IMG/VR virus record: IMGVR_UViG_3300030061_001171 | DNA: 64,000 nucleotides | DNA from: an uncultured virus (IMG/VR IMGVR_UViG_3300030061_001171) | Taxonomy: Duplodnaviria > Heunggongvirae > Uroviricota > Caudoviricetes | Strand: one strand, 5' to 3' | Shown here: positions 1 to 64,000 of the stretch, one piece after another | How positions within the stretch are numbered: the first letter of the stretch is position 1 | Layout: each line of letters opens with the position of its first letter | The notes under the pieces: model-generated | Databases searched by the model: none | The model's input: only the letters and a program-made list of their open reading frames with translations | Told to the model about the DNA's origin: nothing | Program-made: the position numbers and the translations under genes

Positions 1-246
1 GGTAAAAAGAATTCTAAATATTATTATGATAGAAATCCACAATCTAAAGCTAAAAAGAATAAGTACAATACAGCTTATCATAGTACTCCTGCTCGTAAAA
101 AGTATCGCGCTAAATTAAATGCTGCTAACCGTAAGGCAGGTACTTACGGTAACGGCGATGGTAAAGATATGTCCCACACCAAAGCGGGGCGTATGGTAAA
201 AGAAAGAGCCTCTCGTAATCGGGCTAGGAACAGGGGTCGTAAATGA
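1..246 (+). CDS. Small basic protein, HNH-like, 5'-truncated
   Basis: Frame 1 open from base 1 to TGA 244-246: ...RKKYRAKLNAANRKAGTYGNGDGKDMSHTKAGRMVKERASRNRARNRGRK; GDGKDxxH...NR pattern of small phage HNH-like proteins; not in ORF track. Confidence 0.6.
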   Translation, partial: GKKNSKYYYDRNPQSKAKKNKYNTAYHSTPARKKYRAKLNAANRKAGTYGNGDGKDMSHTKAGRMVKERASRNRARNRGRK

Positions 247-356
247 AAAGTAAATTTAAATGTGCGTGTGGCACCACTACTCGAAACACTGGCAAAGACG
301 TTAAGAAACTATTAGCACCACGTAAGGAGAAGTCCTATGGCAAAAAGAAAAAGTAA
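243..356 (+). CDS. Tiny basic protein (37 aa, CxC)
   Basis: ATGA overlap with upstream stop; MKSKFKCACGTTTRNTGKDVKKLLAPRKEKSYGKKKK. Confidence 0.5.
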   Translation: MKSKFKCACGTTTRNTGKDVKKLLAPRKEKSYGKKKK

Positions 357-600
357 AGGAGCCATGAAAGGCTGTAATATCGGTAATGGCTGTAAAAGCA
401 AAAAGGGCGGTCTTACTGCAAAAGGCCGTCGAATGATTAACCGTAAGACTGGCTCTAAGCTTAAAGCTCCTCAGCCGGGTGGTGGTTCTCGTAAGAAAAG
501 TTACTGCGCTCGGTCTGCCGGTCAGATGAAAAAGTTCCCTAAGGCTGCTAAAAACCCAAACAGCCGTTTACGAAAAGCAAGGCGAAGGTGGAAATGCTAA
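337..600 (+). CDS. Small basic phage protein (DUF6321-like)
   Basis: SD AAGGAG upstream; GGLTAKGR...RKKSYCARSAGQMKKFPKAAKNPNSRLRKARRRWKC pattern common in aquatic phages; family label from memory. Confidence 0.75.
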   Translation: MAKRKSKGAMKGCNIGNGCKSKKGGLTAKGRRMINRKTGSKLKAPQPGGGSRKKSYCARSAGQMKKFPKAAKNPNSRLRKARRRWKC

Positions 601-764
601 TGGCTAAGAAAAAGAAAAAAGCAAGTGACGCTTGTACTAAAAAAGTTAAATCACGCTACACCAAATGGCCCTCTGCCTATGCGTCTGGTGCGCTAGTTAA
701 ATGCCGTAAAGTCGGTGCTAAGAACTGGGGTACTGGGGGTAAGAAAAAACGGAAGAAGAAGTAA
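600..764 (+). CDS. Small basic phage protein (54 aa, WPSAYASGALVKCRK family)
   Basis: TAATG overlaps at both ends; MAKKKKKASDACTKKVKSRYTKWPSAYASGALVKCRKVGAKNWGTGGKKKRKKK; below ORF-track cutoff. Confidence 0.75.
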   Translation: MAKKKKKASDACTKKVKSRYTKWPSAYASGALVKCRKVGAKNWGTGGKKKRKKK

Positions 765-991
765 TGGCTAAGAAAAAAAGCGAAGGCTTGAAAAAATGGT
801 TTGGTAGAAACAACGGTAAAGGTTGGATTGATTGTAAAACAGGTAAACCCTGTGGTCGTAAATCTGCTAAGGGTAAAAGCAAAAGAGCTTACCCCGCTTG
901 CCGTCCTACCAAGTCTCAGTGCAATTCTAAAGCCAAGACTAAAAAAGGACCAGCGCGTATCTCGTGGAAGAAAGGTAAAAAGAAGAAATGA
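764..991 (+). CDS. Small basic phage protein (DUF5872-like half)
   Basis: GLKKWF...WIDCKTGKPCGR...YPACRP pattern; coupled to upstream gene (TAATG) and to TerL (ATGA). Confidence 0.7.
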   Translation: MAKKKSEGLKKWFGRNNGKGWIDCKTGKPCGRKSAKGKSKRAYPACRPTKSQCNSKAKTKKGPARISWKKGKKKK

Positions 992-2682
992 ATATACCCC
1001 AAGAAATGCTTGATGACTTCAGGAATCATTTGTGGGCCTGTTTCAAGTATCTAGGCTTGGGGGAGCCTACTCCACTACAATATGCTATGGCTGAGAAGCT
1101 ACAGAACGGCCCTGACGGCTTTCAGCTTCAGGCTGGTCGAGGTGCTGGTAAGTCCGTCCTGACGGCTTGCTTCGCATCGTGGCTGCTCCTGAAGGATCCT
1201 AATACTACGGTGATGGTCATGTCAGCTACGGCCAATAAGTCTACGGAGTTTATCTCCATGACACGCCGTATTCTGTCCCTTGTCCCGTACTGTCAGCACA
1301 TGGAACCCGGCCCAAATACCAAGGATAATGCCTTTGGATTTAACGTCGAAAACAGGACATCTCACGGGCAGGATTTAAGCTGCTTCGCACGAGGCGTTAC
1401 AGGGCAGATAACGGGGTCTCACGCCGATTGGGTGATCTTGGATGATGTGGAGATCGAAAAGAACTCGGAGACCGCAGAGAGCCGTGAGCGGCTTCTCACG
1501 AAGGTCTGGGAGATCGAGCAGATCCGTAACCCCGGAGAGGGCGGTGTACGTATTCTGGGTACGCCTCAGACCTCTGAGTCCATCTACCGTAAGATGGCTG
1601 ACGGGTATCCGATCCACAAGTTCCCGGCCCTAATGCCAGACCCTGACAGCCCCGGTCAGATTGACCATTGTGCTGATTATATATTAGAACTAGATCTCCA
1701 GCCCGGAGAGTCTACCCAGCCTGAGAGGTTCGATCTAGAGCTTCTTATGGAGCGTAAGGCCAAGGTTGGCCCCAAGCTGTTCTCGTTGCACTACCACCTA
1801 GATACCTCACTGGCTGACGCTGACAGGTATCCCCTTAGGTTGGCTGATTTAATTGTACTTGATTGTGATTATACAGTAGCCCCTGAAAAGATCGTTTGGG
1901 CATCTAAACACGTTAATAAAAAATTACCTTCTTTTGGATTGAGTGGAGATGTCTTGTATGAGCCTATGTGGGTTTCGCAAAATTACGAAGATTACGTACA
2001 TAAAGTTATGCACATTGACCCTAGTGGTCGCGGAGCAGATGAAACTTCTGTATGTGTCTCCGGGTATCTTAATGGCTATGTCTTTATTCTTGAGTTGGCT
2101 GGCCTACAAGGTGGTTACTCTGAGCGAACGCTTGAGAAGATCGTTACAATGGCTATGGAAACAGAAGTAAATGTTATTAGGTTTGAGTCCAACTTTGGTG
2201 ATGCTATGTTTGGTCAGATCCTGTTGCCTGTTATGAGGCGCATGGGGTGTGATGCGGGCATAGAAGAGTTTAGAGTTACGGGTAATAAAAGTAAAAGAAT
2301 TATCGGTACGCTTGAACCAGCTATGGCTGCTCACAGAATTGTAGTAGACCCTAAGGTGATTAGACAAGAAGAGACTCAGCGACAGTTGACCCGTATTACA
2401 GAAATGAAGGGGTCACTCAAGCATGACGATAGAGTGGACGTACTCGCTTCTAGTGTATCGTACTGGGAAGATTCCCTTGGTATCAACGTAGACGATAAGA
2501 TCGCAGAGGCAGAATACATGAGAAACGAAGAAATTATTCAAAACTGGGAGAACGATGACCGAAGAATTAGAAGTATAGGTTACGATAGATGTATTGGTCG
2601 AGTTGAAGTTAACGGCCAACATCTTAAAATGCAAAAACCAAGTTATTTTAATAACAGGCTTCTAAGGAAATTTAATCAATGA
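988..2682 (+). CDS. Terminase large subunit (T7 gp19-like)
   Basis: Walker A AGRGAGKS, GQITGSHAD..ILDDVE Walker B, LGTPQT, nuclease IDPSGRGADET and HDDRVDVLA. Confidence 0.96.
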   Translation: MNIPQEMLDDFRNHLWACFKYLGLGEPTPLQYAMAEKLQNGPDGFQLQAGRGAGKSVLTACFASWLLLKDPNTTVMVMSATANKSTEFISMTRRILSLVPYCQHMEPGPNTKDNAFGFNVENRTSHGQDLSCFARGVTGQITGSHADWVILDDVEIEKNSETAESRERLLTKVWEIEQIRNPGEGGVRILGTPQTSESIYRKMADGYPIHKFPALMPDPDSPGQIDHCADYILELDLQPGESTQPERFDLELLMERKAKVGPKLFSLHYHLDTSLADADRYPLRLADLIVLDCDYTVAPEKIVWASKHVNKKLPSFGLSGDVLYEPMWVSQNYEDYVHKVMHIDPSGRGADETSVCVSGYLNGYVFILELAGLQGGYSERTLEKIVTMAMETEVNVIRFESNFGDAMFGQILLPVMRRMGCDAGIEEFRVTGNKSKRIIGTLEPAMAAHRIVVDPKVIRQEETQRQLTRITEMKGSLKHDDRVDVLASSVSYWEDSLGINVDDKIAEAEYMRNEEIIQNWENDDRRIRSIGYDRCIGRVEVNGQHLKMQKPSYFNNRLLRKFNQ

Positions 2683-3170
2683 GAGTAGTTACCGGAATAG
2701 GACCACGAGTTGGTACTTCGTTTACAATGAATTTTTTACGAAAAAATGGATTACCTATTGCTGGTAAAAAGTTTTTATATTTTACCCCTAAGGATGAAAA
2801 TCCTGATGGGTTCTGGGAATTAGATCCTCAAGTAATGGAGGATGGTTGTAAAGATCACATGTGGAAAAACATGTATGTAAAGGTTTGGCCTGCCTTGTTG
2901 CTAAAAACCCCAGTGTATAACATAAACAGGCTTCTTATATTAGAACGCAAAGATAAAGAAAGACAATTAGAAAGCGTCAATAGAATTTATAAAAAAGAAA
3001 AGGAAATAGTTAATTTTACATCCCCTTTTAATCCACCTACAGATATCATTGATTGGTCTAGGTGGTGCCTTACAAGGGCTTTAGAAGAAGCTAATTACCC
3101 CATCTTGCATGTCTATACAGAAGACATAAACGATAAATTAGACGAAATACTTTCTTTTATGGAGGATTGA
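2679..3170 (+). CDS. Sulfotransferase-like P-loop protein
   Basis: N-terminal VVTGIGPRVGTSFTMNFL and DENPDGFWE resemble the GxPRSGTS / NPxGYxE pattern of short sulfotransferase-family proteins. Confidence 0.6.
   Translation: MRVVTGIGPRVGTSFTMNFLRKNGLPIAGKKFLYFTPKDENPDGFWELDPQVMEDGCKDHMWKNMYVKVWPALLLKTPVYNINRLLILERKDKERQLESVNRIYKKEKEIVNFTSPFNPPTDIIDWSRWCLTRALEEANYPILHVYTEDINDKLDEILSFMED
2902..2922 (+). promoter_or_regulatory. Candidate phage RNAP promoter (copy 1)
   Basis: TAAAAACCCCAGTGTATAACA matches the repeated motif at 21943 and 35130; lies upstream of the internal virion genes. Confidence 0.55.
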
Positions 3171-3171
3171 T

Positions 3172-3936
3172 ATGCCTTATTTAATGGCTGGTAGTATGAT
3201 TGCTGGTGGTGTTTTAGGAGGATTTTCTGGAAGTAGTGAAGCAAGGAACAAATATAACGCAGAGATGGCCGCGTATAACGATAGAACCATAAGAGAAACT
3301 ATTGCTCACAGCAAGCAACTATTTGGAATTGCAAACGCTAATGCAACAAAACAAGTTCAAAATATGCTTAATGCAGAGGCAATGTCTAGAAACTATGCCA
3401 GAGAACGTTTAAATTTTCAGAAAACTACTGAAGATAGACGGCAGTTTATGGCTGAAAACCAGCGATTAACAGAAGCTTCTACTAACTCTATGGTTACTGC
3501 TAAATTGGGTTCATCTTCAGGAACAGCAGAACGCATTCGTGAGCAAATGAAACACAAGGGAGCTAAAAACTGGCAAACGGAGTTCTTTAATACTCTTGAT
3601 GCAGAAAAAGCTATGGAAACTCAATATCGAAATAACCTTAATCAAATCGATGATTCTATGCAGCAAGCAGACGCATATGTACCCGGTATGCCGCCTCAGC
3701 AGCCTGACATGAGTATGGCAATTCTTAATGGTGTTATGAGTGGTGTGATGGGCGGAGGAATGCTTGGTAGTGCTTTAGGCGGTGCCTTTGGCGGAGGAGC
3801 AGCAACAAGCCCCAGTAGTTCCGGTAGTTCCGGTGGATCTGGAGGAGGATTTCAACTCGGCGGATTAAGCGGAGGCTATGGTGTCTCTGGTGTTGGCCCT
3901 ACAAATATTGGCGGCTTTGGTAATATGCAGCTTTAA
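3172..3936 (+). CDS. Internal virion protein (T7 gp14-like)
   Basis: Gly/Ala-rich hydrophobic termini, helical Gln/Asn-rich core, first of three consecutive small-large-giant genes; SD GGAGG. Confidence 0.7.
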   Translation: MPYLMAGSMIAGGVLGGFSGSSEARNKYNAEMAAYNDRTIRETIAHSKQLFGIANANATKQVQNMLNAEAMSRNYARERLNFQKTTEDRRQFMAENQRLTEASTNSMVTAKLGSSSGTAERIREQMKHKGAKNWQTEFFNTLDAEKAMETQYRNNLNQIDDSMQQADAYVPGMPPQQPDMSMAILNGVMSGVMGGGMLGSALGGAFGGGAATSPSSSGSSGGSGGGFQLGGLSGGYGVSGVGPTNIGGFGNMQL

Positions 3937-3947
3937 GGAGATAAACT

Positions 3948-6900
3948 ATGCCCCCCAGAATTACACAAAATGATAAAAGAGAACAAACAGGACGCATTCC
4001 GGGCCAGCTTGAACGAGTTCAACGACAAACTAGAACTACGTACAAAACTGCAAAACAAGTTTCACAATTTAAGCCGGGTACAATTAAGTTCGGACAAGAC
4101 GCTCCTTCAGCTTATGGGTATGCTCCCAGTATTGCTACAAATTTAGTAAACGCCTTACGACCTTTAGGAAAAATTGTTGAGCAAGGAACTGAAGTAAGGG
4201 ATCGTATAGACAAAGAAAAATTTGATGATATTTTCTTATTTGCTCAAAGCACCAACGCTAATCCAGATCTGGGGTATGAACAAAAGTTAGAATTAATTAG
4301 CAAAGCTTACGGTGACTTTAAACCAATGTCAAGGAAATATCAAATTGCTGCACATACTCAAAAAACTAGGGCTTTGCAGGAGTTAAACGGTGTTCAAGAT
4401 AAATTAAGGTTTAGCGATTGGGCTACAAAAACAATCCAAGCAAGTATGAGCTATCCCGTTAATCCTCAAGATGATTCCATGTCTAGGGAAGAATTTTTAG
4501 TTCAATCAGCAGCAGATCTTAGAACGAATGAACCTCAATTTGATATCCAGTCTAGACTGTGGGCAGACGGTCAACAGCAGCAGATTTATAAAAAACAGTT
4601 TGAGGCTATGAACAACTTTGCCTCGCTTCAGGCTGACATTATTTTAAAATCTAAAGATCCTAGTTTCTTTTCTTCTGCGGGTAATCAAAATCAATTTATG
4701 GCTGAGTTAGAAACAGTATTTGCTGAAAACGGTTACGACCCTAGAACAATTACTGAAAATCAAGCCATAATGGAAAATATCGATAATAAGTATTCTGCGT
4801 TTAAATCTATGGGGAATACTATTGTTGAAAAAGAAGGACAAAGAACTAATTTACTTTCAGGTGTAGTCTCATCCACTACAAATAACACAGATCTTCCTTT
4901 TCTTTTTGATTTTGGTTTATCTCCTACTGAAATTGCCGCTTCTATTGTAAAAGACGGAGAAGCTTTGGCAGCAGATCCCTCTACGTTTATACCTAATGTT
5001 TGGGCTAAATTATCGGGAATTAGTAGGCAACCTAAATCTCCTACAGAAATTTCACAAACTTTAAGTGCATTTCCTTCTGTTTCTTTTTCTCCTGAAAATC
5101 AAGAATTAGTTAGAAATATTCAAGAGAATCCTGAGTGGTTAAGTGATAAGTATGATGAAATCGCTAGAAAAAATGACGAAGGTCCGTATGATTTTCAACA
5201 GAAAGAACTTTTTGGTCTTACTATGTCAATAACTTCAGCATTGGGGGATGCAGAAAACTTATTTAAACAGAGATTTAAGCAAGTATTAGGACCAGAAAAA
5301 TCTGCTTTATTAGATGTAAAAGAGCCTGATAATTTAGGTACTCCTCCTCCAACCGGCGGACCCGACAGAGCAGGTGAGATTCTTAATGTAATAAATAACA
5401 CAGGGTATGTAAGCTCTGACGATCAAATTAGTCAAAAAAATTATATCTTAAGTCAATCTATTTATTACTCTGAATATCTTCGATCACAAGCAGAATTTAA
5501 TCAATATGATGAACAGGGAGAAGGAGTAGGAAATCCTGTAGGTAATTCTTTTTCTTTATATGAGTCTGAACGCATTAATAGTCTTATTGAAACTGCTGAT
5601 TTATATAACGAATCGCCATCAGAAAAAAACTTACAATCTAGAGAAGAATTAGCTAGAACACTCGATAAACAAGGTTTATTAATTTCGCGTGATGAAGTTA
5701 ACGAAAGAGCTAGATTCTTTAGTAATACTTTGGTTGAACTTAAAAAAGGAATATCTATAGGAGGAAACGAAACTCAACAGGGTGGTAGATATCTTAATGG
5801 TGTTTTAATAGCTGCCGCAGAAAGTGGAATGTTCGGTAATTCCATGCAATTTTTAGAAGATCAGGAAATTCACCTTAGAACTAAAATTAATATGTTTCTT
5901 CGTACTATGCGTGATCCAGACTTAAACATTTCTACTGGTTTACTTGAAGATATTGAACTGGTCGAAGCTGCACACACAAACGCAACAAAACAAGAAGTTA
6001 ATTATTTTGGTATGTTACAAGAATTTGAAAGACTTTCAAATCAGTTTAAAAACCCAAAAGATCCCGAGATGATAGATTCTTTTAAAAAATATAAAACAAA
6101 TTTAGGTATTCTTACTGCAAATTACGCAAAACAAGTAGAAGAAAGTACTCAATTAATTACAGCAAGTAATGATTCGTTTGAACTAAGTAGTGATTCCAAT
6201 GCAATGATTCCGTTTTTATCTGGTACTGTCGCATCTAAATTAGCCTTTGATGCAAGAAACGGATCAAATTCTAGTACTGTTCCTCAAGAAGCTATGAGTG
6301 AGTTAGCGTCTCAAATAACAAAATTTAGTGACCAAACTAGAAGTGACATGTACGATCCAGAAGGTAACAAAACAACAGATTTTGATTTTATTGGCTGGAG
6401 AGAAAAAAACGCAAAAAGCATTGCAGCAATAAGTAATTTATTTGGTACAAATCTTCCTAACAACGAATTAAAACAAGCTGCCATTGGTTTTGTCGGTAAC
6501 TACTTAGGGCTTAATACACAGATGTTATCGGGTATCCAAAATCTTGAATCTAGCGCACCTAGAAACAGAATACTCGCTGACTACATGTTTAAAAATGGTA
6601 GAGTTTTATCAGCAATAAGCCCAAACGAAACAGAAGCAGCACGTTCTGTTATGGAAGGATTTCAATCTTATTTTATTAGTCCTTCAAGTGGGATAGAATT
6701 ACCTTCGTTTGGACCCGGTGTATTTAAAATAGCGAGTATGTCAAATATTTTTATACCCCGAGGAGTTGATCCTTCTAATCCCGCAACTTTTGTTAATCAC
6801 GGTTTTAATATGAATATTCCTAATAGGTCGTTTGTAAGCGAAGTAGGTGCGCCTCTTATTAGTATGGACACACAACAAAACTTTGGTCTTTCTGTAGCAC

Positions 6901-8069
6901 AAGCTATTGCAGGAGGAGCATTACAAAATAGGGATATATTAACAAAGTTTGTCGAGAACGGACAAATGGAAACAGCGTTACATAATGGTATTGTTTCAGT
7001 AACTAGTCTAAGAGATAGAGGACAAGTAGGACCAGAAGACTCTATGGATTTGCTTTTATCTATTTTAAAACAAAATAATACAAGAGTTTCTATTGGCATT
7101 ACTCAAGCAACAGATAAAGGTAATAAATATGTTACAGAAATGGTAAAAGCTTCTATGAAAGAAATTGGGGCTACTGATGAAGAGTTAGACGCTTTAGGTA
7201 ATTATACCTTTGATGTAAATACATTTCAAGGTACAGCAGACGATCAAAATACCATTCAATTTAATGCGTGGGATCCAACCGGAGCAAACGCCTTTAGAAC
7301 TCGATTTGTAGAAGATACCGGAATGACTGGGGGAATGACTGGGGGATATGCAAATATGGGGGTTATAAACCATAACACTCAGCTTTCACAAACTAGCGTT
7401 CCGATTAGCTCGTTCTATAAAGTAACATCAGCTTTTGAAAACTTGCTTACAGATGAGAATAATTTTGATCATTTACACAGACATATTGAGGGAGGGGCTG
7501 CGCCTCAAGCTTATCTAGATTTGCTTAAAATGTTAGCTTCTCCGAGAGGCGAAACTAATTTATTAGGGGGTAGAAGATTTACAGGCGAAGACGGTGTAGA
7601 AATGATTGAAGAAGGTATGTCTTTATTCGCTTTAAATCAACTTTCTGTTTTATATACAGCTACTGCACAAATTAAAGAAAAAGAAGGTTTAAAGGCTGCA
7701 TTAGACTTTTTAAAAGATACACACGATAACTTTGAGCGAACTAGTACTTCTACTACTAACGGTATTTTTGCTTATGAAAATATTAACGGTACGTTTTACT
7801 ATATGGTAAACGAAGGAAATAGAATGTCTCCGTACATGTTAAACGGAAATGGTAATAATCAGTTACAGCTTAGAGCAGAAGAATTTAGAGATCGTATTTT
7901 ATTACACACTGGAAGAAGGGATGTACCGCAGTCAAAATTTAATTATAAAAATTATCCCAATTTCTGGACTTATAAATTCTTTAAAGAAGAACAAAAAAAA
8001 GAAGCAGCACTCGCCGAAACAGAACTGCGAAGACTATCGCGGGGTAGTCTAAACACCCCTAAGATTTAA
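3948..8069 (+). CDS. Internal virion protein (T7 gp15-like position), 1373 aa
   Basis: Long ORF with SD AAGGAG between gp14-like and giant gene; assignment by synteny only. Confidence 0.6.
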   Translation: MPPRITQNDKREQTGRIPGQLERVQRQTRTTYKTAKQVSQFKPGTIKFGQDAPSAYGYAPSIATNLVNALRPLGKIVEQGTEVRDRIDKEKFDDIFLFAQSTNANPDLGYEQKLELISKAYGDFKPMSRKYQIAAHTQKTRALQELNGVQDKLRFSDWATKTIQASMSYPVNPQDDSMSREEFLVQSAADLRTNEPQFDIQSRLWADGQQQQIYKKQFEAMNNFASLQADIILKSKDPSFFSSAGNQNQFMAELETVFAENGYDPRTITENQAIMENIDNKYSAFKSMGNTIVEKEGQRTNLLSGVVSSTTNNTDLPFLFDFGLSPTEIAASIVKDGEALAADPSTFIPNVWAKLSGISRQPKSPTEISQTLSAFPSVSFSPENQELVRNIQENPEWLSDKYDEIARKNDEGPYDFQQKELFGLTMSITSALGDAENLFKQRFKQVLGPEKSALLDVKEPDNLGTPPPTGGPDRAGEILNVINNTGYVSSDDQISQKNYILSQSIYYSEYLRSQAEFNQYDEQGEGVGNPVGNSFSLYESERINSLIETADLYNESPSEKNLQSREELARTLDKQGLLISRDEVNERARFFSNTLVELKKGISIGGNETQQGGRYLNGVLIAAAESGMFGNSMQFLEDQEIHLRTKINMFLRTMRDPDLNISTGLLEDIELVEAAHTNATKQEVNYFGMLQEFERLSNQFKNPKDPEMIDSFKKYKTNLGILTANYAKQVEESTQLITASNDSFELSSDSNAMIPFLSGTVASKLAFDARNGSNSSTVPQEAMSELASQITKFSDQTRSDMYDPEGNKTTDFDFIGWREKNAKSIAAISNLFGTNLPNNELKQAAIGFVGNYLGLNTQMLSGIQNLESSAPRNRILADYMFKNGRVLSAISPNETEAARSVMEGFQSYFISPSSGIELPSFGPGVFKIASMSNIFIPRGVDPSNPATFVNHGFNMNIPNRSFVSEVGAPLISMDTQQNFGLSVAQAIAGGALQNRDILTKFVENGQMETALHNGIVSVTSLRDRGQVGPEDSMDLLLSILKQNNTRVSIGITQATDKGNKYVTEMVKASMKEIGATDEELDALGNYTFDVNTFQGTADDQNTIQFNAWDPTGANAFRTRFVEDTGMTGGMTGGYANMGVINHNTQLSQTSVPISSFYKVTSAFENLLTDENNFDHLHRHIEGGAAPQAYLDLLKMLASPRGETNLLGGRRFTGEDGVEMIEEGMSLFALNQLSVLYTATAQIKEKEGLKAALDFLKDTHDNFERTSTSTTNGIFAYENINGTFYYMVNEGNRMSPYMLNGNGNNQLQLRAEEFRDRILLHTGRRDVPQSKFNYKNYPNFWTYKFFKEEQKKEAALAETELRRLSRGSLNTPKI

Positions 8070-8115
8070 TCTTAAAAATTAATTTTAAACTAAATACTTA
8101 AACAAGGAATAAACT

Positions 8116-11100
8116 ATGCCTATTGATTTTAATAGTGAGAACTATTCAAAAGAAGCTACTGAATTCTATGAAAAACTTAGACGAGCAGAGTACGAAAAAA
8201 ACATTGCTCCTAGAACTTTATCTGATGTAATGTCAGAGCAGTTGTTAAGTGATAATATCGGTAGTTTTATTCAAGGTTCAGCAGATGCTGCTCCGTATAT
8301 TTACGATACTATGGATTCTAAATATATTTTAGATTCCTTTAGCGATGTAGCAGAAAACTTATTTACACCTTTTAGGGTTAACCCCGTAGAACTTATGGAG
8401 GGTATTAGGGCTGATAACGATTTCTTTACAAGGCAAATCCAAAGTATTGCAGATGAAACTGACCAACAGAGAGAAAACTTAGGTAAGAATGAAAAACTAG
8501 AAATACTTTTTCAAGGATCACCTTTGTTTACAAGAGGTGTAAACTCAGCTTTAGCGGATCCTGAAAATGCTTCCACGTATTTAAATAGTAAGTTATTTGG
8601 TAATATTCAGTTTGCTACAGGTCAGCGTTTCTTTGATTTATCTAATGCGTTTGATGCGTCTGCTTACCAAAACGCTGGTGCTGCCCCTACCTTCCAGTCT
8701 GTTTTAGGTAAATCTCTTAATGTTATGGGCGAACAAGCCAATCAAATGAAGATGAGGATGTTCGATAAAAACATTTTAGAACAGGTTATTGATTCTCTTC
8801 CTGAAGACCATCAACTAAAGGGAGTAGACTTAGATGTTTTATTTAAAGATCAAGCAGTACAAGAACAAATTGATTTAGCAAATTACAGCCCAAGCGATAA
8901 CTGGTTTACTGGAAATCTCCGTAAGATGAATCCTTTCTACGGCGAAGACGAGTACGTAAGTTACGAAACTATGTTCGGCAGAGAAGATGGTATTGATAAA
9001 CTTCTTTTAGCTGAAGATAAATCATGGCAAGGAACAGAAGACTTACCCGGAGTTAGAGATCTTTTAGCTGCGGCTATTGAAACGTCAGACAATCCTCAAG
9101 TTAGAGAATACTTAGTTAAAAATCCTCATATTATTGAAGATTTAAAAAACTCTAAAAACTCAGTTGCATTCTCTGCCGGATTGAATAAACGCCAGATTGA
9201 ATATAATATTGGAGAATTTGTAAGTAGATCTGACGGTTTTGGTGTAGCGGGTACAATGAATATGTTAGGATACGGATTTACTACCGATCCCTCTTTACCT
9301 TTAGATATTTTAGCTACAGGTGTAACTTTAGGGGGTTGGGCTCTTCTTAAAGGGGGCGGAAGATTAATTCAAGGAGCAGCAGGTCTTTCTTACGGTATTG
9401 ATGCAGCACTTAGTGTTAAGCGACTTAATAAAGCTACTAATACTTACGAAACTGTTAGTAGAATGGGTAGACTTGGTACTGGATTAAGAAACCTAAATGA
9501 TATGGTTGATGTAGGCGTAACAAAATTAGGACGAGGGGTTGAAAACTTTGGAGATATTCTTTTAAACGCCCAACGAATTATGCCTACTCAGATTGTGTCA
9601 GAATTATTGGTGCCGTCTACTTTATTTTATTTTAAAACGGGTGTAACTAAAGGTAAAGGTGCAGCAGGGAAAGCTAAAAACTTCTATAACTACTTACAGT
9701 CAGGTAAATATCTTCCCGAATCAACATCAGGTAAAATGGCTTACAGAGCAGTTTCAGGCGCAGGCGAAGGAGTTGTCTGGGGTTATTTAGAATACGAGTA
9801 CGCTACCTCCATTGAAGATGTCATGAACGAGGCTTTCTATGGAGAAGAAACTGCTAATGCTATGGCGTATCAAAGAGAACAAAGCGGTGCTATGCTCCAG
9901 TCAATGCTTATGAGTGGTGTAATGGGAGGAGCATTAGCTCCAACTATTGGTGCTACTTTTGAAGGTGTCATTGCAGCAGGAAAAGCTCTTCCTAAAGCAA
10001 CAAAAGATATAGCTGTAGGGTTGTCAGAATCAACCCCCTTTAGTCGAAACAAAGAACCTGAAGTTAGTGACGATGTTATTGATAAGATTAACGGTAAACT
10101 TGAAGAAAAAATTGCTCAACGAAATGAAGAATCACGATTATATAGATTAGGTCAGGTGTCAAAAGACACTTTAAAAAACATCGGTAATAGAATTATAAAC
10201 AACGCTATTTCTGGTGATGCCCGAATCGCCCTTAACTTAGCACTTAAAGATGTAGAGTTCGGTGAAAGCGAAACGAATCAAACTTCTGCTGTTAATGTCC
10301 TAGAAAAAGAAATTTTAGGTTTATCCGCAAAATCTAAACGGGGCGGACTTAGTATTAAAAAAGCAGTTGTTGCAGTTAAGAAAGCTTTAAACGGCGAACG
10401 AGTTTCACCGGAAGAGTTTATAAGGCGTGTCAGGGAAGATTTAAAACAACAGTCAACAACTCAAAAATTCTTTATAGATAGAAAAACTAACTTTGCTATT
10501 GAACAAGCAAGACAAGAACAGCAAGAGTTAATGGGTATTATTGAACAAGAAAACGTGGCTCAAAAAACTACCGATGGTAATGAACCAGCAACAGCAGAGC
10601 AAGTCACAGAAAGACAAGAAAATAGCAACACAGAATCTGACAAACTGATTACAGAAACTAAAAAAGTTTTTGATGAAGTTGAAGAAGAAGTAGAAGCCTC
10701 AAAAGAAAATATTGAAAAAATTGAAAACGAGTTACATAAAATTCGTACAAGAATTAAGAGGTTTAAACGAACAGGAAAAGCAGGAAAAGCTAAAGCTAAA
10801 GAATTTGAAAATCAAGCAGTTAAATTAGAAAATAAACTTGACGAATTAAACAACATTTTAGAAAACCAACTTGTAGAAAGAGTTGAGGCCGTTGAAAACT
10901 ATAAAACAGCCGTTCTTAAAAAAGACTCTGAGAATGTTCCTTTCTTAGCTGGGGATATTTCAGATTACAGGAAACGACTTAAGAAAAAACTTCAAAGCGA
11001 CCTGAAGGGAATTGAAGGAGCAAGCGGGGCAGCCGTAATGGGTATTTTGGGAATGGATAACGATTTAATTAATCGGTTAATGTCTGGCCCCATTACTGAA

Positions 11101-14100
11101 GAAGAAAAAGCCGTTCTTATGAAACTTAAAAACTACGACGCTGCTGATTCTTTAACTGAAGCTGAACTGAATACCGTTAGAAGTTTAATCGATAACGATT
11201 TTCTTGAATCTATTCGAGGACGAGATATTTCTAATCATGAAAAATACTTTCATCGTTTAATTAGTAGTGGGATTGATCCTGAGCAAGCTTTTGAGGCAGC
11301 TAGGTACTACATGCTTGCAGAAGACTTACGAAGCATCGGAAATAATCCTATTAAAACAGCAGATGAGGCTAAGATTGAATTAGTTAAAAAAGGATTAAGC
11401 GAACTAGAGGACAGTGACGCTAAGATTAAACAGTTTGAAGAAGCAATCCAAAAAGTTAAAGACGAAGAAGATAGCCTTCTTAACGGCGATCTAGAAAAAC
11501 TTAATTTCCGTAAAAGAACCGTAGAACGTCTGGCAAGAGCTATTGGTATTGAAAAGGTAAATAAAAAAACAAAAGAAAAGCTTATTGCTGAAGTTAAAAA
11601 TAAATTCGATAAGGGTTTGTCGGAAGCTGAAAAAGACTCGTACCGAAAAGTTCTTTCTATGATTGGCTCTGATAGTACTTTCTTTAGTCGAGAAAGCGTT
11701 AAGAGAGTTGAGGGTCTTATCGAGGAAAGCATTAAAACTCAAGAAGATGAAATCATTAACCGCGAAATTAATCGTCAGTTAGATTTAGATCCTGAGTATT
11801 CTGGTCTAAAAAGAAAAGAAAACGAAGTTCTTGGTCCTGCTAGAAAGACAAAAGAAGAAACAGCAGAAAGCATGAAACAATTCGGTATTGAATTTACTGA
11901 AAAAGGTAGAGACGTTTTAGCAGATGTACCAGCAAGTGAGTTTATTCCTGAAAATCTTAAAGCTGAGGTCAAAAAAGAATTAGACGCTATTCGTAAAAGG
12001 CAGAATGAAATTAGAAAAGAAATTTCTGACCGAGTTAAACAAGACTCCAAGCGTATTATTCAGAATAAAATACGATTAGAATCAGAAAGAATTATGATTG
12101 AATCTAGACCTCCGGTTGGATTTGTTGTTCCTTTAATGAGGCTTCTTATGAAGACTTCCAGTTTCCTAATGCTTCAACGACAAAAAGCGGAACGAGTAAA
12201 GGGTTCTGTTTTAGAGGGCGGATTTGAGTTTGACAATACTATTAGTCGATCTGATTTGTTGGGTCTGTTAGCTACAGAAGAAATGTGGCCGCTTTATAAT
12301 AAGATTAGAGAAATGAGCAACGGTAGATCAGATGCCTTTGATGGAGAAGTTGTTCTTGCTGCTATGAAGGATGCTCTGTATCTAGCAGATAAAAACCAAT
12401 CTCCCGTCTTTATTAAAAGTATTGATGATACTTACAACAGGGTATTTAATCGTGAAATTGAAGGCACCCCTCTGTTTGAAGGAGAAGGCGGAGTACGTAA
12501 TCAGTTAGACTTTAATCAAGAGATTATCGATGGTAGCATTCGTAGAGCTAAAGAATGGTCAACTCTTAATCCAAACTTAAGGTACAATGGAGAAGATGTT
12601 ACGCCTATTTCTATCGAAGAGTGGAATCAAAATTTTGAAAGAAGGTTAGCAAAATTAGTAGAAACCAACGATAAGATTGATTCAAGCGGCTTAAGATCTC
12701 CCGGTCAAATTGTAAAACGAGTGCTTGATTTGTTTAACGCTGATTTACCTGAAGGGTTGCGTTTAAAATCCTTTGATGAGCTTGGGGGTACTAAGGATCT
12801 TGTAAGTCCCAACAGGGCAGCAGCAGCCGTCGTACAGGCTTTGACAACTCAGAGAGAGGGTACAAGCCGTGTAACCGGCAGAAGGGCTGTAGCTGGATCT
12901 AGGGGCTTTGTGGAGCAAGCCTCTAGCATGGGAACACGACGAAACACGAAGATTCAGGAACGAACCGATTCGGTTATTGCAGATATGTACAGTGAATATG
13001 ATTTAAACGATAAAATTAATCATTTACTTAAAGCTGAATACGGTGATATCGAAGCTTTGTATCAGTTCGTTAAAAACTTTAAGATTAACCCAGAAGTTAT
13101 TCCTAATCGAAGTCGGGATACCGGAATGTTAATCTTACCTACTAGGGCGTTTGATTCTCTTACAGACAAAATGCCGAAGGGTATTGACGATGCTATTGAA
13201 GCTAACTACGCTCACTTCATCTCTTCTGATCCAGCCTTTATGTCTACAGTGCATGACGCTGTATTCCCTATGTTTTCTTCTATCGTGGTTGGAGACGCTA
13301 TGCACTTTAACTCCAGATTTAATATTGAAGGTACAAGCATTAATCCATTCAAGGGTTTAGGATGGGGATTCCCTGTTGGTATTGCACGGGGTGGTTCATT
13401 CCAAGCCGGTGTTCTTGTGGCTTCTGAAATTACCTTTGGATATAAAAACTTATTTAATGTAGCCAGAAAAGCATACGATCAGAAATACGAAAAAGAATAC
13501 GGTATGGATTTCGCTGAGTTTTTCTTTGGCGGCGGGTTAGAAAAACTTCCTAGTGAACAAAGAAAAAAAGTTCAGGATGAATTATTCCCCGCTATTACTG
13601 AAGAATTTGACGCTGACTCATCAGGTAGTAATATTATGTTATCTATCGTGCAGGGCGTTGAAGGCGCACAGGCTTTACGTGAGTTCTTTAGGACTATCTT
13701 AAAAGACCTAGATGAAGAAGATGGTACTGCATTGTACGATGAGTTTATCGATGTAAACTATGAAACAGTTTATGATCAAGTTAAAAAGGCTGTTATCGAC
13801 GATCTTCAAGGCGATAAAATCGATAACTTATTAAAAAATAACGAAGTTGAATTAGGTAAATACAAACCATCTTTAGCTATGTTAAAGAAATTGTTTGAGC
13901 AAGCAGAAGATCTTGATATTAATTTAAAGGCTATCTTTAAATCTCCTACCATGACTGACTTGTATCAAGCAGGTGCTAAAACAATGGGCGATGCTATTTA
14001 TGCTAAGTTCTTTAATAAGAAAGATGTTAAAGAAAAGCTCATTAAAAGCGGTCTTATTTCTGCAACAGATTATGATTCAACCGCTATCTTATCTTCTTCG

Positions 14101-17100
14101 TTTTTAGGTAAGCTGTTTAACGAAACTGCTGCACCAAATGAAATTGCTTGGATTAAAGATACGTTATTTCCTAATCGATCAGGTGCAAACAAAATTACTA
14201 ACGCTAAATTGCAAGAATATTTTAACAATTTTAAACTGACTAGAGAAGGTGAAATTGGTGCTGGTACAGCTATTAAAGAAGATGCTTCAGATCTTGTTAA
14301 TGCTGGAGAACAGACAGAAGCAGAAGCTGTTGCTGCTTTAGAAGGTATCGTTGCTGATTCAGAAGATAACGATTTTAATACTCTTTTAAAGAGTGCTTTA
14401 GGTATGGCTAAAGTCTTAACGGAAAACTCTTTCTTTAAAGATACTACTCAAGGATCAAAAGTTGTTGCATCGGTTGTAGATAACTGGTTGGGTAAAGTTA
14501 TGGATAACGAAGAGCTTAAATCCGCTATTGAGAAAGGTCAGTACGATAAAGCTAAAACGATTTATAGAGAACTAGCTACTTTTGATACAGCGCGGAACAT
14601 TAAAGCTCAGGCATTGAATAGTTATGCTAGGCAGGGATTTAAGTTTAATAAAGATAGTTTCTCTCGCATGATTACAGCTATGTTTGGCGGAAGTATTAAA
14701 GTTGATGATATTCTAGATAACATGAGTCCTATGGCTCGAAGGTCATTTGAAGAAACTTTCTATAATAACTTAGCTACTTCAGATCACGGACGAATGTATG
14801 TCCCAAGTGGTCAAACTATGATTAGCGAAAAAACTTTTAGGCAAGGAGAGTTTTATTCTATTGCTGAAATGGTTAATGATATTGACGTTGATTTGGGGTC
14901 TTTAAAAGAAAATATCAGAAGGCTAACTATTCTTGATTTAGCTATCCGAGCAGCGGAGTTTACGGATAAACTTCCTAAAATAGGAGATGAAGAATATACT
15001 CCTAAAACCTACTACGACTTCTTAAATCAATGGGAAGCTGATAGTCAAAGGGCCGATCAATTACGAGCGGCTGCTATTAAAGGACTGAAAAAGGTTGAAC
15101 AAAACCGAAAAGTTATTACAAGATCTACTAGAGAAAATAGAGACGAGCTTATTGAAAAAGCAGAAATTCTTGAAAAGATGCTTTCTAAAATTATTGATTC
15201 TACTGGTGAAAAACGACCAGATAGAGTTGCTAGCGTTATGGAAGAAATGACCGGATTTGAAGAAACATCTCAGGTTAACTTCCTGCCTTCTGCGTTTGGT
15301 TTCTTACCTAAAACGTACACTAATAAATTTGAAGGTGCGCCATCAGGTCTTATTAGAAGGGTTCAGCTTGAAAGGTCTAATACTGTTCGTCGATTACGAT
15401 CTTTGGAAGAAGCTCGACAGTCTTTTGAGGGTACTAAAGTTTCAGAAGATCCGTTTAGTCTTGAAGATTTTGCTTCTGTTAGTCAAATCCCAGAGGATTT
15501 ATCACAGATTAAACCTCTTAAAATTAGATCATCGGTAAACACAAATGTATTTGACTCTTATGTAGCAAACTTAGATACAGCACCTCCTCTGCCTATTGTT
15601 GCTGAAATGACTAAGATAGAATTAGATAATTTTGTTCAAAACGTTAAAAACGAGCAGATTACACAGCTTCAGAAAGACGGTAGGTACGATCAAATTCTAT
15701 TGAATTATTATACGTACAGTGCAGCACAGAACGGTTTAAATAAAAACAGGGACATTCAGTTTAAATCAGATGAAGTTCAAGATTTAATTGACGCTAAAAA
15801 AGCGGTTCAGTATAAAAATCTAAGAAACGAAGATCTTAGAATTGCACTGGAAAATGATATTGATATTCAAATTGCTCAAAAAGAACTTGATGCTCTTATC
15901 GATGCAGCTATTATCGAGAAAGAAAACATTGTTAGAGCGTTAACTCAATGGGGCTTTGACGCTAAGAACAGAGTTACTGACCTGTATAGCTTAGAAGGCG
16001 ATACAATTGATACCATCCCAGTTAAAGAAGGAGTGGTTTCTGTTGAAGAAGCTATTCAACATACTATTTACAATAACGATATGGAAGCAGGAAACCTGTT
16101 AGCTTGGTTAGCAGATGATGCTACTTTCTTAGGACAAATCTTAACTAAAGAAGGTCACGTTGAAGTTGTTAGCGGTAAAGGCAGCGATGCTCAGATAGCA
16201 ATGAATGCTAAGGTAGCATTTGCTGGGGGTGACTCAGCGGCGTTGTACTTAGCTCTCTATGCTATGAACTACGCTAAACGACATGCAGTTCAGAAACTAT
16301 TAGGAGAAGACTACGATGTTACTTCTCTTGAGATTGCCGTATTTAGTGAGTACTGGTATAAGAAGTTTGAAGGTAACGATGTCAGCTACTTAGGAGAACG
16401 CCATCCTGATTTATACCGAAAGTTTGAAGAAACTGATAGGGCTACAATTCAAGATTTGTTAGATGAGGGTACTAACCTTGCATCTGATAACTTCAATAAC
16501 GATTATATCTTAAAGGAAACTACTCGTAGTATGCCTTTAACTGAAGCTGTGGCAAATGATATCAAGAAGATGTTCCCCGGTATTGAACGCAGGTTAAAGA
16601 AACAGGGTATGACTATTAAAGATCTTCTTATGAATAAATCAGAAGATAGCCTTTTAGATCCAAATAAACATAAGGTCTTTGTTAACCAGTTTGGTGAGCC
16701 TACTTCACCTCACCACATTAAGGGTAAAGCAAGAGTTAAACTTCTGCCTGTAGAAAAATTAAACGCTGTAAACTCTATCGGCAACAAAAAACTTTTTGAT
16801 GCTATTAGATTTGCATATGCTCTTGACCCTTCAGGTAAACTTCCGTTTGCTAAATCCTTGTCTTCTGTCATTGGAGGACACGATCCGTTTAGTAGCAGAG
16901 GTACGTCTATTAGCGAAGTCAGGTCAAACGCTGTAATGATGACTCAAGCGATTAAGTATATTATGAATAACAAGCAAGTTGAGATTCAAAAAGATAATCG
17001 TAGTAAAGTATTCTTTGGAAATAAATCCCAAGATGCTGAGTTTTTATTCTACCTTCCCGGTACAATTAAGTCTGCTTTTGATAACGCTGACAATATTTTA

Positions 17101-20100
17101 GCTGATAGTATTTTTGAAGATATCGGTGAATTAGATAACGCTAGGCTTAACTCGTTTAAGAATACAGATAAAAGTAGCTTTATTAGAGCTATGGAACTTG
17201 TTCCCTTAATGACATCTAAAGACGGTATGTTTAATGTCTTTAGGAGAATGGAAACATTACGACGTAACTTACGTGGTGAAGATATCATTGATACTGTAGA
17301 TTTGATTACAGATTTTAACGAAAACATTAAACCTATTTTAGACGAGATTAAACAAGCAAAGTGGAATAAAATGGTTGCGGACACTCGGTATGATCCGAAC
17401 ACTTTTGTTAACGAACAGAACATTAGCTCTAATCCTCAAAGTGTTGAGGCCGAATTCGCTAGAAGCGATCAACAGACTACATTTGCTGATATTGAAGATA
17501 GCTCATCATTTATTGTTAACGACGTTGAGTTAACAGCAGACCCTAGTGGTCCTCAAGCATCCTTTGATGTAGAATTAGAAATAAATCACGCCATGTCACG
17601 ACGAACTGAAGGCAACGAGCAGGGTTCTGGTTTAAACAGCATTGACGGAGTATTTTCAGACGATTTCTTTAACGGTCAAAGTGTAGCACACGGTCGTTTC
17701 TTAGGTATTTTGCAAAACCTTGAAGCAGAAGGAACGATTAACTCAAGCGATAAACTTTTACTTAAAGCTGTATTCTCTGATAAAACAAACTCAGGTCTTT
17801 TACAAAAGTTGTTTGAAAAAGAAGTCAAAGTTGAAACAGACCCTGACATCAGCGGAGGACGAGCAGATGCTTCTGTAGAAAGAAGAATTAGAATCGCTAA
17901 AGATTTATCAGAAAGCTTTAAAGATATCTCAGAGTTTGGAGCCGTGGGTGTTATTCTTGAAGAACTTGGTCACCTTATTGGTCAAAGAATGAGCGAAGAA
18001 GGAATGACTGGTTTCCTTACTAGAGCTAGAGAAATGTTAAAAACAAAAGATGGTTTTGATAAGTTCTTAGAAGCCGAACGCCGTATATTTGGTGATCCAG
18101 AAAATAGAATTAACTATAAGGATCGAAAAGAAGAATTAATTGGTAATATAAAATCCGAAAAAATCGATAACTTAGAATTATTTGGACCTATGTTTGCTAT
18201 GGCTGTTCTTCTTGGAGACGATGTAAGAGCGTTTATGAAAGGCGAGGATGGTAAGCTTTTAAACGAAGGTCACAGAATGGCTAAACATTACATCACTCGT
18301 TACAACCATTATAAAGACTTTGTAGATACTAATATACCTACCTTTATTGAAGCAACTGGTTTTGGTAAAATGGTAGATGAAAATCTTACTAATATTACTG
18401 ACTTTAGTGGTGTTAGGGGTTCATCTAAGAGTGTTAGGAAACGTAAAACATCTAGTGAGATTGCAGATGATTTACCTCCTAACGAATTTAGTAATGAAGG
18501 CCCAAAGAAAAACTTTAGGCACGAAGAAAATGACGTTGATCGTATTGATAGGATTATCGAAGAAAATACTCATGAAGGTTTCTTTTATCCTCAAAACATT
18601 GATACGGACTTAAATAAAATACAAGCCGTTAGTCGTTTTATGGAATCTAAGATTAAACAAGTTGGTTCTGGTCAACTTGTTGATAGTCCGTTTGCCGATA
18701 TTATTTCTGGTATGTTACTTGGTAAACTGTCAAGGCAAACCGCCGAACGACTTATAGAAAATGTTGCTCAACCGTTCGGCTCTAGGAAGTTTGCCCTTCT
18801 TGGTGAAACTGATAAACTCAGCGGTACTATTTTATTCTTGCTTCAAGGCATTGATACTAAGTCATTGATTTCATCTAGCGCATTCGGCACTAACCTTCCT
18901 ACTATACAGGGATTAGGTCTTCACTTAAAGGCTGTCTTTGAGCCTTTAATGAGTGGTTTGTTAAATATGAAGGTAGCAAACTTTACTCCCGGTATGGGAA
19001 GAAACGGATCTCCTTACTCGCCCTATGAAGCATTTGTTAATATGTTCTGGGAAATAACGATGAATAGAGATCCTCGTATAGGGGATAAATACGGAAAAGA
19101 AATTAAGGGTTGGCAAGGACGAGAAGCAGCCATGCAAAGAGCGCAAAAACTTATGTCAAACATGGCTGAAAAACAAGGTCAGACCGTTGATTTAGATGAT
19201 CCTAAATTAGATAATCTTCTTAACCGTATTGTTGATTTAGTTGAAATGTGGTCTAATCCAGAAAACGGTGTATGGAAACAGATTCTTGCTGCTCAGGTAG
19301 ATAGCAATGTGTTTGATGTTAAACTCGCGGATCGTCTCCAAACTGAAGGAGTTGTGCCAATTAAACTATCTGATTCTACATTTAGAAACGATGGTACAGA
19401 CGGCATCCAAGCTAGAGAATTATTACGAAATGCTATTTCATCTCTTGTTGAAAGAGAACTTGTTAAAAGCGATTTAATTGAAGAAGATTTATTTAAAGTT
19501 ATTTTTGCAGATTCTTTTGAAGGCGCGGATATTGACGGACCCACACGTATTAACATGACCAGACTGGCTGACATTTATAATAACGAATACGTTAATAAGT
19601 TTACAAACAACAGTAGTCGAGCGTTTAAAGAACTATTAAACGATATTAAAAGTGGTAAGTTAACTAAGTCAAAGATCTTATCTGAAGAAGAAATAAAAGT
19701 GTATAATAAACACATAAGCGAACAGATGGAACGTACTGAAAATCAGCAAAAGATGATTGAATCCATTCAAGATAAACGAATGAAAGAACTTCAATCTTCT
19801 CAGATGAGAACGTCAGACTCAGTAGTTAATAAACTTGCTGATCTTGTTTCTGAAGGTTATATGCAGAAATTTGGATCAAGTGCGTATTCCTTCATTGGAG
19901 ATAAATTCTTATCTACTGCTGATATGTTTGATTCTCCTGAAATTAGAAAATACTTAAACTTAGATCCTATTGAAATATTTACTTCAGTTATGCGTGGTCA
20001 AGCTGCTCAAGCCTTTGACCGTCAAGTATTTGGAAACGCTTTAGGCATGAGAGGATTTGGTATTGGCGATCTAATTAATAGTATTGATACTTATTTTAAT

Positions 20101-21945
20101 CGATCTCCTACTGAATATAAAGATATTATGCTAAACTCTCTTATGCAACAAGAGGGAAATAAACGTGGCTTAACTGGTACTGAAAAAACTAAATTTAAGC
20201 ACGCTTTAAATTACATTAAAAAGACGTATCAGCTTGGAGTCGGAACATTAAAATGGGATGATAAAGATGCAACATCTATTGGTTTCATTAACATGCTTAA
20301 TAAACTCGGTCAATTAGGAGCAGCCGTTAGCGTTGGTCCTAGATTGGCGTTTGCTGCTATGTTGGAAGAAACTCCAATGTCTGTCATTGGTAGCCTTAAA
20401 GCTAACCTAACGGCTATGAATAAATACATGGGAGAAAACATTAGAGTTTTACAGAACAAAGATGAATCTAGAGAATGGCTCCAAGGATTAGGTTTTATTA
20501 CTCAAGATTTAATGTACGAAGCTAACGTTGTGTTATCTAAGATTGGTTTAGATGATAGCAGGGGTATTTCTGAAGGTGGTAATGAGCCTCTAAAGATTGA
20601 TCAAATGATTAAAAGAATTTATAAATTTACTTCAACGGGTTTGGATACTCAGGTTCAGCACAACAGAGCATTCGGTGTCCGAAAAGCAATTACTGATATG
20701 GATCAATTGTTTTACCGAATGACAGATGAACATTCTATCATGATTGATAAAGACGGTAATGAAACCTTTATTTCTCCTAAAGAAGATAAACTTGTGGCTA
20801 CCTTTGATGACTTATACAATATGTTTAAAGGAGTAGACATAAGCAAATACTCTAACTCGGATTTAAATGCTGATCTAAAACAATTAGGATTAGGGGCGGA
20901 CATAAGAAACTTAGTTATGGATATGCTTAAAAACGGATTGTTTAGTGAAGATCTTGCTCCTATATTTAAACACATGTGGAGAAAGTATGGAGATGACATT
21001 AGGCAAAAAGGAATTCCTTTTGATAAAATGTTAAATGATGTTACTTTTGATTATAACTCAGGAGCAGAAATTAGAGCTAAACAGCTACAAGTTATTAACG
21101 CATTTAGAGAAATTATGTTCTTAGCTGCTACTAGGTATGCTAAACAACCCTCGTTGTCCGAGCATCCCGCAACTGGAGCAAGTGCTTTAGGTCCGTTTGC
21201 TAACTTGGCTACCTCTCTTACTACGTATTCATCCACTGTTTACGGAGGATTGCGTAAGGCTGGTTACGCTGGTATGGGCCTTATGGCTAGTGCGGTGATG
21301 GCACACGCTCTGTCTGGTTACATGTACTATAAACTCATTCAGCTTCAAAACTCAAAGAATGTAGATGAAATGTGGGCTGAAATGCAACGAGATCCAATGC
21401 AAGAGTTACAAGAAGCTATTATGTCTGTTCCGTTCTTTGGCATGAACCAGATGGTCATCGCCACCCTCTTACAGGTTCTCCGTGGTCAACGTCCGCAAAA
21501 CACGCAGATCTACAACCTTGCGGGTATTGCTATGGTTAACCGTATGCTTCAGTTACCTACCAGAGTTATCAATGCTTTTGCTTCGATTAACGAAGGTAAT
21601 ACACTAAAGGGTGCAGCTAATGTTGCTGCTATTACTCCTCTTCCGTACTTTGCTTTAGTTGCAGCCGGTATCCGAAGTGGAGAGGGGTTCTTAAATAATA
21701 ATGAATATGACTTTAAGTATTGGTCTCCTTATGAATCAGGCCGTAAAGTTAAGCGTAGCCCTAAAAAGAAATTTGTACGCAATATGAAACCTTCGGCTCC
21801 AACGCCTCAGAGACAACCCCAAGCTGCCCCCACTAGTGAAGGGACAGGACTGACGGGAATGCTTAATGGATTAGCACAAGAGTATTTAAAACTTGAAGAC
21901 GGTGTAAAGAAGAGTTTAGACAGGCGTTTGCTTAAACCTAAATAA
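8116..21945 (+). CDS. Giant internal virion/ejection protein (gp16-like position), 4609 aa, with single-subunit RNAP-like motifs and a zincin-like motif
   Basis: Uninterrupted 13.8-kb ORF; Gly/Ala-rich hydrophobic segments near both ends; EEFDADSSG, KAIFKSPTMTDLYQAG, NVFDS, ILEELGH motifs (see findings). Confidence 0.75.
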   Translation: MPIDFNSENYSKEATEFYEKLRRAEYEKNIAPRTLSDVMSEQLLSDNIGSFIQGSADAAPYIYDTMDSKYILDSFSDVAENLFTPFRVNPVELMEGIRADNDFFTRQIQSIADETDQQRENLGKNEKLEILFQGSPLFTRGVNSALADPENASTYLNSKLFGNIQFATGQRFFDLSNAFDASAYQNAGAAPTFQSVLGKSLNVMGEQANQMKMRMFDKNILEQVIDSLPEDHQLKGVDLDVLFKDQAVQEQIDLANYSPSDNWFTGNLRKMNPFYGEDEYVSYETMFGREDGIDKLLLAEDKSWQGTEDLPGVRDLLAAAIETSDNPQVREYLVKNPHIIEDLKNSKNSVAFSAGLNKRQIEYNIGEFVSRSDGFGVAGTMNMLGYGFTTDPSLPLDILATGVTLGGWALLKGGGRLIQGAAGLSYGIDAALSVKRLNKATNTYETVSRMGRLGTGLRNLNDMVDVGVTKLGRGVENFGDILLNAQRIMPTQIVSELLVPSTLFYFKTGVTKGKGAAGKAKNFYNYLQSGKYLPESTSGKMAYRAVSGAGEGVVWGYLEYEYATSIEDVMNEAFYGEETANAMAYQREQSGAMLQSMLMSGVMGGALAPTIGATFEGVIAAGKALPKATKDIAVGLSESTPFSRNKEPEVSDDVIDKINGKLEEKIAQRNEESRLYRLGQVSKDTLKNIGNRIINNAISGDARIALNLALKDVEFGESETNQTSAVNVLEKEILGLSAKSKRGGLSIKKAVVAVKKALNGERVSPEEFIRRVREDLKQQSTTQKFFIDRKTNFAIEQARQEQQELMGIIEQENVAQKTTDGNEPATAEQVTERQENSNTESDKLITETKKVFDEVEEEVEASKENIEKIENELHKIRTRIKRFKRTGKAGKAKAKEFENQAVKLENKLDELNNILENQLVERVEAVENYKTAVLKKDSENVPFLAGDISDYRKRLKKKLQSDLKGIEGASGAAVMGILGMDNDLINRLMSGPITEEEKAVLMKLKNYDAADSLTEAELNTVRSLIDNDFLESIRGRDISNHEKYFHRLISSGIDPEQAFEAARYYMLAEDLRSIGNNPIKTADEAKIELVKKGLSELEDSDAKIKQFEEAIQKVKDEEDSLLNGDLEKLNFRKRTVERLARAIGIEKVNKKTKEKLIAEVKNKFDKGLSEAEKDSYRKVLSMIGSDSTFFSRESVKRVEGLIEESIKTQEDEIINREINRQLDLDPEYSGLKRKENEVLGPARKTKEETAESMKQFGIEFTEKGRDVLADVPASEFIPENLKAEVKKELDAIRKRQNEIRKEISDRVKQDSKRIIQNKIRLESERIMIESRPPVGFVVPLMRLLMKTSSFLMLQRQKAERVKGSVLEGGFEFDNTISRSDLLGLLATEEMWPLYNKIREMSNGRSDAFDGEVVLAAMKDALYLADKNQSPVFIKSIDDTYNRVFNREIEGTPLFEGEGGVRNQLDFNQEIIDGSIRRAKEWSTLNPNLRYNGEDVTPISIEEWNQNFERRLAKLVETNDKIDSSGLRSPGQIVKRVLDLFNADLPEGLRLKSFDELGGTKDLVSPNRAAAAVVQALTTQREGTSRVTGRRAVAGSRGFVEQASSMGTRRNTKIQERTDSVIADMYSEYDLNDKINHLLKAEYGDIEALYQFVKNFKINPEVIPNRSRDTGMLILPTRAFDSLTDKMPKGIDDAIEANYAHFISSDPAFMSTVHDAVFPMFSSIVVGDAMHFNSRFNIEGTSINPFKGLGWGFPVGIARGGSFQAGVLVASEITFGYKNLFNVARKAYDQKYEKEYGMDFAEFFFGGGLEKLPSEQRKKVQDELFPAITEEFDADSSGSNIMLSIVQGVEGAQALREFFRTILKDLDEEDGTALYDEFIDVNYETVYDQVKKAVIDDLQGDKIDNLLKNNEVELGKYKPSLAMLKKLFEQAEDLDINLKAIFKSPTMTDLYQAGAKTMGDAIYAKFFNKKDVKEKLIKSGLISATDYDSTAILSSSFLGKLFNETAAPNEIAWIKDTLFPNRSGANKITNAKLQEYFNNFKLTREGEIGAGTAIKEDASDLVNAGEQTEAEAVAALEGIVADSEDNDFNTLLKSALGMAKVLTENSFFKDTTQGSKVVASVVDNWLGKVMDNEELKSAIEKGQYDKAKTIYRELATFDTARNIKAQALNSYARQGFKFNKDSFSRMITAMFGGSIKVDDILDNMSPMARRSFEETFYNNLATSDHGRMYVPSGQTMISEKTFRQGEFYSIAEMVNDIDVDLGSLKENIRRLTILDLAIRAAEFTDKLPKIGDEEYTPKTYYDFLNQWEADSQRADQLRAAAIKGLKKVEQNRKVITRSTRENRDELIEKAEILEKMLSKIIDSTGEKRPDRVASVMEEMTGFEETSQVNFLPSAFGFLPKTYTNKFEGAPSGLIRRVQLERSNTVRRLRSLEEARQSFEGTKVSEDPFSLEDFASVSQIPEDLSQIKPLKIRSSVNTNVFDSYVANLDTAPPLPIVAEMTKIELDNFVQNVKNEQITQLQKDGRYDQILLNYYTYSAAQNGLNKNRDIQFKSDEVQDLIDAKKAVQYKNLRNEDLRIALENDIDIQIAQKELDALIDAAIIEKENIVRALTQWGFDAKNRVTDLYSLEGDTIDTIPVKEGVVSVEEAIQHTIYNNDMEAGNLLAWLADDATFLGQILTKEGHVEVVSGKGSDAQIAMNAKVAFAGGDSAALYLALYAMNYAKRHAVQKLLGEDYDVTSLEIAVFSEYWYKKFEGNDVSYLGERHPDLYRKFEETDRATIQDLLDEGTNLASDNFNNDYILKETTRSMPLTEAVANDIKKMFPGIERRLKKQGMTIKDLLMNKSEDSLLDPNKHKVFVNQFGEPTSPHHIKGKARVKLLPVEKLNAVNSIGNKKLFDAIRFAYALDPSGKLPFAKSLSSVIGGHDPFSSRGTSISEVRSNAVMMTQAIKYIMNNKQVEIQKDNRSKVFFGNKSQDAEFLFYLPGTIKSAFDNADNILADSIFEDIGELDNARLNSFKNTDKSSFIRAMELVPLMTSKDGMFNVFRRMETLRRNLRGEDIIDTVDLITDFNENIKPILDEIKQAKWNKMVADTRYDPNTFVNEQNISSNPQSVEAEFARSDQQTTFADIEDSSSFIVNDVELTADPSGPQASFDVELEINHAMSRRTEGNEQGSGLNSIDGVFSDDFFNGQSVAHGRFLGILQNLEAEGTINSSDKLLLKAVFSDKTNSGLLQKLFEKEVKVETDPDISGGRADASVERRIRIAKDLSESFKDISEFGAVGVILEELGHLIGQRMSEEGMTGFLTRAREMLKTKDGFDKFLEAERRIFGDPENRINYKDRKEELIGNIKSEKIDNLELFGPMFAMAVLLGDDVRAFMKGEDGKLLNEGHRMAKHYITRYNHYKDFVDTNIPTFIEATGFGKMVDENLTNITDFSGVRGSSKSVRKRKTSSEIADDLPPNEFSNEGPKKNFRHEENDVDRIDRIIEENTHEGFFYPQNIDTDLNKIQAVSRFMESKIKQVGSGQLVDSPFADIISGMLLGKLSRQTAERLIENVAQPFGSRKFALLGETDKLSGTILFLLQGIDTKSLISSSAFGTNLPTIQGLGLHLKAVFEPLMSGLLNMKVANFTPGMGRNGSPYSPYEAFVNMFWEITMNRDPRIGDKYGKEIKGWQGREAAMQRAQKLMSNMAEKQGQTVDLDDPKLDNLLNRIVDLVEMWSNPENGVWKQILAAQVDSNVFDVKLADRLQTEGVVPIKLSDSTFRNDGTDGIQARELLRNAISSLVERELVKSDLIEEDLFKVIFADSFEGADIDGPTRINMTRLADIYNNEYVNKFTNNSSRAFKELLNDIKSGKLTKSKILSEEEIKVYNKHISEQMERTENQQKMIESIQDKRMKELQSSQMRTSDSVVNKLADLVSEGYMQKFGSSAYSFIGDKFLSTADMFDSPEIRKYLNLDPIEIFTSVMRGQAAQAFDRQVFGNALGMRGFGIGDLINSIDTYFNRSPTEYKDIMLNSLMQQEGNKRGLTGTEKTKFKHALNYIKKTYQLGVGTLKWDDKDATSIGFINMLNKLGQLGAAVSVGPRLAFAAMLEETPMSVIGSLKANLTAMNKYMGENIRVLQNKDESREWLQGLGFITQDLMYEANVVLSKIGLDDSRGISEGGNEPLKIDQMIKRIYKFTSTGLDTQVQHNRAFGVRKAITDMDQLFYRMTDEHSIMIDKDGNETFISPKEDKLVATFDDLYNMFKGVDISKYSNSDLNADLKQLGLGADIRNLVMDMLKNGLFSEDLAPIFKHMWRKYGDDIRQKGIPFDKMLNDVTFDYNSGAEIRAKQLQVINAFREIMFLAATRYAKQPSLSEHPATGASALGPFANLATSLTTYSSTVYGGLRKAGYAGMGLMASAVMAHALSGYMYYKLIQLQNSKNVDEMWAEMQRDPMQELQEAIMSVPFFGMNQMVIATLLQVLRGQRPQNTQIYNLAGIAMVNRMLQLPTRVINAFASINEGNTLKGAANVAAITPLPYFALVAAGIRSGEGFLNNNEYDFKYWSPYESGRKVKRSPKKKFVRNMKPSAPTPQRQPQAAPTSEGTGLTGMLNGLAQEYLKLEDGVKKSLDRRLLKPK

Positions 21946-21963
21946 AAAACCCACAGTATAACA
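21943..21963 (+). promoter_or_regulatory. Candidate phage RNAP promoter (copy 2)
   Basis: TAAAAAACCCACAGTATAACA; its first TAA is the stop codon of the giant gene. Confidence 0.65.
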
Positions 21964-21972
21964 AAAGAGAGT

Positions 21973-22004
21973 GGGAGTCTATAGATTTCTTTCTATAGAC
22001 TCCC
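21973..22004. repeat. Perfect 13-bp inverted repeat followed by AT-rich tract
   Basis: GGGAGTCTATAGA-TTTCTT-TCTATAGACTCCC. Confidence 0.9.
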
Positions 22005-22064
22005 TCTATTATACCTATATATTATTATAACTAAGTACAACTATAGATTTCTGGGGGGAGAACT

Positions 22065-22268
22065 ATGGAAGAACACTTTATTACTATTGGTATCAGCATC
22101 GCTGGACCCGCTCTATTGGGTATCTTCGGACTCGTCTGGAGGCTCACAAGCAAGATTTCATTACATGAAAAACAGATTGAAGCCCACGACAGACGCATCC
22201 GAGAGATGTCAGTGCGGCTTCAGAAACTTGACGATAAGCAATATTCTATTGTAAAAAATATTAAATAA
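22065..22268 (+). CDS. Small membrane protein with coiled-coil tail (possible holin)
   Basis: One hydrophobic segment FITIGISIAGPALLGIFGLVW followed by charged heptad region; SD GGAG. Confidence 0.55.
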   Translation: MEEHFITIGISIAGPALLGIFGLVWRLTSKISLHEKQIEAHDRRIREMSVRLQKLDDKQYSIVKNIK

Positions 22269-22303
22269 TTTCACTGCGGCTATGCCGCTCTCAGGAGTCT
22301 GAC

Positions 22304-22840
22304 ATGTTAAATTACCTCGTTCTAGCTACCCTTCCGTTGTTACCTTTGGATGATACTGATAATGATAATTCAGTAATGGACTACCAAATCTACACTGAGG
22401 GACCACGTACGGTGTACGAGGGGGCTGCTAAACTCAAGTGGGACGAGAACGTAAATGCTTGTGTTGAATACACTTTCGATCTCGTACCGGGACGCTTGGC
22501 GGGATCTGCGATCTCTTCCAATCCGGGTAAACCGCTGCTTCCTTATGATGAAGTTATAATCTCAGACGATGAGATCTATGTTAGCTGGGAGCGGAACCGC
22601 ACTGACTTGTGGCCTACTCCTACGGAGTGCCACCGTAGGTTCCACTTCTTTGTTATTAAAACACAGTTTGATGCGGATGACCTTAGCGCACTCTTGAGTG
22701 ACTGGGGGCCACCTGTAGTAATTGACGTTCCGTGGCCCGGTACTGACTACACCTACGTGTCCCCTTGGGATCTCAATCTGGATATTGTGGTGGACGGTAA
22801 GGACTTGGCAATGCTTCTGGCGGGTTGGAAAATCGATTAG
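22304..22840 (+). CDS. Protein with C-terminal dockerin/EF-hand-like repeats
   Basis: FDADDLSALLSDWG and WDLNLDIVVDGKDLAMLLAGW; hydrophobic N-terminus; SD AGGAG. Confidence 0.7.
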   Translation: MLNYLVLATLPLLPLDDTDNDNSVMDYQIYTEGPRTVYEGAAKLKWDENVNACVEYTFDLVPGRLAGSAISSNPGKPLLPYDEVIISDDEIYVSWERNRTDLWPTPTECHRRFHFFVIKTQFDADDLSALLSDWGPPVVIDVPWPGTDYTYVSPWDLNLDIVVDGKDLAMLLAGWKID

Positions 22841-22855
22841 GGGGTCGGGAATTTA

Positions 22856-22898
22856 CATGGGGGGATATAACAAATTGGCGTAGAATTTCCCCCCTATG
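22856..22898. repeat. G/C-run inverted repeat at the late/early junction (probable genome terminus region)
   Basis: CATGGGGGGA (22856-22865) ... TCCCCCCTATG (22888-22898); gene content switches from late to early here. Confidence 0.5.
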
Positions 22899-22939
22899 CC
22901 CCCCTTCTTTTAATCTGATTCTATGAAAGGAATCAAACA

Positions 22940-23539
22940 ATGTCGTATTCATTCGACTGTTTCTGTACTGCGTTCTCTATGCTTGTTCATGCTATTGCTG
23001 GCGATAAAGCTAGCCTTGACGCAAAAGCCGACAGAGAAAAGGCTGGAAAGCTTGCTCTTGAATTCTTTAAGCAACTGGGACTTGATGTTATTACCCCGCT
23101 TGATCGAATTCGCGGTGCGTGCAAGCACGAGTTGTTTGGCGGCACGGCTGATTACCTTGTAATCCACTTCCCTACACAGTGGATTTGCGTTAAGGGTCGT
23201 GTCTATAGGGTGACTACCATCTGTGAGGTCCATCGGTTTAGGATCGATAAAGCTCAGGACGCAAGAGACTGGGCTTTCGAGATTGAGAAGCCTTGGCGAT
23301 TCCAGACTATTGTTTGGGATAGCGAGACCGGCGAACAAGTTGGCTATGAATTTGAAAGTGACTGCTACGAAGGTGTCACCGATCTTCGTCAGATCATCAA
23401 AGACACTGAGTGGTATCTCACCACTGACATCGACAAGCTCTGCAAAGACATGGCATCAGATATCACTGATGTCGTTCTTGATGAGTTTCGTCGCGTTGGT
23501 TTAGTTGACGAAAACGGTAACTCGACTGAGCGAGAATAA
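22940..23539 (+). CDS. Early hypothetical protein (199 aa)
   Basis: SD GAAAGGA; stop codon lies inside pistol ribozyme 1. Confidence 0.8.
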   Translation: MSYSFDCFCTAFSMLVHAIAGDKASLDAKADREKAGKLALEFFKQLGLDVITPLDRIRGACKHELFGGTADYLVIHFPTQWICVKGRVYRVTTICEVHRFRIDKAQDARDWAFEIEKPWRFQTIVWDSETGEQVGYEFESDCYEGVTDLRQIIKDTEWYLTTDIDKLCKDMASDITDVVLDEFRRVGLVDENGNSTERE

Positions 23540-23597
23540 ACAGCCATTAGGCTCAGAGCGTCGGGCTGTACCCATAACTGGGTACGGCTCGGGTTGG
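23520..23597 (+). ncRNA. Pistol self-cleaving ribozyme 1
   Basis: P1 CUCG/CGAG with loop CUGAGC, linker AAUAAACAG, P2 CCA/UGG, UUAG, pseudoknot GCUCAG, AGCG, 14-bp P3, predicted cleavage G23593/U23594. Confidence 0.93.
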
Positions 23598-23637
23598 ATT
23601 TTGTTTCCACTATCACCCGTTCCCAGAAAGGGACACT

Positions 23638-23871
23638 ATGCCTAAGTATAGCGCAAAAGAAATGGACAAGTTCAGAAACATCGCATCATTCTTCAGAGGG
23701 TTCGACACTACCGTTCGCTCTGGCTCATCAGATGATGCCATTAACATCGTTATCGGAATGGTCAACCGTGACCGTCCGGTTGTCGAGTCCCTCATCAAAC
23801 CACGCAATTCATTTGAAATGCAGAGTGACAGTTGTCCTGAAACTGGCATTGTCTACGGCGATCTTTCCTAA
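23638..23871 (+). CDS. Early hypothetical protein (77 aa)
   Basis: SD GAAAGGGA 5' of ATG; lies between the two ribozymes. Confidence 0.65.
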   Translation: MPKYSAKEMDKFRNIASFFRGFDTTVRSGSSDDAINIVIGMVNRDRPVVESLIKPRNSFEMQSDSCPETGIVYGDLS

Positions 23872-23897
23872 CTCCGTTCTTTGAAAGGAACAAACCA

Positions 23898-24386
23898 ATG
23901 ATTACAATGACCTGCCTTACCACCGAAGAACGTTTCGCTCCTGTGTTCACACAGGACTTCAACGATTCAACATGGGAGGAGGCGGTAGAGCTTGTGTATG
24001 AATGTCTTCGACACCAACACGACGGCCTCAGAGAGGCACGCCGTGAGGCTCAGAAGATGGTTGATGAACAATTGACGGGTCAAAAGCTGACCCATCTTGA
24101 GAAGTTCAAACAACTTCATACACTCACAGCGCAGGCTGCGGATGCGGTGACTTACTGGAATGACAATTTCATGAAGGCACCAGCATGTCGCATCCGAAAC
24201 GTTTCAGAGTGGAAGCTCCACTTCTCAAACGCCTACCGCACGTTGTCACTCAACCCAGAGATTCTCGATAACTTCTCCACTGATGCGAAGTGGGCTATCG
24301 ATAATCTCCGCACTATTGTGTATCAAAACGCAGCAGTGTGCGAGTTCTACTTTGAAGAGTGGGACAACTCGTCTGAGCGAGAATAA
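23898..24386 (+). CDS. Early hypothetical protein (162 aa)
   Basis: SD GAAAGGA; stop codon lies inside pistol ribozyme 2. Confidence 0.8.
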   Translation: MITMTCLTTEERFAPVFTQDFNDSTWEEAVELVYECLRHQHDGLREARREAQKMVDEQLTGQKLTHLEKFKQLHTLTAQAADAVTYWNDNFMKAPACRIRNVSEWKLHFSNAYRTLSLNPEILDNFSTDAKWAIDNLRTIVYQNAAVCEFYFEEWDNSSERE

Positions 24387-24445
24387 ATAGCCATTAGGCT
24401 CAGAGCGGAGAGGCGCACCCTTAACGGGGTGTTGCCTCTCGTTGG
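24367..24445 (+). ncRNA. Pistol self-cleaving ribozyme 2
   Basis: Same core as copy 1 (two substitutions), P3 with different sequence but retained pairing and UAAC loop, predicted cleavage G24441/U24442. Confidence 0.93.
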
Positions 24446-24680
24446 AAAGGAGGTCATGGATGATCTCAGTCACGGACGACGCTTTCTTTCTCGCCTCCGA
24501 AGCCGGTGCTTTGGAGGTTCCGGTACTACTCCGTAGTGCCATCACCCTAACCGATCCACTTGGATCAGGCCCACATGGGCCACGCACCGAACAGACAGGT
24601 GGTTCACTGTCTAGTATTATCCCCATTAGGAAGGCCAGCGTAGGTTCTTCCACTATCACTGTTTGCTTTATACGGAGCAA
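24446..24680 (+). ncRNA. Candidate structured non-coding RNA (multi-hairpin)
   Basis: Six consecutive hairpins directly downstream of ribozyme 2; no convincing long ORF start before 24685. Confidence 0.4.
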
Positions 24681-24684
24681 CAAA

Positions 24685-25224
24685 ATGTTTTACAAAATTG
24701 TTAATGATCGTGCTTTCTGCAACTCCTTCGTGACCATCAAGATCAAGGACAAGGCCATGCGCTACTCCTTTGGTGATCAGGACGCATACCGCCAAAACTT
24801 CATCAAAGATGGGGGAGCGTGGAAGCCAGTGGGTAACATTGTCCTCAGTCCTGACCAGTCTTCGGCAGAAAACGAAGTTCTTCAGGCAATGGTCGATCTC
24901 GATGGTGACAAGGATGCGGTCATCAAGATGGAGCCTTGCGCTGAGTCTCAGCCTCGCACCGTGCGGCTCAAGGCTGTGCGTACTGACCAGACTGTCACTG
25001 ATCTGGGTGATCGCACCATCACTGACCCGGCTCTGATCTATGCCCGCAAGGTTCTGAGCGGCATGAAGCGGTACATCAAGCATGTCTCCGTTATCATCCC
25101 TCTTGCTCACGGGCAGTCTGCTATTTACTCAGCATACCGCGACTTTGATCGCTCATCGTCCTTGGTCATCCGCGACAAGTGGGGTAACTGCCTCTCACGC
25201 CACGAAATCAAGGTAAGCGAGTGA
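24685..25224 (+). CDS. Early hypothetical protein (179 aa)
   Basis: Start moved to ATG 24685 (MFYKIVNDR) after SD GGAG; high-GC codon style. Confidence 0.75.
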   Translation: MFYKIVNDRAFCNSFVTIKIKDKAMRYSFGDQDAYRQNFIKDGGAWKPVGNIVLSPDQSSAENEVLQAMVDLDGDKDAVIKMEPCAESQPRTVRLKAVRTDQTVTDLGDRTITDPALIYARKVLSGMKRYIKHVSVIIPLAHGQSAIYSAYRDFDRSSSLVIRDKWGNCLSRHEIKVSE

Positions 25225-25225
25225 C

Positions 25226-25378
25226 AAGACCCCTCAAGACCTCCCCGCCGAAGACCTCCTCGGTCCATTCCACTATCACACGGTCTCGGACCACCCCCAG
25301 AGAGAGCGGTCTCGGGAGATCCCCGGTAAGAAGCCGTAGGATCCTCCCTAAGATCATCCTCTCTAGGACGGGTCTCGG
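25226..25378. repeat. GC-rich intergenic cluster of short repeats
   Basis: AAGACC at 25226, 25236, 25251; GGTCTCGG at 25282, 25308, 25371; ATCCTC(C/T)CTA at 25341 and 25356. Confidence 0.65.
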
Positions 25379-25493
25379 GTCATCTTTATCATTCAAAGCC
25401 CTCAGACGGCCTCTCCGGGCCTCTGTAGGGATTCTCGGGACTGCCTTGCGTAAGGCGGCCCCTGCTTATTTCTTTCATAAGGAAACTGAACCG

Positions 25494-25733
25494 ATGAATA
25501 TTTGTCTTGAACACGAACTTGAAAGTACCCTTACAGAACTTCTTCGTGAAGACTACGAGGATGAGCTTGAGGGTATCGAGGACATCGATGACTTGTTGGA
25601 AGAGCTTTACGATCATATCCACGCGGATATTATTCCTATTGCTGAGAATTATTTTAGGAACAGCATCCCCGGCTTGACTAGGGAAACTGTTGAAACATTC
25701 GTATCAAACCATGAACCCGAGGAAAAAGAATGA
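25494..25733 (+). CDS. Acidic early protein, Ocr (T7 gp0.3)-like DNA mimic candidate
   Basis: 79 aa from ATG 25494 (SD AAGGA); 25 Asp/Glu versus 4 Lys/Arg; IEDIDDLLEELYDHIHADIIP resembles Ocr [20 protein letters not shown]. Confidence 0.5.
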   Translation: MNICLEHELESTLTELLREDYEDELEGIEDIDDLLEELYDHIHADIIPIAENYFRNSIPGLTRETVETFVSNHEPEEKE

Positions 25734-26065
25734 TACCCGAAGAGTTGGGAACTAAAGTAATCACGAATGAGCAGGGAGGCGTGTCCTTAGCCTCTTATCC
25801 TTTGGATAGCGGAAAGGAGGAACTGTTTAGGGTATTTGTATATGATGATGCTTCGGATTGCATTGGAGCTATCCGCACTTGGAACTTTACTGAAAAGAAA
25901 GAAGCCCTCAAGGCAGCTAAGGAACTTTGCGAAAGGTTCAATAGAGAGAAAGATCACATGAAGAATCTCCTTCGGTACTCTGTAAGAGTCCACCGATTTC
26001 ACGGCCCCGACCTACGGTACAGGTCAGGCCAACCACTGTTTGATTCAATGAAGGAATACCAATGA
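25730..26065 (+). CDS. Early hypothetical protein
   Basis: ATGA coupling on both sides; SD GAGG. Confidence 0.7.
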   Translation: MIPEELGTKVITNEQGGVSLASYPLDSGKEELFRVFVYDDASDCIGAIRTWNFTEKKEALKAAKELCERFNREKDHMKNLLRYSVRVHRFHGPDLRYRSGQPLFDSMKEYQ

Positions 26066-26283
26066 ATCAGAATGCAATTGATACGTACAAGAGATCACAA
26101 GCCTCTTTCACTCGCCCCAAGATCACCTCGGACAGTACTAAGTTGATGCAATTGTGTGTCAAGCTTAGGTGTATTGTCCCTGTGGTGGAGGGTCTAATGG
26201 CAGACGTACGGGAGATCTCTGAGGATATGGATGCTATCCGTAAGAGAATGGAGTACGGTCCCGATTATAAGGAATCTGAATAA
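26062..26283 (+). CDS. Early hypothetical protein
   Basis: SD AAGGA; ATGA and TAATG coupling. Confidence 0.7.
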   Translation: MNQNAIDTYKRSQASFTRPKITSDSTKLMQLCVKLRCIVPVVEGLMADVREISEDMDAIRKRMEYGPDYKESE

Positions 26284-26582
26284 TGATCGAAGAAGAGTAC
26301 GACTACCGTGATCACCATGTGGTGGTCGAGATTGAGTTGATGGAAGACAACCAGAAGATCTGGTACTTCGTAACCTGTCCTGACGGGGAAGAAAGGACTG
26401 TAGATGTCTCCCCCTACGGTAATCAGAATGAACTCGTAAAGAAATGGATTGAGATATTCATGAAGTTTGGGGAATACCCTGAACGTGTCGGGGTTGGTCC
26501 CTTGACTATGCACGATCTTTGTTTGATTGAAATGGGATATGATGCCGAAGCTGCACAAAAGAGTCCTAGAGATTTTAAATGA
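26283..26582 (+). CDS. Early hypothetical protein (acidic)
   Basis: SD AAGGA; TAATG coupling. Confidence 0.7.
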   Translation: MIEEEYDYRDHHVVVEIELMEDNQKIWYFVTCPDGEERTVDVSPYGNQNELVKKWIEIFMKFGEYPERVGVGPLTMHDLCLIEMGYDAEAAQKSPRDFK

Positions 26583-26588
26583 TTACCT

Positions 26589-26622
26589 GAGGTCTGCCAA
26601 TGTGGCGGGCCTCTGTTTATTT
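26589..26622 (+). terminator. Possible intrinsic terminator or processing hairpin
   Basis: GAGGTCTGCCA-ATG-TGGCGGGCCTC followed by TGTTTATTT. Confidence 0.45.
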
Positions 26623-26649
26623 CTATGCCGTAAAGGCAGAAAGACTATT

Positions 26650-26982
26650 ATGTCTAACTACAACACTAGCGTTTCTTCACCCGTCCGTGGCCGCATTACC
26701 CGCAAGGACGGTCTTCCGTTCACTGCAAAGGTGACCTTCTGGATCAACAAGACAGATCCAACGGCCAAGAAAACTTGGGAAGTGGACCTGAAGGGACACA
26801 CCATTCTCGAAATGCTTGATGAAGTTAAGCGAATCGAGAAGAACTACAAGGCTAAGTACGGTATCAAGTGCAGCCTGTGGAAGGTGAACAACGGTCCCAA
26901 CCTGTTCAAGGATCGCATTGAGGACATCAAGAAGTCCCGTCGTGAGTGGGCTGTCGCTCAGGCCGCCGGAGGTGAGCGTTGA
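26650..26982 (+). CDS. Early hypothetical basic protein (110 aa)
   Basis: Start moved to ATG 26650 (MSNYNTS); strongly biased AAG/ATC/CTG codon use. Confidence 0.75.
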   Translation: MSNYNTSVSSPVRGRITRKDGLPFTAKVTFWINKTDPTAKKTWEVDLKGHTILEMLDEVKRIEKNYKAKYGIKCSLWKVNNGPNLFKDRIEDIKKSRREWAVAQAAGGER

Positions 26983-27134
26983 GCGGCTGCTCCACAATGG
27001 AGGTGTCCCGAGTCCCCTCTGAGGCAAACGTCTCAGAGGGGGTCTCCGGGCCTCAGGTAGATGTGGTCACTGGCGTATTGTTTCTTGCGGTAATTGTAAT
27101 TATATGTTATGGTTGCCTAAAGAAGTCAGATTGA
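26979..27134 (+). CDS. Small membrane peptide (51 aa)
   Basis: TTG after SD GGAGGTGA; ...VVTGVLFLAVIVIICYGCLKKSD; contains a long hairpin at 27007-27050. Confidence 0.45.
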   Translation: MSGCSTMEVSRVPSEANVSEGVSGPQVDVVTGVLFLAVIVIICYGCLKKSD

Positions 27135-27156
27135 ATCCCCGATAGGAAGGTAGCGT

Positions 27157-27177
27157 CTAAAAACCCACGTTATAGTA
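27157..27177 (+). promoter_or_regulatory. Candidate phage RNAP promoter (variant)
   Basis: CTAAAAACCCACGTTATAGTA, intergenic, 21 nt before ATG 27199. Confidence 0.5.
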
Positions 27178-27198
27178 ACTACTTTCCAAGGAGATAAA

Positions 27199-27570
27199 AT
27201 GCGTAAGCTAGTTGATCGTGAAGGTTTTGTTGTGGCAGGTTGTTGGGAGAAAGCTACTAACCTTGTAGTGAAAGACAAGGTATATTTAATTGTAGATAGA
27301 ACCCATCAGGATAAGAACCTCAATGAGGTACAACAGTTACACAATAAAGGTGAATTGAATGTACATGATCCTGTTTGGCATCACTTCCCTGCTACTAAAG
27401 AGCAGCCTCAGGGTATGCTCAAGGTATTCCCTAGTATTGCACAGCAGTGGAAGAACCAGATGAATAAGAAGTACATCAAGCCTCACACCCATAAGTTGGA
27501 TAGCATTGACTCATCTAAGTTTAATGTTATCTTGTCTAAGTATCGTTATGAATTTTCAGAAAGTAAGTAA
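27199..27570 (+). CDS. Hypothetical protein
   Basis: SD AAGGAG; 123 aa. Confidence 0.75.
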   Translation: MRKLVDREGFVVAGCWEKATNLVVKDKVYLIVDRTHQDKNLNEVQQLHNKGELNVHDPVWHHFPATKEQPQGMLKVFPSIAQQWKNQMNKKYIKPHTHKLDSIDSSKFNVILSKYRYEFSESK

Positions 27571-27571
27571 T

Positions 27572-27724
27572 ATGATTTGGAAGATTGTACGTAGTGGTTC
27601 TTGGTTCAACGTTGTCGTTGTTTCTACTAACAAGGTGGAGGACGGCTTTAACAATAAGGAAGATGCTGAACGTTTCATGGCACACCTTGAAGCTGAAGAC
27701 GGGAGGGATGTAGCTAATGGATAA
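27572..27724 (+). CDS. Small hypothetical protein (50 aa)
   Basis: MIWKIVRSGSWFNVV...GFNNKEDAERF; packed between neighbours. Confidence 0.6.
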   Translation: MIWKIVRSGSWFNVVVVSTNKVEDGFNNKEDAERFMAHLEAEDGRDVANG

Positions 27725-27923
27725 AGAAATTGCAAACGATTTGGATACTATTTCCAACAAAGCGTTTATCGCTTTTCAGTATTACAAAGAAGAATGGGCT
27801 GACTATTCTAAAGAAGAAATAAATAAGTTTATTCTTCGTGATATTAATAAGATTCAAGAACTAATTGATGGCATTAAACTTAAAATTAAGGAGGCTTCTG
27901 AATGTGTGCCTACGGTAGAGTAA
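27717..27923 (+). CDS. Small hypothetical protein
   Basis: SD GGAGG; overlaps neighbours by a few codons. Confidence 0.6.
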   Translation: MDKEIANDLDTISNKAFIAFQYYKEEWADYSKEEINKFILRDINKIQELIDGIKLKIKEASECVPTVE

Positions 27924-28144
27924 TAGTAAAAATAGAATACAGAGGAACCATAATGGAAAGTATGTGGTTCCAATCCTACGAAGAAGAACTATCAGATAGT
28001 CACAAAGAACACATTAAACACCACGTTAGTGAACACTATCCCGGTGAAGAAGATCACGTTCGTATCCTTCACCGTCTTGAAGACATCTCAGCAGAAATCA
28101 TGGGAGAACCAGATGAGTTTGTTTCTAGTGCCAATGAAGATTGA
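27902..28144 (+). CDS. Small acidic hypothetical protein
   Basis: SD AAGGAGG 7 nt upstream. Confidence 0.6.
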   Translation: MCAYGRVIVKIEYRGTIMESMWFQSYEEELSDSHKEHIKHHVSEHYPGEEDHVRILHRLEDISAEIMGEPDEFVSSANED

Positions 28145-28790
28145 TTTTGTTGATAGCATGGGCGGTGACTTGACTACTGTTAACTGCGCCCGTGTCTCGT
28201 TTGGTAAGCACGCTAATAAACTTTCCGAGCATGATAAAAGATTGATTACTTATCTTGCTAAACATGATCACTTCACTCCGTTTACCCATAGTACTATAAC
28301 TTTTAGAGCAAAGGTTCCTATCTTCATTGCTCGTCAGTGGTTCAAGCATACAGTAGGATTTTCATACAATGAAATGTCTCGTCGTTATATTGACGAGAAT
28401 CCTGAACTGTATGACATTCTAGACACATGGAGAAAGAGACCTAACAAGTCAATCAAGCAGGGATCTTCAACTGAATACGTTGACCTAGAATCAGATGAAA
28501 CACAAGATGATATCTTGGCTCACATGCTAGGTGGTATTGATATGTATAATTTTCTAATTGAATCAGGTGTATGCCCTGAACAAGCACGATGTGTCTTGCC
28601 TCAGAATGTAATGACTGAGTTCATTGTAACTGGTAGTTTGTCAGCGTGGGCTAGGTTCTACAAGCTACGCTCTGACTCACACGCACAGCAAGAGATTCGT
28701 TGGTGTGCTAATGAGATTGATAAACAAATTAGAAACTTACCTCAGTTTACTTACTCTTGGTTCGCGCTTAAGGAGAACAGCAATGGCTAA
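28134..28790 (+). CDS. thyX: Flavin-dependent thymidylate synthase
   Basis: VNCARVSF, HFTPF, PIFIARQWFKHTVGFSYNEMSRRY, PEQAR.VLP, HAQQEIR; start placed at MKIDFVDSMG. Confidence 0.95.
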   Translation: MKIDFVDSMGGDLTTVNCARVSFGKHANKLSEHDKRLITYLAKHDHFTPFTHSTITFRAKVPIFIARQWFKHTVGFSYNEMSRRYIDENPELYDILDTWRKRPNKSIKQGSSTEYVDLESDETQDDILAHMLGGIDMYNFLIESGVCPEQARCVLPQNVMTEFIVTGSLSAWARFYKLRSDSHAQQEIRWCANEIDKQIRNLPQFTYSWFALKENSNG

Positions 28791-28893
28791 AGGTTTGAAG
28801 ATTGTAAAAGATTTTAAAGGTAAAACGTCTGGTCGCCCCCGACGTTCAAAGAAAAATAAATATGGCATTAGAAAACGTGGAAGAAAGAATTAA
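28783..28893 (+). CDS. Tiny basic protein (36 aa)
   Basis: SD AAGGAG; MAKGLKIVKDFKGKTSGRPRRSKKNKYGIRKRGRKN. Confidence 0.55.
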   Translation: MAKGLKIVKDFKGKTSGRPRRSKKNKYGIRKRGRKN

Positions 28894-29392
28894 AGGTAAG
28901 GTCATTAAAGGATATGGTATAGCTAAACTTATAGGTTGGCCTACTATTAATATTCTTAATGAAACAAATACTTTTCCTAGTATTTACTATATTTCTCATA
29001 ATACTTATGGTCAAGGAGTTGCAATTGTATTAAATAAATCTATTGAAATACACTTTTTAAAAACAGTAAATAATTTTACAGATGAATACATTAGTGTAGA
29101 CATATTGTTTAATCTGTTTAAAGATAACATAAAAGCAATACCTAATAATATAATAGGTATTTTATACAAAGGAATATTGGAAGAAAGAAAAATGTCCCCG
29201 AAAAACAACAATGACTTTAGAAAACTTGATCGAGCAAAGGATAAGATTAAGTTACCTAAAAAAAAGCAAAGATCACAATGGTCTGAATCAGCTAGTGATA
29301 ATTTAAATCTACCTGATGATTCAGTCGATATTCATCCAGATGATTGGCTTAATTTTGATGATAATTCAAATGAAAGTGAAGGTGCTGATTGA
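28862..29392 (+). CDS. Riboflavin kinase-like (divergent) domain with charged C-terminal extension
   Basis: IKGKVIKGYGIAKLIGWPTINI and SIEIHFL resemble GxVVxGxxxGRxLGFPTAN and xEvHll of flavokinases; exact start uncertain. Confidence 0.55.
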   Translation: MALENVEERIKGKVIKGYGIAKLIGWPTINILNETNTFPSIYYISHNTYGQGVAIVLNKSIEIHFLKTVNNFTDEYISVDILFNLFKDNIKAIPNNIIGILYKGILEERKMSPKNNNDFRKLDRAKDKIKLPKKKQRSQWSESASDNLNLPDDSVDIHPDDWLNFDDNSNESEGAD

Positions 29393-29505
29393 CTGGAGCA
29401 GATGGTTTGCTAATATATCAGATGGGTTGTTTTGATTACTTCATTGCTTTAGGAATTACCGGGCTTGCGTTAAGCTTGGTTATGAAATTTTTTGATAAAG
29501 ATTAA
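29389..29505 (+). CDS. Small membrane peptide (38 aa)
   Basis: TTGA overlap with upstream stop; YFIALGITGLALSLVMKFF hydrophobic segment. Confidence 0.4.
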   Translation: MTGADGLLIYQMGCFDYFIALGITGLALSLVMKFFDKD

Positions 29506-29517
29506 GGAATTATAATT

Positions 29518-30498
29518 ATGTCACACGAAATTACTGCTACCGACTCCGCCGTCTTTCAGGGAACCAAGGCTTGGCACGGACTGGGCTATGTTGTTGAGGA
29601 TGATATGAGTCCTCTTGCTGCTGTTGAAACTGCTGGCCTTGATTGGTATGTTCACAAGACTGACGGTGTGTTTGGTTACACCGACAAGGGTACGACCGTA
29701 ATGGATCACAAGCGTTGCATGACATACCGTGAAGACACCAAGGAATCACTTGGTTATGTGTCTCAGGACTACAATGTCTTCCAGAATGTGGAACTTGCCA
29801 AGCTTGCGATGTCTGTCTCAGAGAAAGCTAATGTTGAGTCTGCCTTCTCTATGATGGGCGGTAAGCGTATCGTCCTGCTACTCAAGGGTGGCAGCATTGA
29901 AGTTGGTAACATGAACGATGTGCTTGATGATTACTTCTGCCTTGTCAACGGTCACGATGGTAAGTTCTCTCTTCGTGCCTTCGGTACGTCAGTGCGAGTG
30001 GTGTGTAACAACACGCTTCAGATGGCACTGTCGCAGGCCAGAGGTCAGACCTATTCGATCAGTCACAATGGTGACTTCGAGACTAAGCTTGATGATATGC
30101 GTCGAGCGTTGGGTCAGTACACCAAGTCACGCGACTGGTTTGCTACTACCGTTAACGAACTTGCAAAGAAAGAAGTTAATACTAATGTTCTTGAAACGTT
30201 CTGGATGGAAGCATTCGCAATGACTGTGGGTGATGATGTCCTTAAGGATCGTGACCGTTCGATCAAGGAGTCCATCAAGTTCCTTGAGAACGTCAAGGTT
30301 ACCTTTGAACAAGAACGTGACGCACTTAAGGTGCCTGCTTCCATGTGGCTTGCTGCTAATGCAGTGACCAATTACGTGCAGCACAAGACCGCTGACCGTG
30401 GACGCAAGGCTTCATACGAAAGTCGGGCTGGCGACGTGCTTATGGGCAAGAGGGCTGACCTCTCCCGTAAGGTGATGAAGCACGCCATGACCGTGTAA
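29518..30498 (+). CDS. DUF932 / TIGR03299-type phage-plasmid protein
   Basis: AWHGLG, AGLDW, VNGHDG, VRVVCNNTL, NAVTNYVQH motifs. Confidence 0.88.
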   Translation: MSHEITATDSAVFQGTKAWHGLGYVVEDDMSPLAAVETAGLDWYVHKTDGVFGYTDKGTTVMDHKRCMTYREDTKESLGYVSQDYNVFQNVELAKLAMSVSEKANVESAFSMMGGKRIVLLLKGGSIEVGNMNDVLDDYFCLVNGHDGKFSLRAFGTSVRVVCNNTLQMALSQARGQTYSISHNGDFETKLDDMRRALGQYTKSRDWFATTVNELAKKEVNTNVLETFWMEAFAMTVGDDVLKDRDRSIKESIKFLENVKVTFEQERDALKVPASMWLAANAVTNYVQHKTADRGRKASYESRAGDVLMGKRADLSRKVMKHAMTV

Positions 30499-30526
30499 TC
30501 CCCCCGCCCCCTTCGGGGGGCAACCT

Positions 30527-30599
30527 GCCCTCATAGCTCAGTTGGTAGAGCATTCGGCTTTTAACCGATCGGTCGCAGGTTCGAGTCCTGCTGAGGGTA
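30527..30599 (+). tRNA. tRNA-Lys(UUU)
   Basis: Acceptor GCCCTCA/TGAGGGT, D arm GCTCAGTTGGTAGAGC, anticodon loop CT-TTT-AA, T arm GCAGGTTCGAGTCCTGC; CCA not encoded. Confidence 0.95.
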
Positions 30600-30603
30600 T
30601 TAT

Positions 30604-30688
30604 GGCTCTGTGGCGGAATTGGCAGACGCAACGGACTTAAAATCCGTCGAGGGTAAACCTCATGGGGGTTCGAGTCCCCCCGGAGCTA
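30604..30688 (+). tRNA. tRNA-Leu(UAA)
   Basis: Acceptor GGCTCTG/CGGAGCT, anticodon arm ACGGA-CT-TAA-AA-TCCGT, long variable arm, T arm GGGGGTTCGAGTCCCCC; CCA not encoded. Confidence 0.95.
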
Positions 30689-30704
30689 TTGAAAGGAGGT
30701 GCTT

Positions 30705-30860
30705 ATGTACGGCAAAGGAGATAAGTATCGAGACGTTGATAAGAAAAGGTATGATGAACAGTACGAAAAAATCTTTGGTAAGAAAAAGTTAAACAACGCA
30801 GAGAGTAACACTAAATGCAAACATGGAAAGACTACACGAAAGAAGAGCAAACAAGGTTAA
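30705..30860 (+). CDS. Small basic phage protein (GKGDK..R..YE.IF type, 51 aa)
   Basis: SD GAAAGGAGGT; MYGKGDKYRDVDKKRYDEQYEKIFGKKK... Confidence 0.65.
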   Translation: MYGKGDKYRDVDKKRYDEQYEKIFGKKKLNNAESNTKCKHGKTTRKKSKQG

Positions 30861-33361
30861 TAAACCTTCAGTTATCTAATGAAGATCGCGCTGCTAATCA
30901 ATCGATTAACAAGTATCTTCATAATGTTAACCACAGTCCTTCATCTTCTCCTCGTGAAAAAGAATTTGTATTTGATTACAGTGAGTACTTAGCTAACTAC
31001 CTTGAGTGGACAGAAGAAAAGTATAAAGATGTCAAGAAGAAACCTTACTGGTTAACTATTGCACAACTACTTGGACCCGAACGCTGCGCTTGTATTGTTG
31101 TAAAGGTATTGTTAGATAGCTGCCTGTCATCTAGGTTAATTCAAACTGCTGATGGTATTAAATACGACAGCAATAACTTGGGTGATTTCAAGGGGCAGAC
31201 TAAGCAAAGTGTACTCAGTCGAATAGCCCGTGAGCTATGGCTTGCCATTGGTATTAGGTCAGCTAAAGAAAACTACTCAGAAGATTTCTTTAGGCAATCA
31301 CATTACTTTAAGAACTGGAATAAGAAACGCATGAAAGCGTTTGCTAAAAAATGCCAGACGTTACCTAAATGGGATAACAAAAAAAGAAATGTAGTTGCAC
31401 TGTCTTTCTACGCATTGATGGTAGGCGACGAGGATAGTGTCATGCCTTTTGTCGATGATACTATTACTATTGTTAAGAACAATCAGATTAAGAAGTATAC
31501 TATTGTAACCCTTCGTGATGAGTTTACTAATAACTTTGAAGAGTTCCATGCGTTCTATCAATACTACAAGTGGTTGTATTATCCTATGGTTGTTCCTCCC
31601 ATCCCACACCAGTGGCCTTGTAATACGCCTGATGAGTACGGAGGATCCCTTAACATAGAGTATAGGAAGTCATCGATACATAATTCCCGTGCTGGTAGTT
31701 ATCATAAGAATAACTCTCAGCATTCTCGTTCGTCTGTAGAAACGTTAAACAATTTACAGCAAACGGAATGGAAGGTTAACAAGCGTGTGCTTGCAGTACT
31801 TGAAAACTTATACAAGTCAAACAATCAAGTGTGCAACCTGCCTCTATTTGAGTTAAGTGAGTTTGTGTTTGCGGATCCTTATCCTGAAGAAGGAACTAAA
31901 GAAGAGATAGGCAAATGGAAACAAAAGAGGACCGAGTGCTGGGGTGAATGGGAAAAGTCTAAACAAAAAAGAATGCAAATGGAAATGCGTTTACTTATTG
32001 CTAATGACTTAGGGGATTTAAACTTTTGGCATAGTTACTCATGCGACTTCCGTGGCCGTGCTTACACCCAGTCTACTATCCTATCTCCGCAAAGCGGTGA
32101 CTTTGATGCTGGCCTTATTCAATTCGCTAAAGGTACAGAAGTAGATGATGGTATGTTGTACTGGATTAAAGTTAATGTAGCCAACCTGTGGGATCAAGAC
32201 AAGATCCCTTTCGATGATCGTGTTAAATGGGTTGACAACAACATTGAAATGTTAAGTCAAGTAGCGCAGTTTCCAGAAGAAACAGTAAGGTTATGGGAAG
32301 ATGATAAGAAAAAGAAGAATGTTTCCTTTCGTAGATTGGCTGCTACTTTTGATTTGTTTAGTGCTATTAATATTAAACTTTCTTTTATACCGATTCATCT
32401 TGACGGAACTTGTAACGGCATACAACACTGGGTTGCAGCTATGCTTGACGAAATGCTTGCCTCTTATGTAAACGTATGTGATACAGCCAAGCCCGGTGAC
32501 ATGTATAACTTTATTGCTTCTATGTCAACAGACAAAATGATCGCAGAAAGAACAGAAAATGATTACTTCGATTTGTTCTTGACTCATTGGGAAGAAACTA
32601 CTGACGATAATAAGATGCCTCGTAGCTTGCCGAAGCGTACAGTTATGTGCGATCCTTACGGAGTTACATACTATTCAGCCCGTCAGTACATTAGATCAGA
32701 AGGACATCTTGACTGGTGTCGTGACATGCTTGAGCCGAAAGGCTTGAGTTGGCAAGGAGCTATTGTTGAATGCACTTCAGTTATTTGGGAGTCATTACAA
32801 GAAGCTTTGATTCGGCCTAACCTAGCTAAGGAGTATATTAAAAGTTGCGTTGAGTTGTGTTATAACGATGACGAAAGAAAAAAGAAACCACTTGAATGGG
32901 TGACACCTAATGGTTTTAAAGTTAGGCAGTACTACACTGAACACATTGAGTATATTACTGATATAGCTTTATTACTTAAGAACGACGTACGCATCCGGCA
33001 TACAGCAGAGATGTGGCAGTTTACTGATGAAATGAATCCACGAAAGATGATGACGGCAATCCCACCTAACTGGGTGCATTCATTGGACGCGGCCCACATG
33101 AGTATGGTAGTTAACTATCTTGCTCGTGCGGGTTGCAAAAACTTTTCTATGATTCACGATAGCTTTGGTGTTACATGTGACTTCGCTAAACAACTAAGTG
33201 AAGTAGTAAGGATAATGTTCTATGAGATACATAAAGAAAACCAACTCATTAAATTCAAACAAAGTATTGAAAACTTTGTGGAACACCCCGTCCCAGACCC
33301 ACCCGAAAGAGGTAGCCTTGACCCAGAAGAAATCCTCAGATCCACCTATCTCTTCAACTGA
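30815..33361 (+). CDS. T7-type single-subunit DNA-directed RNA polymerase
   Basis: DFRGRAY, motif A LDGTCNGIQH, motif B RSLPKRTVMCDPYG, PNWVHSLDA, motif C IHDSF. Confidence 0.97.
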   Translation: MQTWKDYTKEEQTRLINLQLSNEDRAANQSINKYLHNVNHSPSSSPREKEFVFDYSEYLANYLEWTEEKYKDVKKKPYWLTIAQLLGPERCACIVVKVLLDSCLSSRLIQTADGIKYDSNNLGDFKGQTKQSVLSRIARELWLAIGIRSAKENYSEDFFRQSHYFKNWNKKRMKAFAKKCQTLPKWDNKKRNVVALSFYALMVGDEDSVMPFVDDTITIVKNNQIKKYTIVTLRDEFTNNFEEFHAFYQYYKWLYYPMVVPPIPHQWPCNTPDEYGGSLNIEYRKSSIHNSRAGSYHKNNSQHSRSSVETLNNLQQTEWKVNKRVLAVLENLYKSNNQVCNLPLFELSEFVFADPYPEEGTKEEIGKWKQKRTECWGEWEKSKQKRMQMEMRLLIANDLGDLNFWHSYSCDFRGRAYTQSTILSPQSGDFDAGLIQFAKGTEVDDGMLYWIKVNVANLWDQDKIPFDDRVKWVDNNIEMLSQVAQFPEETVRLWEDDKKKKNVSFRRLAATFDLFSAINIKLSFIPIHLDGTCNGIQHWVAAMLDEMLASYVNVCDTAKPGDMYNFIASMSTDKMIAERTENDYFDLFLTHWEETTDDNKMPRSLPKRTVMCDPYGVTYYSARQYIRSEGHLDWCRDMLEPKGLSWQGAIVECTSVIWESLQEALIRPNLAKEYIKSCVELCYNDDERKKKPLEWVTPNGFKVRQYYTEHIEYITDIALLLKNDVRIRHTAEMWQFTDEMNPRKMMTAIPPNWVHSLDAAHMSMVVNYLARAGCKNFSMIHDSFGVTCDFAKQLSEVVRIMFYEIHKENQLIKFKQSIENFVEHPVPDPPERGSLDPEEILRSTYLFN

Positions 33362-33671
33362 TTGGTTGAAAGATATCATTGACTCTGGTACAATGGTACG
33401 TATTGATTGGGTGGATGCTCAAACATCGGGTGGCCCCGGTTGGGTTGAAGCTGAAGATATGCAACAGTGGGCCTTTGACAAATGTGTATTGGTCACAACA
33501 ATAGGATTTGTTTTAAATGAAACTGACAATAGTATCTCTCTTACTGATGCTATTCAACACGACGGAACTGCTGGAGGTTCAGTTCATACAATACCAAAAG
33601 AAATGATTAAATCTGTACACGAACTAGGTATTATTATGGAGACAGAAGATGATGACAACGGAACCACATGA
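33318..33671 (+). CDS. Conserved phage hypothetical protein
   Basis: VRIDWVDA..GW...TTIGFVL...IPKEMIKSV pattern; start uncertain (TTG after GAGG). Confidence 0.65.
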   Translation: MTQKKSSDPPISSTDWLKDIIDSGTMVRIDWVDAQTSGGPGWVEAEDMQQWAFDKCVLVTTIGFVLNETDNSISLTDAIQHDGTAGGSVHTIPKEMIKSVHELGIIMETEDDDNGTT

Positions 33672-33915
33672 TATGATGGTACTAGGTGAGCAAGATATGG
33701 AAGATGCTCTTGGTACTATTGAAGAAAATATAGCTACTAAAACGGAATCTGTTTACCATATTTATTTGCCTCATATTAACTGGGTAAAAATTATACTAGA
33801 AAACATTACGACTATTGGCGAAAAGCTAATTGATCCTGATAACATTAACGAGAACTTGGTACAAATTGAATTTATCATTGAAGGAACAGACTATGACGAA
33901 CCAGATTACGAGTAA
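33649..33915 (+). CDS. Acidic hypothetical protein
   Basis: SD GGAG; packed between neighbours. Confidence 0.65.
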   Translation: MMTTEPHDMMVLGEQDMEDALGTIEENIATKTESVYHIYLPHINWVKIILENITTIGEKLIDPDNINENLVQIEFIIEGTDYDEPDYE

Positions 33916-34477
33916 GGATCTTGATCCATACAACGACGATGACTTTATCTCTTGTATTATGATTGTTATTCGCACCATTAGGCGTAACGGTAGATGGCAT
34001 AATTGGCATGAAGATGAACTTCTTAGTGCCGCTTATACACATGCTCTTAGAATTAGAGAGAGGTGGTCAGAGGACAAGGGTAGGTTTATGAAATACCTTT
34101 TTGCTTCTTTACCATTTAGAATCTCTGATGAGATGCGGTATCAATCAGGACACAAAAGAAATCCTAACTACCTTACACCCGGTGAACCTCGCTTCTTTAG
34201 TAAAGAACTTCAGCTTGTAAATAAAGAAGATATTAATTATATCGATTCATTAGAGGCTGACCCGATTGAGCCTACTTCAGATTACGATTGGGAAGATAAT
34301 TACGATTGGTTTGCTTTGACTCCGGTCGAAGAAGAATGTGTCCGTTTGCGTATTAGGGGGATTACCCTAAAGCAAACAGGTATTAAACTAGGAGTAAGTG
34401 AGTCAAGAATATGTCAAATTCTTACTAACGTAAGAAAGAAGTGGAAGCACCACAACGAGGAGAACAACGATGAGTAG
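33893..34477 (+). CDS. Sigma-70 family factor-like protein (FliA/WhiG-like regions 2 and 4)
   Basis: Region 4 LTPVEEECVRLRIRGITLKQTGIKLGVSESRICQIL; degenerate region 2 DELLSAAY...WSEDKGRFMKY...ISDEMR; start at MTNQ after AAGGA. Confidence 0.75.
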   Translation: MTNQITSKDLDPYNDDDFISCIMIVIRTIRRNGRWHNWHEDELLSAAYTHALRIRERWSEDKGRFMKYLFASLPFRISDEMRYQSGHKRNPNYLTPGEPRFFSKELQLVNKEDINYIDSLEADPIEPTSDYDWEDNYDWFALTPVEEECVRLRIRGITLKQTGIKLGVSESRICQILTNVRKKWKHHNEENNDE

Positions 34478-35132
34478 AGTATTAGTTATTGGTGACCTTC
34501 ATGCTCCTGCTGTACATGAAGATTACTTTGAATTTATTAGATCAATACGCCGTAAACATCGTACAGATCAAACAGTTTTTATTGGTGACGTTATTGATCA
34601 CCATGTTATTTCGTATCATAAGGCTAACCCCGAATCTCCTGATGCAATCAAGGAGTACGAGCTTGCCTTTGAGACTGTTAAGAAGTGGTACAAGGCGTTC
34701 CCTAATGCCTACGTGACTATCGGTAACCATGACAATCGTGTGCATAGGCTGGCTGCGGATGCCGGTATCCCCGCTATGTATCTTAAAGAATACAAAGAAT
34801 TATATAAGACAAAGAACTGGGAGTGGGTACATAATGTTGAGTTGGATGGGGTTTATTACTATCATGGCACCGGTGCTGCTTCTGCTTACCCGGCATTTAA
34901 TGCAGCTAGAACACGCAATCAATCAGTCGTTATGGGTCACCACCACACAAAGGCGGCTATTAACTGGCTCAGTGGGCCTAATAATCATCGTATTTTTGGC
35001 ATGTCTGTTGGCTGTGGAGTAGATAATACCCACTTGTCTATGCTATATTCTGAACATTATTTGGTAAAACCTATGCTTTCATGTGGGGTAGTTCACAACG
35101 GACACCCGATACTAGAAGTAATGCCGGTGTAA
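34470..35132 (+). CDS. Calcineurin-like metallophosphoesterase
   Basis: GDLH, GDVID, GNHD, HG, GHHH motifs in order. Confidence 0.92.
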   Translation: MSRVLVIGDLHAPAVHEDYFEFIRSIRRKHRTDQTVFIGDVIDHHVISYHKANPESPDAIKEYELAFETVKKWYKAFPNAYVTIGNHDNRVHRLAADAGIPAMYLKEYKELYKTKNWEWVHNVELDGVYYYHGTGAASAYPAFNAARTRNQSVVMGHHHTKAAINWLSGPNNHRIFGMSVGCGVDNTHLSMLYSEHYLVKPMLSCGVVHNGHPILEVMPV

Positions 35133-35150
35133 AAAACCCATGCTATAACA
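35130..35150 (+). promoter_or_regulatory. Candidate phage RNAP promoter (copy 3)
   Basis: TAAAAAACCCATGCTATAACA, upstream of the SSB/replication block. Confidence 0.65.
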
Positions 35151-35182
35151 AACTACGGTTAGTCCGTAGGGAAAGGAGAACA

Positions 35183-35395
35183 ATGTCAGAAGAAACTATG
35201 ACAACTGAAGAGATGAATACAACTGAAGAAACTGAAACTATGGGGCAGCCCGTAGGAGTGCAGGCAATGGTAGTTGTTAAGTACCTTGAAGAAATCTATG
35301 GTGCAATTACTATGCTTGCTACTAACATTAACGCTCAAACTAAGCAACTTAAAGAACTCATTGAGAACCACGAAAAGGAACCTAACAATGGCTGA
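35183..35395 (+). CDS. Small hypothetical protein (70 aa)
   Basis: SD GAAAGGAG before ATG 35183 (MSEETMTTEE). Confidence 0.7.
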   Translation: MSEETMTTEEMNTTEETETMGQPVGVQAMVVVKYLEEIYGAITMLATNINAQTKQLKELIENHEKEPNNG

Positions 35396-35921
35396 TCGAA
35401 TTACTGCATCCCTCAAGACTGATGACCTCACTGTCAAGTACTCTCATGTCTCTAAGCCTGATACTAAGTATAACGCTGAAGGAGAATATAAGGTTACTGT
35501 TGAACACGACGAAGAACTTGAAGCTACTCTTCAGGAGTATGCAACCAAGTGGAAGGTTGACCAGCCTTTTGTCAAGACTGGCAAGGATGGATCACAATTC
35601 ATTACTTTCAAATCTAAGTATCAACCCAAGATGTTCACCACCGAAGGTGTCGAAGCGCGTACTCCGGGCTTCTGTTGGAAGGGCGATACAGTAAACATCA
35701 ACTCCGTTATCTATCCCGTAGAGGTTATGGGTAAGACCTATCTTAGCCTCAAGTTCAATGCGGTTCTGCTTAAGGAAGTAGCTACTGACAGCGGCTCCTC
35801 ATCTAACTCTAACCCGTTTGGTACAGGCAATGCCGTTAGTTCCTCAGAGGTTGACACCTCCGATGGTGAGCAGCCCGATGAACCAACGACTGTCGTTACC
35901 GACGAAGTGCCGTTCGGTTAA
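35388..35921 (+). CDS. Single-stranded DNA-binding protein (T7 gp2.5-like)
   Basis: YSHVSKPDTKYNAEGEYKV, FKSKYQPK, acidic tail ending DEVPFG; start at MADRIT after AAGGA. Confidence 0.85.
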   Translation: MADRITASLKTDDLTVKYSHVSKPDTKYNAEGEYKVTVEHDEELEATLQEYATKWKVDQPFVKTGKDGSQFITFKSKYQPKMFTTEGVEARTPGFCWKGDTVNINSVIYPVEVMGKTYLSLKFNAVLLKEVATDSGSSSNSNPFGTGNAVSSSEVDTSDGEQPDEPTTVVTDEVPFG

Positions 35922-35930
35922 GGAGGACGT

Positions 35931-36311
35931 ATGAAGTGGCGATTTGATATTAACCCAGTCGCTGCTAGCCGTCCGAGAGTGTCTAAATACGGACACGCAT
36001 ACTTTACTGGACCCTACAAAGAGTTTAGAAAAAGCATGGCACAATTAGCCGAAGCGGTTCTTGGAGAGCATATGCCTTTCCAAGGGCCGCTTTCGGTTGT
36101 GCTGGACATCTATGTAACGAAACCTAAGACAACTAAGCTACGGTCACCTAGAGGGGACGTAGATAACTATGCTAAGGCTTGCCTTGACGCATTGAATACT
36201 TTGATGTGGGAAGATGACAAACAAATAGAACACTTATGTATTAGTAAACGTTGGACTGATGGTCCTGAACAAGACGGCTGGTTTGATATTGAGGTAATAA
36301 AAAATGATTGA
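35931..36311 (+). CDS. rusA: RusA-family Holliday junction resolvase
   Basis: PVAASRPR, GDVDNYAKACLDALN..WEDDKQI. Confidence 0.9.
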   Translation: MKWRFDINPVAASRPRVSKYGHAYFTGPYKEFRKSMAQLAEAVLGEHMPFQGPLSVVLDIYVTKPKTTKLRSPRGDVDNYAKACLDALNTLMWEDDKQIEHLCISKRWTDGPEQDGWFDIEVIKND

Positions 36312-36456
36312 TGTATTTAAAAAGACTCTTATTGAGTTAATCCTTGACGCAAAAAAAGTTACATCTAAAAACGATGAGGTTGGTTTCCGTTGGGAAATTA
36401 ACTTGACTGATGAACGAATGGAAAGCATTGCTAAGGAAATTAATTCTGATGATTAA
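36304..36456 (+). CDS. Small hypothetical protein (50 aa)
   Basis: SD GAGGT; fills the gap between rusA and primase. Confidence 0.5.
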   Translation: MIDVFKKTLIELILDAKKVTSKNDEVGFRWEINLTDERMESIAKEINSDD

Positions 36457-38221
36457 AGAAGAAAGTTATATGGTTGACCGAGAGCAGTGTCCCAAGTGTG
36501 CTGCTGATGGTCATGACAGATCAGGTGACAATATGGTTGTCTACTCTGACGGTCACAAGTATTGTTTTAGATGTGAGACGTATGTCCACGGAAACTTTGA
36601 CACCCCTAAGGAAACTATTACTATGACAACAACTGACTTTACTAAGTACTCTGGCTCTTGCGTTGACATTCAGGATAGAAAGGTTGATCACAAGACTTGT
36701 CGTAAGTATAACTATCAAGTTGCAAACATTGGCGGCAAAGAAGTACACATCTCTAATTACTATCGTAATGGCGAGGTAGTCGCTCAACATTTGCGTGGAC
36801 CTGACAAGCAGTTCAAGTGGACAGGTACGCCCAGAGGGTGTGAGTTGTACGGCCAGCATCTGTTCAAGTCTACTGGTGGCAAGAAGCTGGTAATTACTGA
36901 GGGCGAGATTGATTGCCTGACTGTGAGTCAGTTGCTTGGTACGTGGCCTGTTGTCAGCTTGCCTAACGGCGCAACGTCAGCAGTCAAGAGTGTCAAAGAG
37001 AACTTGGAGTTTATTAATTCCTATGAAGAAGTTGTTCTCATGTTTGACATGGATGAACCCGGCAAGGAAGCAGCCCGTAAGGTGGCTGAGATCCTGCCTC
37101 CGGGCCGCGCTAAGATTGCTGCCCTGCCATACAAGGATGCAAACGAATGCGTTCTCAAGGGTAACTCCAAGGCTGTGGTGACTGCCTTCTGGGAAGCTCA
37201 GGCATATAGCCCTGACGAGATCCTCCATGTCAGTGACATTCAGGATAGCACTGAAGAGAAAGAAGCAGAAGTGTGGGCTTTCCCGTGGGACAAGATGTCA
37301 GAGTTCTTTATTGGTCAGCGCAGCGGAGAGATTACTCTGTGGACTTCAGGTACTGGCTCAGGTAAGTCAACCATTCTTCGTGAACTTATCCATCATCACT
37401 TGAATGACGGACGATCTGTTGGTGCTATTATGCTTGAAGAGTCGCCAAAAGAAACTATCGATGATATGATTTCGTTGATGCTGAACAAACCAGTTCGTGC
37501 TATTCGTGCATCACGCATGATGAATGACCTCCGGGTCAAGATGGGCAAGCAGCCTATTGATATTAATGTTATTGATGACCTTACTGATGAAGAGTATGCT
37601 AACGCTAAGAAAAATCTGGCTTCGACTAAGTTCTATGTCTATGATCACCTTGGCAACAACGCAATGGCAAACCTCCTTGCTCGTATGGAGTTCATGGCTA
37701 TCTCATTGGGAGTTGAAGTTATTGTTCTTGATCACATCACTGCGGCTGCGGCTGGACTGATGGGGTTCACAGGCAAGGACATTGACGGTGGTAGCAGTGA
37801 GCGCATCATTATCGACACGCTGATGAAGGAACTCAGGTCGCTGTGTGCGCGTACTGGTGTTCACGTTGATATTGTTTCACAACTTAAGAAGACTGACAAA
37901 GCGTACGAAGAAGGAAATAGAATTACGCTTCAAGACCTTAGGGGTTCAGGTGCGTTGTCATCTGTGCCGAATACTGTAGTGGCCCTCGAAAGAAACAGGC
38001 AGGATCCCGATCCCGTGATTAGCAACACAACTATCGTTAGAGTACTAAAGAACAGACTTACGGGTCGCTGTGGAGTTGCATCCGCTCTCTACTACGACCA
38101 CACGACATCCAGATTGCTTGAGAAGGACTTTGCATTTGGAGATAATGGTGAAGTAATGTTTGATGAATCAGCCGAAGCCAACCCGTTTGGTGAAGGAACG
38201 TCCATTCAGGAGGATAAGTGA
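36449..38221 (+). CDS. Primase-helicase (T7 gp4-like)
   Basis: Zn finger CPKC...YCFRC, TOPRIM ITEGEIDCL and FDMDEPG, Walker A SGTGSGKS, LDHIT, DLRGSG, LKNR; start 36410 or 36449. Confidence 0.96.
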   Translation: MIKEESYMVDREQCPKCAADGHDRSGDNMVVYSDGHKYCFRCETYVHGNFDTPKETITMTTTDFTKYSGSCVDIQDRKVDHKTCRKYNYQVANIGGKEVHISNYYRNGEVVAQHLRGPDKQFKWTGTPRGCELYGQHLFKSTGGKKLVITEGEIDCLTVSQLLGTWPVVSLPNGATSAVKSVKENLEFINSYEEVVLMFDMDEPGKEAARKVAEILPPGRAKIAALPYKDANECVLKGNSKAVVTAFWEAQAYSPDEILHVSDIQDSTEEKEAEVWAFPWDKMSEFFIGQRSGEITLWTSGTGSGKSTILRELIHHHLNDGRSVGAIMLEESPKETIDDMISLMLNKPVRAIRASRMMNDLRVKMGKQPIDINVIDDLTDEEYANAKKNLASTKFYVYDHLGNNAMANLLARMEFMAISLGVEVIVLDHITAAAAGLMGFTGKDIDGGSSERIIIDTLMKELRSLCARTGVHVDIVSQLKKTDKAYEEGNRITLQDLRGSGALSSVPNTVVALERNRQDPDPVISNTTIVRVLKNRLTGRCGVASALYYDHTTSRLLEKDFAFGDNGEVMFDESAEANPFGEGTSIQEDK

Positions 38222-38222
38222 C

Positions 38223-39935
38223 TTGGAACTCATCTGGGACATCGAAGCGAACGGTCTCGCGTACACAACAATCAACAAAAAGGGGGAACCAATCCCTGCG
38301 GCTACCAGAGTTTGGTGCATCGTGGCAAGAGAGGCAGGCTCAGAGAGAGTCTACACGTACGGCCCCGGAGACATCGAGCGGGGTATTGAACTCCTTAATC
38401 GCGCTTCTCTGTGGATTGGTCATAATCTTATCGGGTACGACATCCCCGTTCTTTCTAGATTTGGCCTTACTCGTAGCTGCCCTGTTCTTGATACTCTCGT
38501 TGTTTCTCGACTGATGTATCCTGACAAGAAAGATGTAAAGTTTCCTCTTCATAATAAGAAGGGGATTCATTCACATTCTTTGGAAGCATGGGGTCGGAAG
38601 CTTGGAGAAGACAAGCAGGACTACGAAGGTGGCTGGGAAGCATACTCCGAAGAGATGCTTGACTACTGTGTACAAGACGTAGAAGTTAATAATAAAATTT
38701 ATGATTACCAAAAGCCTTGGGTTGAAGAGAATAGAAAAGTTGTTCAGTTCGAGCATCTTGTTGGTCACGTATGTGCTGACATGACGAAGCAAGGCTTTGG
38801 TTTTGATATAGAAGGCGGTACTAGACTTCAGTACGAGCTTCTTGGTGAGAAAGCAGAAATCGAGGATAACCTCCAAAAAATTTTTCCCACTATTACAGAA
38901 GAACGTTGGTCAGAAAAGACCGGAAAACAATTGAAGTCTAAGGTTACGGTATTCAATCCCGCATCTACCAAGCAAATTGCTAATAGATTTAATCAGAAGT
39001 ATAGCTGGAAAGCACCTGTCAGTGAGAAGGGTAACCCTAACTGTGATACTAAAGTATTAAAGAGTCTTAAGTTTCCAGAAGCTAAAGAAATTCTTCGCTA
39101 CAGAGATATCCAAAAGCTTCTTGGTATGGTAGAGGATTGGATTGTCCGTGCTGATTCGTCAAATGACAAACGTATTCACGGTAACTTCAATCATCAAGGC
39201 GCGGCTACGGGTCGAGCCACTCACTCGCAGCCGAACGTTGCTCAGGTAGATAAGAACCCTAGATCAAGAGGGCTTTGGAAACCACACGACGGTCACGTAC
39301 AAGTAGGCTCTGACCTTAGCGGTCTTGAGTTGCGTATGCTTGCACATCAAATGGCTGAGTACGATGGTGGTGAGTACGCTAAAGAAATTCTTGAAGGTGA
39401 TATCCATACTACCAACATGAATGCCGCAGGCTTGAGTGATAGGGACCAAGCAAAAACATTTATTTACGGCTTCCTATATGGTGCCGGATCTGAAAAGATT
39501 GGTCAGATTGTTGGTGGTAACGCCCGTGATGGTCAACAACTTAAAGATAAATTCCTAAGGCGATTGCCTGCACTTAAGAAAGTAATTAACAATGTCCAAT
39601 TTCAGTCAGCGAAGCATGGTTCTGTTATATTGTTGGATGGTCGGCGTGTTCCTGTTAGAAGTGATCATGCTGCTCTTAACACACTGCTACAGGGAAATGG
39701 TGCAGTTATTTCTAAACTCTGGCTCGTACTGGCCCACAAGTATCTTTCCTCCGAGGGGGTAAAGTTTATGGGCTGGATCCACGATGAGATACAAGTGTCT
39801 TGTAAAAAAGATATTGCTAATCGTGTTGGCTTGACTTTGGTTAAAGCTGCTAAAGAAGCAGGAGAAAGATTTAAAGTTAGAATGCCAATAGATGCTGAAT
39901 ACGTTATTGGAGAATCATGGGCAGATACGCATTAA
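38223..39935 (+). CDS. DNA polymerase, family A (T7 gp5-like)
   Basis: ExoI DIEANG, motif A DLSGLELRMLAH, motif B RDQAKTFIYGFLYGAG, motif C IHDE; TTG start after AGGAGG. Confidence 0.97.
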   Translation: MELIWDIEANGLAYTTINKKGEPIPAATRVWCIVAREAGSERVYTYGPGDIERGIELLNRASLWIGHNLIGYDIPVLSRFGLTRSCPVLDTLVVSRLMYPDKKDVKFPLHNKKGIHSHSLEAWGRKLGEDKQDYEGGWEAYSEEMLDYCVQDVEVNNKIYDYQKPWVEENRKVVQFEHLVGHVCADMTKQGFGFDIEGGTRLQYELLGEKAEIEDNLQKIFPTITEERWSEKTGKQLKSKVTVFNPASTKQIANRFNQKYSWKAPVSEKGNPNCDTKVLKSLKFPEAKEILRYRDIQKLLGMVEDWIVRADSSNDKRIHGNFNHQGAATGRATHSQPNVAQVDKNPRSRGLWKPHDGHVQVGSDLSGLELRMLAHQMAEYDGGEYAKEILEGDIHTTNMNAAGLSDRDQAKTFIYGFLYGAGSEKIGQIVGGNARDGQQLKDKFLRRLPALKKVINNVQFQSAKHGSVILLDGRRVPVRSDHAALNTLLQGNGAVISKLWLVLAHKYLSSEGVKFMGWIHDEIQVSCKKDIANRVGLTLVKAAKEAGERFKVRMPIDAEYVIGESWADTH

Positions 39936-40408
39936 AGATATATCTGTATAAACCAGACCATAGTAGGTGGGACCAACGATTAATGTCGTTAGTTTCCAAA
40001 GTATATTGGGGCCACATTGCCTTGTGCATTGGCCCTGCTTTGTATTACTTAGATAAGAAAAAAGGCATGAGGATATGTAAAGAAGAATCCGTACATAAAC
40101 TTATGCAATGGGATGAATGTTTATTCTTAGAAGAGTTAATTATTAATGATCCTAAAGTATTAGAACGTTTGAATAATTCTGAGTACAAACAATCATCTAC
40201 GTTGTACACCACCCTGTGGTGGTATGTAGGAAAGATATTGCGGCTTCCTGTTCCTAAACTATGTTCTACAGAAACGTGCGTAATACTACAAAAACTTAAC
40301 TTTGATATACCTCAATACTTAACAGCAGAAGAAATTAAGGAGTGGTTGTATGAAAATAATTGCATTCGCGGGTCGCGCAGGCGTTGGCAAAACGACAATT
40401 GTTCGTGA
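39917..40408 (+). CDS. Possible permuted papain-like (NlpC/P60, YiiX-type) protein
   Basis: WGHIAL near N-terminus and LCST near C-terminus (His-before-Cys order). Confidence 0.45.
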   Translation: MGRYALKIYLYKPDHSRWDQRLMSLVSKVYWGHIALCIGPALYYLDKKKGMRICKEESVHKLMQWDECLFLEELIINDPKVLERLNNSEYKQSSTLYTTLWWYVGKILRLPVPKLCSTETCVILQKLNFDIPQYLTAEEIKEWLYENNCIRGSRRRWQNDNCS

Positions 40409-41093
40409 ACTTATGAGACTTTTGTATGAGGCTGGGTATTCACCTGCCTATATTCCTTTTGCAAAAGAACTAAAAGAAGAAGCTAAAACATTGGGATATG
40501 ACAAAGAGTCTAACCTAAAAGGATATAGAAAACATTGCCAAGAATTAGGCGCAACTAAAAGAAAAGAAAATCCTGACTACTGGATAGAAAGGTGGGAAGA
40601 ACATGTTGAGAAAGCGATGTCTGAAGAAAACTCAAGTACATCTTCTCATAAAAGAGTTATCCTTGTCGATGACTGTCGATATCTTAACGAGACAGAAAGA
40701 ATTAAAAACAGAGGCGGAAAAGTTATCTTCGTTTCTGGAGGAGATAGAACTCTTGCTGATGATTCAGGGACTTGGAGAACCCACGAATCCGAAGCCTTAG
40801 CTAACTTAACAGATCGTACCCTGCAACACAAGCACGATATGATCTCACCGTTCTGTGAGTACTATTGGAATACTGAGTCGTTAGAAGAACTTGAAGAAGA
40901 TATTAGCTTAATCTTTGAAGAATGGCTGGAAGAGTTTCCGTGTACGTGCGAACTATGTGTAGCGCGTAGGCAAAATAGAAAGGTCGATGCGGACAAAGTT
41001 ATGTACGAGATTAAAGAAATACTGTTATCAGAAGATATAGACATTAATGAGATTTATAAAGATGATTCGACAACCGAAAGTGGCAGCGATTGA
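40350..41093 (+). CDS. Deoxynucleoside monophosphate kinase-like protein
   Basis: IIAFAGRAGVGKTT, FAKELK, QELG..R..NPDYWI, DDCRYLNE, HESE. Confidence 0.85.
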   Translation: MKIIAFAGRAGVGKTTIVRELMRLLYEAGYSPAYIPFAKELKEEAKTLGYDKESNLKGYRKHCQELGATKRKENPDYWIERWEEHVEKAMSEENSSTSSHKRVILVDDCRYLNETERIKNRGGKVIFVSGGDRTLADDSGTWRTHESEALANLTDRTLQHKHDMISPFCEYYWNTESLEELEEDISLIFEEWLEEFPCTCELCVARRQNRKVDADKVMYEIKEILLSEDIDINEIYKDDSTTESGSD

Positions 41094-41763
41094 TGGAGAT
41101 ATTATAGCCTATCGTATAGCCTGTAAGGTTGATATTAATGGTGACAAGTATTTAGTCCAGAACATTCAGGAGTATGTAGCTGAGTGGACTCCTAGTGACG
41201 TAGATCATATCCTATTAACTTTTAGCTGTAACAGGTCCGATAATTTTAGGAAAATATACTGGCCGCAATATAAAGAGCATCGCAATGTGGTTGCTAAACC
41301 TGATTCGATGTCTTATGTTATTGAAGTAATGTCTGGTATTTATGAAAGCCTAAAGAAGGATATCATTGAAGCGGACGATATTATGGGTAAGCTAGCATCT
41401 GCTGGTAAAGCCGTAGCCGTAACAATCGATAAAGATCTTAGAGGAGTACCCGGATGGCACTGGAATCCCGATAAAGAATGGGAGCCTCGGTATATAACCC
41501 AGAGCGAAGCTGACAGGTTCTTCTGTAAGCAGTGGATCATGGGTGATAGTACTGATAAGGTTCCCGGCATCCCTAAGGTAGGTCCGGTCAAAGCGGAGCG
41601 ACTACTCGATACCGTAGAGCCTCATAATAGAGAGCAGTTAATTCTAGCAGAGTATGAAAAGAAGGGGCTATCAGAAGAATATGCCCTCGGTCAAGCTACT
41701 GCAATTCGTATTTTAAGGATTGGCGAAAAGCCCGTTCTTTGGCAACCAAGCTGGTATGTCTAA
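41047..41763 (+). CDS. 5'-3' exonuclease (T7 gp6-like)
   Basis: IDGDIIAY, YKEHR, EADD, IDKDL, GDSTDKVPGIPKVGPVKA; start 41047 or 41062. Confidence 0.94.
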   Translation: MRFIKMIRQPKVAAIDGDIIAYRIACKVDINGDKYLVQNIQEYVAEWTPSDVDHILLTFSCNRSDNFRKIYWPQYKEHRNVVAKPDSMSYVIEVMSGIYESLKKDIIEADDIMGKLASAGKAVAVTIDKDLRGVPGWHWNPDKEWEPRYITQSEADRFFCKQWIMGDSTDKVPGIPKVGPVKAERLLDTVEPHNREQLILAEYEKKGLSEEYALGQATAIRILRIGEKPVLWQPSWYV

Positions 41764-41781
41764 AAAACCCAGCTATTAGCT
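41761..41781 (+). promoter_or_regulatory. Degenerate copy of candidate phage promoter
   Basis: TAAAAAACCCAGCTATTAGCT, intergenic before RNR; one base shorter in the spacer than other copies. Confidence 0.4.
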
Positions 41782-41797
41782 ACAAAAGGAGAAGCAC

Positions 41798-43696
41798 ATG
41801 GATTTTTTTGGTAATTTTATTCACCAGTCTAGGTACGCTAGGTGGGACTCGTCTAAGGAAAGGCGAGAAACTTGGACAGAGACTGTTGATAGATATTGGG
41901 ATTGGATGGTAGGAAAGTTTCCTATCTTAGGACAGAGGCCCGACATTAGGGAAGCTATCCTAAATAAGAATATTATGCCTAGTATGAGAGCAATGATGAC
42001 AGCAGGCGAGGCAGCAGACAGGGACAATACGTGTACCTACAACTGCTCATACCTGTGTCTTAATGGTCCTCAGGAGATGGCAGAATTAACTTATATTCTT
42101 ATGAATGGCACTGGCGTAGGATTTTCTGTAGAAGAAACCGTAGCCGCTAAGTGGCCTGATATCCCTTATGAAATTATCCGTGATGAGAATGTTAAAATTG
42201 AGGTAGGAGATTCAAAAGAAGGTTGGGCAGATTCAGTTAAAGAATTGCTTGACTATCTTCTTGACGGAGTTCATCCCACTTGGGATGTCTCTCAAGTCCG
42301 TGCCTCAGGAGAAAGATTGAAGATCTTCGGGGGCAGGGCCAGCGGCCCTCAACCATTAGAAGATGTATTCAGGTTTATTACTAATCTGTTCTACAATAAA
42401 CGTGGCACACGGCTCCGCCCCGTTGATCTTCATGATATGGCTTGTTCTATTGGTAATGCTATTGTTGTTGGAGGAGTACGCAGGTCAGCGATGATCTCAT
42501 TGAGCGACCTCTCTGACATTGAGATGGCTAAGTGCAAGTCAGGTAACTGGTGGGACACCAATGGACAGAGAGCCTTGGCTAACAACTCTGCTGTGTATAA
42601 CCACAAGCCCAGCATGACTGAGTTCCTTGTCGAGTGGGCCAACCTCTATGAGTCCCGATCTGGAGAGCGAGGTATCTTTAATCGATACGGAGCTAAGAAG
42701 GTAATAGAGGAAACTGGTATGCGTAACTTTGGTCATTCATTTGGTACTAACCCATGCGGTGAGATTACCCTGCGTCATAAGCAGTTCTGTAATCTTACTG
42801 AAGTTGTTATCAGAGAGAAAGATGCCACCCCTGATATTGAATTAAAGATTGAGCAGGCTACCATCCTTGGCACCTGTCAGTCAGCCCTTACGTATCTCCC
42901 TTACTTGTCTAAGGAATGGGAAAATAACAGCAAAGAAGAAAGACTTCTTGGTGTATCGTTGACGGGTATCTGGGATAACCCTCATACTTATGGAAAGATT
43001 TCCCTTGGTATTCTTAGCGGTAGACTTAAGCGATGGAAGGCATTGGCTCACGAAACCAATGCTGCATGGGCAGAGCGAATTGGAATTAATCCTTCTGCCG
43101 CAATCACCACCGTCAAGCCATCAGGCACTGTGAGTTGTCTTGTAGACAGCGCATCAGGTATCCACCCAAGGTACGCTCGGTATTACATCAGGCGTGTCAG
43201 GATGGACAAGAAGGATCCTCTGTCGAAGCTCATGGTTGATCAGGGTGTACCCAACGAACCGTGCGCTCTCAACCCGGACTCCACTATCATCTTCTCCTTC
43301 CCAATCGGCGCACCGGAATCTGCTGTCACTCGGACGGATGTCTCGGCAATGCGTCACTTGGAACTCTGGATGGTGTACAAGAAGCACTGGACAGATCACA
43401 ATCCCTCCGTTACCATCGAGTATTCTGATGACGAGTTCATGGAGATCGGTGACTGGGTGTACAAAAACTTTGATGATATTCAGGGAATCTCATTCCTTCC
43501 CCGATCAGAACATGTCTACAAGCAAGCTCCCTTTGAGCCAGTAGATGAAGTTTCTTACTTAGTGGCTTGTGATAAAATGCCTATTCTTAAATGGGATAAG
43601 CTTTCCGAATACGAAAAAGAAGACAATACAAAATCTAGTCAAACCTTTGCTTGTGTAGGCGGTCAATGTGAGATCGTAGATACGGTAGAGAATTAG
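41798..43696 (+). CDS. nrdJ: Class II (adenosylcobalamin-dependent) ribonucleotide reductase
   Basis: YNCS, GTGVGFSVE, VGGVRRSA, GTNPCGEI, TTVKPSGTVS, C-terminal ACVGGQCE; no small-subunit gene adjacent. Confidence 0.93.
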   Translation: MDFFGNFIHQSRYARWDSSKERRETWTETVDRYWDWMVGKFPILGQRPDIREAILNKNIMPSMRAMMTAGEAADRDNTCTYNCSYLCLNGPQEMAELTYILMNGTGVGFSVEETVAAKWPDIPYEIIRDENVKIEVGDSKEGWADSVKELLDYLLDGVHPTWDVSQVRASGERLKIFGGRASGPQPLEDVFRFITNLFYNKRGTRLRPVDLHDMACSIGNAIVVGGVRRSAMISLSDLSDIEMAKCKSGNWWDTNGQRALANNSAVYNHKPSMTEFLVEWANLYESRSGERGIFNRYGAKKVIEETGMRNFGHSFGTNPCGEITLRHKQFCNLTEVVIREKDATPDIELKIEQATILGTCQSALTYLPYLSKEWENNSKEERLLGVSLTGIWDNPHTYGKISLGILSGRLKRWKALAHETNAAWAERIGINPSAAITTVKPSGTVSCLVDSASGIHPRYARYYIRRVRMDKKDPLSKLMVDQGVPNEPCALNPDSTIIFSFPIGAPESAVTRTDVSAMRHLELWMVYKKHWTDHNPSVTIEYSDDEFMEIGDWVYKNFDDIQGISFLPRSEHVYKQAPFEPVDEVSYLVACDKMPILKWDKLSEYEKEDNTKSSQTFACVGGQCEIVDTVEN

Positions 43697-43705
43697 GAGA
43701 ACACT

Positions 43706-43945
43706 ATGCACAATATTGATCAAGTAATCAGGAGATTACGTCTAAGTGGATCTGGAACGCCTCCTTCAACGGGAGAAATTCGTAGTCTTTTTATTCACTT
43801 ACTTAAAAAAGTGGAGGAGTTAGAACATGAAGTTTCCTTATGTAGATCCAAAACTTGTGGAACAACTGGAGAAGCTGTACCCTCCCTTGAACCCAAGCTT
43901 AGAGGACGTAAAGGATCCTCACCTAAGTCTGAGTCTAGCTCATAG
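43706..43945 (+). CDS. Small hypothetical protein
   Basis: SD AGGAG; C-terminal half overlaps next gene. Confidence 0.55.
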   Translation: MHNIDQVIRRLRLSGSGTPPSTGEIRSLFIHLLKKVEELEHEVSLCRSKTCGTTGEAVPSLEPKLRGRKGSSPKSESSS

Positions 43946-44009
43946 AGCAGGGCAACAGGAACTTATTATTAAATTAAAATCTATTAGCGCAGAACAGAAT
44001 AGGAGGTAA
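43827..44009 (+). CDS. Small conserved podophage protein upstream of portal block
   Basis: SD GGAGGAG; P.VDPKLVEQLEKLYP...RAGQQELIIKL pattern. Confidence 0.7.
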   Translation: MKFPYVDPKLVEQLEKLYPPLNPSLEDVKDPHLSLSLAHRAGQQELIIKLKSISAEQNRR

Positions 44010-44012
44010 GCC

Positions 44013-45323
44013 ATGGGAGCGGTTGGAATAGGAGGAACGGAAGTACTTGAAGATTTTACTTTAGCTGATATGCAAGAAACCGGAACAGTCGAATTTCGGC
44101 TTGAGGATATTGCAAATAGAGTTTATAATCAAGTTCATAGAGGTAACCGAGGTGAATGGGGCAGTCAATATCATATGCACGATTCTTTAGAAGACAACGC
44201 TCCAGAACAGCATCAATTAAACATAATGGCTGAATTTTATAATAATTTTGGTGGTGTCATTGGAAATATTACAGATGACTTTACTAATACTTTAGGTAAA
44301 TTAGAGATTAAAGAAGATTATTTACAAGCAACTCAAAAAGAATTAACCTCTATTGTAGGTAGTATTGAAGAAGCTGCAAAACTATTAGAACGTCCTTCAA
44401 AGAAAAAAATTAGATCTTTAGGCGATTTAACAAATAGTTATAAACAAGTTAAATTTGCTCGGCAGGCAGCAGCTTCTGAGTTAGAAGTACAGAGTATTGA
44501 CACCGGCCCTACTATTTCATACGTCGATCCCATTACAGGTAAAACGGTAACAAGAAACCAATTTAGAGGGGCAGATCCTACAGAACATTTAGGGTCGTTT
44601 AATACGCAAGCTTTAAACGATTCAAAAGCTTACTTTAAAAATAGGGTATATGCTGATAGCGTAGGAAGATTTAACGTACAAAAAAATAGAATCCAAGAAT
44701 GGTGGGATAGCGCAGACCATCAATTGACAGTAATAGGTCAAGATCACAACGGAATGGATGTTTTAGGATATTCAAATTTTGATGTTGATCATGTTCTTAC
44801 GATGGGAGGAGGACTTGGATGGTTAAGTGGGGCAGAAGGGGGCGTTATTACTCAAACCGCAATGAATTCCTTCTTATCTGGAAGTATGGACGGGCGTATG
44901 CAACAAACCGCTGAAAGGGATGCTTTTAATTCTTTAGTTGGTTTTTCTACTTTACGAGAAGATAATAATTGGCATCACAATATTGGAGCAGGTGGCATAT
45001 TAAGTTTAGAAGATCACATGAAAGAAACTATTTATGATCAATTAGCGGCTCTTACAACAAATCTTTATGGCGGGTTATATTCTACTGCTTCTTCTCAATT
45101 AGGGGGAACATTAGCTGCTGCCAATGCTGGTTTTGGTACTGCTATGGAAGCTTTTAAAGCAAGCGAAGAACAAAAATATGTTGCAGGAGAAAAACAAAAA
45201 GCACTTAGACAATCTCTTAGAGATTTAGATGAAGTATTTGCCGCTAATAAAAGAAGATTATTACCTAAAGAAAACAAACCTAAAGCTAGGTTTACTGGAT
45301 TTAAAGGAGCTAGACCACAATGA
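44013..45323 (+). CDS. Hypothetical protein, probably virion-associated (436 aa)
   Basis: SD AGGAGGT; position two genes upstream of portal. Confidence 0.65.
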   Translation: MGAVGIGGTEVLEDFTLADMQETGTVEFRLEDIANRVYNQVHRGNRGEWGSQYHMHDSLEDNAPEQHQLNIMAEFYNNFGGVIGNITDDFTNTLGKLEIKEDYLQATQKELTSIVGSIEEAAKLLERPSKKKIRSLGDLTNSYKQVKFARQAAASELEVQSIDTGPTISYVDPITGKTVTRNQFRGADPTEHLGSFNTQALNDSKAYFKNRVYADSVGRFNVQKNRIQEWWDSADHQLTVIGQDHNGMDVLGYSNFDVDHVLTMGGGLGWLSGAEGGVITQTAMNSFLSGSMDGRMQQTAERDAFNSLVGFSTLREDNNWHHNIGAGGILSLEDHMKETIYDQLAALTTNLYGGLYSTASSQLGGTLAAANAGFGTAMEAFKASEEQKYVAGEKQKALRQSLRDLDEVFAANKRRLLPKENKPKARFTGFKGARPQ

Positions 45324-45805
45324 TTAATTTTGTACCACCCGGAAAACTAAACGGGAATTTATATGGCCCGTATTATGGAGGCGCACCTGTTATGCAACAG
45401 ATTGATCCTGCGGCGTTAATGCAAGCTCAAGCGGACGCGGATCAACGAATGGCTCAACTGACTTTAGACCAAAGAGCAATGGAACTAGATTTCCAAAGAG
45501 AACGAGAAGCTTTTGCATTATCTCAAAGAGATCAAGAAACACAAGTTGCTATGATGGAACAGTCTATTCAAGAAGCAATGGAAAGTCTTTTAACAGGTGA
45601 AATTGAAGAGCAAGAAGAGGCAGAAGAAACCGGTCAGATTAACTTAGACTTTACTACTTCTCTTTTAGACGCTATGCAAAACTACGGAGGAATGGGCGTA
45701 CCCCCCGGTGCTGGACAACCCGGTACTGGCGGNNNNNNNNNNNNNNNTCCAACTCAGCCTAACCCAGCTATGGGCGGCGGTTCACCTATGGGGAGGCCAG
45801 TCTGA
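45320..45805 (+). CDS. Gln/Pro/Gly-rich protein upstream of portal (contains assembly gap)
   Basis: SD AAGGAG; TGATG coupling to portal; 15 N at 45733-45747. Confidence 0.6.
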   Translation: MINFVPPGKLNGNLYGPYYGGAPVMQQIDPAALMQAQADADQRMAQLTLDQRAMELDFQREREAFALSQRDQETQVAMMEQSIQEAMESLLTGEIEEQEEAEETGQINLDFTTSLLDAMQNYGGMGVPPGAGQPGTGXXXXXXPTQPNPAMGGGSPMGRPV

Positions 45806-47370
45806 TGTCAGTAATTCCACCAGAAGGAAGTATCTATGAACGATTCAGAACTTTAGATACGGATAGAACAAGTAAACTTGATCGTGCTAGAGCGTGTTCT
45901 GCGTTAACGATTCCATCGGTTCTTCCTCCTGAAACTTGGACTGAACGAGATGCGTTGATTCAACCATCAAGCTCTATGCCAAGCCGTGGAGTAACTAATC
46001 TTGCTTCTCGAATGCTTAGTGCTTTAATTCCTTTAAATGATTTACCTTTCTTTCAGTTTGAGGCTGAAACAGGTATTAGCTTAGAGCCTAAGTTACAAGC
46101 TTACTTACAGTCTTTATCAATGCAAGTGTATACTAAGATTGTCGGAAAGAATTTTAGAGAAACCATTTTCTCTGCTTTGCAACATCTTATTATTACTGGT
46201 GATTGTATTCTTGTTATGGAAGATGATTTTAATTATCGTTTAATCCGACAAGATCATTATGTTATTCGTCGTGATATTGTTGGCGCACCTATTGAAATTA
46301 TTCATTTAGAATTTATCGCTAATAGTTCTGATGAGCCAGCTTTAGAAAACTACGGCGTTACTGATTCAACAAATAGAAAAGGTTACGATACGGTTTATGT
46401 AAGACTTACCTATAATGAAACTGAAAAAGAATGGGATGTGTTACGTGAAAACGAAGAAGGTGATTTTATTTCCTCGGGTAAGTACAAGGTTCTTCCTTAC
46501 GCCTGCCTTCGGTGGATTGGAATCCCCGGAGAAAACTATGGTCGAGCGCACTGCGAAGAGATCTTTGGTGACATTCAGACATTAGAAGCATATACCCAAG
46601 CTATGCTTGAAGGTATGGCCGCAGCTAGTGCCTTCTGGATTGGTATTAATCCAGCCGGTGTAACTAATATTGAAGACGTAGCTGGTAGAGATAACGGATC
46701 GTATATTTCAGCGCGTCGAGAAGATGTGTTTACCCTGTCTCCGTCAGATACTTTAACCCCACAAATTCAATCTATCTCTGCTGCTGTTGAAGCCATGAGG
46801 CGAGAGGTCTCGGTGGCTTTCTTAATGTCAGCCGGTGCTATCCCCTCAGGTGATCGTGTTACCGCTACGGCAGTCCGAATGATTGGGTCTGAATTAGAAA
46901 CTATTCTTGGTGGTGCCTTCTCCTCTATTGCTAGAGAGATGATGGTCCCCATTGTTAAACGTGCGGTCTTTGTTATGATTGACGAAGGTCTTATTGATCC
47001 TGAGTTAGCAGAAGAATTTTCCGAAGACGGTAAACTTTCTGTTGAAATCGTCACTGGATTGCAAGCACTGTCACGCGATACCGATTTAACTAAACTTATT
47101 CAATTAGGTGAGATGGTCCGAAACCTCCCACCACAATCGTTGGCTACCTTTAAATGGGATGCCTACACAACCGCATTAATTTCCTCACTTGGTTTTGATC
47201 CGAGTAACTGGGTCAAGTCAGAGGATGAAGTACAACTTGAACAACAAGCTGCAATGCAACAGCAGATGGCTATGCAAGCTGAAGCGCAAGGGGCGCAACA
47301 GGCAATGGCTGCTGCATCGGGTATTGCACAACAAGCAATTGGTCAGCGATTAACTCCGGGCCAAGCTTAA
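45805..47370 (+). CDS. Portal (head-to-tail connector, T7 gp8-like)
   Basis: LTIPS, RGVTNLASRML, GENYGR, DRVTATAVR..ELE..LGG, IVTGLQALSR. Confidence 0.96.
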   Translation: MSVIPPEGSIYERFRTLDTDRTSKLDRARACSALTIPSVLPPETWTERDALIQPSSSMPSRGVTNLASRMLSALIPLNDLPFFQFEAETGISLEPKLQAYLQSLSMQVYTKIVGKNFRETIFSALQHLIITGDCILVMEDDFNYRLIRQDHYVIRRDIVGAPIEIIHLEFIANSSDEPALENYGVTDSTNRKGYDTVYVRLTYNETEKEWDVLRENEEGDFISSGKYKVLPYACLRWIGIPGENYGRAHCEEIFGDIQTLEAYTQAMLEGMAAASAFWIGINPAGVTNIEDVAGRDNGSYISARREDVFTLSPSDTLTPQIQSISAAVEAMRREVSVAFLMSAGAIPSGDRVTATAVRMIGSELETILGGAFSSIAREMMVPIVKRAVFVMIDEGLIDPELAEEFSEDGKLSVEIVTGLQALSRDTDLTKLIQLGEMVRNLPPQSLATFKWDAYTTALISSLGFDPSNWVKSEDEVQLEQQAAMQQQMAMQAEAQGAQQAMAAASGIAQQAIGQRLTPGQA

Positions 47371-47379
47371 GGAGAACAC

Positions 47380-48267
47380 ATGTCTGAAGAAATTACGAAT
47401 AATGTTGAAGCTGCCCCTGTTGAGGCCGCTCCCGCAGAAACTCCAGCACCTCCTGTACAGGGGTCACCGGAGTATAACCAAGAGATGGCTGCTCTTGGAA
47501 AAGCAAATCAAGATGTCCTAAACAATAACGTTCCTGAGAAGTTTCGTCAAGAAGATGGATCGATTGATATTGCTGCTATGGCTAAGTCTTATTCTGAGCT
47601 TGAAAAACAGTTTCACAATAAGGAAGCCCAGCCAGAAACCCCTCCTCCTGTTGAACCCGTTAAACCTAACGAACAGCAGGAATTTAGAATTCCAACTCCA
47701 GAAGAAGTAATTCAGAAACAAACTGAACCTGCTGGAGTTACGGAAGAAGATTATAGTTCATGGAGTAAGGAGCTTGTTCGCGCAGGTGAGCTTACTCCAG
47801 AAACTAGAGAATCTATTAAACAAAAAACTGGATTTAACGACAAAATGATTAATGATTTCGTCTTTGCTCAGAAAGCTAAACAGAAAGAAGCTTTCGGCAT
47901 GGCGGCTCAGACGGTCGGTGGTCCGGAACGATTATCAGGAATGCTAGAGTGGGCAGCAAATAACCTTCCTAAAGAGAAGCAGATGGTTCTCAATGAAAGG
48001 CTTGCTGGAGCTGATTATGATATCACCCTCCAAGGTATTGCCTCGATGTATGATAAGGCTATGGCTAATGCGCCTCGCGCTCAGGAGCCGGTTCCTCAGC
48101 CAAATCAAGTTCCAAATCCAGCGGGTAGACCTATCGTAGAAGGCTTTGCTTCCTATGGTGAGTTTACCCAAGCACGATCAGACCCTCGATACATGCAGGA
48201 TGCAAAGTATCGGAGTGCTGTAGAGGAACGAATGGTGAGGACTAATTGGCAAAGTCTTCCACGTTAA
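47380..48267 (+). CDS. Capsid scaffolding protein (T7 gp9-like)
   Basis: PEKF...MAKSYSELEK, VGG..MLEWAANNL, SDPRYMQDAKYR..VEER. Confidence 0.93.
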   Translation: MSEEITNNVEAAPVEAAPAETPAPPVQGSPEYNQEMAALGKANQDVLNNNVPEKFRQEDGSIDIAAMAKSYSELEKQFHNKEAQPETPPPVEPVKPNEQQEFRIPTPEEVIQKQTEPAGVTEEDYSSWSKELVRAGELTPETRESIKQKTGFNDKMINDFVFAQKAKQKEAFGMAAQTVGGPERLSGMLEWAANNLPKEKQMVLNERLAGADYDITLQGIASMYDKAMANAPRAQEPVPQPNQVPNPAGRPIVEGFASYGEFTQARSDPRYMQDAKYRSAVEERMVRTNWQSLPR

Positions 48268-48324
48268 GAAAACAGATAGATTAAACAGAGATGTTTATGA
48301 TATTTGTGGGATTGACAAGCTAAC

Positions 48325-48349
48325 GTTGAACCCGAAAGGATAATTCAAC
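48325..48349 (+). promoter_or_regulatory. Stem-loop in capsid mRNA leader
   Basis: GTTGAA-C-CC-GAAA-GG-ATAA-TTCAAC: 6-bp stem, internal loop, GNRA cap. Confidence 0.5.
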
Positions 48350-48416
48350 CGTGACTATTGCTGTAATTTATTTACTTTATTATTAAACAATTACACAATT
48401 CTCAAGGAGAATTATT

Positions 48417-49823
48417 ATGACTTTTTATAACAATACTGGAGCTAACTCCTTTAAAGGCGTTGGTAACATGGGAACCGTTCCGGGTACGGATGCTCTTACT
48501 GGCGATCCGTTCCGTACTACTATGTCTGGTGCTACCCCCGGTGGTGCTGATGGTACTTCTAAACTTTGGCTTCCTATTTGGTCTGGCGAAGTGATGTACG
48601 CTTACGATCAGTACCGTGTTTTTGAACCCCTCGTCGAGTCACGAACTATTGCTTCGGGTCGCGCTATGGAGTTCCCGATCATGGGTACTGTAAACATGAA
48701 GCCTGCATGGTTTGCTGGTGAAGAATTACTGGGTAACACTGGTGATCACGTTAGTAAGACTTTCGCGGTTACTCTTGATAATCGTCCGATTGCTTCTTAC
48801 TTCGAGCTTGATAACATTGACCTTATGATTACTCAGTGGCAGTATCGTCAGGAACTGGCCCGTCAGGCTGGTCAGACGCTTGCTAACGCCCGTGACCTTC
48901 AGATTGGTGCTTACATTGTTCGCGCTGGTCTTGAGGATCTGATTGTTGATGATCCTCGTGCGGGAACTGGTTGGAACAAGAGTCTTGCTGCTTCTACGCT
49001 TTACGGTTCGCCGTTTAGTACTAAGTTAGAGTTTATCGACGCGCCTGACGCTACTGATGCGGAACGTGCTGATGGTGCTCTTGCGCTGCTGGCTGCTATT
49101 GAAGACTTTATGGTTCACTTGCAGGAAATTAACGCTTCGACTGACGGAGTGTACTGCGCTGTGACTCCGCAGACCTTCCACGATATTCGTGCGCTTGGTG
49201 TTGCTCGGGACACTAGTGACCTTGGTGGCGGTGCTGGCCGTCCGTTCTTCGGTGGTGTTGCTGAAGCTGGTGGCCTTGGTACTGGTCTTCGTGACGGTAT
49301 GTTTGGTATTCAGGAAAGTCTTGAATATATGAGTTGCCGTATTCTTAAGACTAACCATATGCCAAACTTTGATGCTAGTAACACTGGTGCCGATGGTGCT
49401 TATGCTGCTAACGTTATTGGCGAAGCTCGGTACAACCTTGACTTTACTGCTCAGGATCCCGCAGGCGGTACTAACACTGAAGTTCTCGCTACTGAAACTA
49501 ACGGTGAACCCGGTGTCAAGGCTCTGCTTTGGCAGTCCAAGTCCGTGGCTTCGCTGTCGCTTCAGGGCATGAAGGTTGATACGGTTGAAGATGTCCGTCG
49601 TAACACCAACTTTACCGTTGCCTCGATGATGGCCGGTACTGGTGTTCTTCGTCCTGAATGTGCTGCTGTTGTTATGGGCGGTTTTGATAACAATAGTGGT
49701 TCTGCTGCTGCTGTTCTTACTCGGTCGTTCGTCCGAACTGCTATGGGTATGATCAATACTGCTGGACCCGAGTACATTAACACCACTGGTGGTGCTTCTC
49801 CGGTTCCCCCGTATTACGGGTAA
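48417..49823 (+). CDS. Major capsid protein (T7 gp10-like)
   Basis: LWLPIWSGEV, RTIASGRAMEFP..G, GTGVLRPECA; strongest codon bias in the window; follows scaffold. Confidence 0.95.
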   Translation: MTFYNNTGANSFKGVGNMGTVPGTDALTGDPFRTTMSGATPGGADGTSKLWLPIWSGEVMYAYDQYRVFEPLVESRTIASGRAMEFPIMGTVNMKPAWFAGEELLGNTGDHVSKTFAVTLDNRPIASYFELDNIDLMITQWQYRQELARQAGQTLANARDLQIGAYIVRAGLEDLIVDDPRAGTGWNKSLAASTLYGSPFSTKLEFIDAPDATDAERADGALALLAAIEDFMVHLQEINASTDGVYCAVTPQTFHDIRALGVARDTSDLGGGAGRPFFGGVAEAGGLGTGLRDGMFGIQESLEYMSCRILKTNHMPNFDASNTGADGAYAANVIGEARYNLDFTAQDPAGGTNTEVLATETNGEPGVKALLWQSKSVASLSLQGMKVDTVEDVRRNTNFTVASMMAGTGVLRPECAAVVMGGFDNNSGSAAAVLTRSFVRTAMGMINTAGPEYINTTGGASPVPPYYG

Positions 49824-49926
49824 AATTGGTAGGATCTATTGGAGGATATTTTTATGTCTTACAAACTCTATTGAAAGAGGTGATCCTATCTCGGCAGCAG
49901 GAGTTGTCGTTACCTGCAAAATTTAT

Positions 49927-49963
49927 CGCCGTGGCCCCCGAAGGGGGGCTGCGGTGTTTTTTT
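49927..49963 (+). terminator. Intrinsic terminator after capsid (T-phi-like)
   Basis: CGCCGTGGCCCCC-GAAG-GGGGGCTGCGGTG then T7. Confidence 0.88.
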
Positions 49964-49979
49964 CTAAGGAGGAAAAACT

Positions 49980-50612
49980 ATGGGTTATATGACTAGATTA
50001 GATGCTGTTAACAAAATGTTAATTTCATCAGGAGAAAACATTGTAAACGATCTTGAAAACCAAAGTGGTGTTGATACTAACATCGCTGAATTTATGTTAG
50101 ATCAAAAAGTAATTGATTATCAGATGAGAGGTCTTGCTAATAATCAAATTAATAGGTGTTATAAAATTACCGCTAAGGGAGAAATTGAGTTACCTCATAA
50201 TACTCTTTCTGGGTGGTTAACCTCTACTCATACAGACTCAGATAATAAACAAATTAGAGGAGTTATTAAGGGTAATCCTCCTTACCTTTATAACTTTACT
50301 AACGATACTACATTCTGGGAACCCGATGAATACAATGTTTATCTGGTGTTAAAGCTAGAGTGGGAAGATATGGACACATCTGTGCAGCAAGCCATTGTCA
50401 TACAGGCTGCTAGAGAATACCAGATGATGTCACAAGGTGACGGAGATGTAGATAGCTACTTAGCTCAGACGGGTATGTACTACGAGTCACAGGCCAAGGG
50501 AGCAGACGCTTCTCAAAAACGATATAATATTTTTAACGGTCCTGAGAATTCTATTTCCAATGCTATTAATAGACAAATCAATACTCGAAGTATTCGATTT
50601 CCTCGTACTTAA
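49980..50612 (+). CDS. Tail tubular protein A (T7 gp11-like)
   Basis: TRLDAVNKMLISSGE..VNDL N-terminus, WEDM...IVIQAAREYQ; position after capsid. Confidence 0.92.
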   Translation: MGYMTRLDAVNKMLISSGENIVNDLENQSGVDTNIAEFMLDQKVIDYQMRGLANNQINRCYKITAKGEIELPHNTLSGWLTSTHTDSDNKQIRGVIKGNPPYLYNFTNDTTFWEPDEYNVYLVLKLEWEDMDTSVQQAIVIQAAREYQMMSQGDGDVDSYLAQTGMYYESQAKGADASQKRYNIFNGPENSISNAINRQINTRSIRFPRT

Positions 50613-50623
50613 GGAGATAGACT

Positions 50624-53600
50624 ATGCCGCCATATGATCGAAGAGCTAGGCAACGTGGTTTTAATACTCGAATTGCTATTCCTACCTTAAGTGGTGGGGT
50701 AGGTAGACAAGCTCCTTCCAAACGTTTAATTTCAGAATCACAAGAAATCCAAAACGCTTTACCTACGTTAGAAAAATCAATTGAAAAACGATCTGGTTTA
50801 GAACAATTAGTTTGTAAAAAAGATGGTATTCTTAAACCTGAAGGTGGTTTAGGTTTACCGGGACCGCAAGGAGCTAGCTCAACTATTACTATTGGAGCGG
50901 CTCCTCTTACTGCTGCTTCTACTTCTATGACTTTTGTTGATAAAGGAGCATTAGCAGTAAACGCATCTGTTAAATTAACCAGCACAGACGGTACTGAGAA
51001 ATCTTATATTTCTTCTAACGATAAAAACAACGGATCGTTAACTGAAGCAACTGCATCTTTTACTTTTACTAATAACTTACCTTTTTCCCCTTCTACTATT
51101 ACATTAATTTCTTCTGACAGTACTTCTAAAACTTATGAATCAACGTCAGGAACTACTGGAGATTTAATAGGAAGTAATGTTGGATTTAATTATGGGCAGT
51201 CTGGAGATTTCTTTTCTGAAACTTTAACTGCTAGTTATTTTCAAGAAGCTGTTTATAGTGCTAATGGGCATAATGCTAATGCTTCAAATACCATGAAATT
51301 TTCTGCTGCGTTAGCTGATGACTCTGAAATTACTTTAACTTCTACTGACGGAACTACATTCACGTTTATAGCCAGATCTGTAGGTACTGGTTTTGTGGGC
51401 GACAAAATAATTTTTAACTCTAATATTAATACAAGAACTCAAGCTAACAATTTAGCCAGTGCTATTAACACAAATATGGCAGGTAAAATTACAGCTAGTG
51501 ATGGAGGCGGGGGACGTATTAACTTTGTTCAAGATGTAGACGGAGTAGGGTCTACTAGTAGATTAATTATAAACAGAGGTATGGTAAACGGATTAGAAGA
51601 ATTACCTAAAAATAGATTCGGTAAATTACACATTACATTATCGGGGCCGGGAAATACAGTCGTTAATATCGAACAATGCGTTGGAGGTTCGACAGGTGAA
51701 ACAACTATTAGTGTGGCTAAAGCTTGGGATCAGTATATTACAGACACCCCCAGTAGTTTTACTGATAGTCTTAACGGCGTTTATTACGGTGTAAACATAG
51801 ATGGAGATGAAGTAGCCTCTAATTTTAAACAAGCAATTGAGTCTGTAAACGGACACACATCGTCAAAATTCACTGTAATTACAAGCGATTCTACTGTAAC
51901 AATTACTCAAGCTACAACAGGAAGTGCGGGCAATACTGTTGTTACTGCTAATAGTACTTTTAATACAACTATAAGTGTAAGCCAAGTTAAAAATTTTACT
52001 GACGGTAACGATTTAAATGGTGTCTTTAACTCAAAGTCACTTACTTTAGAAGATTCTAACGGTACAAAACAAATCTTTAAATTCTTTAATACTATTGAAA
52101 AATCGAAAAGTAAAAGCACTACAGTAGGTACAAAAGATCTTACTACAGTTGACGATATTATTACTCAGTTAGCTGAAACTATTACAAACAATCAGTTAGC
52201 TATGGATGCTACGTATGATTCTACTACTAGTGAATTAAAGCTTACTATGGCTAGCCCCGGAGGTAACGGAATAAGGGTCGTAACAAACGACACTACTTTG
52301 TTTAATGCTACTCAATTTAGGTCAGGACTTTTAGGTAGAAAGTATTTCTTTTATTGGTTCTCTATTAGTGATGATCTTCGGTATCTAGTTGTTATCGACT
52401 ACAGTGCCGCTTCCACTGAAAAATTATTTTACATCTACAGGTTAGATACTAAAACAGGTCTTGTTGAAGATCAGACTCCTGAAACTCAAGACATTGATTC
52501 TACTGTATACGAGTACCTTACTTTTGGTAATGAAACCTACGAAGCTGACGAGGCATTAGATGCAGTCACCATTGGTACTAACATTTTCTTTGTAAACAAG
52601 TTTGTTAAAGCTGGGTTTAGTTCTAATAAAGAAGGCTACAAGTTTAACTTAGCTGGAGAAGTTACCGAAGAAATTGATTACGCAGGAAAAGAAATTGTTT
52701 ATCGTACGTCTTCTGTTGTTGACCCTGATGGCACTGCGTTAATTTATGTTCCTAATAAGGCTTACGTAGGTGGTACAGAGGTCTACAACCAGTACGGCGT
52801 TTGGAAAGCACTTACTGATATTAGGTCAGAAAGTACTGCTCAGTTTGCAGACGATGATGACGGGGAAACTGTTATTGCAGCAGACCCCGGTCCACCTAAC
52901 TACGCAACATCTCAATTTGGTCCAACCGATGCAGCGTTAAACGAAATTTATAATGTTTGGTATCCGTTCACTCCGGTGGTGGGTCCAATTAATCCCACCA
53001 CTCCTACAGATCCTCCAAATCTTCCTTTTGCTGAAGATGGTAAAGGCAGAATTAGGGTTAATACATTTATAACAAATAATACTGGTAATGATTTATATGC
53101 AGAAACAGTGTGGACAGAAGCAATGACCCCTTCTGAATTAGTTGACCCTGATGCTAATGCCCCTGCTACAGCAGAAAGAAAATGGAAATCAGCCGTTGTT
53201 AATGCTAACGGTATTGTTGAAACTGAAGGTGATACGGTATATGATGCTAATCACTCTCGTAAGGTTAAAGACAAAGGGGCTGGAGACTCGTCTCCTGCCG
53301 AAGTAGACGAGTACATTTCTCTTTGGCAATTTGTGCGTGAAGTAAAACAGATTCCTGTAGAGGACAACCGTTATGTTGATAGAACTAAGCAGTACTTAGG
53401 TCAGGCTTACAGTGACTTCTCTAACGTTAAGTTACCTCCGCATCCTACTGACCCTACGGATATTGTTGACATAGCACTTGATGCTAATATCCCAGATGGT
53501 ATTCCTAATTATGATAATGGTCAAGGTAACCTTGTAGGCGAAGCGGCTATTGCTATGGGACTTCTTTATGAAGGTAAAGATATCGGTGATTATGACGATG

Positions 53601-55234
53601 TTATTTCTAATAGTAGTCCTAATCTTACAACTCATGAAGACGGATTAGGTAAAATTCTTTTTGTTGAGAACGCATATGCTGATGCGCTGCCGGGATTCTA
53701 CAGAGTACAGTCTTCTGAGAATAAACCTTTCTTACAAAGAGTCAGAACTCCTCAACCTTTTAGTAAATTTGATGAAAACAGAATGCCACACCGACTTAAT
53801 TTTACTGCTCCAAGTGAAAGTAATCCTATTGGTGGGTGGGCATTTTCTTCTGTAGATTGGGACTTACGAACAACGGGTACTGATGAAACTAACCCCGGTC
53901 CTAAGCTGTTTGAAGAGGGTAAACAATCTGAGATTAAAGCATTGGGTTACTTTAGAAACCGAATGTGGATGGCAGGAGAAGACAAGGTATTTAGTTCTTC
54001 ATTAAATAATATTACTAACTTCTTCTTAGAAGATGCCTCGTCTATCAATGACGAAGATCCTATCGATGTTACTTGCTCATACAACAAGTATACAGAAGTA
54101 ACTAACTTAACTCCGTTTGAAAACAACTTGTTTGTTAACACGGCATCTGATGTTCAGTTTACTATCTCTGGGTCGGATAATCTTATTTCGCCGTTTACAG
54201 CCGAAGTGTCTCCCACTTCTTTCTATTCTACGGCACCTTTGATTAAACCCATTCTATTAGGATCACAGATTTATTTCTTTGACAAAAAGAGATTATATAT
54301 CTACTTTAACGATAAAACAGTTTCTATTAATAATGCAGTAGAGGTTAGCTATCACATTCCTGATTACTTACCTTCTGAGTATGGTGCTACATCTGTAGTC
54401 CCATCTTATGATACGCTGATGTTTGTAAACAAGGCAAACAAAAAAGAAATTTTCTGTTACACTAATAGGTATTCAGGAGAACAGGTAATTCAAAATGCGT
54501 TCTTTAAGTATGTCGTTGATAGAGATGTATTGAGTTTAAACAGCTACGATGCTAATATGTATTACGTAACAGAAACATTTAATGGTTCTAGAGCGGCTCA
54601 CCATATTCAGAAACAGAAGTTCCAAGAAAAAGATTACTCAATTCCTTTAATCGATAATAGATTTTCTTCTCTTACCTCATCTACTTACAACGAACAAAAC
54701 GATGAAACCGAGTTTGTATTTGCTGGCTACTTTAATGACAGCATTGATACAGTAGTAGTCAATGGTGAGTCTTTAGAAATCCAAAGCTACAAATCTGGGT
54801 CTAAGAATACTACGTTATCTGTTCAGGGTAAGTACATTAATCCTGCTACTATTTTTGTAGGAACTAAATACGAAACAATTATTCAGTTGTCTCCTATTTT
54901 TTATAGAGACGAAGGACAGAATGTTGTTGACGGTGTGTTGTCTTTAAGGACTATGCACCTTAGGCACCATAACACAGGTAATTACGATATACAAATTAAC
55001 AACCGAAATAGGATTACTACGCCTATTCGGTTTTCAGCTAAAGAAATTTCTAGTAGGAATGATTTGACTCCTCTAAATAATTTTGTTGTAAACGGTGAAA
55101 CAGTTTCTAAGATATTTGGCTTTGGGGATGAAGTTAAAATTAGTATCTTATCTGATTATATATCCCCAATGAATATTACAAACATAGAATTAAAAGGACG
55201 GTTTAACGCTACCTATAGCTCTTGGGTTCGTTAA
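50624..55234 (+). CDS. Tail tubular protein B (T7 gp12-like), enlarged to 1536 aa
   Basis: IPTLSGGVGRQ...IEKRSG N-terminus, W..RTTGTDETNPGP, FRNRMW, DPIDV, EQVIQNAF; large repeat insert. Confidence 0.92.
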   Translation: MPPYDRRARQRGFNTRIAIPTLSGGVGRQAPSKRLISESQEIQNALPTLEKSIEKRSGLEQLVCKKDGILKPEGGLGLPGPQGASSTITIGAAPLTAASTSMTFVDKGALAVNASVKLTSTDGTEKSYISSNDKNNGSLTEATASFTFTNNLPFSPSTITLISSDSTSKTYESTSGTTGDLIGSNVGFNYGQSGDFFSETLTASYFQEAVYSANGHNANASNTMKFSAALADDSEITLTSTDGTTFTFIARSVGTGFVGDKIIFNSNINTRTQANNLASAINTNMAGKITASDGGGGRINFVQDVDGVGSTSRLIINRGMVNGLEELPKNRFGKLHITLSGPGNTVVNIEQCVGGSTGETTISVAKAWDQYITDTPSSFTDSLNGVYYGVNIDGDEVASNFKQAIESVNGHTSSKFTVITSDSTVTITQATTGSAGNTVVTANSTFNTTISVSQVKNFTDGNDLNGVFNSKSLTLEDSNGTKQIFKFFNTIEKSKSKSTTVGTKDLTTVDDIITQLAETITNNQLAMDATYDSTTSELKLTMASPGGNGIRVVTNDTTLFNATQFRSGLLGRKYFFYWFSISDDLRYLVVIDYSAASTEKLFYIYRLDTKTGLVEDQTPETQDIDSTVYEYLTFGNETYEADEALDAVTIGTNIFFVNKFVKAGFSSNKEGYKFNLAGEVTEEIDYAGKEIVYRTSSVVDPDGTALIYVPNKAYVGGTEVYNQYGVWKALTDIRSESTAQFADDDDGETVIAADPGPPNYATSQFGPTDAALNEIYNVWYPFTPVVGPINPTTPTDPPNLPFAEDGKGRIRVNTFITNNTGNDLYAETVWTEAMTPSELVDPDANAPATAERKWKSAVVNANGIVETEGDTVYDANHSRKVKDKGAGDSSPAEVDEYISLWQFVREVKQIPVEDNRYVDRTKQYLGQAYSDFSNVKLPPHPTDPTDIVDIALDANIPDGIPNYDNGQGNLVGEAAIAMGLLYEGKDIGDYDDVISNSSPNLTTHEDGLGKILFVENAYADALPGFYRVQSSENKPFLQRVRTPQPFSKFDENRMPHRLNFTAPSESNPIGGWAFSSVDWDLRTTGTDETNPGPKLFEEGKQSEIKALGYFRNRMWMAGEDKVFSSSLNNITNFFLEDASSINDEDPIDVTCSYNKYTEVTNLTPFENNLFVNTASDVQFTISGSDNLISPFTAEVSPTSFYSTAPLIKPILLGSQIYFFDKKRLYIYFNDKTVSINNAVEVSYHIPDYLPSEYGATSVVPSYDTLMFVNKANKKEIFCYTNRYSGEQVIQNAFFKYVVDRDVLSLNSYDANMYYVTETFNGSRAAHHIQKQKFQEKDYSIPLIDNRFSSLTSSTYNEQNDETEFVFAGYFNDSIDTVVVNGESLEIQSYKSGSKNTTLSVQGKYINPATIFVGTKYETIIQLSPIFYRDEGQNVVDGVLSLRTMHLRHHNTGNYDIQINNRNRITTPIRFSAKEISSRNDLTPLNNFVVNGETVSKIFGFGDEVKISILSDYISPMNITNIELKGRFNATYSSWVR

Positions 55235-55244
55235 CTGTTCTCCG

Positions 55245-55274
55245 GGTCGGTGTGGCTTTAGGGCCACATCGGCC
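55245..55274 (+). terminator. Intergenic hairpin (terminator or processing site)
   Basis: GGTCGGTGTGGC-TTTAGG-GCCACATCGGCC followed by TTATT. Confidence 0.5.
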
Positions 55275-55292
55275 TTATTAAGGAGATTAGAA

Positions 55293-57461
55293 ATGGCATT
55301 TGAGAATATTAAATTTAGGCAATGTTCCTATAACTACAACAATCCATCTGATAATGCAGATGATTCAACTTTTGTTGTACAAGAAAGCAAAGACATTGGA
55401 AATACAGGCGGTGCAGAAGATTGTATTCGTTTAGATTTAAGTAAGTTAAGCACTAAGTTTAACGAAGATGTAAGCATCACTCAGCAGATTGAAATTTTCT
55501 TTCAGCCTGAATTTATGCTTGATGGAACTGAAATCTTGGCTACTTTCCCTGTAGACCAGCGTCAGGGATTATTTAGATTGCCTCAGAAAAAAACTGATGG
55601 TTCTATAATTTACATTGGAGAGCGGTCGCCTAATAACGCTACTCAATATGCTTATATCTCTATTGCTAAAGTGACTGGTTTAATTAAAACCACAAAGCCA
55701 GACGGATCTCCGCTGTTTGGGTATAGTAGTACTGACGGTAGTACTCAAGAAACTATATTAACGTTTCCTGCCCCAACCACTACTTCAGAATACACAATTA
55801 AAAGATTAACACATTCTTTTTCTGACTTTGTTGTGTATCAGCCGGGAGCGCAATTAACTTCTAACGTACTCAATTTCCAAAAAGAGCAAGAAATGTTCTT
55901 AATTCAAGAACTACTTTGGACTATTGAAATGGACATGGTTACTTTCTCCGACCTGTCCGGTAAAGGGCAGATTGTAACTACCGGGGCTGACGGTTTTATT
56001 GACGTTAATCTTATTAACATGAGTATCTTTGATCTTAATGATGTATATACTCCAGATCAATCTGAAAGTGTTTTATATTGCCAAACCGCAAATGCTAAAA
56101 GATTTATATTTCAATCAGTAGGAGATTTATTAAATTTAAAGCAAATTAAAGACGTAAATTATTCGGGTACTCCTACTACTAACCATGTGTTAACATGGAC
56201 TGGATCTGTATGGGAACCGGCTTCTGTTGACGCTGCTTCTGAAACATGTCAGACAAAATTAGTATCAACTATGTTTTTCTGTAGTAGTCCCGATAATTCT
56301 GCTGTAGAAATTACAGATATCTTTACGGTTAGTGATTCTTTTGATCCAATAGCAACAAAATTAATGACCCCCTCAGGTATTCTTTCTGTTCCTTTAGGGA
56401 AATTAAAAGATGTCGATGAAACAGATATTAGTAACGGTGACTTGCTTCAATACGATGATTCTGGCTCATCGCCGGTATACAAGCCTGTCGATCCAACAAC
56501 TTTAGGTGTTCCGGGCGCACCGGGAGGAAGCGCGTTTAAATTTACATTTAATTCTACAGATCCTCTTAATTCTCCTTCTTCTGGTGAATTAGGATTTCAA
56601 GGAAGCTCCTTTGCTGCTATAACAAGAATCGATTTTGATCAACTTGATGCAGATGGAGTAGATGTTCATCCTTGGGCTAATTCATTTAATCCTTTAAATA
56701 CTGATGACGTAGCAACAAATGATTTAATTAAAGTGTATAAAAGTGGATCTCCTGAAAACTTTGTGTTAGCTAAAATTACTTCTACTGCTCAGTCTGGTGA
56801 TAATAACCGTCTTTTTGTTACTGTTATTTCTAGCAGCGGTGCTTTCTTTTCAAATAGTGACACTGTATATCTTTCTCATATTCCTTCTGGATTAGTAGGT
56901 CTCGACGGCGATGACGGCCTGCCCGGAACAGAAGGATCGAAGGGGGATCCCGGTCAACCCGGTGCTGCTTTTACTTCTGTAGATGTAGAATTTGCCAATG
57001 CTAATCAAGATTTAAAATTTACTTTTACTTACCCTGCTGGATCTGTTGGCCCTGATGGTGATCTTGACGAAGAAGTAATTGCTACCTTAGAAGATTGGGC
57101 CGGTACAGCTACGCATGTTTGGTATTATGTTGATAGCGCAGATGTAGATGTTACTGCTTATGGTAAGTATACTTATACGTTATCAACTGACGGTTCTGGA
57201 ACAGGCGCAATAAGTGCTATTAACAACATGGAACTTGCAAATGAAGGTACAACAGAAGGTGCTAATAGAACTTTCCAAGGAATTACATATTCTAGTCCTA
57301 TTAGTTTTAGCGGTATGAGTAATGAAAGAGTTTATGGTGTGGGTACTAAAGATAATGATTTATATAAGTTATTACCTATTGCCGTAGGTACAAAAGTATT
57401 AGTAACTAATAGTGAGTTTAGTATTCAAAATGTTATTGAACTTATTGAATGCGCTAGCTGA
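55293..57461 (+). CDS. Tail fibre protein (T7 gp17-like anchor)
   Basis: IKRLT...VYQPGAQLTSNVLN..EQ..FLIQE resembles gp17 N-terminal domain; L.DV repeats; collagen-like Gly-X-Y run near 56890-56965. Confidence 0.8.
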   Translation: MAFENIKFRQCSYNYNNPSDNADDSTFVVQESKDIGNTGGAEDCIRLDLSKLSTKFNEDVSITQQIEIFFQPEFMLDGTEILATFPVDQRQGLFRLPQKKTDGSIIYIGERSPNNATQYAYISIAKVTGLIKTTKPDGSPLFGYSSTDGSTQETILTFPAPTTTSEYTIKRLTHSFSDFVVYQPGAQLTSNVLNFQKEQEMFLIQELLWTIEMDMVTFSDLSGKGQIVTTGADGFIDVNLINMSIFDLNDVYTPDQSESVLYCQTANAKRFIFQSVGDLLNLKQIKDVNYSGTPTTNHVLTWTGSVWEPASVDAASETCQTKLVSTMFFCSSPDNSAVEITDIFTVSDSFDPIATKLMTPSGILSVPLGKLKDVDETDISNGDLLQYDDSGSSPVYKPVDPTTLGVPGAPGGSAFKFTFNSTDPLNSPSSGELGFQGSSFAAITRIDFDQLDADGVDVHPWANSFNPLNTDDVATNDLIKVYKSGSPENFVLAKITSTAQSGDNNRLFVTVISSSGAFFSNSDTVYLSHIPSGLVGLDGDDGLPGTEGSKGDPGQPGAAFTSVDVEFANANQDLKFTFTYPAGSVGPDGDLDEEVIATLEDWAGTATHVWYYVDSADVDVTAYGKYTYTLSTDGSGTGAISAINNMELANEGTTEGANRTFQGITYSSPISFSGMSNERVYGVGTKDNDLYKLLPIAVGTKVLVTNSEFSIQNVIELIECAS

Positions 57462-57472
57462 TAGGAGAACAA

Positions 57473-60400
57473 ATGAGTATACCACCAGTTTTTAATTCAG
57501 GCGATTGCGGTTGCGCTGAAGGTCCATTTAATGTGTCCTGCAATCCTGTAGGTCGATGTTGTTTTGGTAATCAAAAAGCCGGAGGAGGCGGAGGAGATGA
57601 TGAAGGAGGGAATTGTCCTACTGAACCTACATCATCATTAAATTTATACAATTGGCCTAAAAGTTCTTTTCCTCATCCGCATTGGAGTATTGATAGCACC
57701 TATTGGATAGGTTGTTTTCCGTTTCAAATTCCTAAAACTGCCCTAGAAGACTACATTTTGTGGGTAGATCCTAGTGCTGATGTTCCTAACCCTAATTGTC
57801 CAGAATCTGAACACAATAGATTTAACGGTGATCCTGACGGAACATACAAATACAATACTTTCCAAACTTCCTATAATCAGTTCTGTGATACGTACGGAGG
57901 TTTTTTAAATGGAGATCGTTTAGGTAGGTACGAGTATAATGCCATTAGCTGCCCTGAGGACGGTAACGGAGATCCAATTGATAATTCAGATAATTTTGCA
58001 TTTAATCCTGGGTTTTTCTTTAGACATGTCGGCCAGCCGAATTTTGAGGGTATTATACTTTCCGATCCTAACATGTATATTGCTTATAAAGATATTTCTT
58101 CTTTACAAGAAGATACAAGCGTTTTATTAAGTCTAAAAAGTAACGGTACTAAAGCCCTTGTTTTAAAAATTAGACTTATAGATCAACAAAATTTAAAAGA
58201 CCAGTACGGACAAAATATACAGTTTGTTGGTCCTGATGGAAGTACGTCAGCCCCTCGAATTAAAGTTGATGGGGCATTAGTAGAATTAGATGATACGGAT
58301 AATTATGTTGGTAAAGTATTGACTTATAGATTTCCTTTAGAAAAAGGATCAATTTCAGGGGAAGGCGAAGAAGTAGGAAGCGAACTGGGACTTCTTGAAG
58401 ATATGTGGGTATCGCAACAGGTTTCAAACGGTAGTTTAAGAGGGCCGATAAATAAACATCTTTCTGGTTGTTCAGATCCTTTTCCTAAATTTGGGTGGAA
58501 GTATACTCCTTATAGTGATTGCGAAGGAACTGACCCAATTTTAAACTGGTCTGAAGTAAACGAAAATGAAAATATTTGGGGAGTTCGTTTTGAATACTGG
58601 TGGTATTTTGAAGGAACCTTAACGCCGGGAGGAAGTACAGCTAGTTGTCCCGGTTTTAACTCTCAAACTACATATTCAAGGGATAGCTCACAAGGAAGTG
58701 GTGAAGACCCTTTTTGTATTACAGTGAGACAAGTTCTTACTCCAGAACAAATTCAAAACATTATAGATGCTTCTAATCCCAGCAACCCCACTCCGATTTG
58801 TAACAACCCTTCATGTAATGGCACACCTTTAATAGATTTATTAGACTCATGTGCTTGTACAGTTTTTTGCGAAGACTGCAAAAGTTCTTTTATTGGTTGC
58901 GGCGGCGGAGATGAAGAAGACTATCCCTCAAATCAGTTTTGCGCTTGTTGTAAAGGTGTTGGAGGACAGTATGAAGGTATTACATGCGGTGATTGCGCTG
59001 TTTGTGGTCAATGGTATCCTTGCGGGTCTTGCCCCCCAAATCCTGAGGGAGTATCATGCCCTAATAATTGTGAAGATTGTCCCACTGATTTTAATTCTGA
59101 AGTATTATTAACTACTTACGAAGAGTGCATGAAGAAAAAAACCGAAGAAGGATATCGCTCTATATGCTTTAGACCTATTTTTAGAGACGAGTTTGGTAAT
59201 GACTCAGATCTGCTACCTTGTCCTGAATGTCCAAATGCTGCTATTGTTGATCAGTGTGGTTGTCACTCCGCTAATCAAGACTGTCAAGCGTTAGTAGAAA
59301 CATGTAGTAACGGAGATTGTATTTCTGTTATTCCTGACGATTGTACTAAAGGATCAGTAAAAACTTTTCAATTTGCTGTAGCAAATGTAGGGGGGTTTGA
59401 GACTGACGGTACTATTAAACTTAAAATGACAGCCCCTTATAAGGACCAAATTGTATACGATTACTGCGGACGAAGAAATTCTGATATGGCTAATAATATC
59501 GAAGGAAGAATTGCTTTTGATATTATGCCTCAGTATTATGCGGATGAGAATTTAATTGAGCTTGGAAGCCCACGCCTTTATTTTGATCAAACGGTAACGC
59601 CCGATGCGGCTACCGGGTCGGTAGGTAGAAGGTGTCTTCCTAAGAGTCAATTTAACACTAACAACATATTAAGACGAGGCACAGGAGATTTATTTAACGA
59701 AGTAATCTCAGCTAAAATGTTACAGTTCTGTCGAACAAATGGCGGGGGATTTTGCGCTAATTGTGATAACGAGGATGTAGAGTATCAACCCCCTGTTTTG
59801 ATGAAGGGTATGTTTACTAAATATGAATTGAACAATTCTTCAGCTTTATTTAAAAGAGATAAACAAGTAAATAGACTTATTGCTTTTTCTGTTGTAGACA
59901 ATGAGATTACAAGTTCATCTAGTATTAACAGTAATTCTAGTTTTTTTGACACAGACGGTACAGAATATAATTCTTCTGTTTTAGATACAGATTTTAATCA
60001 AACTGAAATTGCTCAATCAATGGTTGACGATACCGAGTTAAATAAAATTAAAGCCGACTTTACGTCATTAGATACCATTTGGCATATGGCAACCTACTGT
60101 AAAACATCCTTACAAGCAAACTCTGTTTTTAGAGATAACGATGCTTATAGGTTTTTATCGTACTCTACTGAGTCAAGCGATGGTTGGTGGCATGGCGGTG
60201 GTGATGAGACTTTACCAGACAGGAAAACAACTTATTTAAGAATTTGGTCTACACAAGTTAGATCGGTTTACAAAAGTTGTTTTGACTTTAGTACAGACGA
60301 TTGCCAAGAAAACTACGAAGATGCTACTGCTGGTTGTTACTTTAGGTTAGACCACGAATACGTCAAAGACTCGCAGTCTGAAAGAGGTATTACTAAATCT

Positions 60401-63400
60401 AATTTTACAACTCCTGTAGTAGGTAGTGATGGCGTTTCAAGGAATTACAACAGCGATAGTGTTGTATATAAACGAACAGGGGCTAACTGCGAAGATACTA
60501 ATACTTGTATTTTTTGTAACCCTTGGATCAGTAAATGGAACGTCGGGGAAAAAGGATGTTATAGTTATGTAGACGCAAGCGGTAATTTTGTCGCTGAAAC
60601 TGAAGGTGCTATGCTTATTCCAATGAGACCCCATGAATACCAAATTGAATTTTGGTATGCGTCTAAGTCAGGTACTCTTTGTACTACTCTCGATGAGAGT
60701 GGCCAAGAAGTAATCCTTCCGGATTACCCTAGTAATTTTCATTTAGTTGGTGTAGTTCAGTCGTGTCCTGACTGTTTAGAATTGTATGATAATACGCTTC
60801 GTGAATCAGTTCAGGATTTAGTAAACAACGAAAATGAACAAGAAGGTGTTATGAATCCTTATTTTGATACTTGCGGTTCATTCTTTTGGCAAGGCGAAAA
60901 AAGAAATACTACGTTAAGATCTTATTATATTACAAATAACCCTTCAACTTGGTCCGATATTAATCTTCCTGAAACTAATATCCCTCTTCCAAATGTAGAT
61001 TTTAGTGACGATTTCACCGTAACAATAGCGTTGTACCCTTTTACAGGAACTGCTCAATCTTCTTATGTTGATCCTAACGAAGAAGCTAACAGTATTCCTA
61101 CTATGCAAGCTGTTACTCCTACAACATGGAACGAAGATCAATGGTATCATGTTGATCCCAAACATAATTTTGATTTTGTTGCTAGAGGTATGCCTCAAGC
61201 TATGGGCAGGTGGACTGAGTTACCATTTAAAAATTACGCTAACGAGTATTTAGATCCTAACGAAACTCAATTAGGTTTTTATTTAACTATTTCTGCGGCC
61301 CATATGTCAGGAATTAACTTTGTTAATATGTATTTAGATGGTGCTTCTGTAGATTCTGTTGGACATGTTACTTTAACTGAAGAATATAAACACCCTAAAG
61401 AAGAATGCGTAGCAAAAGTTGATAGAGACGATAACGGTAATTTAATAAACGCTTTAGAAGAATATACCGCTCGAATTGAAACTAACAACTTAACTACAGG
61501 TGTTCACGAAGTTAGAGCTAAGATTTCTCCTAACCAAGGAGTAAGTAGATTATTGTACGGAGAACCTCCTACGGGTAACGCAGAAGTTTTAGTTAAAGGT
61601 GAAACTCTTGGAGGAAGAGTTGAAGGAGAATATAAAAACTGGGGTCCAATTAGCGGGAAAAATTTCCCTTTAAGTAAGGCACAGTGGTCTTCTGAAGTTC
61701 CCGATGGGCCACCTCTTTTAAACGATAGTATTAAAACTAGGATTAATAAACACCCTGCTATTGGATCTACCTATAAATGGAATTTAAGTAGTAGTGGTTT
61801 TAAATATGTAAACGCTAGTTCTAACACTCTATACCACAGCCCTAACAAATATGTTTTTGGTGCCACTAGCCAGCAGAATATTTTATTTAATGGCTATGAA
61901 TCTTTCTGGTTTAATTATAATCCTGCTCCTACTCAGGTTGTAGTGGGAGATGCCGCAGATGTGTCTGCGGGTGATGCAGACGTTACGACTATTGCTGCTG
62001 CATTTGCTCTGTTAGATACCGGAAGCGTTGAGTCGGCTCGTCATGACGCTGAGATTATTCTCTTGCCCGGTACTACTGCAACTCCTAGAAAGTATCACTG
62101 GCCCAACTCTATCGATTCTGAGACTCTGACATTTACGGCTGCTGCTAGTTGGTGTCAAAATGCTCTACAGAAAAAGAGTTTAGTTATTAAATCAAAAAAC
62201 CCAGATAGTAAGAGTAAGACTATTCTGTGGTTCCCTCCCGGTCCTGATAGGGTTGAGATGGCGTGGGATGACTTTGCCTTACACGTTAAGGATCTTACTG
62301 TCTATACGTCCCTGACTGGCTCCTCTGTGACCCAGTGCCTGAAGTCTACTGGATCTAACTGTAGGCTTCTGGTGGAGAACGTAGACTTTGAGTCGGTCTG
62401 TGTGACCGCCATCAAGGCATCTACCTTAGTAGACGGATCTGGGGATATCATCTGTGGTGATAGCCTTACCAGAGACAGTAGCGGTACTGTCAGTGGTCAG
62501 ATTCAGTATAATAAGTGTAGAAAGATCAGAGACGGAGAAGATAACTATCAGTGTTCTTCTGATACCACTATCTGTGGTGTTAACTGCTGTGGTATCTTAG
62601 CTAATGGATCCGGATGCGCTGACTGTACTGGATCCTCTTGTCAGTACTGTAGGGCTAATTGTAAGTGTCGTATGAGTGAGGTCCAATGGTGGCCTTTCTT
62701 CTCGTCAGATACTGTAGACCTTTCTACTACGGGTACTAACTTGACTGCTGAGATTGATTGTGGTGCTGATTATCCATGTACTGCTAGTGCCTTAAGTGCC
62801 TGTAAGGGTATCTTTGGCTCTGACTTAGTGCATACTAGCCCCTCCTACTGTCTTGGTACTGAGAAGGGCGAGTGTGTTATCCTCGGTCTCTATAACCACG
62901 ATTTAATGGAATTAGCTGATAACGACTCATGGACTATGGGTATCTACGCTAAGTCTATTAACTCCAAGGCTGTACCCGGTCCTGTCGTAAAGAATCCCGT
63001 TATGGTTAAACACTTTACTGTGGATAACATGACCGATACTCTTATCTGCGACGAAGGCCATAGTCTTATTATGGACCTCTGGGTTAAGAACATTGATAAC
63101 TACAGTGATCCCGATAAGCAGGATACCGATATCGTTAAGTGGTCTTTAGATGACTTTGAGACTAAGTATGGTGTTAAAGTTGCAGATGATTATTCTACCT
63201 CAATCGGTAGTCCTAACCCAAGGGCTGTGTATAATTTTAATTCCTTTATTGAGAACAGAATGATGATTAACATTAAGGTTGATAACTGTCATTCTAGAAT
63301 TATTAATATGCCCGGTCCCTCTTTAACGGTAAGGGATCTTATGAGTTCTTACAATGGTCATGTTAACAATGTTGCCGGTAACCCAAACAACTTTGGTTGT

Positions 63401-64000
63401 TTCAATTACAGAAACTTCTTATTTAAGAATTTCCATTTAGACGAAAAAGCAGACTCTCATCAGGTATTTGGGCATGTTCCCATTAACCACCTGTATTTTG
63501 AAAACTTTGTTGTTTCTTCTAATGTCGGTAAATATTGTTTATCTACTGATAGTAGTACCACTGCGTGTAAGAATGTTTCTTCTGGTCCTTTCTTCCCTCT
63601 TAGTCAAGGTAAGGTTTCATCATTAGAGACTAAGTATCTGCACTACGGTCGTAAGCAAATTCAAAACCTGTACATGAAAGACTGCGTATTCCACAACTTA
63701 GGTACATCTGAGTTGTTGTTAAACACTAAATATCCTAGTTCTATTGACTACGGTAATACTGATTTAGGGTTTGCAGGAAGTAACTTTGCTGTAGATGGTT
63801 TTAGATATTATTGGGTTGGGGCTTTATCGCCCTTTATTAGAAACGTACGTCAGGTTAAAAACGACTTTACTAATACGTCACTAATTTGTAATGCAGCAGG
63901 TGTTGGTAGTACTTTTGGTCCTGTTGTTCACAAGAAATCTTCTCCTGCTATAGGAAGAACTTCTAGTGGGAGTGACATTAATTCAAACCCCTACGGTCCT
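57473..64000 (+). CDS. Very large Cys-rich protein (>2176 aa, 3'-truncated), probable receptor-binding/tail-associated protein
   Basis: ATG 57473 after SD AGGAG; frame stays open to the window end (MSIPPVFNSGDCGCAEG...DINSNPYGP); absent from the ORF track because no stop is reached. Confidence 0.85.
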   Translation, partial: MSIPPVFNSGDCGCAEGPFNVSCNPVGRCCFGNQKAGGGGGDDEGGNCPTEPTSSLNLYNWPKSSFPHPHWSIDSTYWIGCFPFQIPKTALEDYILWVDPSADVPNPNCPESEHNRFNGDPDGTYKYNTFQTSYNQFCDTYGGFLNGDRLGRYEYNAISCPEDGNGDPIDNSDNFAFNPGFFFRHVGQPNFEGIILSDPNMYIAYKDISSLQEDTSVLLSLKSNGTKALVLKIRLIDQQNLKDQYGQNIQFVGPDGSTSAPRIKVDGALVELDDTDNYVGKVLTYRFPLEKGSISGEGEEVGSELGLLEDMWVSQQVSNGSLRGPINKHLSGCSDPFPKFGWKYTPYSDCEGTDPILNWSEVNENENIWGVRFEYWWYFEGTLTPGGSTASCPGFNSQTTYSRDSSQGSGEDPFCITVRQVLTPEQIQNIIDASNPSNPTPICNNPSCNGTPLIDLLDSCACTVFCEDCKSSFIGCGGGDEEDYPSNQFCACCKGVGGQYEGITCGDCAVCGQWYPCGSCPPNPEGVSCPNNCEDCPTDFNSEVLLTTYEECMKKKTEEGYRSICFRPIFRDEFGNDSDLLPCPECPNAAIVDQCGCHSANQDCQALVETCSNGDCISVIPDDCTKGSVKTFQFAVANVGGFETDGTIKLKMTAPYKDQIVYDYCGRRNSDMANNIEGRIAFDIMPQYYADENLIELGSPRLYFDQTVTPDAATGSVGRRCLPKSQFNTNNILRRGTGDLFNEVISAKMLQFCRTNGGGFCANCDNEDVEYQPPVLMKGMFTKYELNNSSALFKRDKQVNRLIAFSVVDNEITSSSSINSNSSFFDTDGTEYNSSVLDTDFNQTEIAQSMVDDTELNKIKADFTSLDTIWHMATYCKTSLQANSVFRDNDAYRFLSYSTESSDGWWHGGGDETLPDRKTTYLRIWSTQVRSVYKSCFDFSTDDCQENYEDATAGCYFRLDHEYVKDSQSERGITKSNFTTPVVGSDGVSRNYNSDSVVYKRTGANCEDTNTCIFCNPWISKWNVGEKGCYSYVDASGNFVAETEGAMLIPMRPHEYQIEFWYASKSGTLCTTLDESGQEVILPDYPSNFHLVGVVQSCPDCLELYDNTLRESVQDLVNNENEQEGVMNPYFDTCGSFFWQGEKRNTTLRSYYITNNPSTWSDINLPETNIPLPNVDFSDDFTVTIALYPFTGTAQSSYVDPNEEANSIPTMQAVTPTTWNEDQWYHVDPKHNFDFVARGMPQAMGRWTELPFKNYANEYLDPNETQLGFYLTISAAHMSGINFVNMYLDGASVDSVGHVTLTEEYKHPKEECVAKVDRDDNGNLINALEEYTARIETNNLTTGVHEVRAKISPNQGVSRLLYGEPPTGNAEVLVKGETLGGRVEGEYKNWGPISGKNFPLSKAQWSSEVPDGPPLLNDSIKTRINKHPAIGSTYKWNLSSSGFKYVNASSNTLYHSPNKYVFGATSQQNILFNGYESFWFNYNPAPTQVVVGDAADVSAGDADVTTIAAAFALLDTGSVESARHDAEIILLPGTTATPRKYHWPNSIDSETLTFTAAASWCQNALQKKSLVIKSKNPDSKSKTILWFPPGPDRVEMAWDDFALHVKDLTVYTSLTGSSVTQCLKSTGSNCRLLVENVDFESVCVTAIKASTLVDGSGDIICGDSLTRDSSGTVSGQIQYNKCRKIRDGEDNYQCSSDTTICGVNCCGILANGSGCADCTGSSCQYCRANCKCRMSEVQWWPFFSSDTVDLSTTGTNLTAEIDCGADYPCTASALSACKGIFGSDLVHTSPSYCLGTEKGECVILGLYNHDLMELADNDSWTMGIYAKSINSKAVPGPVVKNPVMVKHFTVDNMTDTLICDEGHSLIMDLWVKNIDNYSDPDKQDTDIVKWSLDDFETKYGVKVADDYSTSIGSPNPRAVYNFNSFIENRMMINIKVDNCHSRIINMPGPSLTVRDLMSSYNGHVNNVAGNPNNFGCFNYRNFLFKNFHLDEKADSHQVFGHVPINHLYFENFVVSSNVGKYCLSTDSSTTACKNVSSGPFFPLSQGKVSSLETKYLHYGRKQIQNLYMKDCVFHNLGTSELLLNTKYPSSIDYGNTDLGFAGSNFAVDGFRYYWVGALSPFIRNVRQVKNDFTNTSLICNAAGVGSTFGPVVHKKSSPAIGRTSSGSDINSNPYGP

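Follow-up and report, generated by a model that had tools for sequence, protein, structure and literature searches.

Two predicted pistol ribozymes at gene boundaries ahead of the RNA polymerase gene in an uncultured T7-like phage from the sea

Gene order around the two elements

The DNA analyzed here, called the window throughout, is a 64-kb stretch from an uncultured marine T7-like podophage. Two structured elements that match the pistol class of ribozymes lie on its coding (+) strand, among small open reading frames (ORFs) upstream of an RNA polymerase gene at 30815–33361. According to the ORF map and the annotation they are 7.3 and 6.4 kb upstream of that gene, and each is placed between cistrons of the same strand. 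The features of the region are as follows.

22940–23539, + strand: ORF of 199 amino acids; its last six codons and its stop TAA (23537–23539) lie inside ribozyme 1
23520–23598, + strand: pistol ribozyme 1 (RF02679, 63.3 bits, model positions 1–68 matched; fold)
23604–23616, + strand: motif TTTCCACTATCAC, 10 nt after cut 1, recurring before gene starts in this phage and in relatives
23638–23871, + strand: ORF of 77 amino acids between the ribozymes, starting 44 nt after cut 1
23898–24386, + strand: ORF of 162 amino acids; its stop TAA (24384–24386) lies inside the linker of ribozyme 2
24367–24445, + strand: pistol ribozyme 2 (RF02679, 45.4 bits over 24367–24436; 3′ end corrected, see below)
24460–25224, + strand: ORF starting 18 nt after cut 2, behind AAGGAGG (24447–24453)

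The stretch 22500–25500 gave no match to cultured phages by megablast; of nine ORFs scanned in 22304–26582, none matched a PHROG family, and none of eight small ORFs between 22065 and 26065 scored above the Pfam cut-off. Comparison of the small ORFs with a protein atlas was uninformative. A Pfam match to DUF932 belongs to 29518–30498, outside the small-gene block. Considered singly, the 199-aa ORF has no Pfam or PHROG match, and its homologue in the relative G003/L009 (73% identity) stops just before the ribozyme. The 77-aa ORF matches no family and is 82% identical to an L009 ORF that likewise lies between that phage's two ribozymes. The 162-aa ORF has a sub-threshold Pfam match to YolD (17 bits, against a cut-off of 27.5) and no homologue in the three relatives compared. 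The ORF at 24460–25224 heads a series of genes that overlap one another at their ends by 1 to 4 bases; its protein matched only a near-identical contig in a search of a viral contig collection. Its start region is conserved in L009 and in a second relative, L006, where the homologue covers only the last 176 amino acids, from the ATG at 24697.

It is from gene order only that the transcript of this block may be called “early”. A sigma-70 scan returned 20 sites against 15.4 expected, none of them convincing. A promoter-like repeat occurs at 21946, at the head of the small-gene block. The motif TTTCCACTATCAC that follows cut 1 may act as a promoter or as a signal in the RNA; were it a promoter, the 77-aa gene might be transcribed separately, and the message would be less simply polycistronic. 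Twenty sequencing runs are listed for this DNA, including two RNA libraries (shares 0.14 and 0.05), which over 22300–25300 yielded two 151-nt Logan contigs, at 23981–24259, with neither cut site covered.

Architecture of the predicted ribozymes

A preliminary description, made from the DNA sequence, had noted a direct repeat of 41 nt at 23520 and 24367, each copy followed by a hairpin of different sequence with the same TAAC loop and then by GTTGG, and had read the whole as full pistol architecture. The repeat is as described: 23520–23560 and 24367–24407 differ at 2 of 41 positions, with A or T at position 6 and C or T at position 22. A repeat search returned the same pair as a family (D2) at 23519–23583 and 24366–24430, 85% identical over 65 nt. 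The pattern of repeat and hairpin is more than chance, because an Rfam cmscan of the whole 64-kb window gave exactly two matches to the Pistol model, copy 1 at 23520–23598 (63.3 bits, E = 3.5e-9) and copy 2 at 24367–24436 (45.4 bits, E = 4.5e-5), both above the RF02679 gathering score of 34.5 bits that serves as cut-off; the covariance-model check that the preliminary description had proposed was thus passed. No other ribozyme class was found in 21500–31000 at E ≤ 1. The near-identical record G001 repeats both matches and is not independent of the window. The parts of the two elements, all on the + strand, can be placed as follows.

23521–23524 with 23531–23534, + strand: P1 of ribozyme 1
23526–23531 and 23551–23556, + strand: pseudoknot strands of ribozyme 1
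23536–23542, + strand: linker of ribozyme 1, including AUAAA
23544–23546 with 23595–23597, + strand: P2 of ribozyme 1
23557–23560, + strand: AGCG of ribozyme 1
23561–23592, + strand: P3 hairpin of ribozyme 1, 14 pairs and loop UAAC (fold)
23593–23597, + strand: GTTGG of ribozyme 1, directly after the P3 hairpin
23593–23594, + strand: predicted G/U junction of ribozyme 1, at model positions 63–64, the P3–P2 junction in the Rfam alignment
24368–24371 with 24378–24381, + strand: P1 of ribozyme 2
24373–24378 and 24398–24403, + strand: pseudoknot strands of ribozyme 2
24391–24393 with 24443–24445, + strand: P2 of ribozyme 2
24404–24407, + strand: AGCG of ribozyme 2
24408–24440, + strand: P3 hairpin of ribozyme 2, with a lower stem of 8 pairs, a bulged U, an upper stem of 6 and loop UAAC
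24441–24445, + strand: GTTGG of ribozyme 2, its true 3′ end
24441–24442, + strand: predicted G/U junction of ribozyme 2, between P3 and the P2 strand UGG (supported by P2 covariation)

Every architectural element is thus present in both copies, in agreement with the earlier reading: P1, the AUAAA linker, a 3-bp P2, a 6-nt pseudoknot, AGCG, P3 and the G/U junction. P1 is formed by CUCG and CGAG, and the loop CUGAGC is complementary to GCUCAG. P2 consists of three standard pairs only (CCA/UGG), its fourth position being a G-A mismatch in both copies, and P3 has 14 pairs and a UAAC loop in each. G23593–U23594 and G24441–U24442 sit between the last pair of P3 and the first pair of P2; a 2-nt G/U junction is class-defining for pistol ribozymes in the accessible text of Harris 2015 (PMC4604425). 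Of the upper-case positions of the Rfam consensus, copy 1 departs from one (U6 to A) and copy 2 from another, the first base of P3. At its outer position P1 has an A-A mismatch in both copies, a feature that occurs in only 2 of 69 related variants. Fold energies are −34.3 kcal/mol for copy 1 and −36.9 kcal/mol for copy 2 (z = −4.0 and −4.7), no shuffle out of 200 folded as well as either native sequence, and the energy folds of both copies recover P1, the pseudoknot helix and P3.

For copy 1 the cut site predicted in the preliminary description agrees with the covariance model, and the RNA downstream of it is predicted to begin at U23594. For copy 2 the model puts the 3′ end on GTTGCC at 24431–24436. 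We reject that placement and prefer 24441–24445, because the model's choice leaves P3 unpaired, whereas both pairing and covariation with a relative back the later site, the one originally predicted. In the corrected alignment of copy 2 (A4), 97.4% of cells are paired, against 36–56% when the partners are slid.

In both copies the stop codon of the preceding ORF is the TAA of the ribozyme's own AUAAA linker, in the same register. The P3 of ribozyme 1 was flagged as terminator-like by a terminator scan, with a T-run 6 nt further on; its working as an intrinsic terminator is doubtful, because those six bases part the stem from the T-run. By covariance model both elements belong to the pistol family, and we take them to be genuine, probably active self-cleaving ribozymes.

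Ribozymes and hairpins in related phages

The relative G003/L009, whose RNA polymerase is 70% identical to that of the window, carries a pistol at each of these two boundaries, scoring 65.4 and 49.2 bits; in the first of these (copy A) a U replaces the A of the AGCG block, and the score is still 65.4 bits. Pistols are absent from the complete relatives G002/L006 and G004/L010. The G002 polymerase is 93% identical to the window's, yet G002 is without ribozymes, and a search for variant or P1-less pistols gave only 14.7 bits, on the other strand, in G002 and nothing in G004. With two of the three complete relatives lacking them, the ribozymes are therefore dispensable. Fragments G005 and G006 do not extend this far and are uninformative here.

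Copy 1 and its L009 counterpart are 97.5% identical, compared with 84–87% for the flanking ORFs. Between copy 2 and L009 copy B, six pairs are changed on both sides, two in P2 and four in P3; in P2 this turns CCA/UGG into ACG/CGU, so that two of three pairs have changed on both strands. The compensatory changes in P3 claimed in the preliminary description therefore stand for these orthologues, with four P3 pairs altered on both sides, and do not stand for the comparison of the window's copies 1 and 2, whose hairpins merely differ.

Where the ribozymes are missing, L006 and L010 have stable hairpins that align with P3, with energies of −15 to −26 kcal/mol and UACC or UAAC loops. Three of these four hairpins, those opposite the P3 of ribozyme 1 in the alignment, run directly into a U-run; this P3 stem aligns with plain hairpins followed by U-runs in L009, L006 and L010. 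The L006 hairpin at the position of the ribozyme 2 P3 has 15 pairs and the same UAAC loop without a ribozyme, and is followed by UUAUUUCA. The downstream ribosome site and gene start are the same whether the boundary has a ribozyme or a hairpin. Folding revealed these hairpins, of which a simple terminator scan had overlooked the imperfect ones in L009 and picked up only part of those in L006.

To place the two elements among others of their kind, we collected pistols that share their strict core from viral and metagenome contigs and obtained 69 distinct ones. In 66 of the 69 the four variable pseudoknot pairs are all kept, across 16 sequence combinations, and each of the 20 census loci tested passes the Rfam cut-off. 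The P3 length of the window copies, 32–33 nt, is mid-range among the 69. In 64 of 68 pistols, an ORF on the same strand and at least 60 codons long ends between −40 and +28 nt from the ribozyme start, against 15.5 expected at random positions in the same loci and 14 on the antisense strand, the 68 counted variants being related to each other, not independent, and the ORF calling mechanical. The stop is the linker UAA, as in the window, in 8 of these 64, and an ORF of at least 50 codons starts 13–50 nt after the cut in 21 of 62 evaluable pistols.

Proposed role and comparison with known systems

We propose that the pair self-cuts the + strand message of the phage into separate units at cassette boundaries, a reading to which we give a probability of roughly 0.6. 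The ribozymes would be transcribed within a + strand message over the small genes that precede the gene for the T7-type RNA polymerase. Each begins at the very end of a coding region, the UAA of its own linker serving as the stop codon, and the RNA would fold P1, the pseudoknot, P2 and P3 and cut itself between G and U at 23593/23594 and 24441/24442. The upstream RNA would then end in a compact ribozyme fold with a 2′,3′-cyclic phosphate, and the downstream RNA would carry a 5′-OH and a short leader (44 and 18 nt) with a ribosome-binding site. A long transcript would in this way be divided at cassette boundaries into messages that are stable and translated independently of one another, no matter which polymerase had made it. 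Under physiological conditions of Mg2+ and pH a pistol cleaves with a rate of about 10 per minute (accessible text of PMC4604425), which makes cutting during transcription realistic. That the sites are transcribed through and cleaved in vivo, that the message is “early” and that stability or translation is affected are what we infer.

Cutting of a long message is judged most likely because the ribozymes sit where related phages carry plain hairpins, and self-processing of a multi-gene message appears to be the likeliest role. It is made plausible by position (stop codon, then ribozyme, then ribosome site) and likewise by the plain hairpins found at the same boundaries in relatives. More tentatively, pistols and terminator-like hairpins may be interchangeable, insulator-like modules at cassette boundaries in this phage lineage, and the 41-nt front half of a pistol together with GUUGG might possibly turn an existing intercistronic hairpin into P3. 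If so, messages would be ended and restarted independently of the polymerase, whether that of the host or the T7-type enzyme of the phage, and the pistol class would have its first defined natural job. The phage's own T7-type polymerase is expected to read through many host-type terminators.

It seems to us unlikely that the ribozymes, although active, are passengers on recombining early-gene cassettes and of no benefit to the phage. Their patchy presence fits that explanation, being absent from G002 (93% polymerase identity) and present in G003 (70%), as does the small-gene block, which is a mosaic because its left part resembles G003 and its right part G002; the 41-nt core was also found in at least four other sequence contexts within one DNA run. 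A neutral element should decay, however, and the core has hardly changed, the substitutions in P2 and P3 all compensate one another next to genes that have diverged by 13–16%, and there is little freedom in where the elements sit with respect to stop codons and ribosome sites.

We consider it similarly improbable that each ribozyme substitutes for an intrinsic terminator, serving to end the upstream message and not to process RNA for the downstream gene, and so insulates cassettes that each have their own promoter in the motif TTCCACTATCAC. At the ribozyme 1 boundary, relatives have a GC-rich hairpin running into a U-run and then the same motif, ribozyme 1 itself retains a U-run 6 nt off its stem, and the motif stands 10–16 nt before ribosome-site hairpins at several gene starts. 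On the other hand, the motif has no good sigma-70 match in the promoter scan and occurs only three times in the window, a total count reached in 10 of 100 shuffles, and none follows ribozyme 2, which leads directly into the ribosome site. Such termination would overlap with processing of the message and does not exclude it.

Two further ideas we regard as very improbable. The 5′-OH and 2′,3′-cyclic phosphate end chemistry fits RtcB, and since ribozymes of the same orientation flank a cassette both in the window and in L009, the pair could free an 848-nt two-gene RNA (23594–24441) for circularization by a host RtcB-type ligase; none of 37 scanned proteins was recognized as an RNA ligase, and the accessible text of Perreault 2011 (PMC3088659), which considers that tandem hammerheads might give circular or spliced products, reports that these were sought and none found. 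The elements are just as hard to see as inactive relics, or as gated by translation of the upstream ORF: a ribosome terminating at the stop codon (ribozyme positions 17–19 in both copies) would be expected to cover P1 and much of the core, and both outer P1 pairs are A-A mismatches, but all Rfam-conserved positions are matched except one per copy, a stop in the linker recurs in 8 of 64 related pistols and is therefore tolerated, and occasional unfolding should not prevent a cleavage that is irreversible and fast.

Self-processing of the message, the reading we prefer, has precedents. That ribozymes process phage transcripts is an idea already published for hammerheads in the accessible text of Perreault 2011 (PMC3088659), which describes, in prophages, tandem hammerheads on either side of single genes or short gene blocks, and a hammerhead 13 nt before an early helicase gene in haloviruses HF1 and HF2, where the 5′ end of the HF2 early polycistronic transcript maps no more than 3 nt from the ribozyme cut. 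The proposal made there is that long phage transcripts are processed to mRNAs of single-gene or operon length. As in the window, several ribozymes of the same strand bracket genes of varying identity; unlike the pistols here, which are known from sequence, those ribozymes are of another class and have been seen to cleave in vitro and in some cases in vivo (PMC3088659, accessible text). The accessible text of a 2019 review states that polycistronic transcript processing has been suggested for bacterial ribozymes and remains unproven. We found no described role for pistols between phage genes in the literature, subscription papers aside.

The early genes of T7 have RNase III processing sites between cistrons, at which the host protein enzyme acts on double-stranded stems. 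The likeness is twofold, in that structured elements lie between cistrons ahead of an RNA polymerase gene and that cleavage leaves, or in the window would leave, the upstream message with a hairpin as its 3′ end. In T7 a host enzyme is needed, whereas the pistols here would cut themselves, leaving a 2′,3′-cyclic phosphate and a 5′-OH. RiboJ-type insulators are engineered, hammerhead-derived elements in which a ribozyme before the ribosome site fixes the downstream 5′ end irrespective of the upstream sequence, and the window pistols would be a putative natural counterpart. The locus offers a clean natural comparison, two phages having ribozymes at the very boundaries where two sister phages have plain hairpins, so that a reporter comparison with a dead ribozyme would be meaningful. 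The positional rule of stop codon, ribozyme and ribosome site (64/68) tells where to look in other phages, and such elements are unmarked even in records of cultured phages, for example Gordonia phages.

Within the pistol class itself (RF02679), an association with phage genes has already been described. The window copies are the same as other members in P1, the pseudoknot that joins the P1 loop to the P2–P3 junction, P2, P3, the G/U junction and the core, and differ only by a long P3 and the A-A mismatch at the outer position of P1. What the window adds to the class is a tandem pair in a T7-like marine phage, a stop codon in the linker and hairpins at the corresponding boundaries of relatives.

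The phage and its small-gene block

The window belongs to an uncultured marine T7-like podophage of approximately 70 kb, a size judged from complete relatives (68-73 kb). This assignment follows from PHROG matches, from a polymerase only 27% identical to that of the best cultured relative, and from the marine source of the sequencing runs that contain the stretch. All long ORFs lie on the + strand; besides terminase and RNA polymerase, PHROG matches include primase-helicase, DNA polymerase, and ribonucleotide reductase, and the structural portal-type adaptor, scaffold, major head protein, and tail tube proteins. The ribozymes are set among about 25 small ORFs that form a block in the interval from a 4609-aa ORF (end 21945) to the polymerase gene. 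Early genes occupy this genome position in T7-like phages, and from gene order only we infer early timing for the ribozyme-bearing block.

Features of the window:
988-2682, + strand, large terminase (PHROG match)
22940-23539, + strand, 199-aa ORF, running six codons into ribozyme 1
23520-23598, + strand, Pistol, copy 1 (ribozyme 1), 63.3 bits (Rfam cmscan)
23898-24386, + strand, 162-aa ORF, running six codons into ribozyme 2
24367-24436, + strand, Pistol, copy 2 (ribozyme 2) as aligned by the model, 45.4 bits (Rfam cmscan)
30526-30689, tRNAs Lys-UUU and Leu-UAA (Rfam cmscan)
30815-33361, + strand, T7-type single-subunit RNA polymerase (PHROG, E = 3e-147)

Three giant ORFs, of 4609 aa (8116-21945, after the terminase module), 1373 aa (3948-8069), and at least 2176 aa (57473-64000), have no Pfam match, and the 1373-aa ORF has none in PHROG. 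Directly after the polymerase gene, a 215-aa protein (33830-34477) matches sigma-70 region 4 (27.1 bits in Pfam, where the cut-off is 24.1) and a PHROG sigma factor; given this match beside the polymerase gene, the phage may redirect the host polymerase as well.

Identity and limits of the two ribozymes

A 41-nt core at 23520-23560 recurs, with two differences, at 24367-24407. After each core comes a hairpin that differs in sequence between the copies, retains a UAAC loop, and leads into GTTGG, as the preliminary description had reported and as a reading of 23400-24560 bears out. A repeat search places the copies 847 nt apart and 85% identical over 65 nt. Their proposed identity as pistol ribozymes is confirmed by a cmscan of the entire window against Rfam, which at gathering thresholds gave four matches, two tRNAs and two pistols, the latter both above the family cut-off of 34.5 bits; a laxer Rfam scan of 21500-31000 found no further ribozyme classes. 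Energy folds recover P3 plus either P1 or the pseudoknot helix, with z-scores of -4.0 (copy 1) and -4.7 (copy 2) and none of 200 shuffles as stable.

For copy 2, the 3' end drawn by the covariance model (GTTGCC, 24431-24436) leaves P3 without pairing and was rejected. The alternative end puts P3 at 24408-24440, the junction at G24441/U24442, and UGG as the P2 strand at 24443-24445, and so provides 14 P3 pairs and three P2 pairs. When copy 2 is aligned on this basis with a metagenome variant (L045) and the second pistol of a related phage (locus L009), standard pairs occupy 97.4% of cells, against 36-56% with partners slid by one to three columns. Six pairs are altered on both sides, two in P2 (where CCA/UGG becomes ACG/CGU) and four in P3. 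Covariation, though modest evidence because the alignment holds only three sequences, settles the choice for the 24441-24445 end over that of the model. Both predicted cleavage sites, G23593/U23594 and G24441/U24442, are judged right, the second end being backed by these pair counts against relatives.

Both the 199-aa and the 162-aa ORF terminate at the TAA within the AUAAA linker, in identical register. This overlap is incidental and tolerated rather than required, because the L009 homologue of the 199-aa ORF ends just 5' of its ribozyme. Downstream, cut 1 lies 44 nt from the ATG of a 77-aa ORF, and cut 2 lies 18 nt from the ATG at 24460, with AAGGAGG between; five ORFs with overlapping ends run onward from 24460. 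None of the flanked ORFs belongs to a recognizable family in PHROG, Pfam, or the protein atlas.

The 254-aa ORF at 24460-25224 looks composite: its start region (MISVTD...) is kept in L009 and in a second related locus, L006, where it is a separate 25-codon ORF, and a homologue exists only for its last 176 aa, beginning at an ATG (24697) with its own motif and ribosome site. The adjoining 25225-25450, which is GC-rich, contains four GGTCTCGG(G/A)-like words, and lies within a 170-aa GTG-started ORF, may be structured RNA instead of coding sequence; GC-rich sequence 3' of the motif occurs in relatives too. Between a 178-aa ORF and the 199-aa ORF sits a conserved 100-nt intergenic element (22841-22939; L006 1034-1120) with G-runs and matching C-runs (GGGGG...CCCCCC).

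Ribozymes and hairpins at corresponding boundaries

A polymerase search gave eight viral-contig loci, and the Rfam scan was applied to the loci and then to whole records. The relatives compared were:
G003 (locus L009), polymerase 70% identical, complete; two pistols, at both corresponding boundaries, 65.4 and 49.2 bits
G002 (locus L006), polymerase 93% identical, 99% complete; no pistol (best match 14.7 bits, opposite strand)
G004 (locus L010), polymerase 70% identical, complete; no pistol
G005 and G006, polymerase 100% and 85% identical; fragments ending short of the ribozyme region

Copy 1 is 97.5% identical to its L009 counterpart, the flanking ORFs 84-87%. Gene by gene, the block is a mosaic, its left part (22304-24445) common to G003 and its right part (26062-29392) closest to G002.

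In L006, the conserved start region that follows ribozyme 2 is preceded by a hairpin of 15 pairs with the same UAAC loop as in the ribozymes (-25.7 kcal/mol), followed by UUAUUUCA and not a plain U-run. At the ribozyme 1 boundary, hairpins of 13-14 pairs with UACC loops are present in L009 (second site), L006, and L010, each with a U-run directly 3' and then the motif TTTCCACTATCAC, as in the window. Because two alignments (A1, A2) place the hairpins of the pistol-free phages opposite P3, the same boundaries bear a terminator-like hairpin in some phages and, in others, a pistol with P3 in the hairpin's place. This alternation is the main support for a putative role of the ribozymes in making RNA ends, and it hints at how such ribozymes arise or decay. 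The locus is of interest chiefly for this exchange between sister phages.

Two repeated sequences are candidate signals:
23604-23616, 24647-24659, and 25267-25279, + strand, motif TTCCACTATCAC
L006 1730-1742; L009 1378-1390, 1723-1735, and ~3378; L010 450-462 and ~1931, the same motif in relatives
2905-2922, 21946-21963, 27160-27177, and 35133-35150, repeat AAAACCCAnnnTATAACA (family D12)

The first, found on the + strand only and confined to the small-gene block, often follows a hairpin and T-run and lies 10-16 nt ahead of a ribosome-site hairpin. Its sequence is similar to the CACTAT core of T7/SP6 promoters, and it may act as a promoter or as an RNA signal. The second is a candidate phage promoter: three of its four copies are intergenic, and one opens the small-gene block, directly behind the 4609-aa ORF, with a 13-pair palindromic hairpin (21973-22004) 3' of it; its count is no higher than chance at three mismatches allowed. 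By eye, short inverted repeats enclose GAAAGG or GGAG at many gene starts (window ~23619-23634, 23880-23895, and 24664-24683, with matching places in L006, L009, and L010), which would put the ribosome-binding site in a small hairpin loop or next to it.

Related pistols and proposed transcript processing

A degenerate core pattern matched nine stretches of viral contigs and 88 of metagenome contigs, comprising about 70 distinct variants; all 20 loci tested passed the Rfam cut-off. The pseudoknot covaries across these sequences, all four variable pairs being kept in 66 of 69 variants through 16 sequence combinations. In 64 of 68 variants, an ORF of 60 codons or more on the ribozyme's strand ends between -40 and +28 nt from the ribozyme start (15.5 expected at random positions in the same loci; 14 on the antisense strand), its stop being the linker UAA in eight of the 64 and lying within the P1 loop in another eight. 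Among 62 variants evaluable 3' of the cut, 21 have an ORF start at 13-50 nt, 28 a conserved non-coding tail, and 13 neither. Since the variants are related and the ORF calls mechanical, these numbers describe a pattern and are not a hypothesis test.

Many marine pistols (e.g., loci L013, L014, L025, L058, L064, and L093) are of this tail type, with a GAAATTCGGAGAGG-like tail and then a hairpin, and two of them lie within phage contigs of ~130 kb. They lack an ORF over the next 60 nt or more and match no Rfam family downstream; the tail probably represents an RNA gene that the ribozyme trims at its 5' end. On another marine contig (L060 1150-1230, - strand), a tmRNA match of 52 bits (cut-off 47), truncated by the locus edge, precedes a same-strand pistol by ~500 nt. 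Cultured Gordonia, Curtobacterium, Microbacterium, and Psychrobacillus phages contain 80-88% matches to the 41-nt core by sequence match alone (e.g., KR063281.1 60039-60079; JN035618.1 64016-64054), most without an annotated feature beneath. In a marine DNA sequencing run (X3), the core at 24367-24407 has at least four upstream and at least four downstream continuations and is therefore common to several co-occurring phages or loci.

A transcript-processing function for the two ribozymes is a reasonable reading. Contigs from two RNA libraries fall solely inside the cassette, away from both cut sites. Cutting during transcription is plausible because the internal phosphoester transfer by which pistols cleave proceeds at ~10 per minute in physiological conditions (PMC4604425). 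Cleavage would leave an upstream product ending in the folded ribozyme with a cyclic phosphate, and a downstream product whose first nucleotide has a 5'-OH and whose short leader holds the ribosome site. In bacterial mRNA decay, 3' structure shields against exonucleases, and in many bacteria 5'-end-dependent decay starts poorly from a 5'-OH; on such general grounds, the 3' fold and the 5'-OH would protect the two products.

The preliminary description had the phage process its own transcript; the proposal gains some comparative support from the hairpins at relatives' boundaries, but it is not new. Our search, which did not extend to subscription papers, found none that assigns a function to pistols located between phage genes. 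Pistols themselves are a published class, found in phage genomes and common near phage genes (PMC4604425). The precedent in print concerns hammerheads: Perreault et al. (PMC3088659) describe tandem hammerheads around prophage genes and a halovirus hammerhead 13 nt ahead of an early gene, and propose that long phage transcripts are processed, an idea that a 2019 review restates and terms unproven (PMC6765202).

Follow-up and report, generated by a model that had tools for sequence, protein, structure and literature searches.

Tandem pistol ribozymes in an uncultured marine T7-like phage bracket early genes and are candidate processors of its early transcript

We analysed a 64,000-nt stretch of DNA (below, the window) from the uncultured virus IMGVR_UViG_3300030061_001171, and found two pistol self-cleaving ribozymes in tandem on one strand, bracketing two small genes in the early region. 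The best explanation of this arrangement, which we favor with some reservation, is that the two pistols are independent, cis-acting processors that convert the early transcript into discrete messages.

The source is an uncultured marine T7-like podovirus. All long ORFs of the window are on the + strand, and comparisons with PHROGs and Pfam placed a T7-type single-subunit RNA polymerase at 30815-33361. Other products named in the same way were primase-helicase, family A DNA polymerase, portal, scaffold, capsid, tail tube, and nozzle, along with a T7-type terminase, a gp14-like protein, and giant gp15/gp16-like proteins, the biggest of which is 4609 aa long. The best isolate matches of the RNA polymerase, from Stappia phage SI01 and Pelagibacter phage HTVC119P, are only ~26% identical to it, and a blastn search with 22900-25300 against isolate phage records returned zero matches. 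The window DNA was found in marine metagenomes, and one related record, which is complete, spans 72.9 kb. The ribozyme locus is located in the early region (~22000-30500), 5' of the polymerase gene; the G+C content of this region is 45-56%, compared to ~33-43% around it. Since the genes are all on the same strand and separated by short gaps, and the early region is upstream of the RNA polymerase gene, a read-through transcript over both ribozyme sites is expected.

An Rfam cmscan of the whole window returned two matches to the Pistol family (RF02679; gathering score, 34.5 bits), both on the + strand, and the same two matches were obtained with the near-identical record G001. The two elements and their parts are as follows.

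23520-23598, + strand: pistol ribozyme 1 (Rfam, 63.3 bits, E 3.5e-09).
23520-23535, 23543-23546, and 23552-23557, + strand: P1, P2 5' strand (GCCA), and pseudoknot partner of ribozyme 1.
23561-23592, G23593|U23594, and 23595-23598, + strand: P3, predicted cleavage site, and P2 3' strand (UGGA) of ribozyme 1.
24367-24446, + strand: pistol ribozyme 2 (Rfam match 24367-24436, 45.4 bits, E 4.5e-05; 3' end corrected).
24367-24382, 24390-24393, and 24408-24440, + strand: P1, P2 5' strand (GCCA), and P3 of ribozyme 2.
G24441|U24442 and 24443-24446, + strand: linker with predicted cleavage site, and P2 3' strand (UGGA) of ribozyme 2.

The 3' end of ribozyme 2 was misplaced in the Rfam match because P3 is long; P3, the linker, and the P2 3' strand of this copy were set by sequence reading and folding. 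Both cleavage sites were placed according to the Rfam consensus, in which the RNA is cut inside the two-base G-U linker that connects P3 to the P2 3' strand. An earlier reading of this DNA, the first-pass annotation, had described two ribozymes bracketing 848 nt (23594-24441), and the cleavage sites placed here delimit the same RNA. In both copies, four of five P1 pairs form (by segment parsing) and the closing pair is A.A. The pseudoknot between the 6-nt P1 loop and the P2-P3 junction has five of six pairs in copy 1 and six of six in copy 2. P2 (GCCA/UGGA) consists of three Watson-Crick pairs and a G.A in either copy, while P3 is 14 bp long in copy 1 and 7+5 bp long in copy 2. The fold z-score of ribozyme 1 is -4.00. 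Based on score, P1 and pseudoknot, and P2/P3 with the G-U dinucleotide, we identify both elements as pistol ribozymes, and as members of this family they would be expected to self-cleave at both sites. They share with RF02679 P1, the P1-loop pseudoknot, P2, P3, and the G-U cleavage dinucleotide, but differ from the family in having a long P3 (12-14 bp), the A.A closing pair of P1, and an overlap with stop codons; they are predicted to be active. The two copies are 81.5% identical over 65 nt and have no long identical run in common, which makes a repeat-induced assembly artefact seem unlikely for the window cassette.

Related sequences fell into three lineages. The window strain (the window, G001, and L036) has two pistols 848 nt apart. 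The lineage of L045 and L046, of which record G002 was judged complete, is ~83% identical to the window, and the lineage of L023 and L034 is 87-88% identical. The ribozyme 2 copies of the window, L034, and L045, which align gap-free, were scored on the pistol structure including the pseudoknot. In this alignment 95.1% of cells were paired, compared to 35-53% with slid partners, and six pairs (two in P2 and four in P3) were altered on both sides. Such double-sided changes point to selection on each ribozyme's own cis structure. In addition, 15 unique pistols taken from the loci showed covariation between the P1 loop and its pseudoknot partner (TCTGAG/CTCAGA, ACTAAG/CTTAGA, GCTGGG/CCCAGA, and ACTTCG/CGGAGA).

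Pistol cleavage proceeds by internal phosphoester transfer (Harris et al. 2015, PMC4604425), and its products carry a 2',3'-cyclic phosphate and a 5'-OH (PMC8782182). The RNA predicted to be released from between the two sites, the ORFs that it carries, and the ORF that precedes it are as follows.

23594-24441, + strand: predicted RNA of 848 nt, released if both ribozymes cut.
23638-23871, + strand: 77-aa ORF, no known family matched.
23898-24386, + strand: 162-aa ORF, product predicted to be helical, no known family matched.
22940-23539, + strand: 199-aa ORF, reading into ribozyme 1 and through its P1; stop codon TAA at 23537-23539 inside AUAAA.

The 848-nt RNA would thus start with a 5'-OH and end with the body of ribozyme 2 bearing a 2',3'-cyclic phosphate, the end chemistry that had been assumed in the first-pass annotation and that fits the pistol literature just cited. 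Its two ORFs, which had likewise been noted, are present and conserved. Homologues of the 77-aa protein are 82-94% identical to it, and four cluster representatives of the 162-aa protein show 83-94% identity; judged by this conservation, both ORFs are real genes. P1 of ribozyme 2 coincides with the last 20 bases of the 162-aa ORF, whose stop codon TAA (24384-24386) is within the conserved AUAAA, and the C-terminal SSERV coded by P1 is found in all four homologues. Structural predictions for the proteins were of limited use: AlphaFold2 modelled the 162-aa and 199-aa proteins with mean pLDDT values of 56.5 (low confidence) and 55.4, and a search of the ESM Atlas gave weak TPR-like leads only for the former and no lead for the latter. 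A viral-contig search for loci of the 162-aa protein returned the window's own strain alone. Two of the 20 runs listed were RNA runs (word shares of 0.14 and 0.05); when compared with 21900-27200, they yielded four short contigs and no joints. The contigs all fall within 23876-24296 and reach neither a cleavage site nor the junction of 24441 with 23594.

Three further elements accompany the ribozymes.

23605-23616, + strand: TTCCACTATCAC box, 11 nt past cleavage site 1; exact copies at 24648-24659 and 25268-25279.
22919-22938, + strand: TTCTATGAAAGGAAYCAAAC, a ribosome-binding-site (RBS) box; second copy at 23877-23896.
24442-24684, + strand: structured leader of 243 nt, starting at the predicted 5'-OH left by ribozyme 2; fold z-score -3.63.

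The 243-nt leader has a conserved hairpin 5-8 nt from its 5' end, a TTCCACTATCAC box at its end, and no conserved ORFs. Compared to L034, it shows compensatory changes (as judged by eye), and the hairpin after site 2 retains its pairing in L045. Conserved structure at the start of the downstream products, as seen in this hairpin and in the folded leader, was counted in favor of transcript processing. A 254-aa ORF that could be read from an ATG at 24460 was rejected, as its frame is absent in L023; there the next, homologous gene begins at the equivalent of 24685.

Comparison of gene content between the ribozymes in related phages, a check proposed in the first-pass annotation, revealed that the bracket is present in two of the three lineages, while the genes inside it are not conserved. 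L045 and L046 each have exactly two pistols, but at a spacing of 1206 nt (G3611|U3612 to G4817|U4818 in L045), and what they bracket is the 77-aa gene together with two other ORFs: an additional one of 86 aa, and one of 158 aa that takes the place of the 162-aa gene and is unrelated to it. In L023 and L034 the 162-aa gene and ribozyme 2 are kept, but ribozyme 1 is absent: ~80 nt with a 25-aa ORF stand in place of the part of the window from 22938 to 23875, which carries the 199-aa and 77-aa ORFs as well as ribozyme 1 and the TTCCACTATCAC box. The two TTCTATGAAAGGAAYCAAAC copies border this 938-nt module. In ribozyme 1 of L045 and L046, the conserved A of the GAGCG core is replaced by U, and this copy may be weak or dead. 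Three leads from individual runs were set aside. A loose end upstream of 23876 in run X20 was not the 3' end of a pistol and, according to L034, is part of the 25-aa ORF. DNA contigs of run X3 that share only 24367-24407 with the window contain other pistols with the same core and are not recombinants. A joint of 22867 to 24444 in run X9 (side 26) was too weak for use.

Pistols are found in other phage genomes as well, often as single copies. Scans of the whole records G001 to G006 found 2, 2, 2, 4, 1, and 1 pistols, respectively, and complete large phage genomes of 130 kb and 176 kb contain a single pistol each. A strict core pattern retrieved 12 viral contigs, and a clade-specific pattern retrieved 28 metagenome loci; within the locus stretches scanned, one pistol was present in 10 of the 12 viral loci and in 27 of the 28 metagenome loci. 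In L011, four pistols delimit three units: the first is 511 nt long with one ORF, the second 1138 nt with four ORFs, and the third 341 nt with one ORF. In 38 of 42 pistols (a redundant set made up of the window and related loci), the stop codon of an upstream ORF of at least 50 aa is found between -60 and +21 nt relative to the ribozyme start, and the next start codon is often ~20-45 nt past the cut. Such proximity to stop codons is partly expected for any intergenic element in a densely coding phage genome. Since single pistols are common, a pair is not needed for pistol function, and the usual place of a pistol is a tight gap between genes on the same strand.

These observations suggest the following course of events. 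A long early transcript would span both sites, and every ribozyme would cut it one time. The ribozyme body would remain on the upstream RNA, where the 12-14 bp P3 hairpin with its 2',3'-cyclic phosphate would serve as a 3' cap. The downstream RNA would begin with a 5'-OH, a few bases ahead of a hairpin and a ribosome-binding region. Under this scheme, the 848-nt two-gene RNA would be a plain linear piece between two cuts, and the bracket would owe its existence to the position of a 938-nt module with its own ribozyme upstream of a gene that already had one. 5'-OH and cyclic-phosphate ends in general stabilise RNA against bacterial decay, and may do so here. We infer cleavage in vivo, and effects on mRNA stability or translation, from the kind of ribozyme and its position. 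An unusually stable mRNA from the cassette is plausible and forms part of the same explanation.

Transcript processing by self-cleaving RNA has precedents. The pistol family was already known to occur near phage genes (PMC4604425). In prophages, several hammerhead ribozymes on the same strand bracket one gene or a small group of genes, and these genes vary in identity; the arrays were proposed to process a long phage transcript, a circular or spliced product was considered, and ~2-kb transcripts were reported to be cut at all hammerhead sites (Perreault et al. 2011, PMC3088659). A review also mentions transcript processing as a suggested role of bacterial hammerhead and twister ribozymes (PMC6765202). 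The present locus differs from the prophage arrays in ribozyme class (pistol) and in its location in the early region of a marine T7-like phage of lytic type, and cleavage here is predicted; by analogy, the function of the pistols appears to match that of the arrays. Phage genes flanked by self-cleaving ribozymes are a known kind of locus, to which the present one adds pistols in a marine T7-like phage. In the literature that we searched, which did not extend to the discovery paper of Weinberg et al. 2015, no description of tandem pistols flanking phage genes was found.

A protein-dependent counterpart exists in T7 itself. The early mRNA of T7 is cut by host RNase III between genes, upstream of the phage RNA polymerase gene. 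RNase III acts at double-stranded sites and leaves gene-length messages that end in a hairpin and carry a 5'-phosphate and a 3'-OH. In contrast, the pistol-bearing RNA would cut itself, and its products would have 5'-OH and cyclic-phosphate ends.

The TTCCACTATCAC box offers a different view of ribozyme function. It occurs in three exact copies in the window and in four in the complete relative G002, where all copies are within 2 kb of the early region only. The box is conserved in L034 and L045, and it is located 20-37 nt 5' of start codons in the window and L045, ahead of other small early genes too. We regard it as a candidate element of early gene modules, either promoter-like or part of a 5'-UTR. 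Should it be a promoter, most transcripts of the cassette would start past ribozyme 1, which would then act mainly on read-through RNA. Taken to its conclusion, this would mean that each small early gene has its own TTCCACTATCAC promoter and that the ribozyme merely trims RNA reading through from the preceding unit, giving every module the same short 5' leader and the upstream unit a fixed 3' end, with P3 and the U-rich run perhaps acting as a terminator. The position of the box 11 nt after site 1 and just ahead of start codons, its restriction to the early region in the complete relative, and the terminator-like sequence formed by ribozyme 1 P3 followed by GTTGGATTTT, a U-rich run, fit such an arrangement. 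However, the promoter role of the box is putative, middle and late genes have no TTCCACTATCAC box in front of them, ribozyme 2 precedes the 243-nt structured leader rather than a box directly, and the terminator match came from a simple consensus scan. We consider it unlikely that trimming of read-through RNA is the main function of the ribozymes.

The mosaic nature of the region raises the question of whether the ribozymes have any role in expression. They could be repeats that hitch-hike with early genes and provide homology patches for the recombination that shuffles these genes, and the first-pass annotation had suggested that they may act as recombination points. The 938-nt module is present or absent as a unit, and in L045 an unrelated 158-aa gene occupies the place of the 162-aa gene, homology with the window setting in again precisely where ribozyme 2 begins. 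The 86-aa gene of L045 is inserted between two TTCCACTATCAC box copies. Borders between lineages thus fall at the TTCTATGAAAGGAAYCAAAC RBS box (22919 and 23877), at TTCCACTATCAC copies, and once at ribozyme 2, so the suggestion of recombination points is partly borne out, most of the borders being away from the ribozymes. Moreover, the compensatory changes in P2 and P3 indicate selection for RNA structure, beyond sequence identity. Repeats with no role in expression are, in our judgment, a very improbable explanation.

The overlap with coding sequence could also mean that cleavage is gated by translation. Ribosomes reaching the stop codon would open P1 and the pseudoknot as they terminate, and cleavage would then report on translation of the upstream gene. 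Both window stop codons (23537-23539 and 24384-24386) are in the AUAAA of a ribozyme, and the overlap is kept in four of four homologues of the 162-aa protein. It is not conserved beyond this, however: the ORFs of L045 stop 1 and 6 nt 5' of the ribozyme (the homologue of the 199-aa protein stops 1 base before it), and at most other loci the stop codon is upstream. We regard gating by the ribosome as the remotest of the explanations considered here.

The central proposal of the first-pass annotation was that the 848-nt RNA could become circular. For this to happen, an RtcB-type ligase of the host would have to join the ends, or pistol cleavage would have to run in reverse once the 5' end has docked on ribozyme 2; the product would be an exonuclease-proof dicistronic message. 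The end chemistry suits such a reaction. The sequence UUGGA opens both 3' products (23594-23598 and 24442-24446), and because it is shared, joining of 24441 to 23594 would restore the entire P2 3' strand; the 5' end of the RNA is identical to the ribozyme 2 downstream strand over 5 nt. The same-strand bracket, a feature of ribozyme-derived circular RNAs, is found in the window and in L045/L046 and is missing from L023/L034. Another such feature, a conserved pairing that brings the RNA ends together, was not found in the comparison of the window with L045. Completion of P2 by the 5' end holds for the window, where the two copies share P2, but the contact comprises only three pairs and a G.A, and it is not conserved. 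In L045 and L046, the two P2 strands of ribozyme 2 have altered together in cis to GACG/CGUG. The end that ribozyme 1 leaves there is still UUGGA, and it would form only two of four pairs with the ribozyme 2 of the same phage. This co-change shows that selection keeps the ribozyme paired with its own downstream strand and not with the product of the other ribozyme.

Other observations also argue against a circle. L023 and L034 have no ribozyme 1, and many pistols are solitary. Thermodynamic folding of the 848-nt RNA, in a model that ignores tertiary structure, gave an end-to-end contact probability of at most 0.0001, and a rebuilt ribozyme would re-cut the circle. No RNA ligase family, RtcB or other, was found among the 52 (Pfam) and 37 (PHROGs) window proteins scanned, the window being part of the genome. 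None of 17 whole metagenome contigs bearing the same pistol core had terminal overlaps. In the prophage hammerhead study, spliced or circular products were sought and were stated to be undetected, with data not shown there (PMC3088659). Taken together, the comparisons between lineages, including that of gene content, the folding, and the ligase scan lend no support to a circular RNA.

Retrozymes and viroid-like RNAs, in which direct repeats of one ribozyme bracket a segment with ends that can be joined by RtcB-type ligases (PMC7761336), provide one comparison. They differ from the window cassette in being non-coding, and their ends are held by extensive pairing; the cassette has two protein genes and a 3-pair end contact that is not conserved in the sister lineage. 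Circular RNA cassettes engineered with flanking ribozymes have the same bracket layout and are substrates of RtcB-type ligases; as engineered constructs, they too stand apart from the phage locus. A preprint describes 13 clusters of RNAs that bear a pistol and appear to be circular; nine of the clusters are from marine metatranscriptomes, and one proved to be a dsDNA phage segment (10.1101/2022.07.19.500677). These "asymmetric cccRNA" contigs are described as marine, with a pistol in one polarity, and as branched with long hairpins, and our comparison relies on that description only. This report is what keeps us from placing circularisation lower than we do. We hold it to be quite unlikely that infected cells contain the cassette RNA as a circle, closed by an RtcB-type ligase of the host or by pistol reversal, and that cassettes of this kind in marine dsDNA phages are the DNA templates of marine pistol viroid-like circular RNAs. 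If it were, the phage would make translatable circular mRNAs.

The locus described here provides a clean natural test bed for the biological role of pistol ribozymes, with related T7-like early regions that carry two, two, or one pistols around swapped modules. The locus is also a candidate DNA-phage origin for the marine pistol "circular RNA" contigs, and bears on whether these are real circles or mistaken linear transcripts. If processing of the early transcript by the two pistols holds, some phages would have swapped the host RNase step for a self-cutting RNA, making the maturation of their early mRNA independent of the host.

The DNA directly 3' of ribozyme 2, one of the two pistol ribozymes of the window, and a second ORF-less stretch were analyzed for folding potential, the former also for conservation.

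Window 24442-24684: non-coding stretch of 243 nt, directly 3' of ribozyme 2
Window 25225-25493: G+C-rich, ORF-less gap of 269 nt

The first folds much better than shuffled sequences (fold z -3.63), and its hairpins contain compensatory changes relative to L034, a related lineage that keeps ribozyme 2. No match was found in Rfam, and no conserved ORF is present in this stretch. It could act as a structured 5' leader, or else as a small RNA with a ribozyme-made 5' end. In the case of the gap, a fold z of -2.58 was obtained, and the segment contains four GGTCTCGG-like repeats together with one copy of the TTCCACTATCAC box, a repeated sequence also seen in the sister lineage (L045).

Window 23605-23616, 24648-24659 and 25268-25279: TTCCACTATCAC box
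L045 3623-3634, 3970-3981, about 4974 and about 5622: TTCCACTATCAC box

This box often reads TTTTGTTTCCACTATCAC, and small early genes begin 20-37 nt downstream of it. In G002, a relative judged complete, all four copies are confined to 2 kb of the early region, with zero copies elsewhere. The box, which includes a CACTAT core, is promoter-like in appearance. A second repeated box was also found.

Window 21946-21964 and 35133-35151: AAAACCCACAGTATAACAA box

Its two sites are found where the early region begins and ahead of the SSB-like gene; one copy is exact and the other has three mismatches (chance expectation, 0.07 matches). This box is a candidate for the phage polymerase promoter.

Window 8116-21945 is occupied by a single 4609-aa ORF, which lies downstream of the gp14-like and 1373-aa ORFs that come after the terminase. 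It has no Pfam match and resembles a giant internal virion protein gene; the genome is about 73 kb. A 215-aa protein (window 33830-34477) matches Sigma-70 region 4 (Pfam, E 2.9e-06) and a PHROG sigma factor (E 1.5e-10); the phage also encodes its own single-subunit RNA polymerase.

In the sister-lineage loci, the GAGCG core of ribozyme 1 has its conserved A replaced by U (L045 3575, L046 3576). Despite this substitution the ribozyme still scores 65.4 bits, and may be a weakened or dead copy.

Different arrangements of pistols could be observed elsewhere. An A+T-rich viral contig (L011) carries four consecutive pistols at 1974-4029, whose predicted cut-out units of 511, 1138, and 341 nt contain one, four, and one small ORFs, with 21-26 nt between cut and start codon. 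A single pistol located 4-15 nt past an ORF stop was found in L004, L005, L010, L014, and most of L017-L044, a set of carriers comprising large marine phages (130-176 kb contigs) and many metagenome contigs. These single pistols are followed by a conserved non-coding stretch, near tmRNA-like and tRNA matches, and their cleavage may generate a small RNA's 5' terminus.
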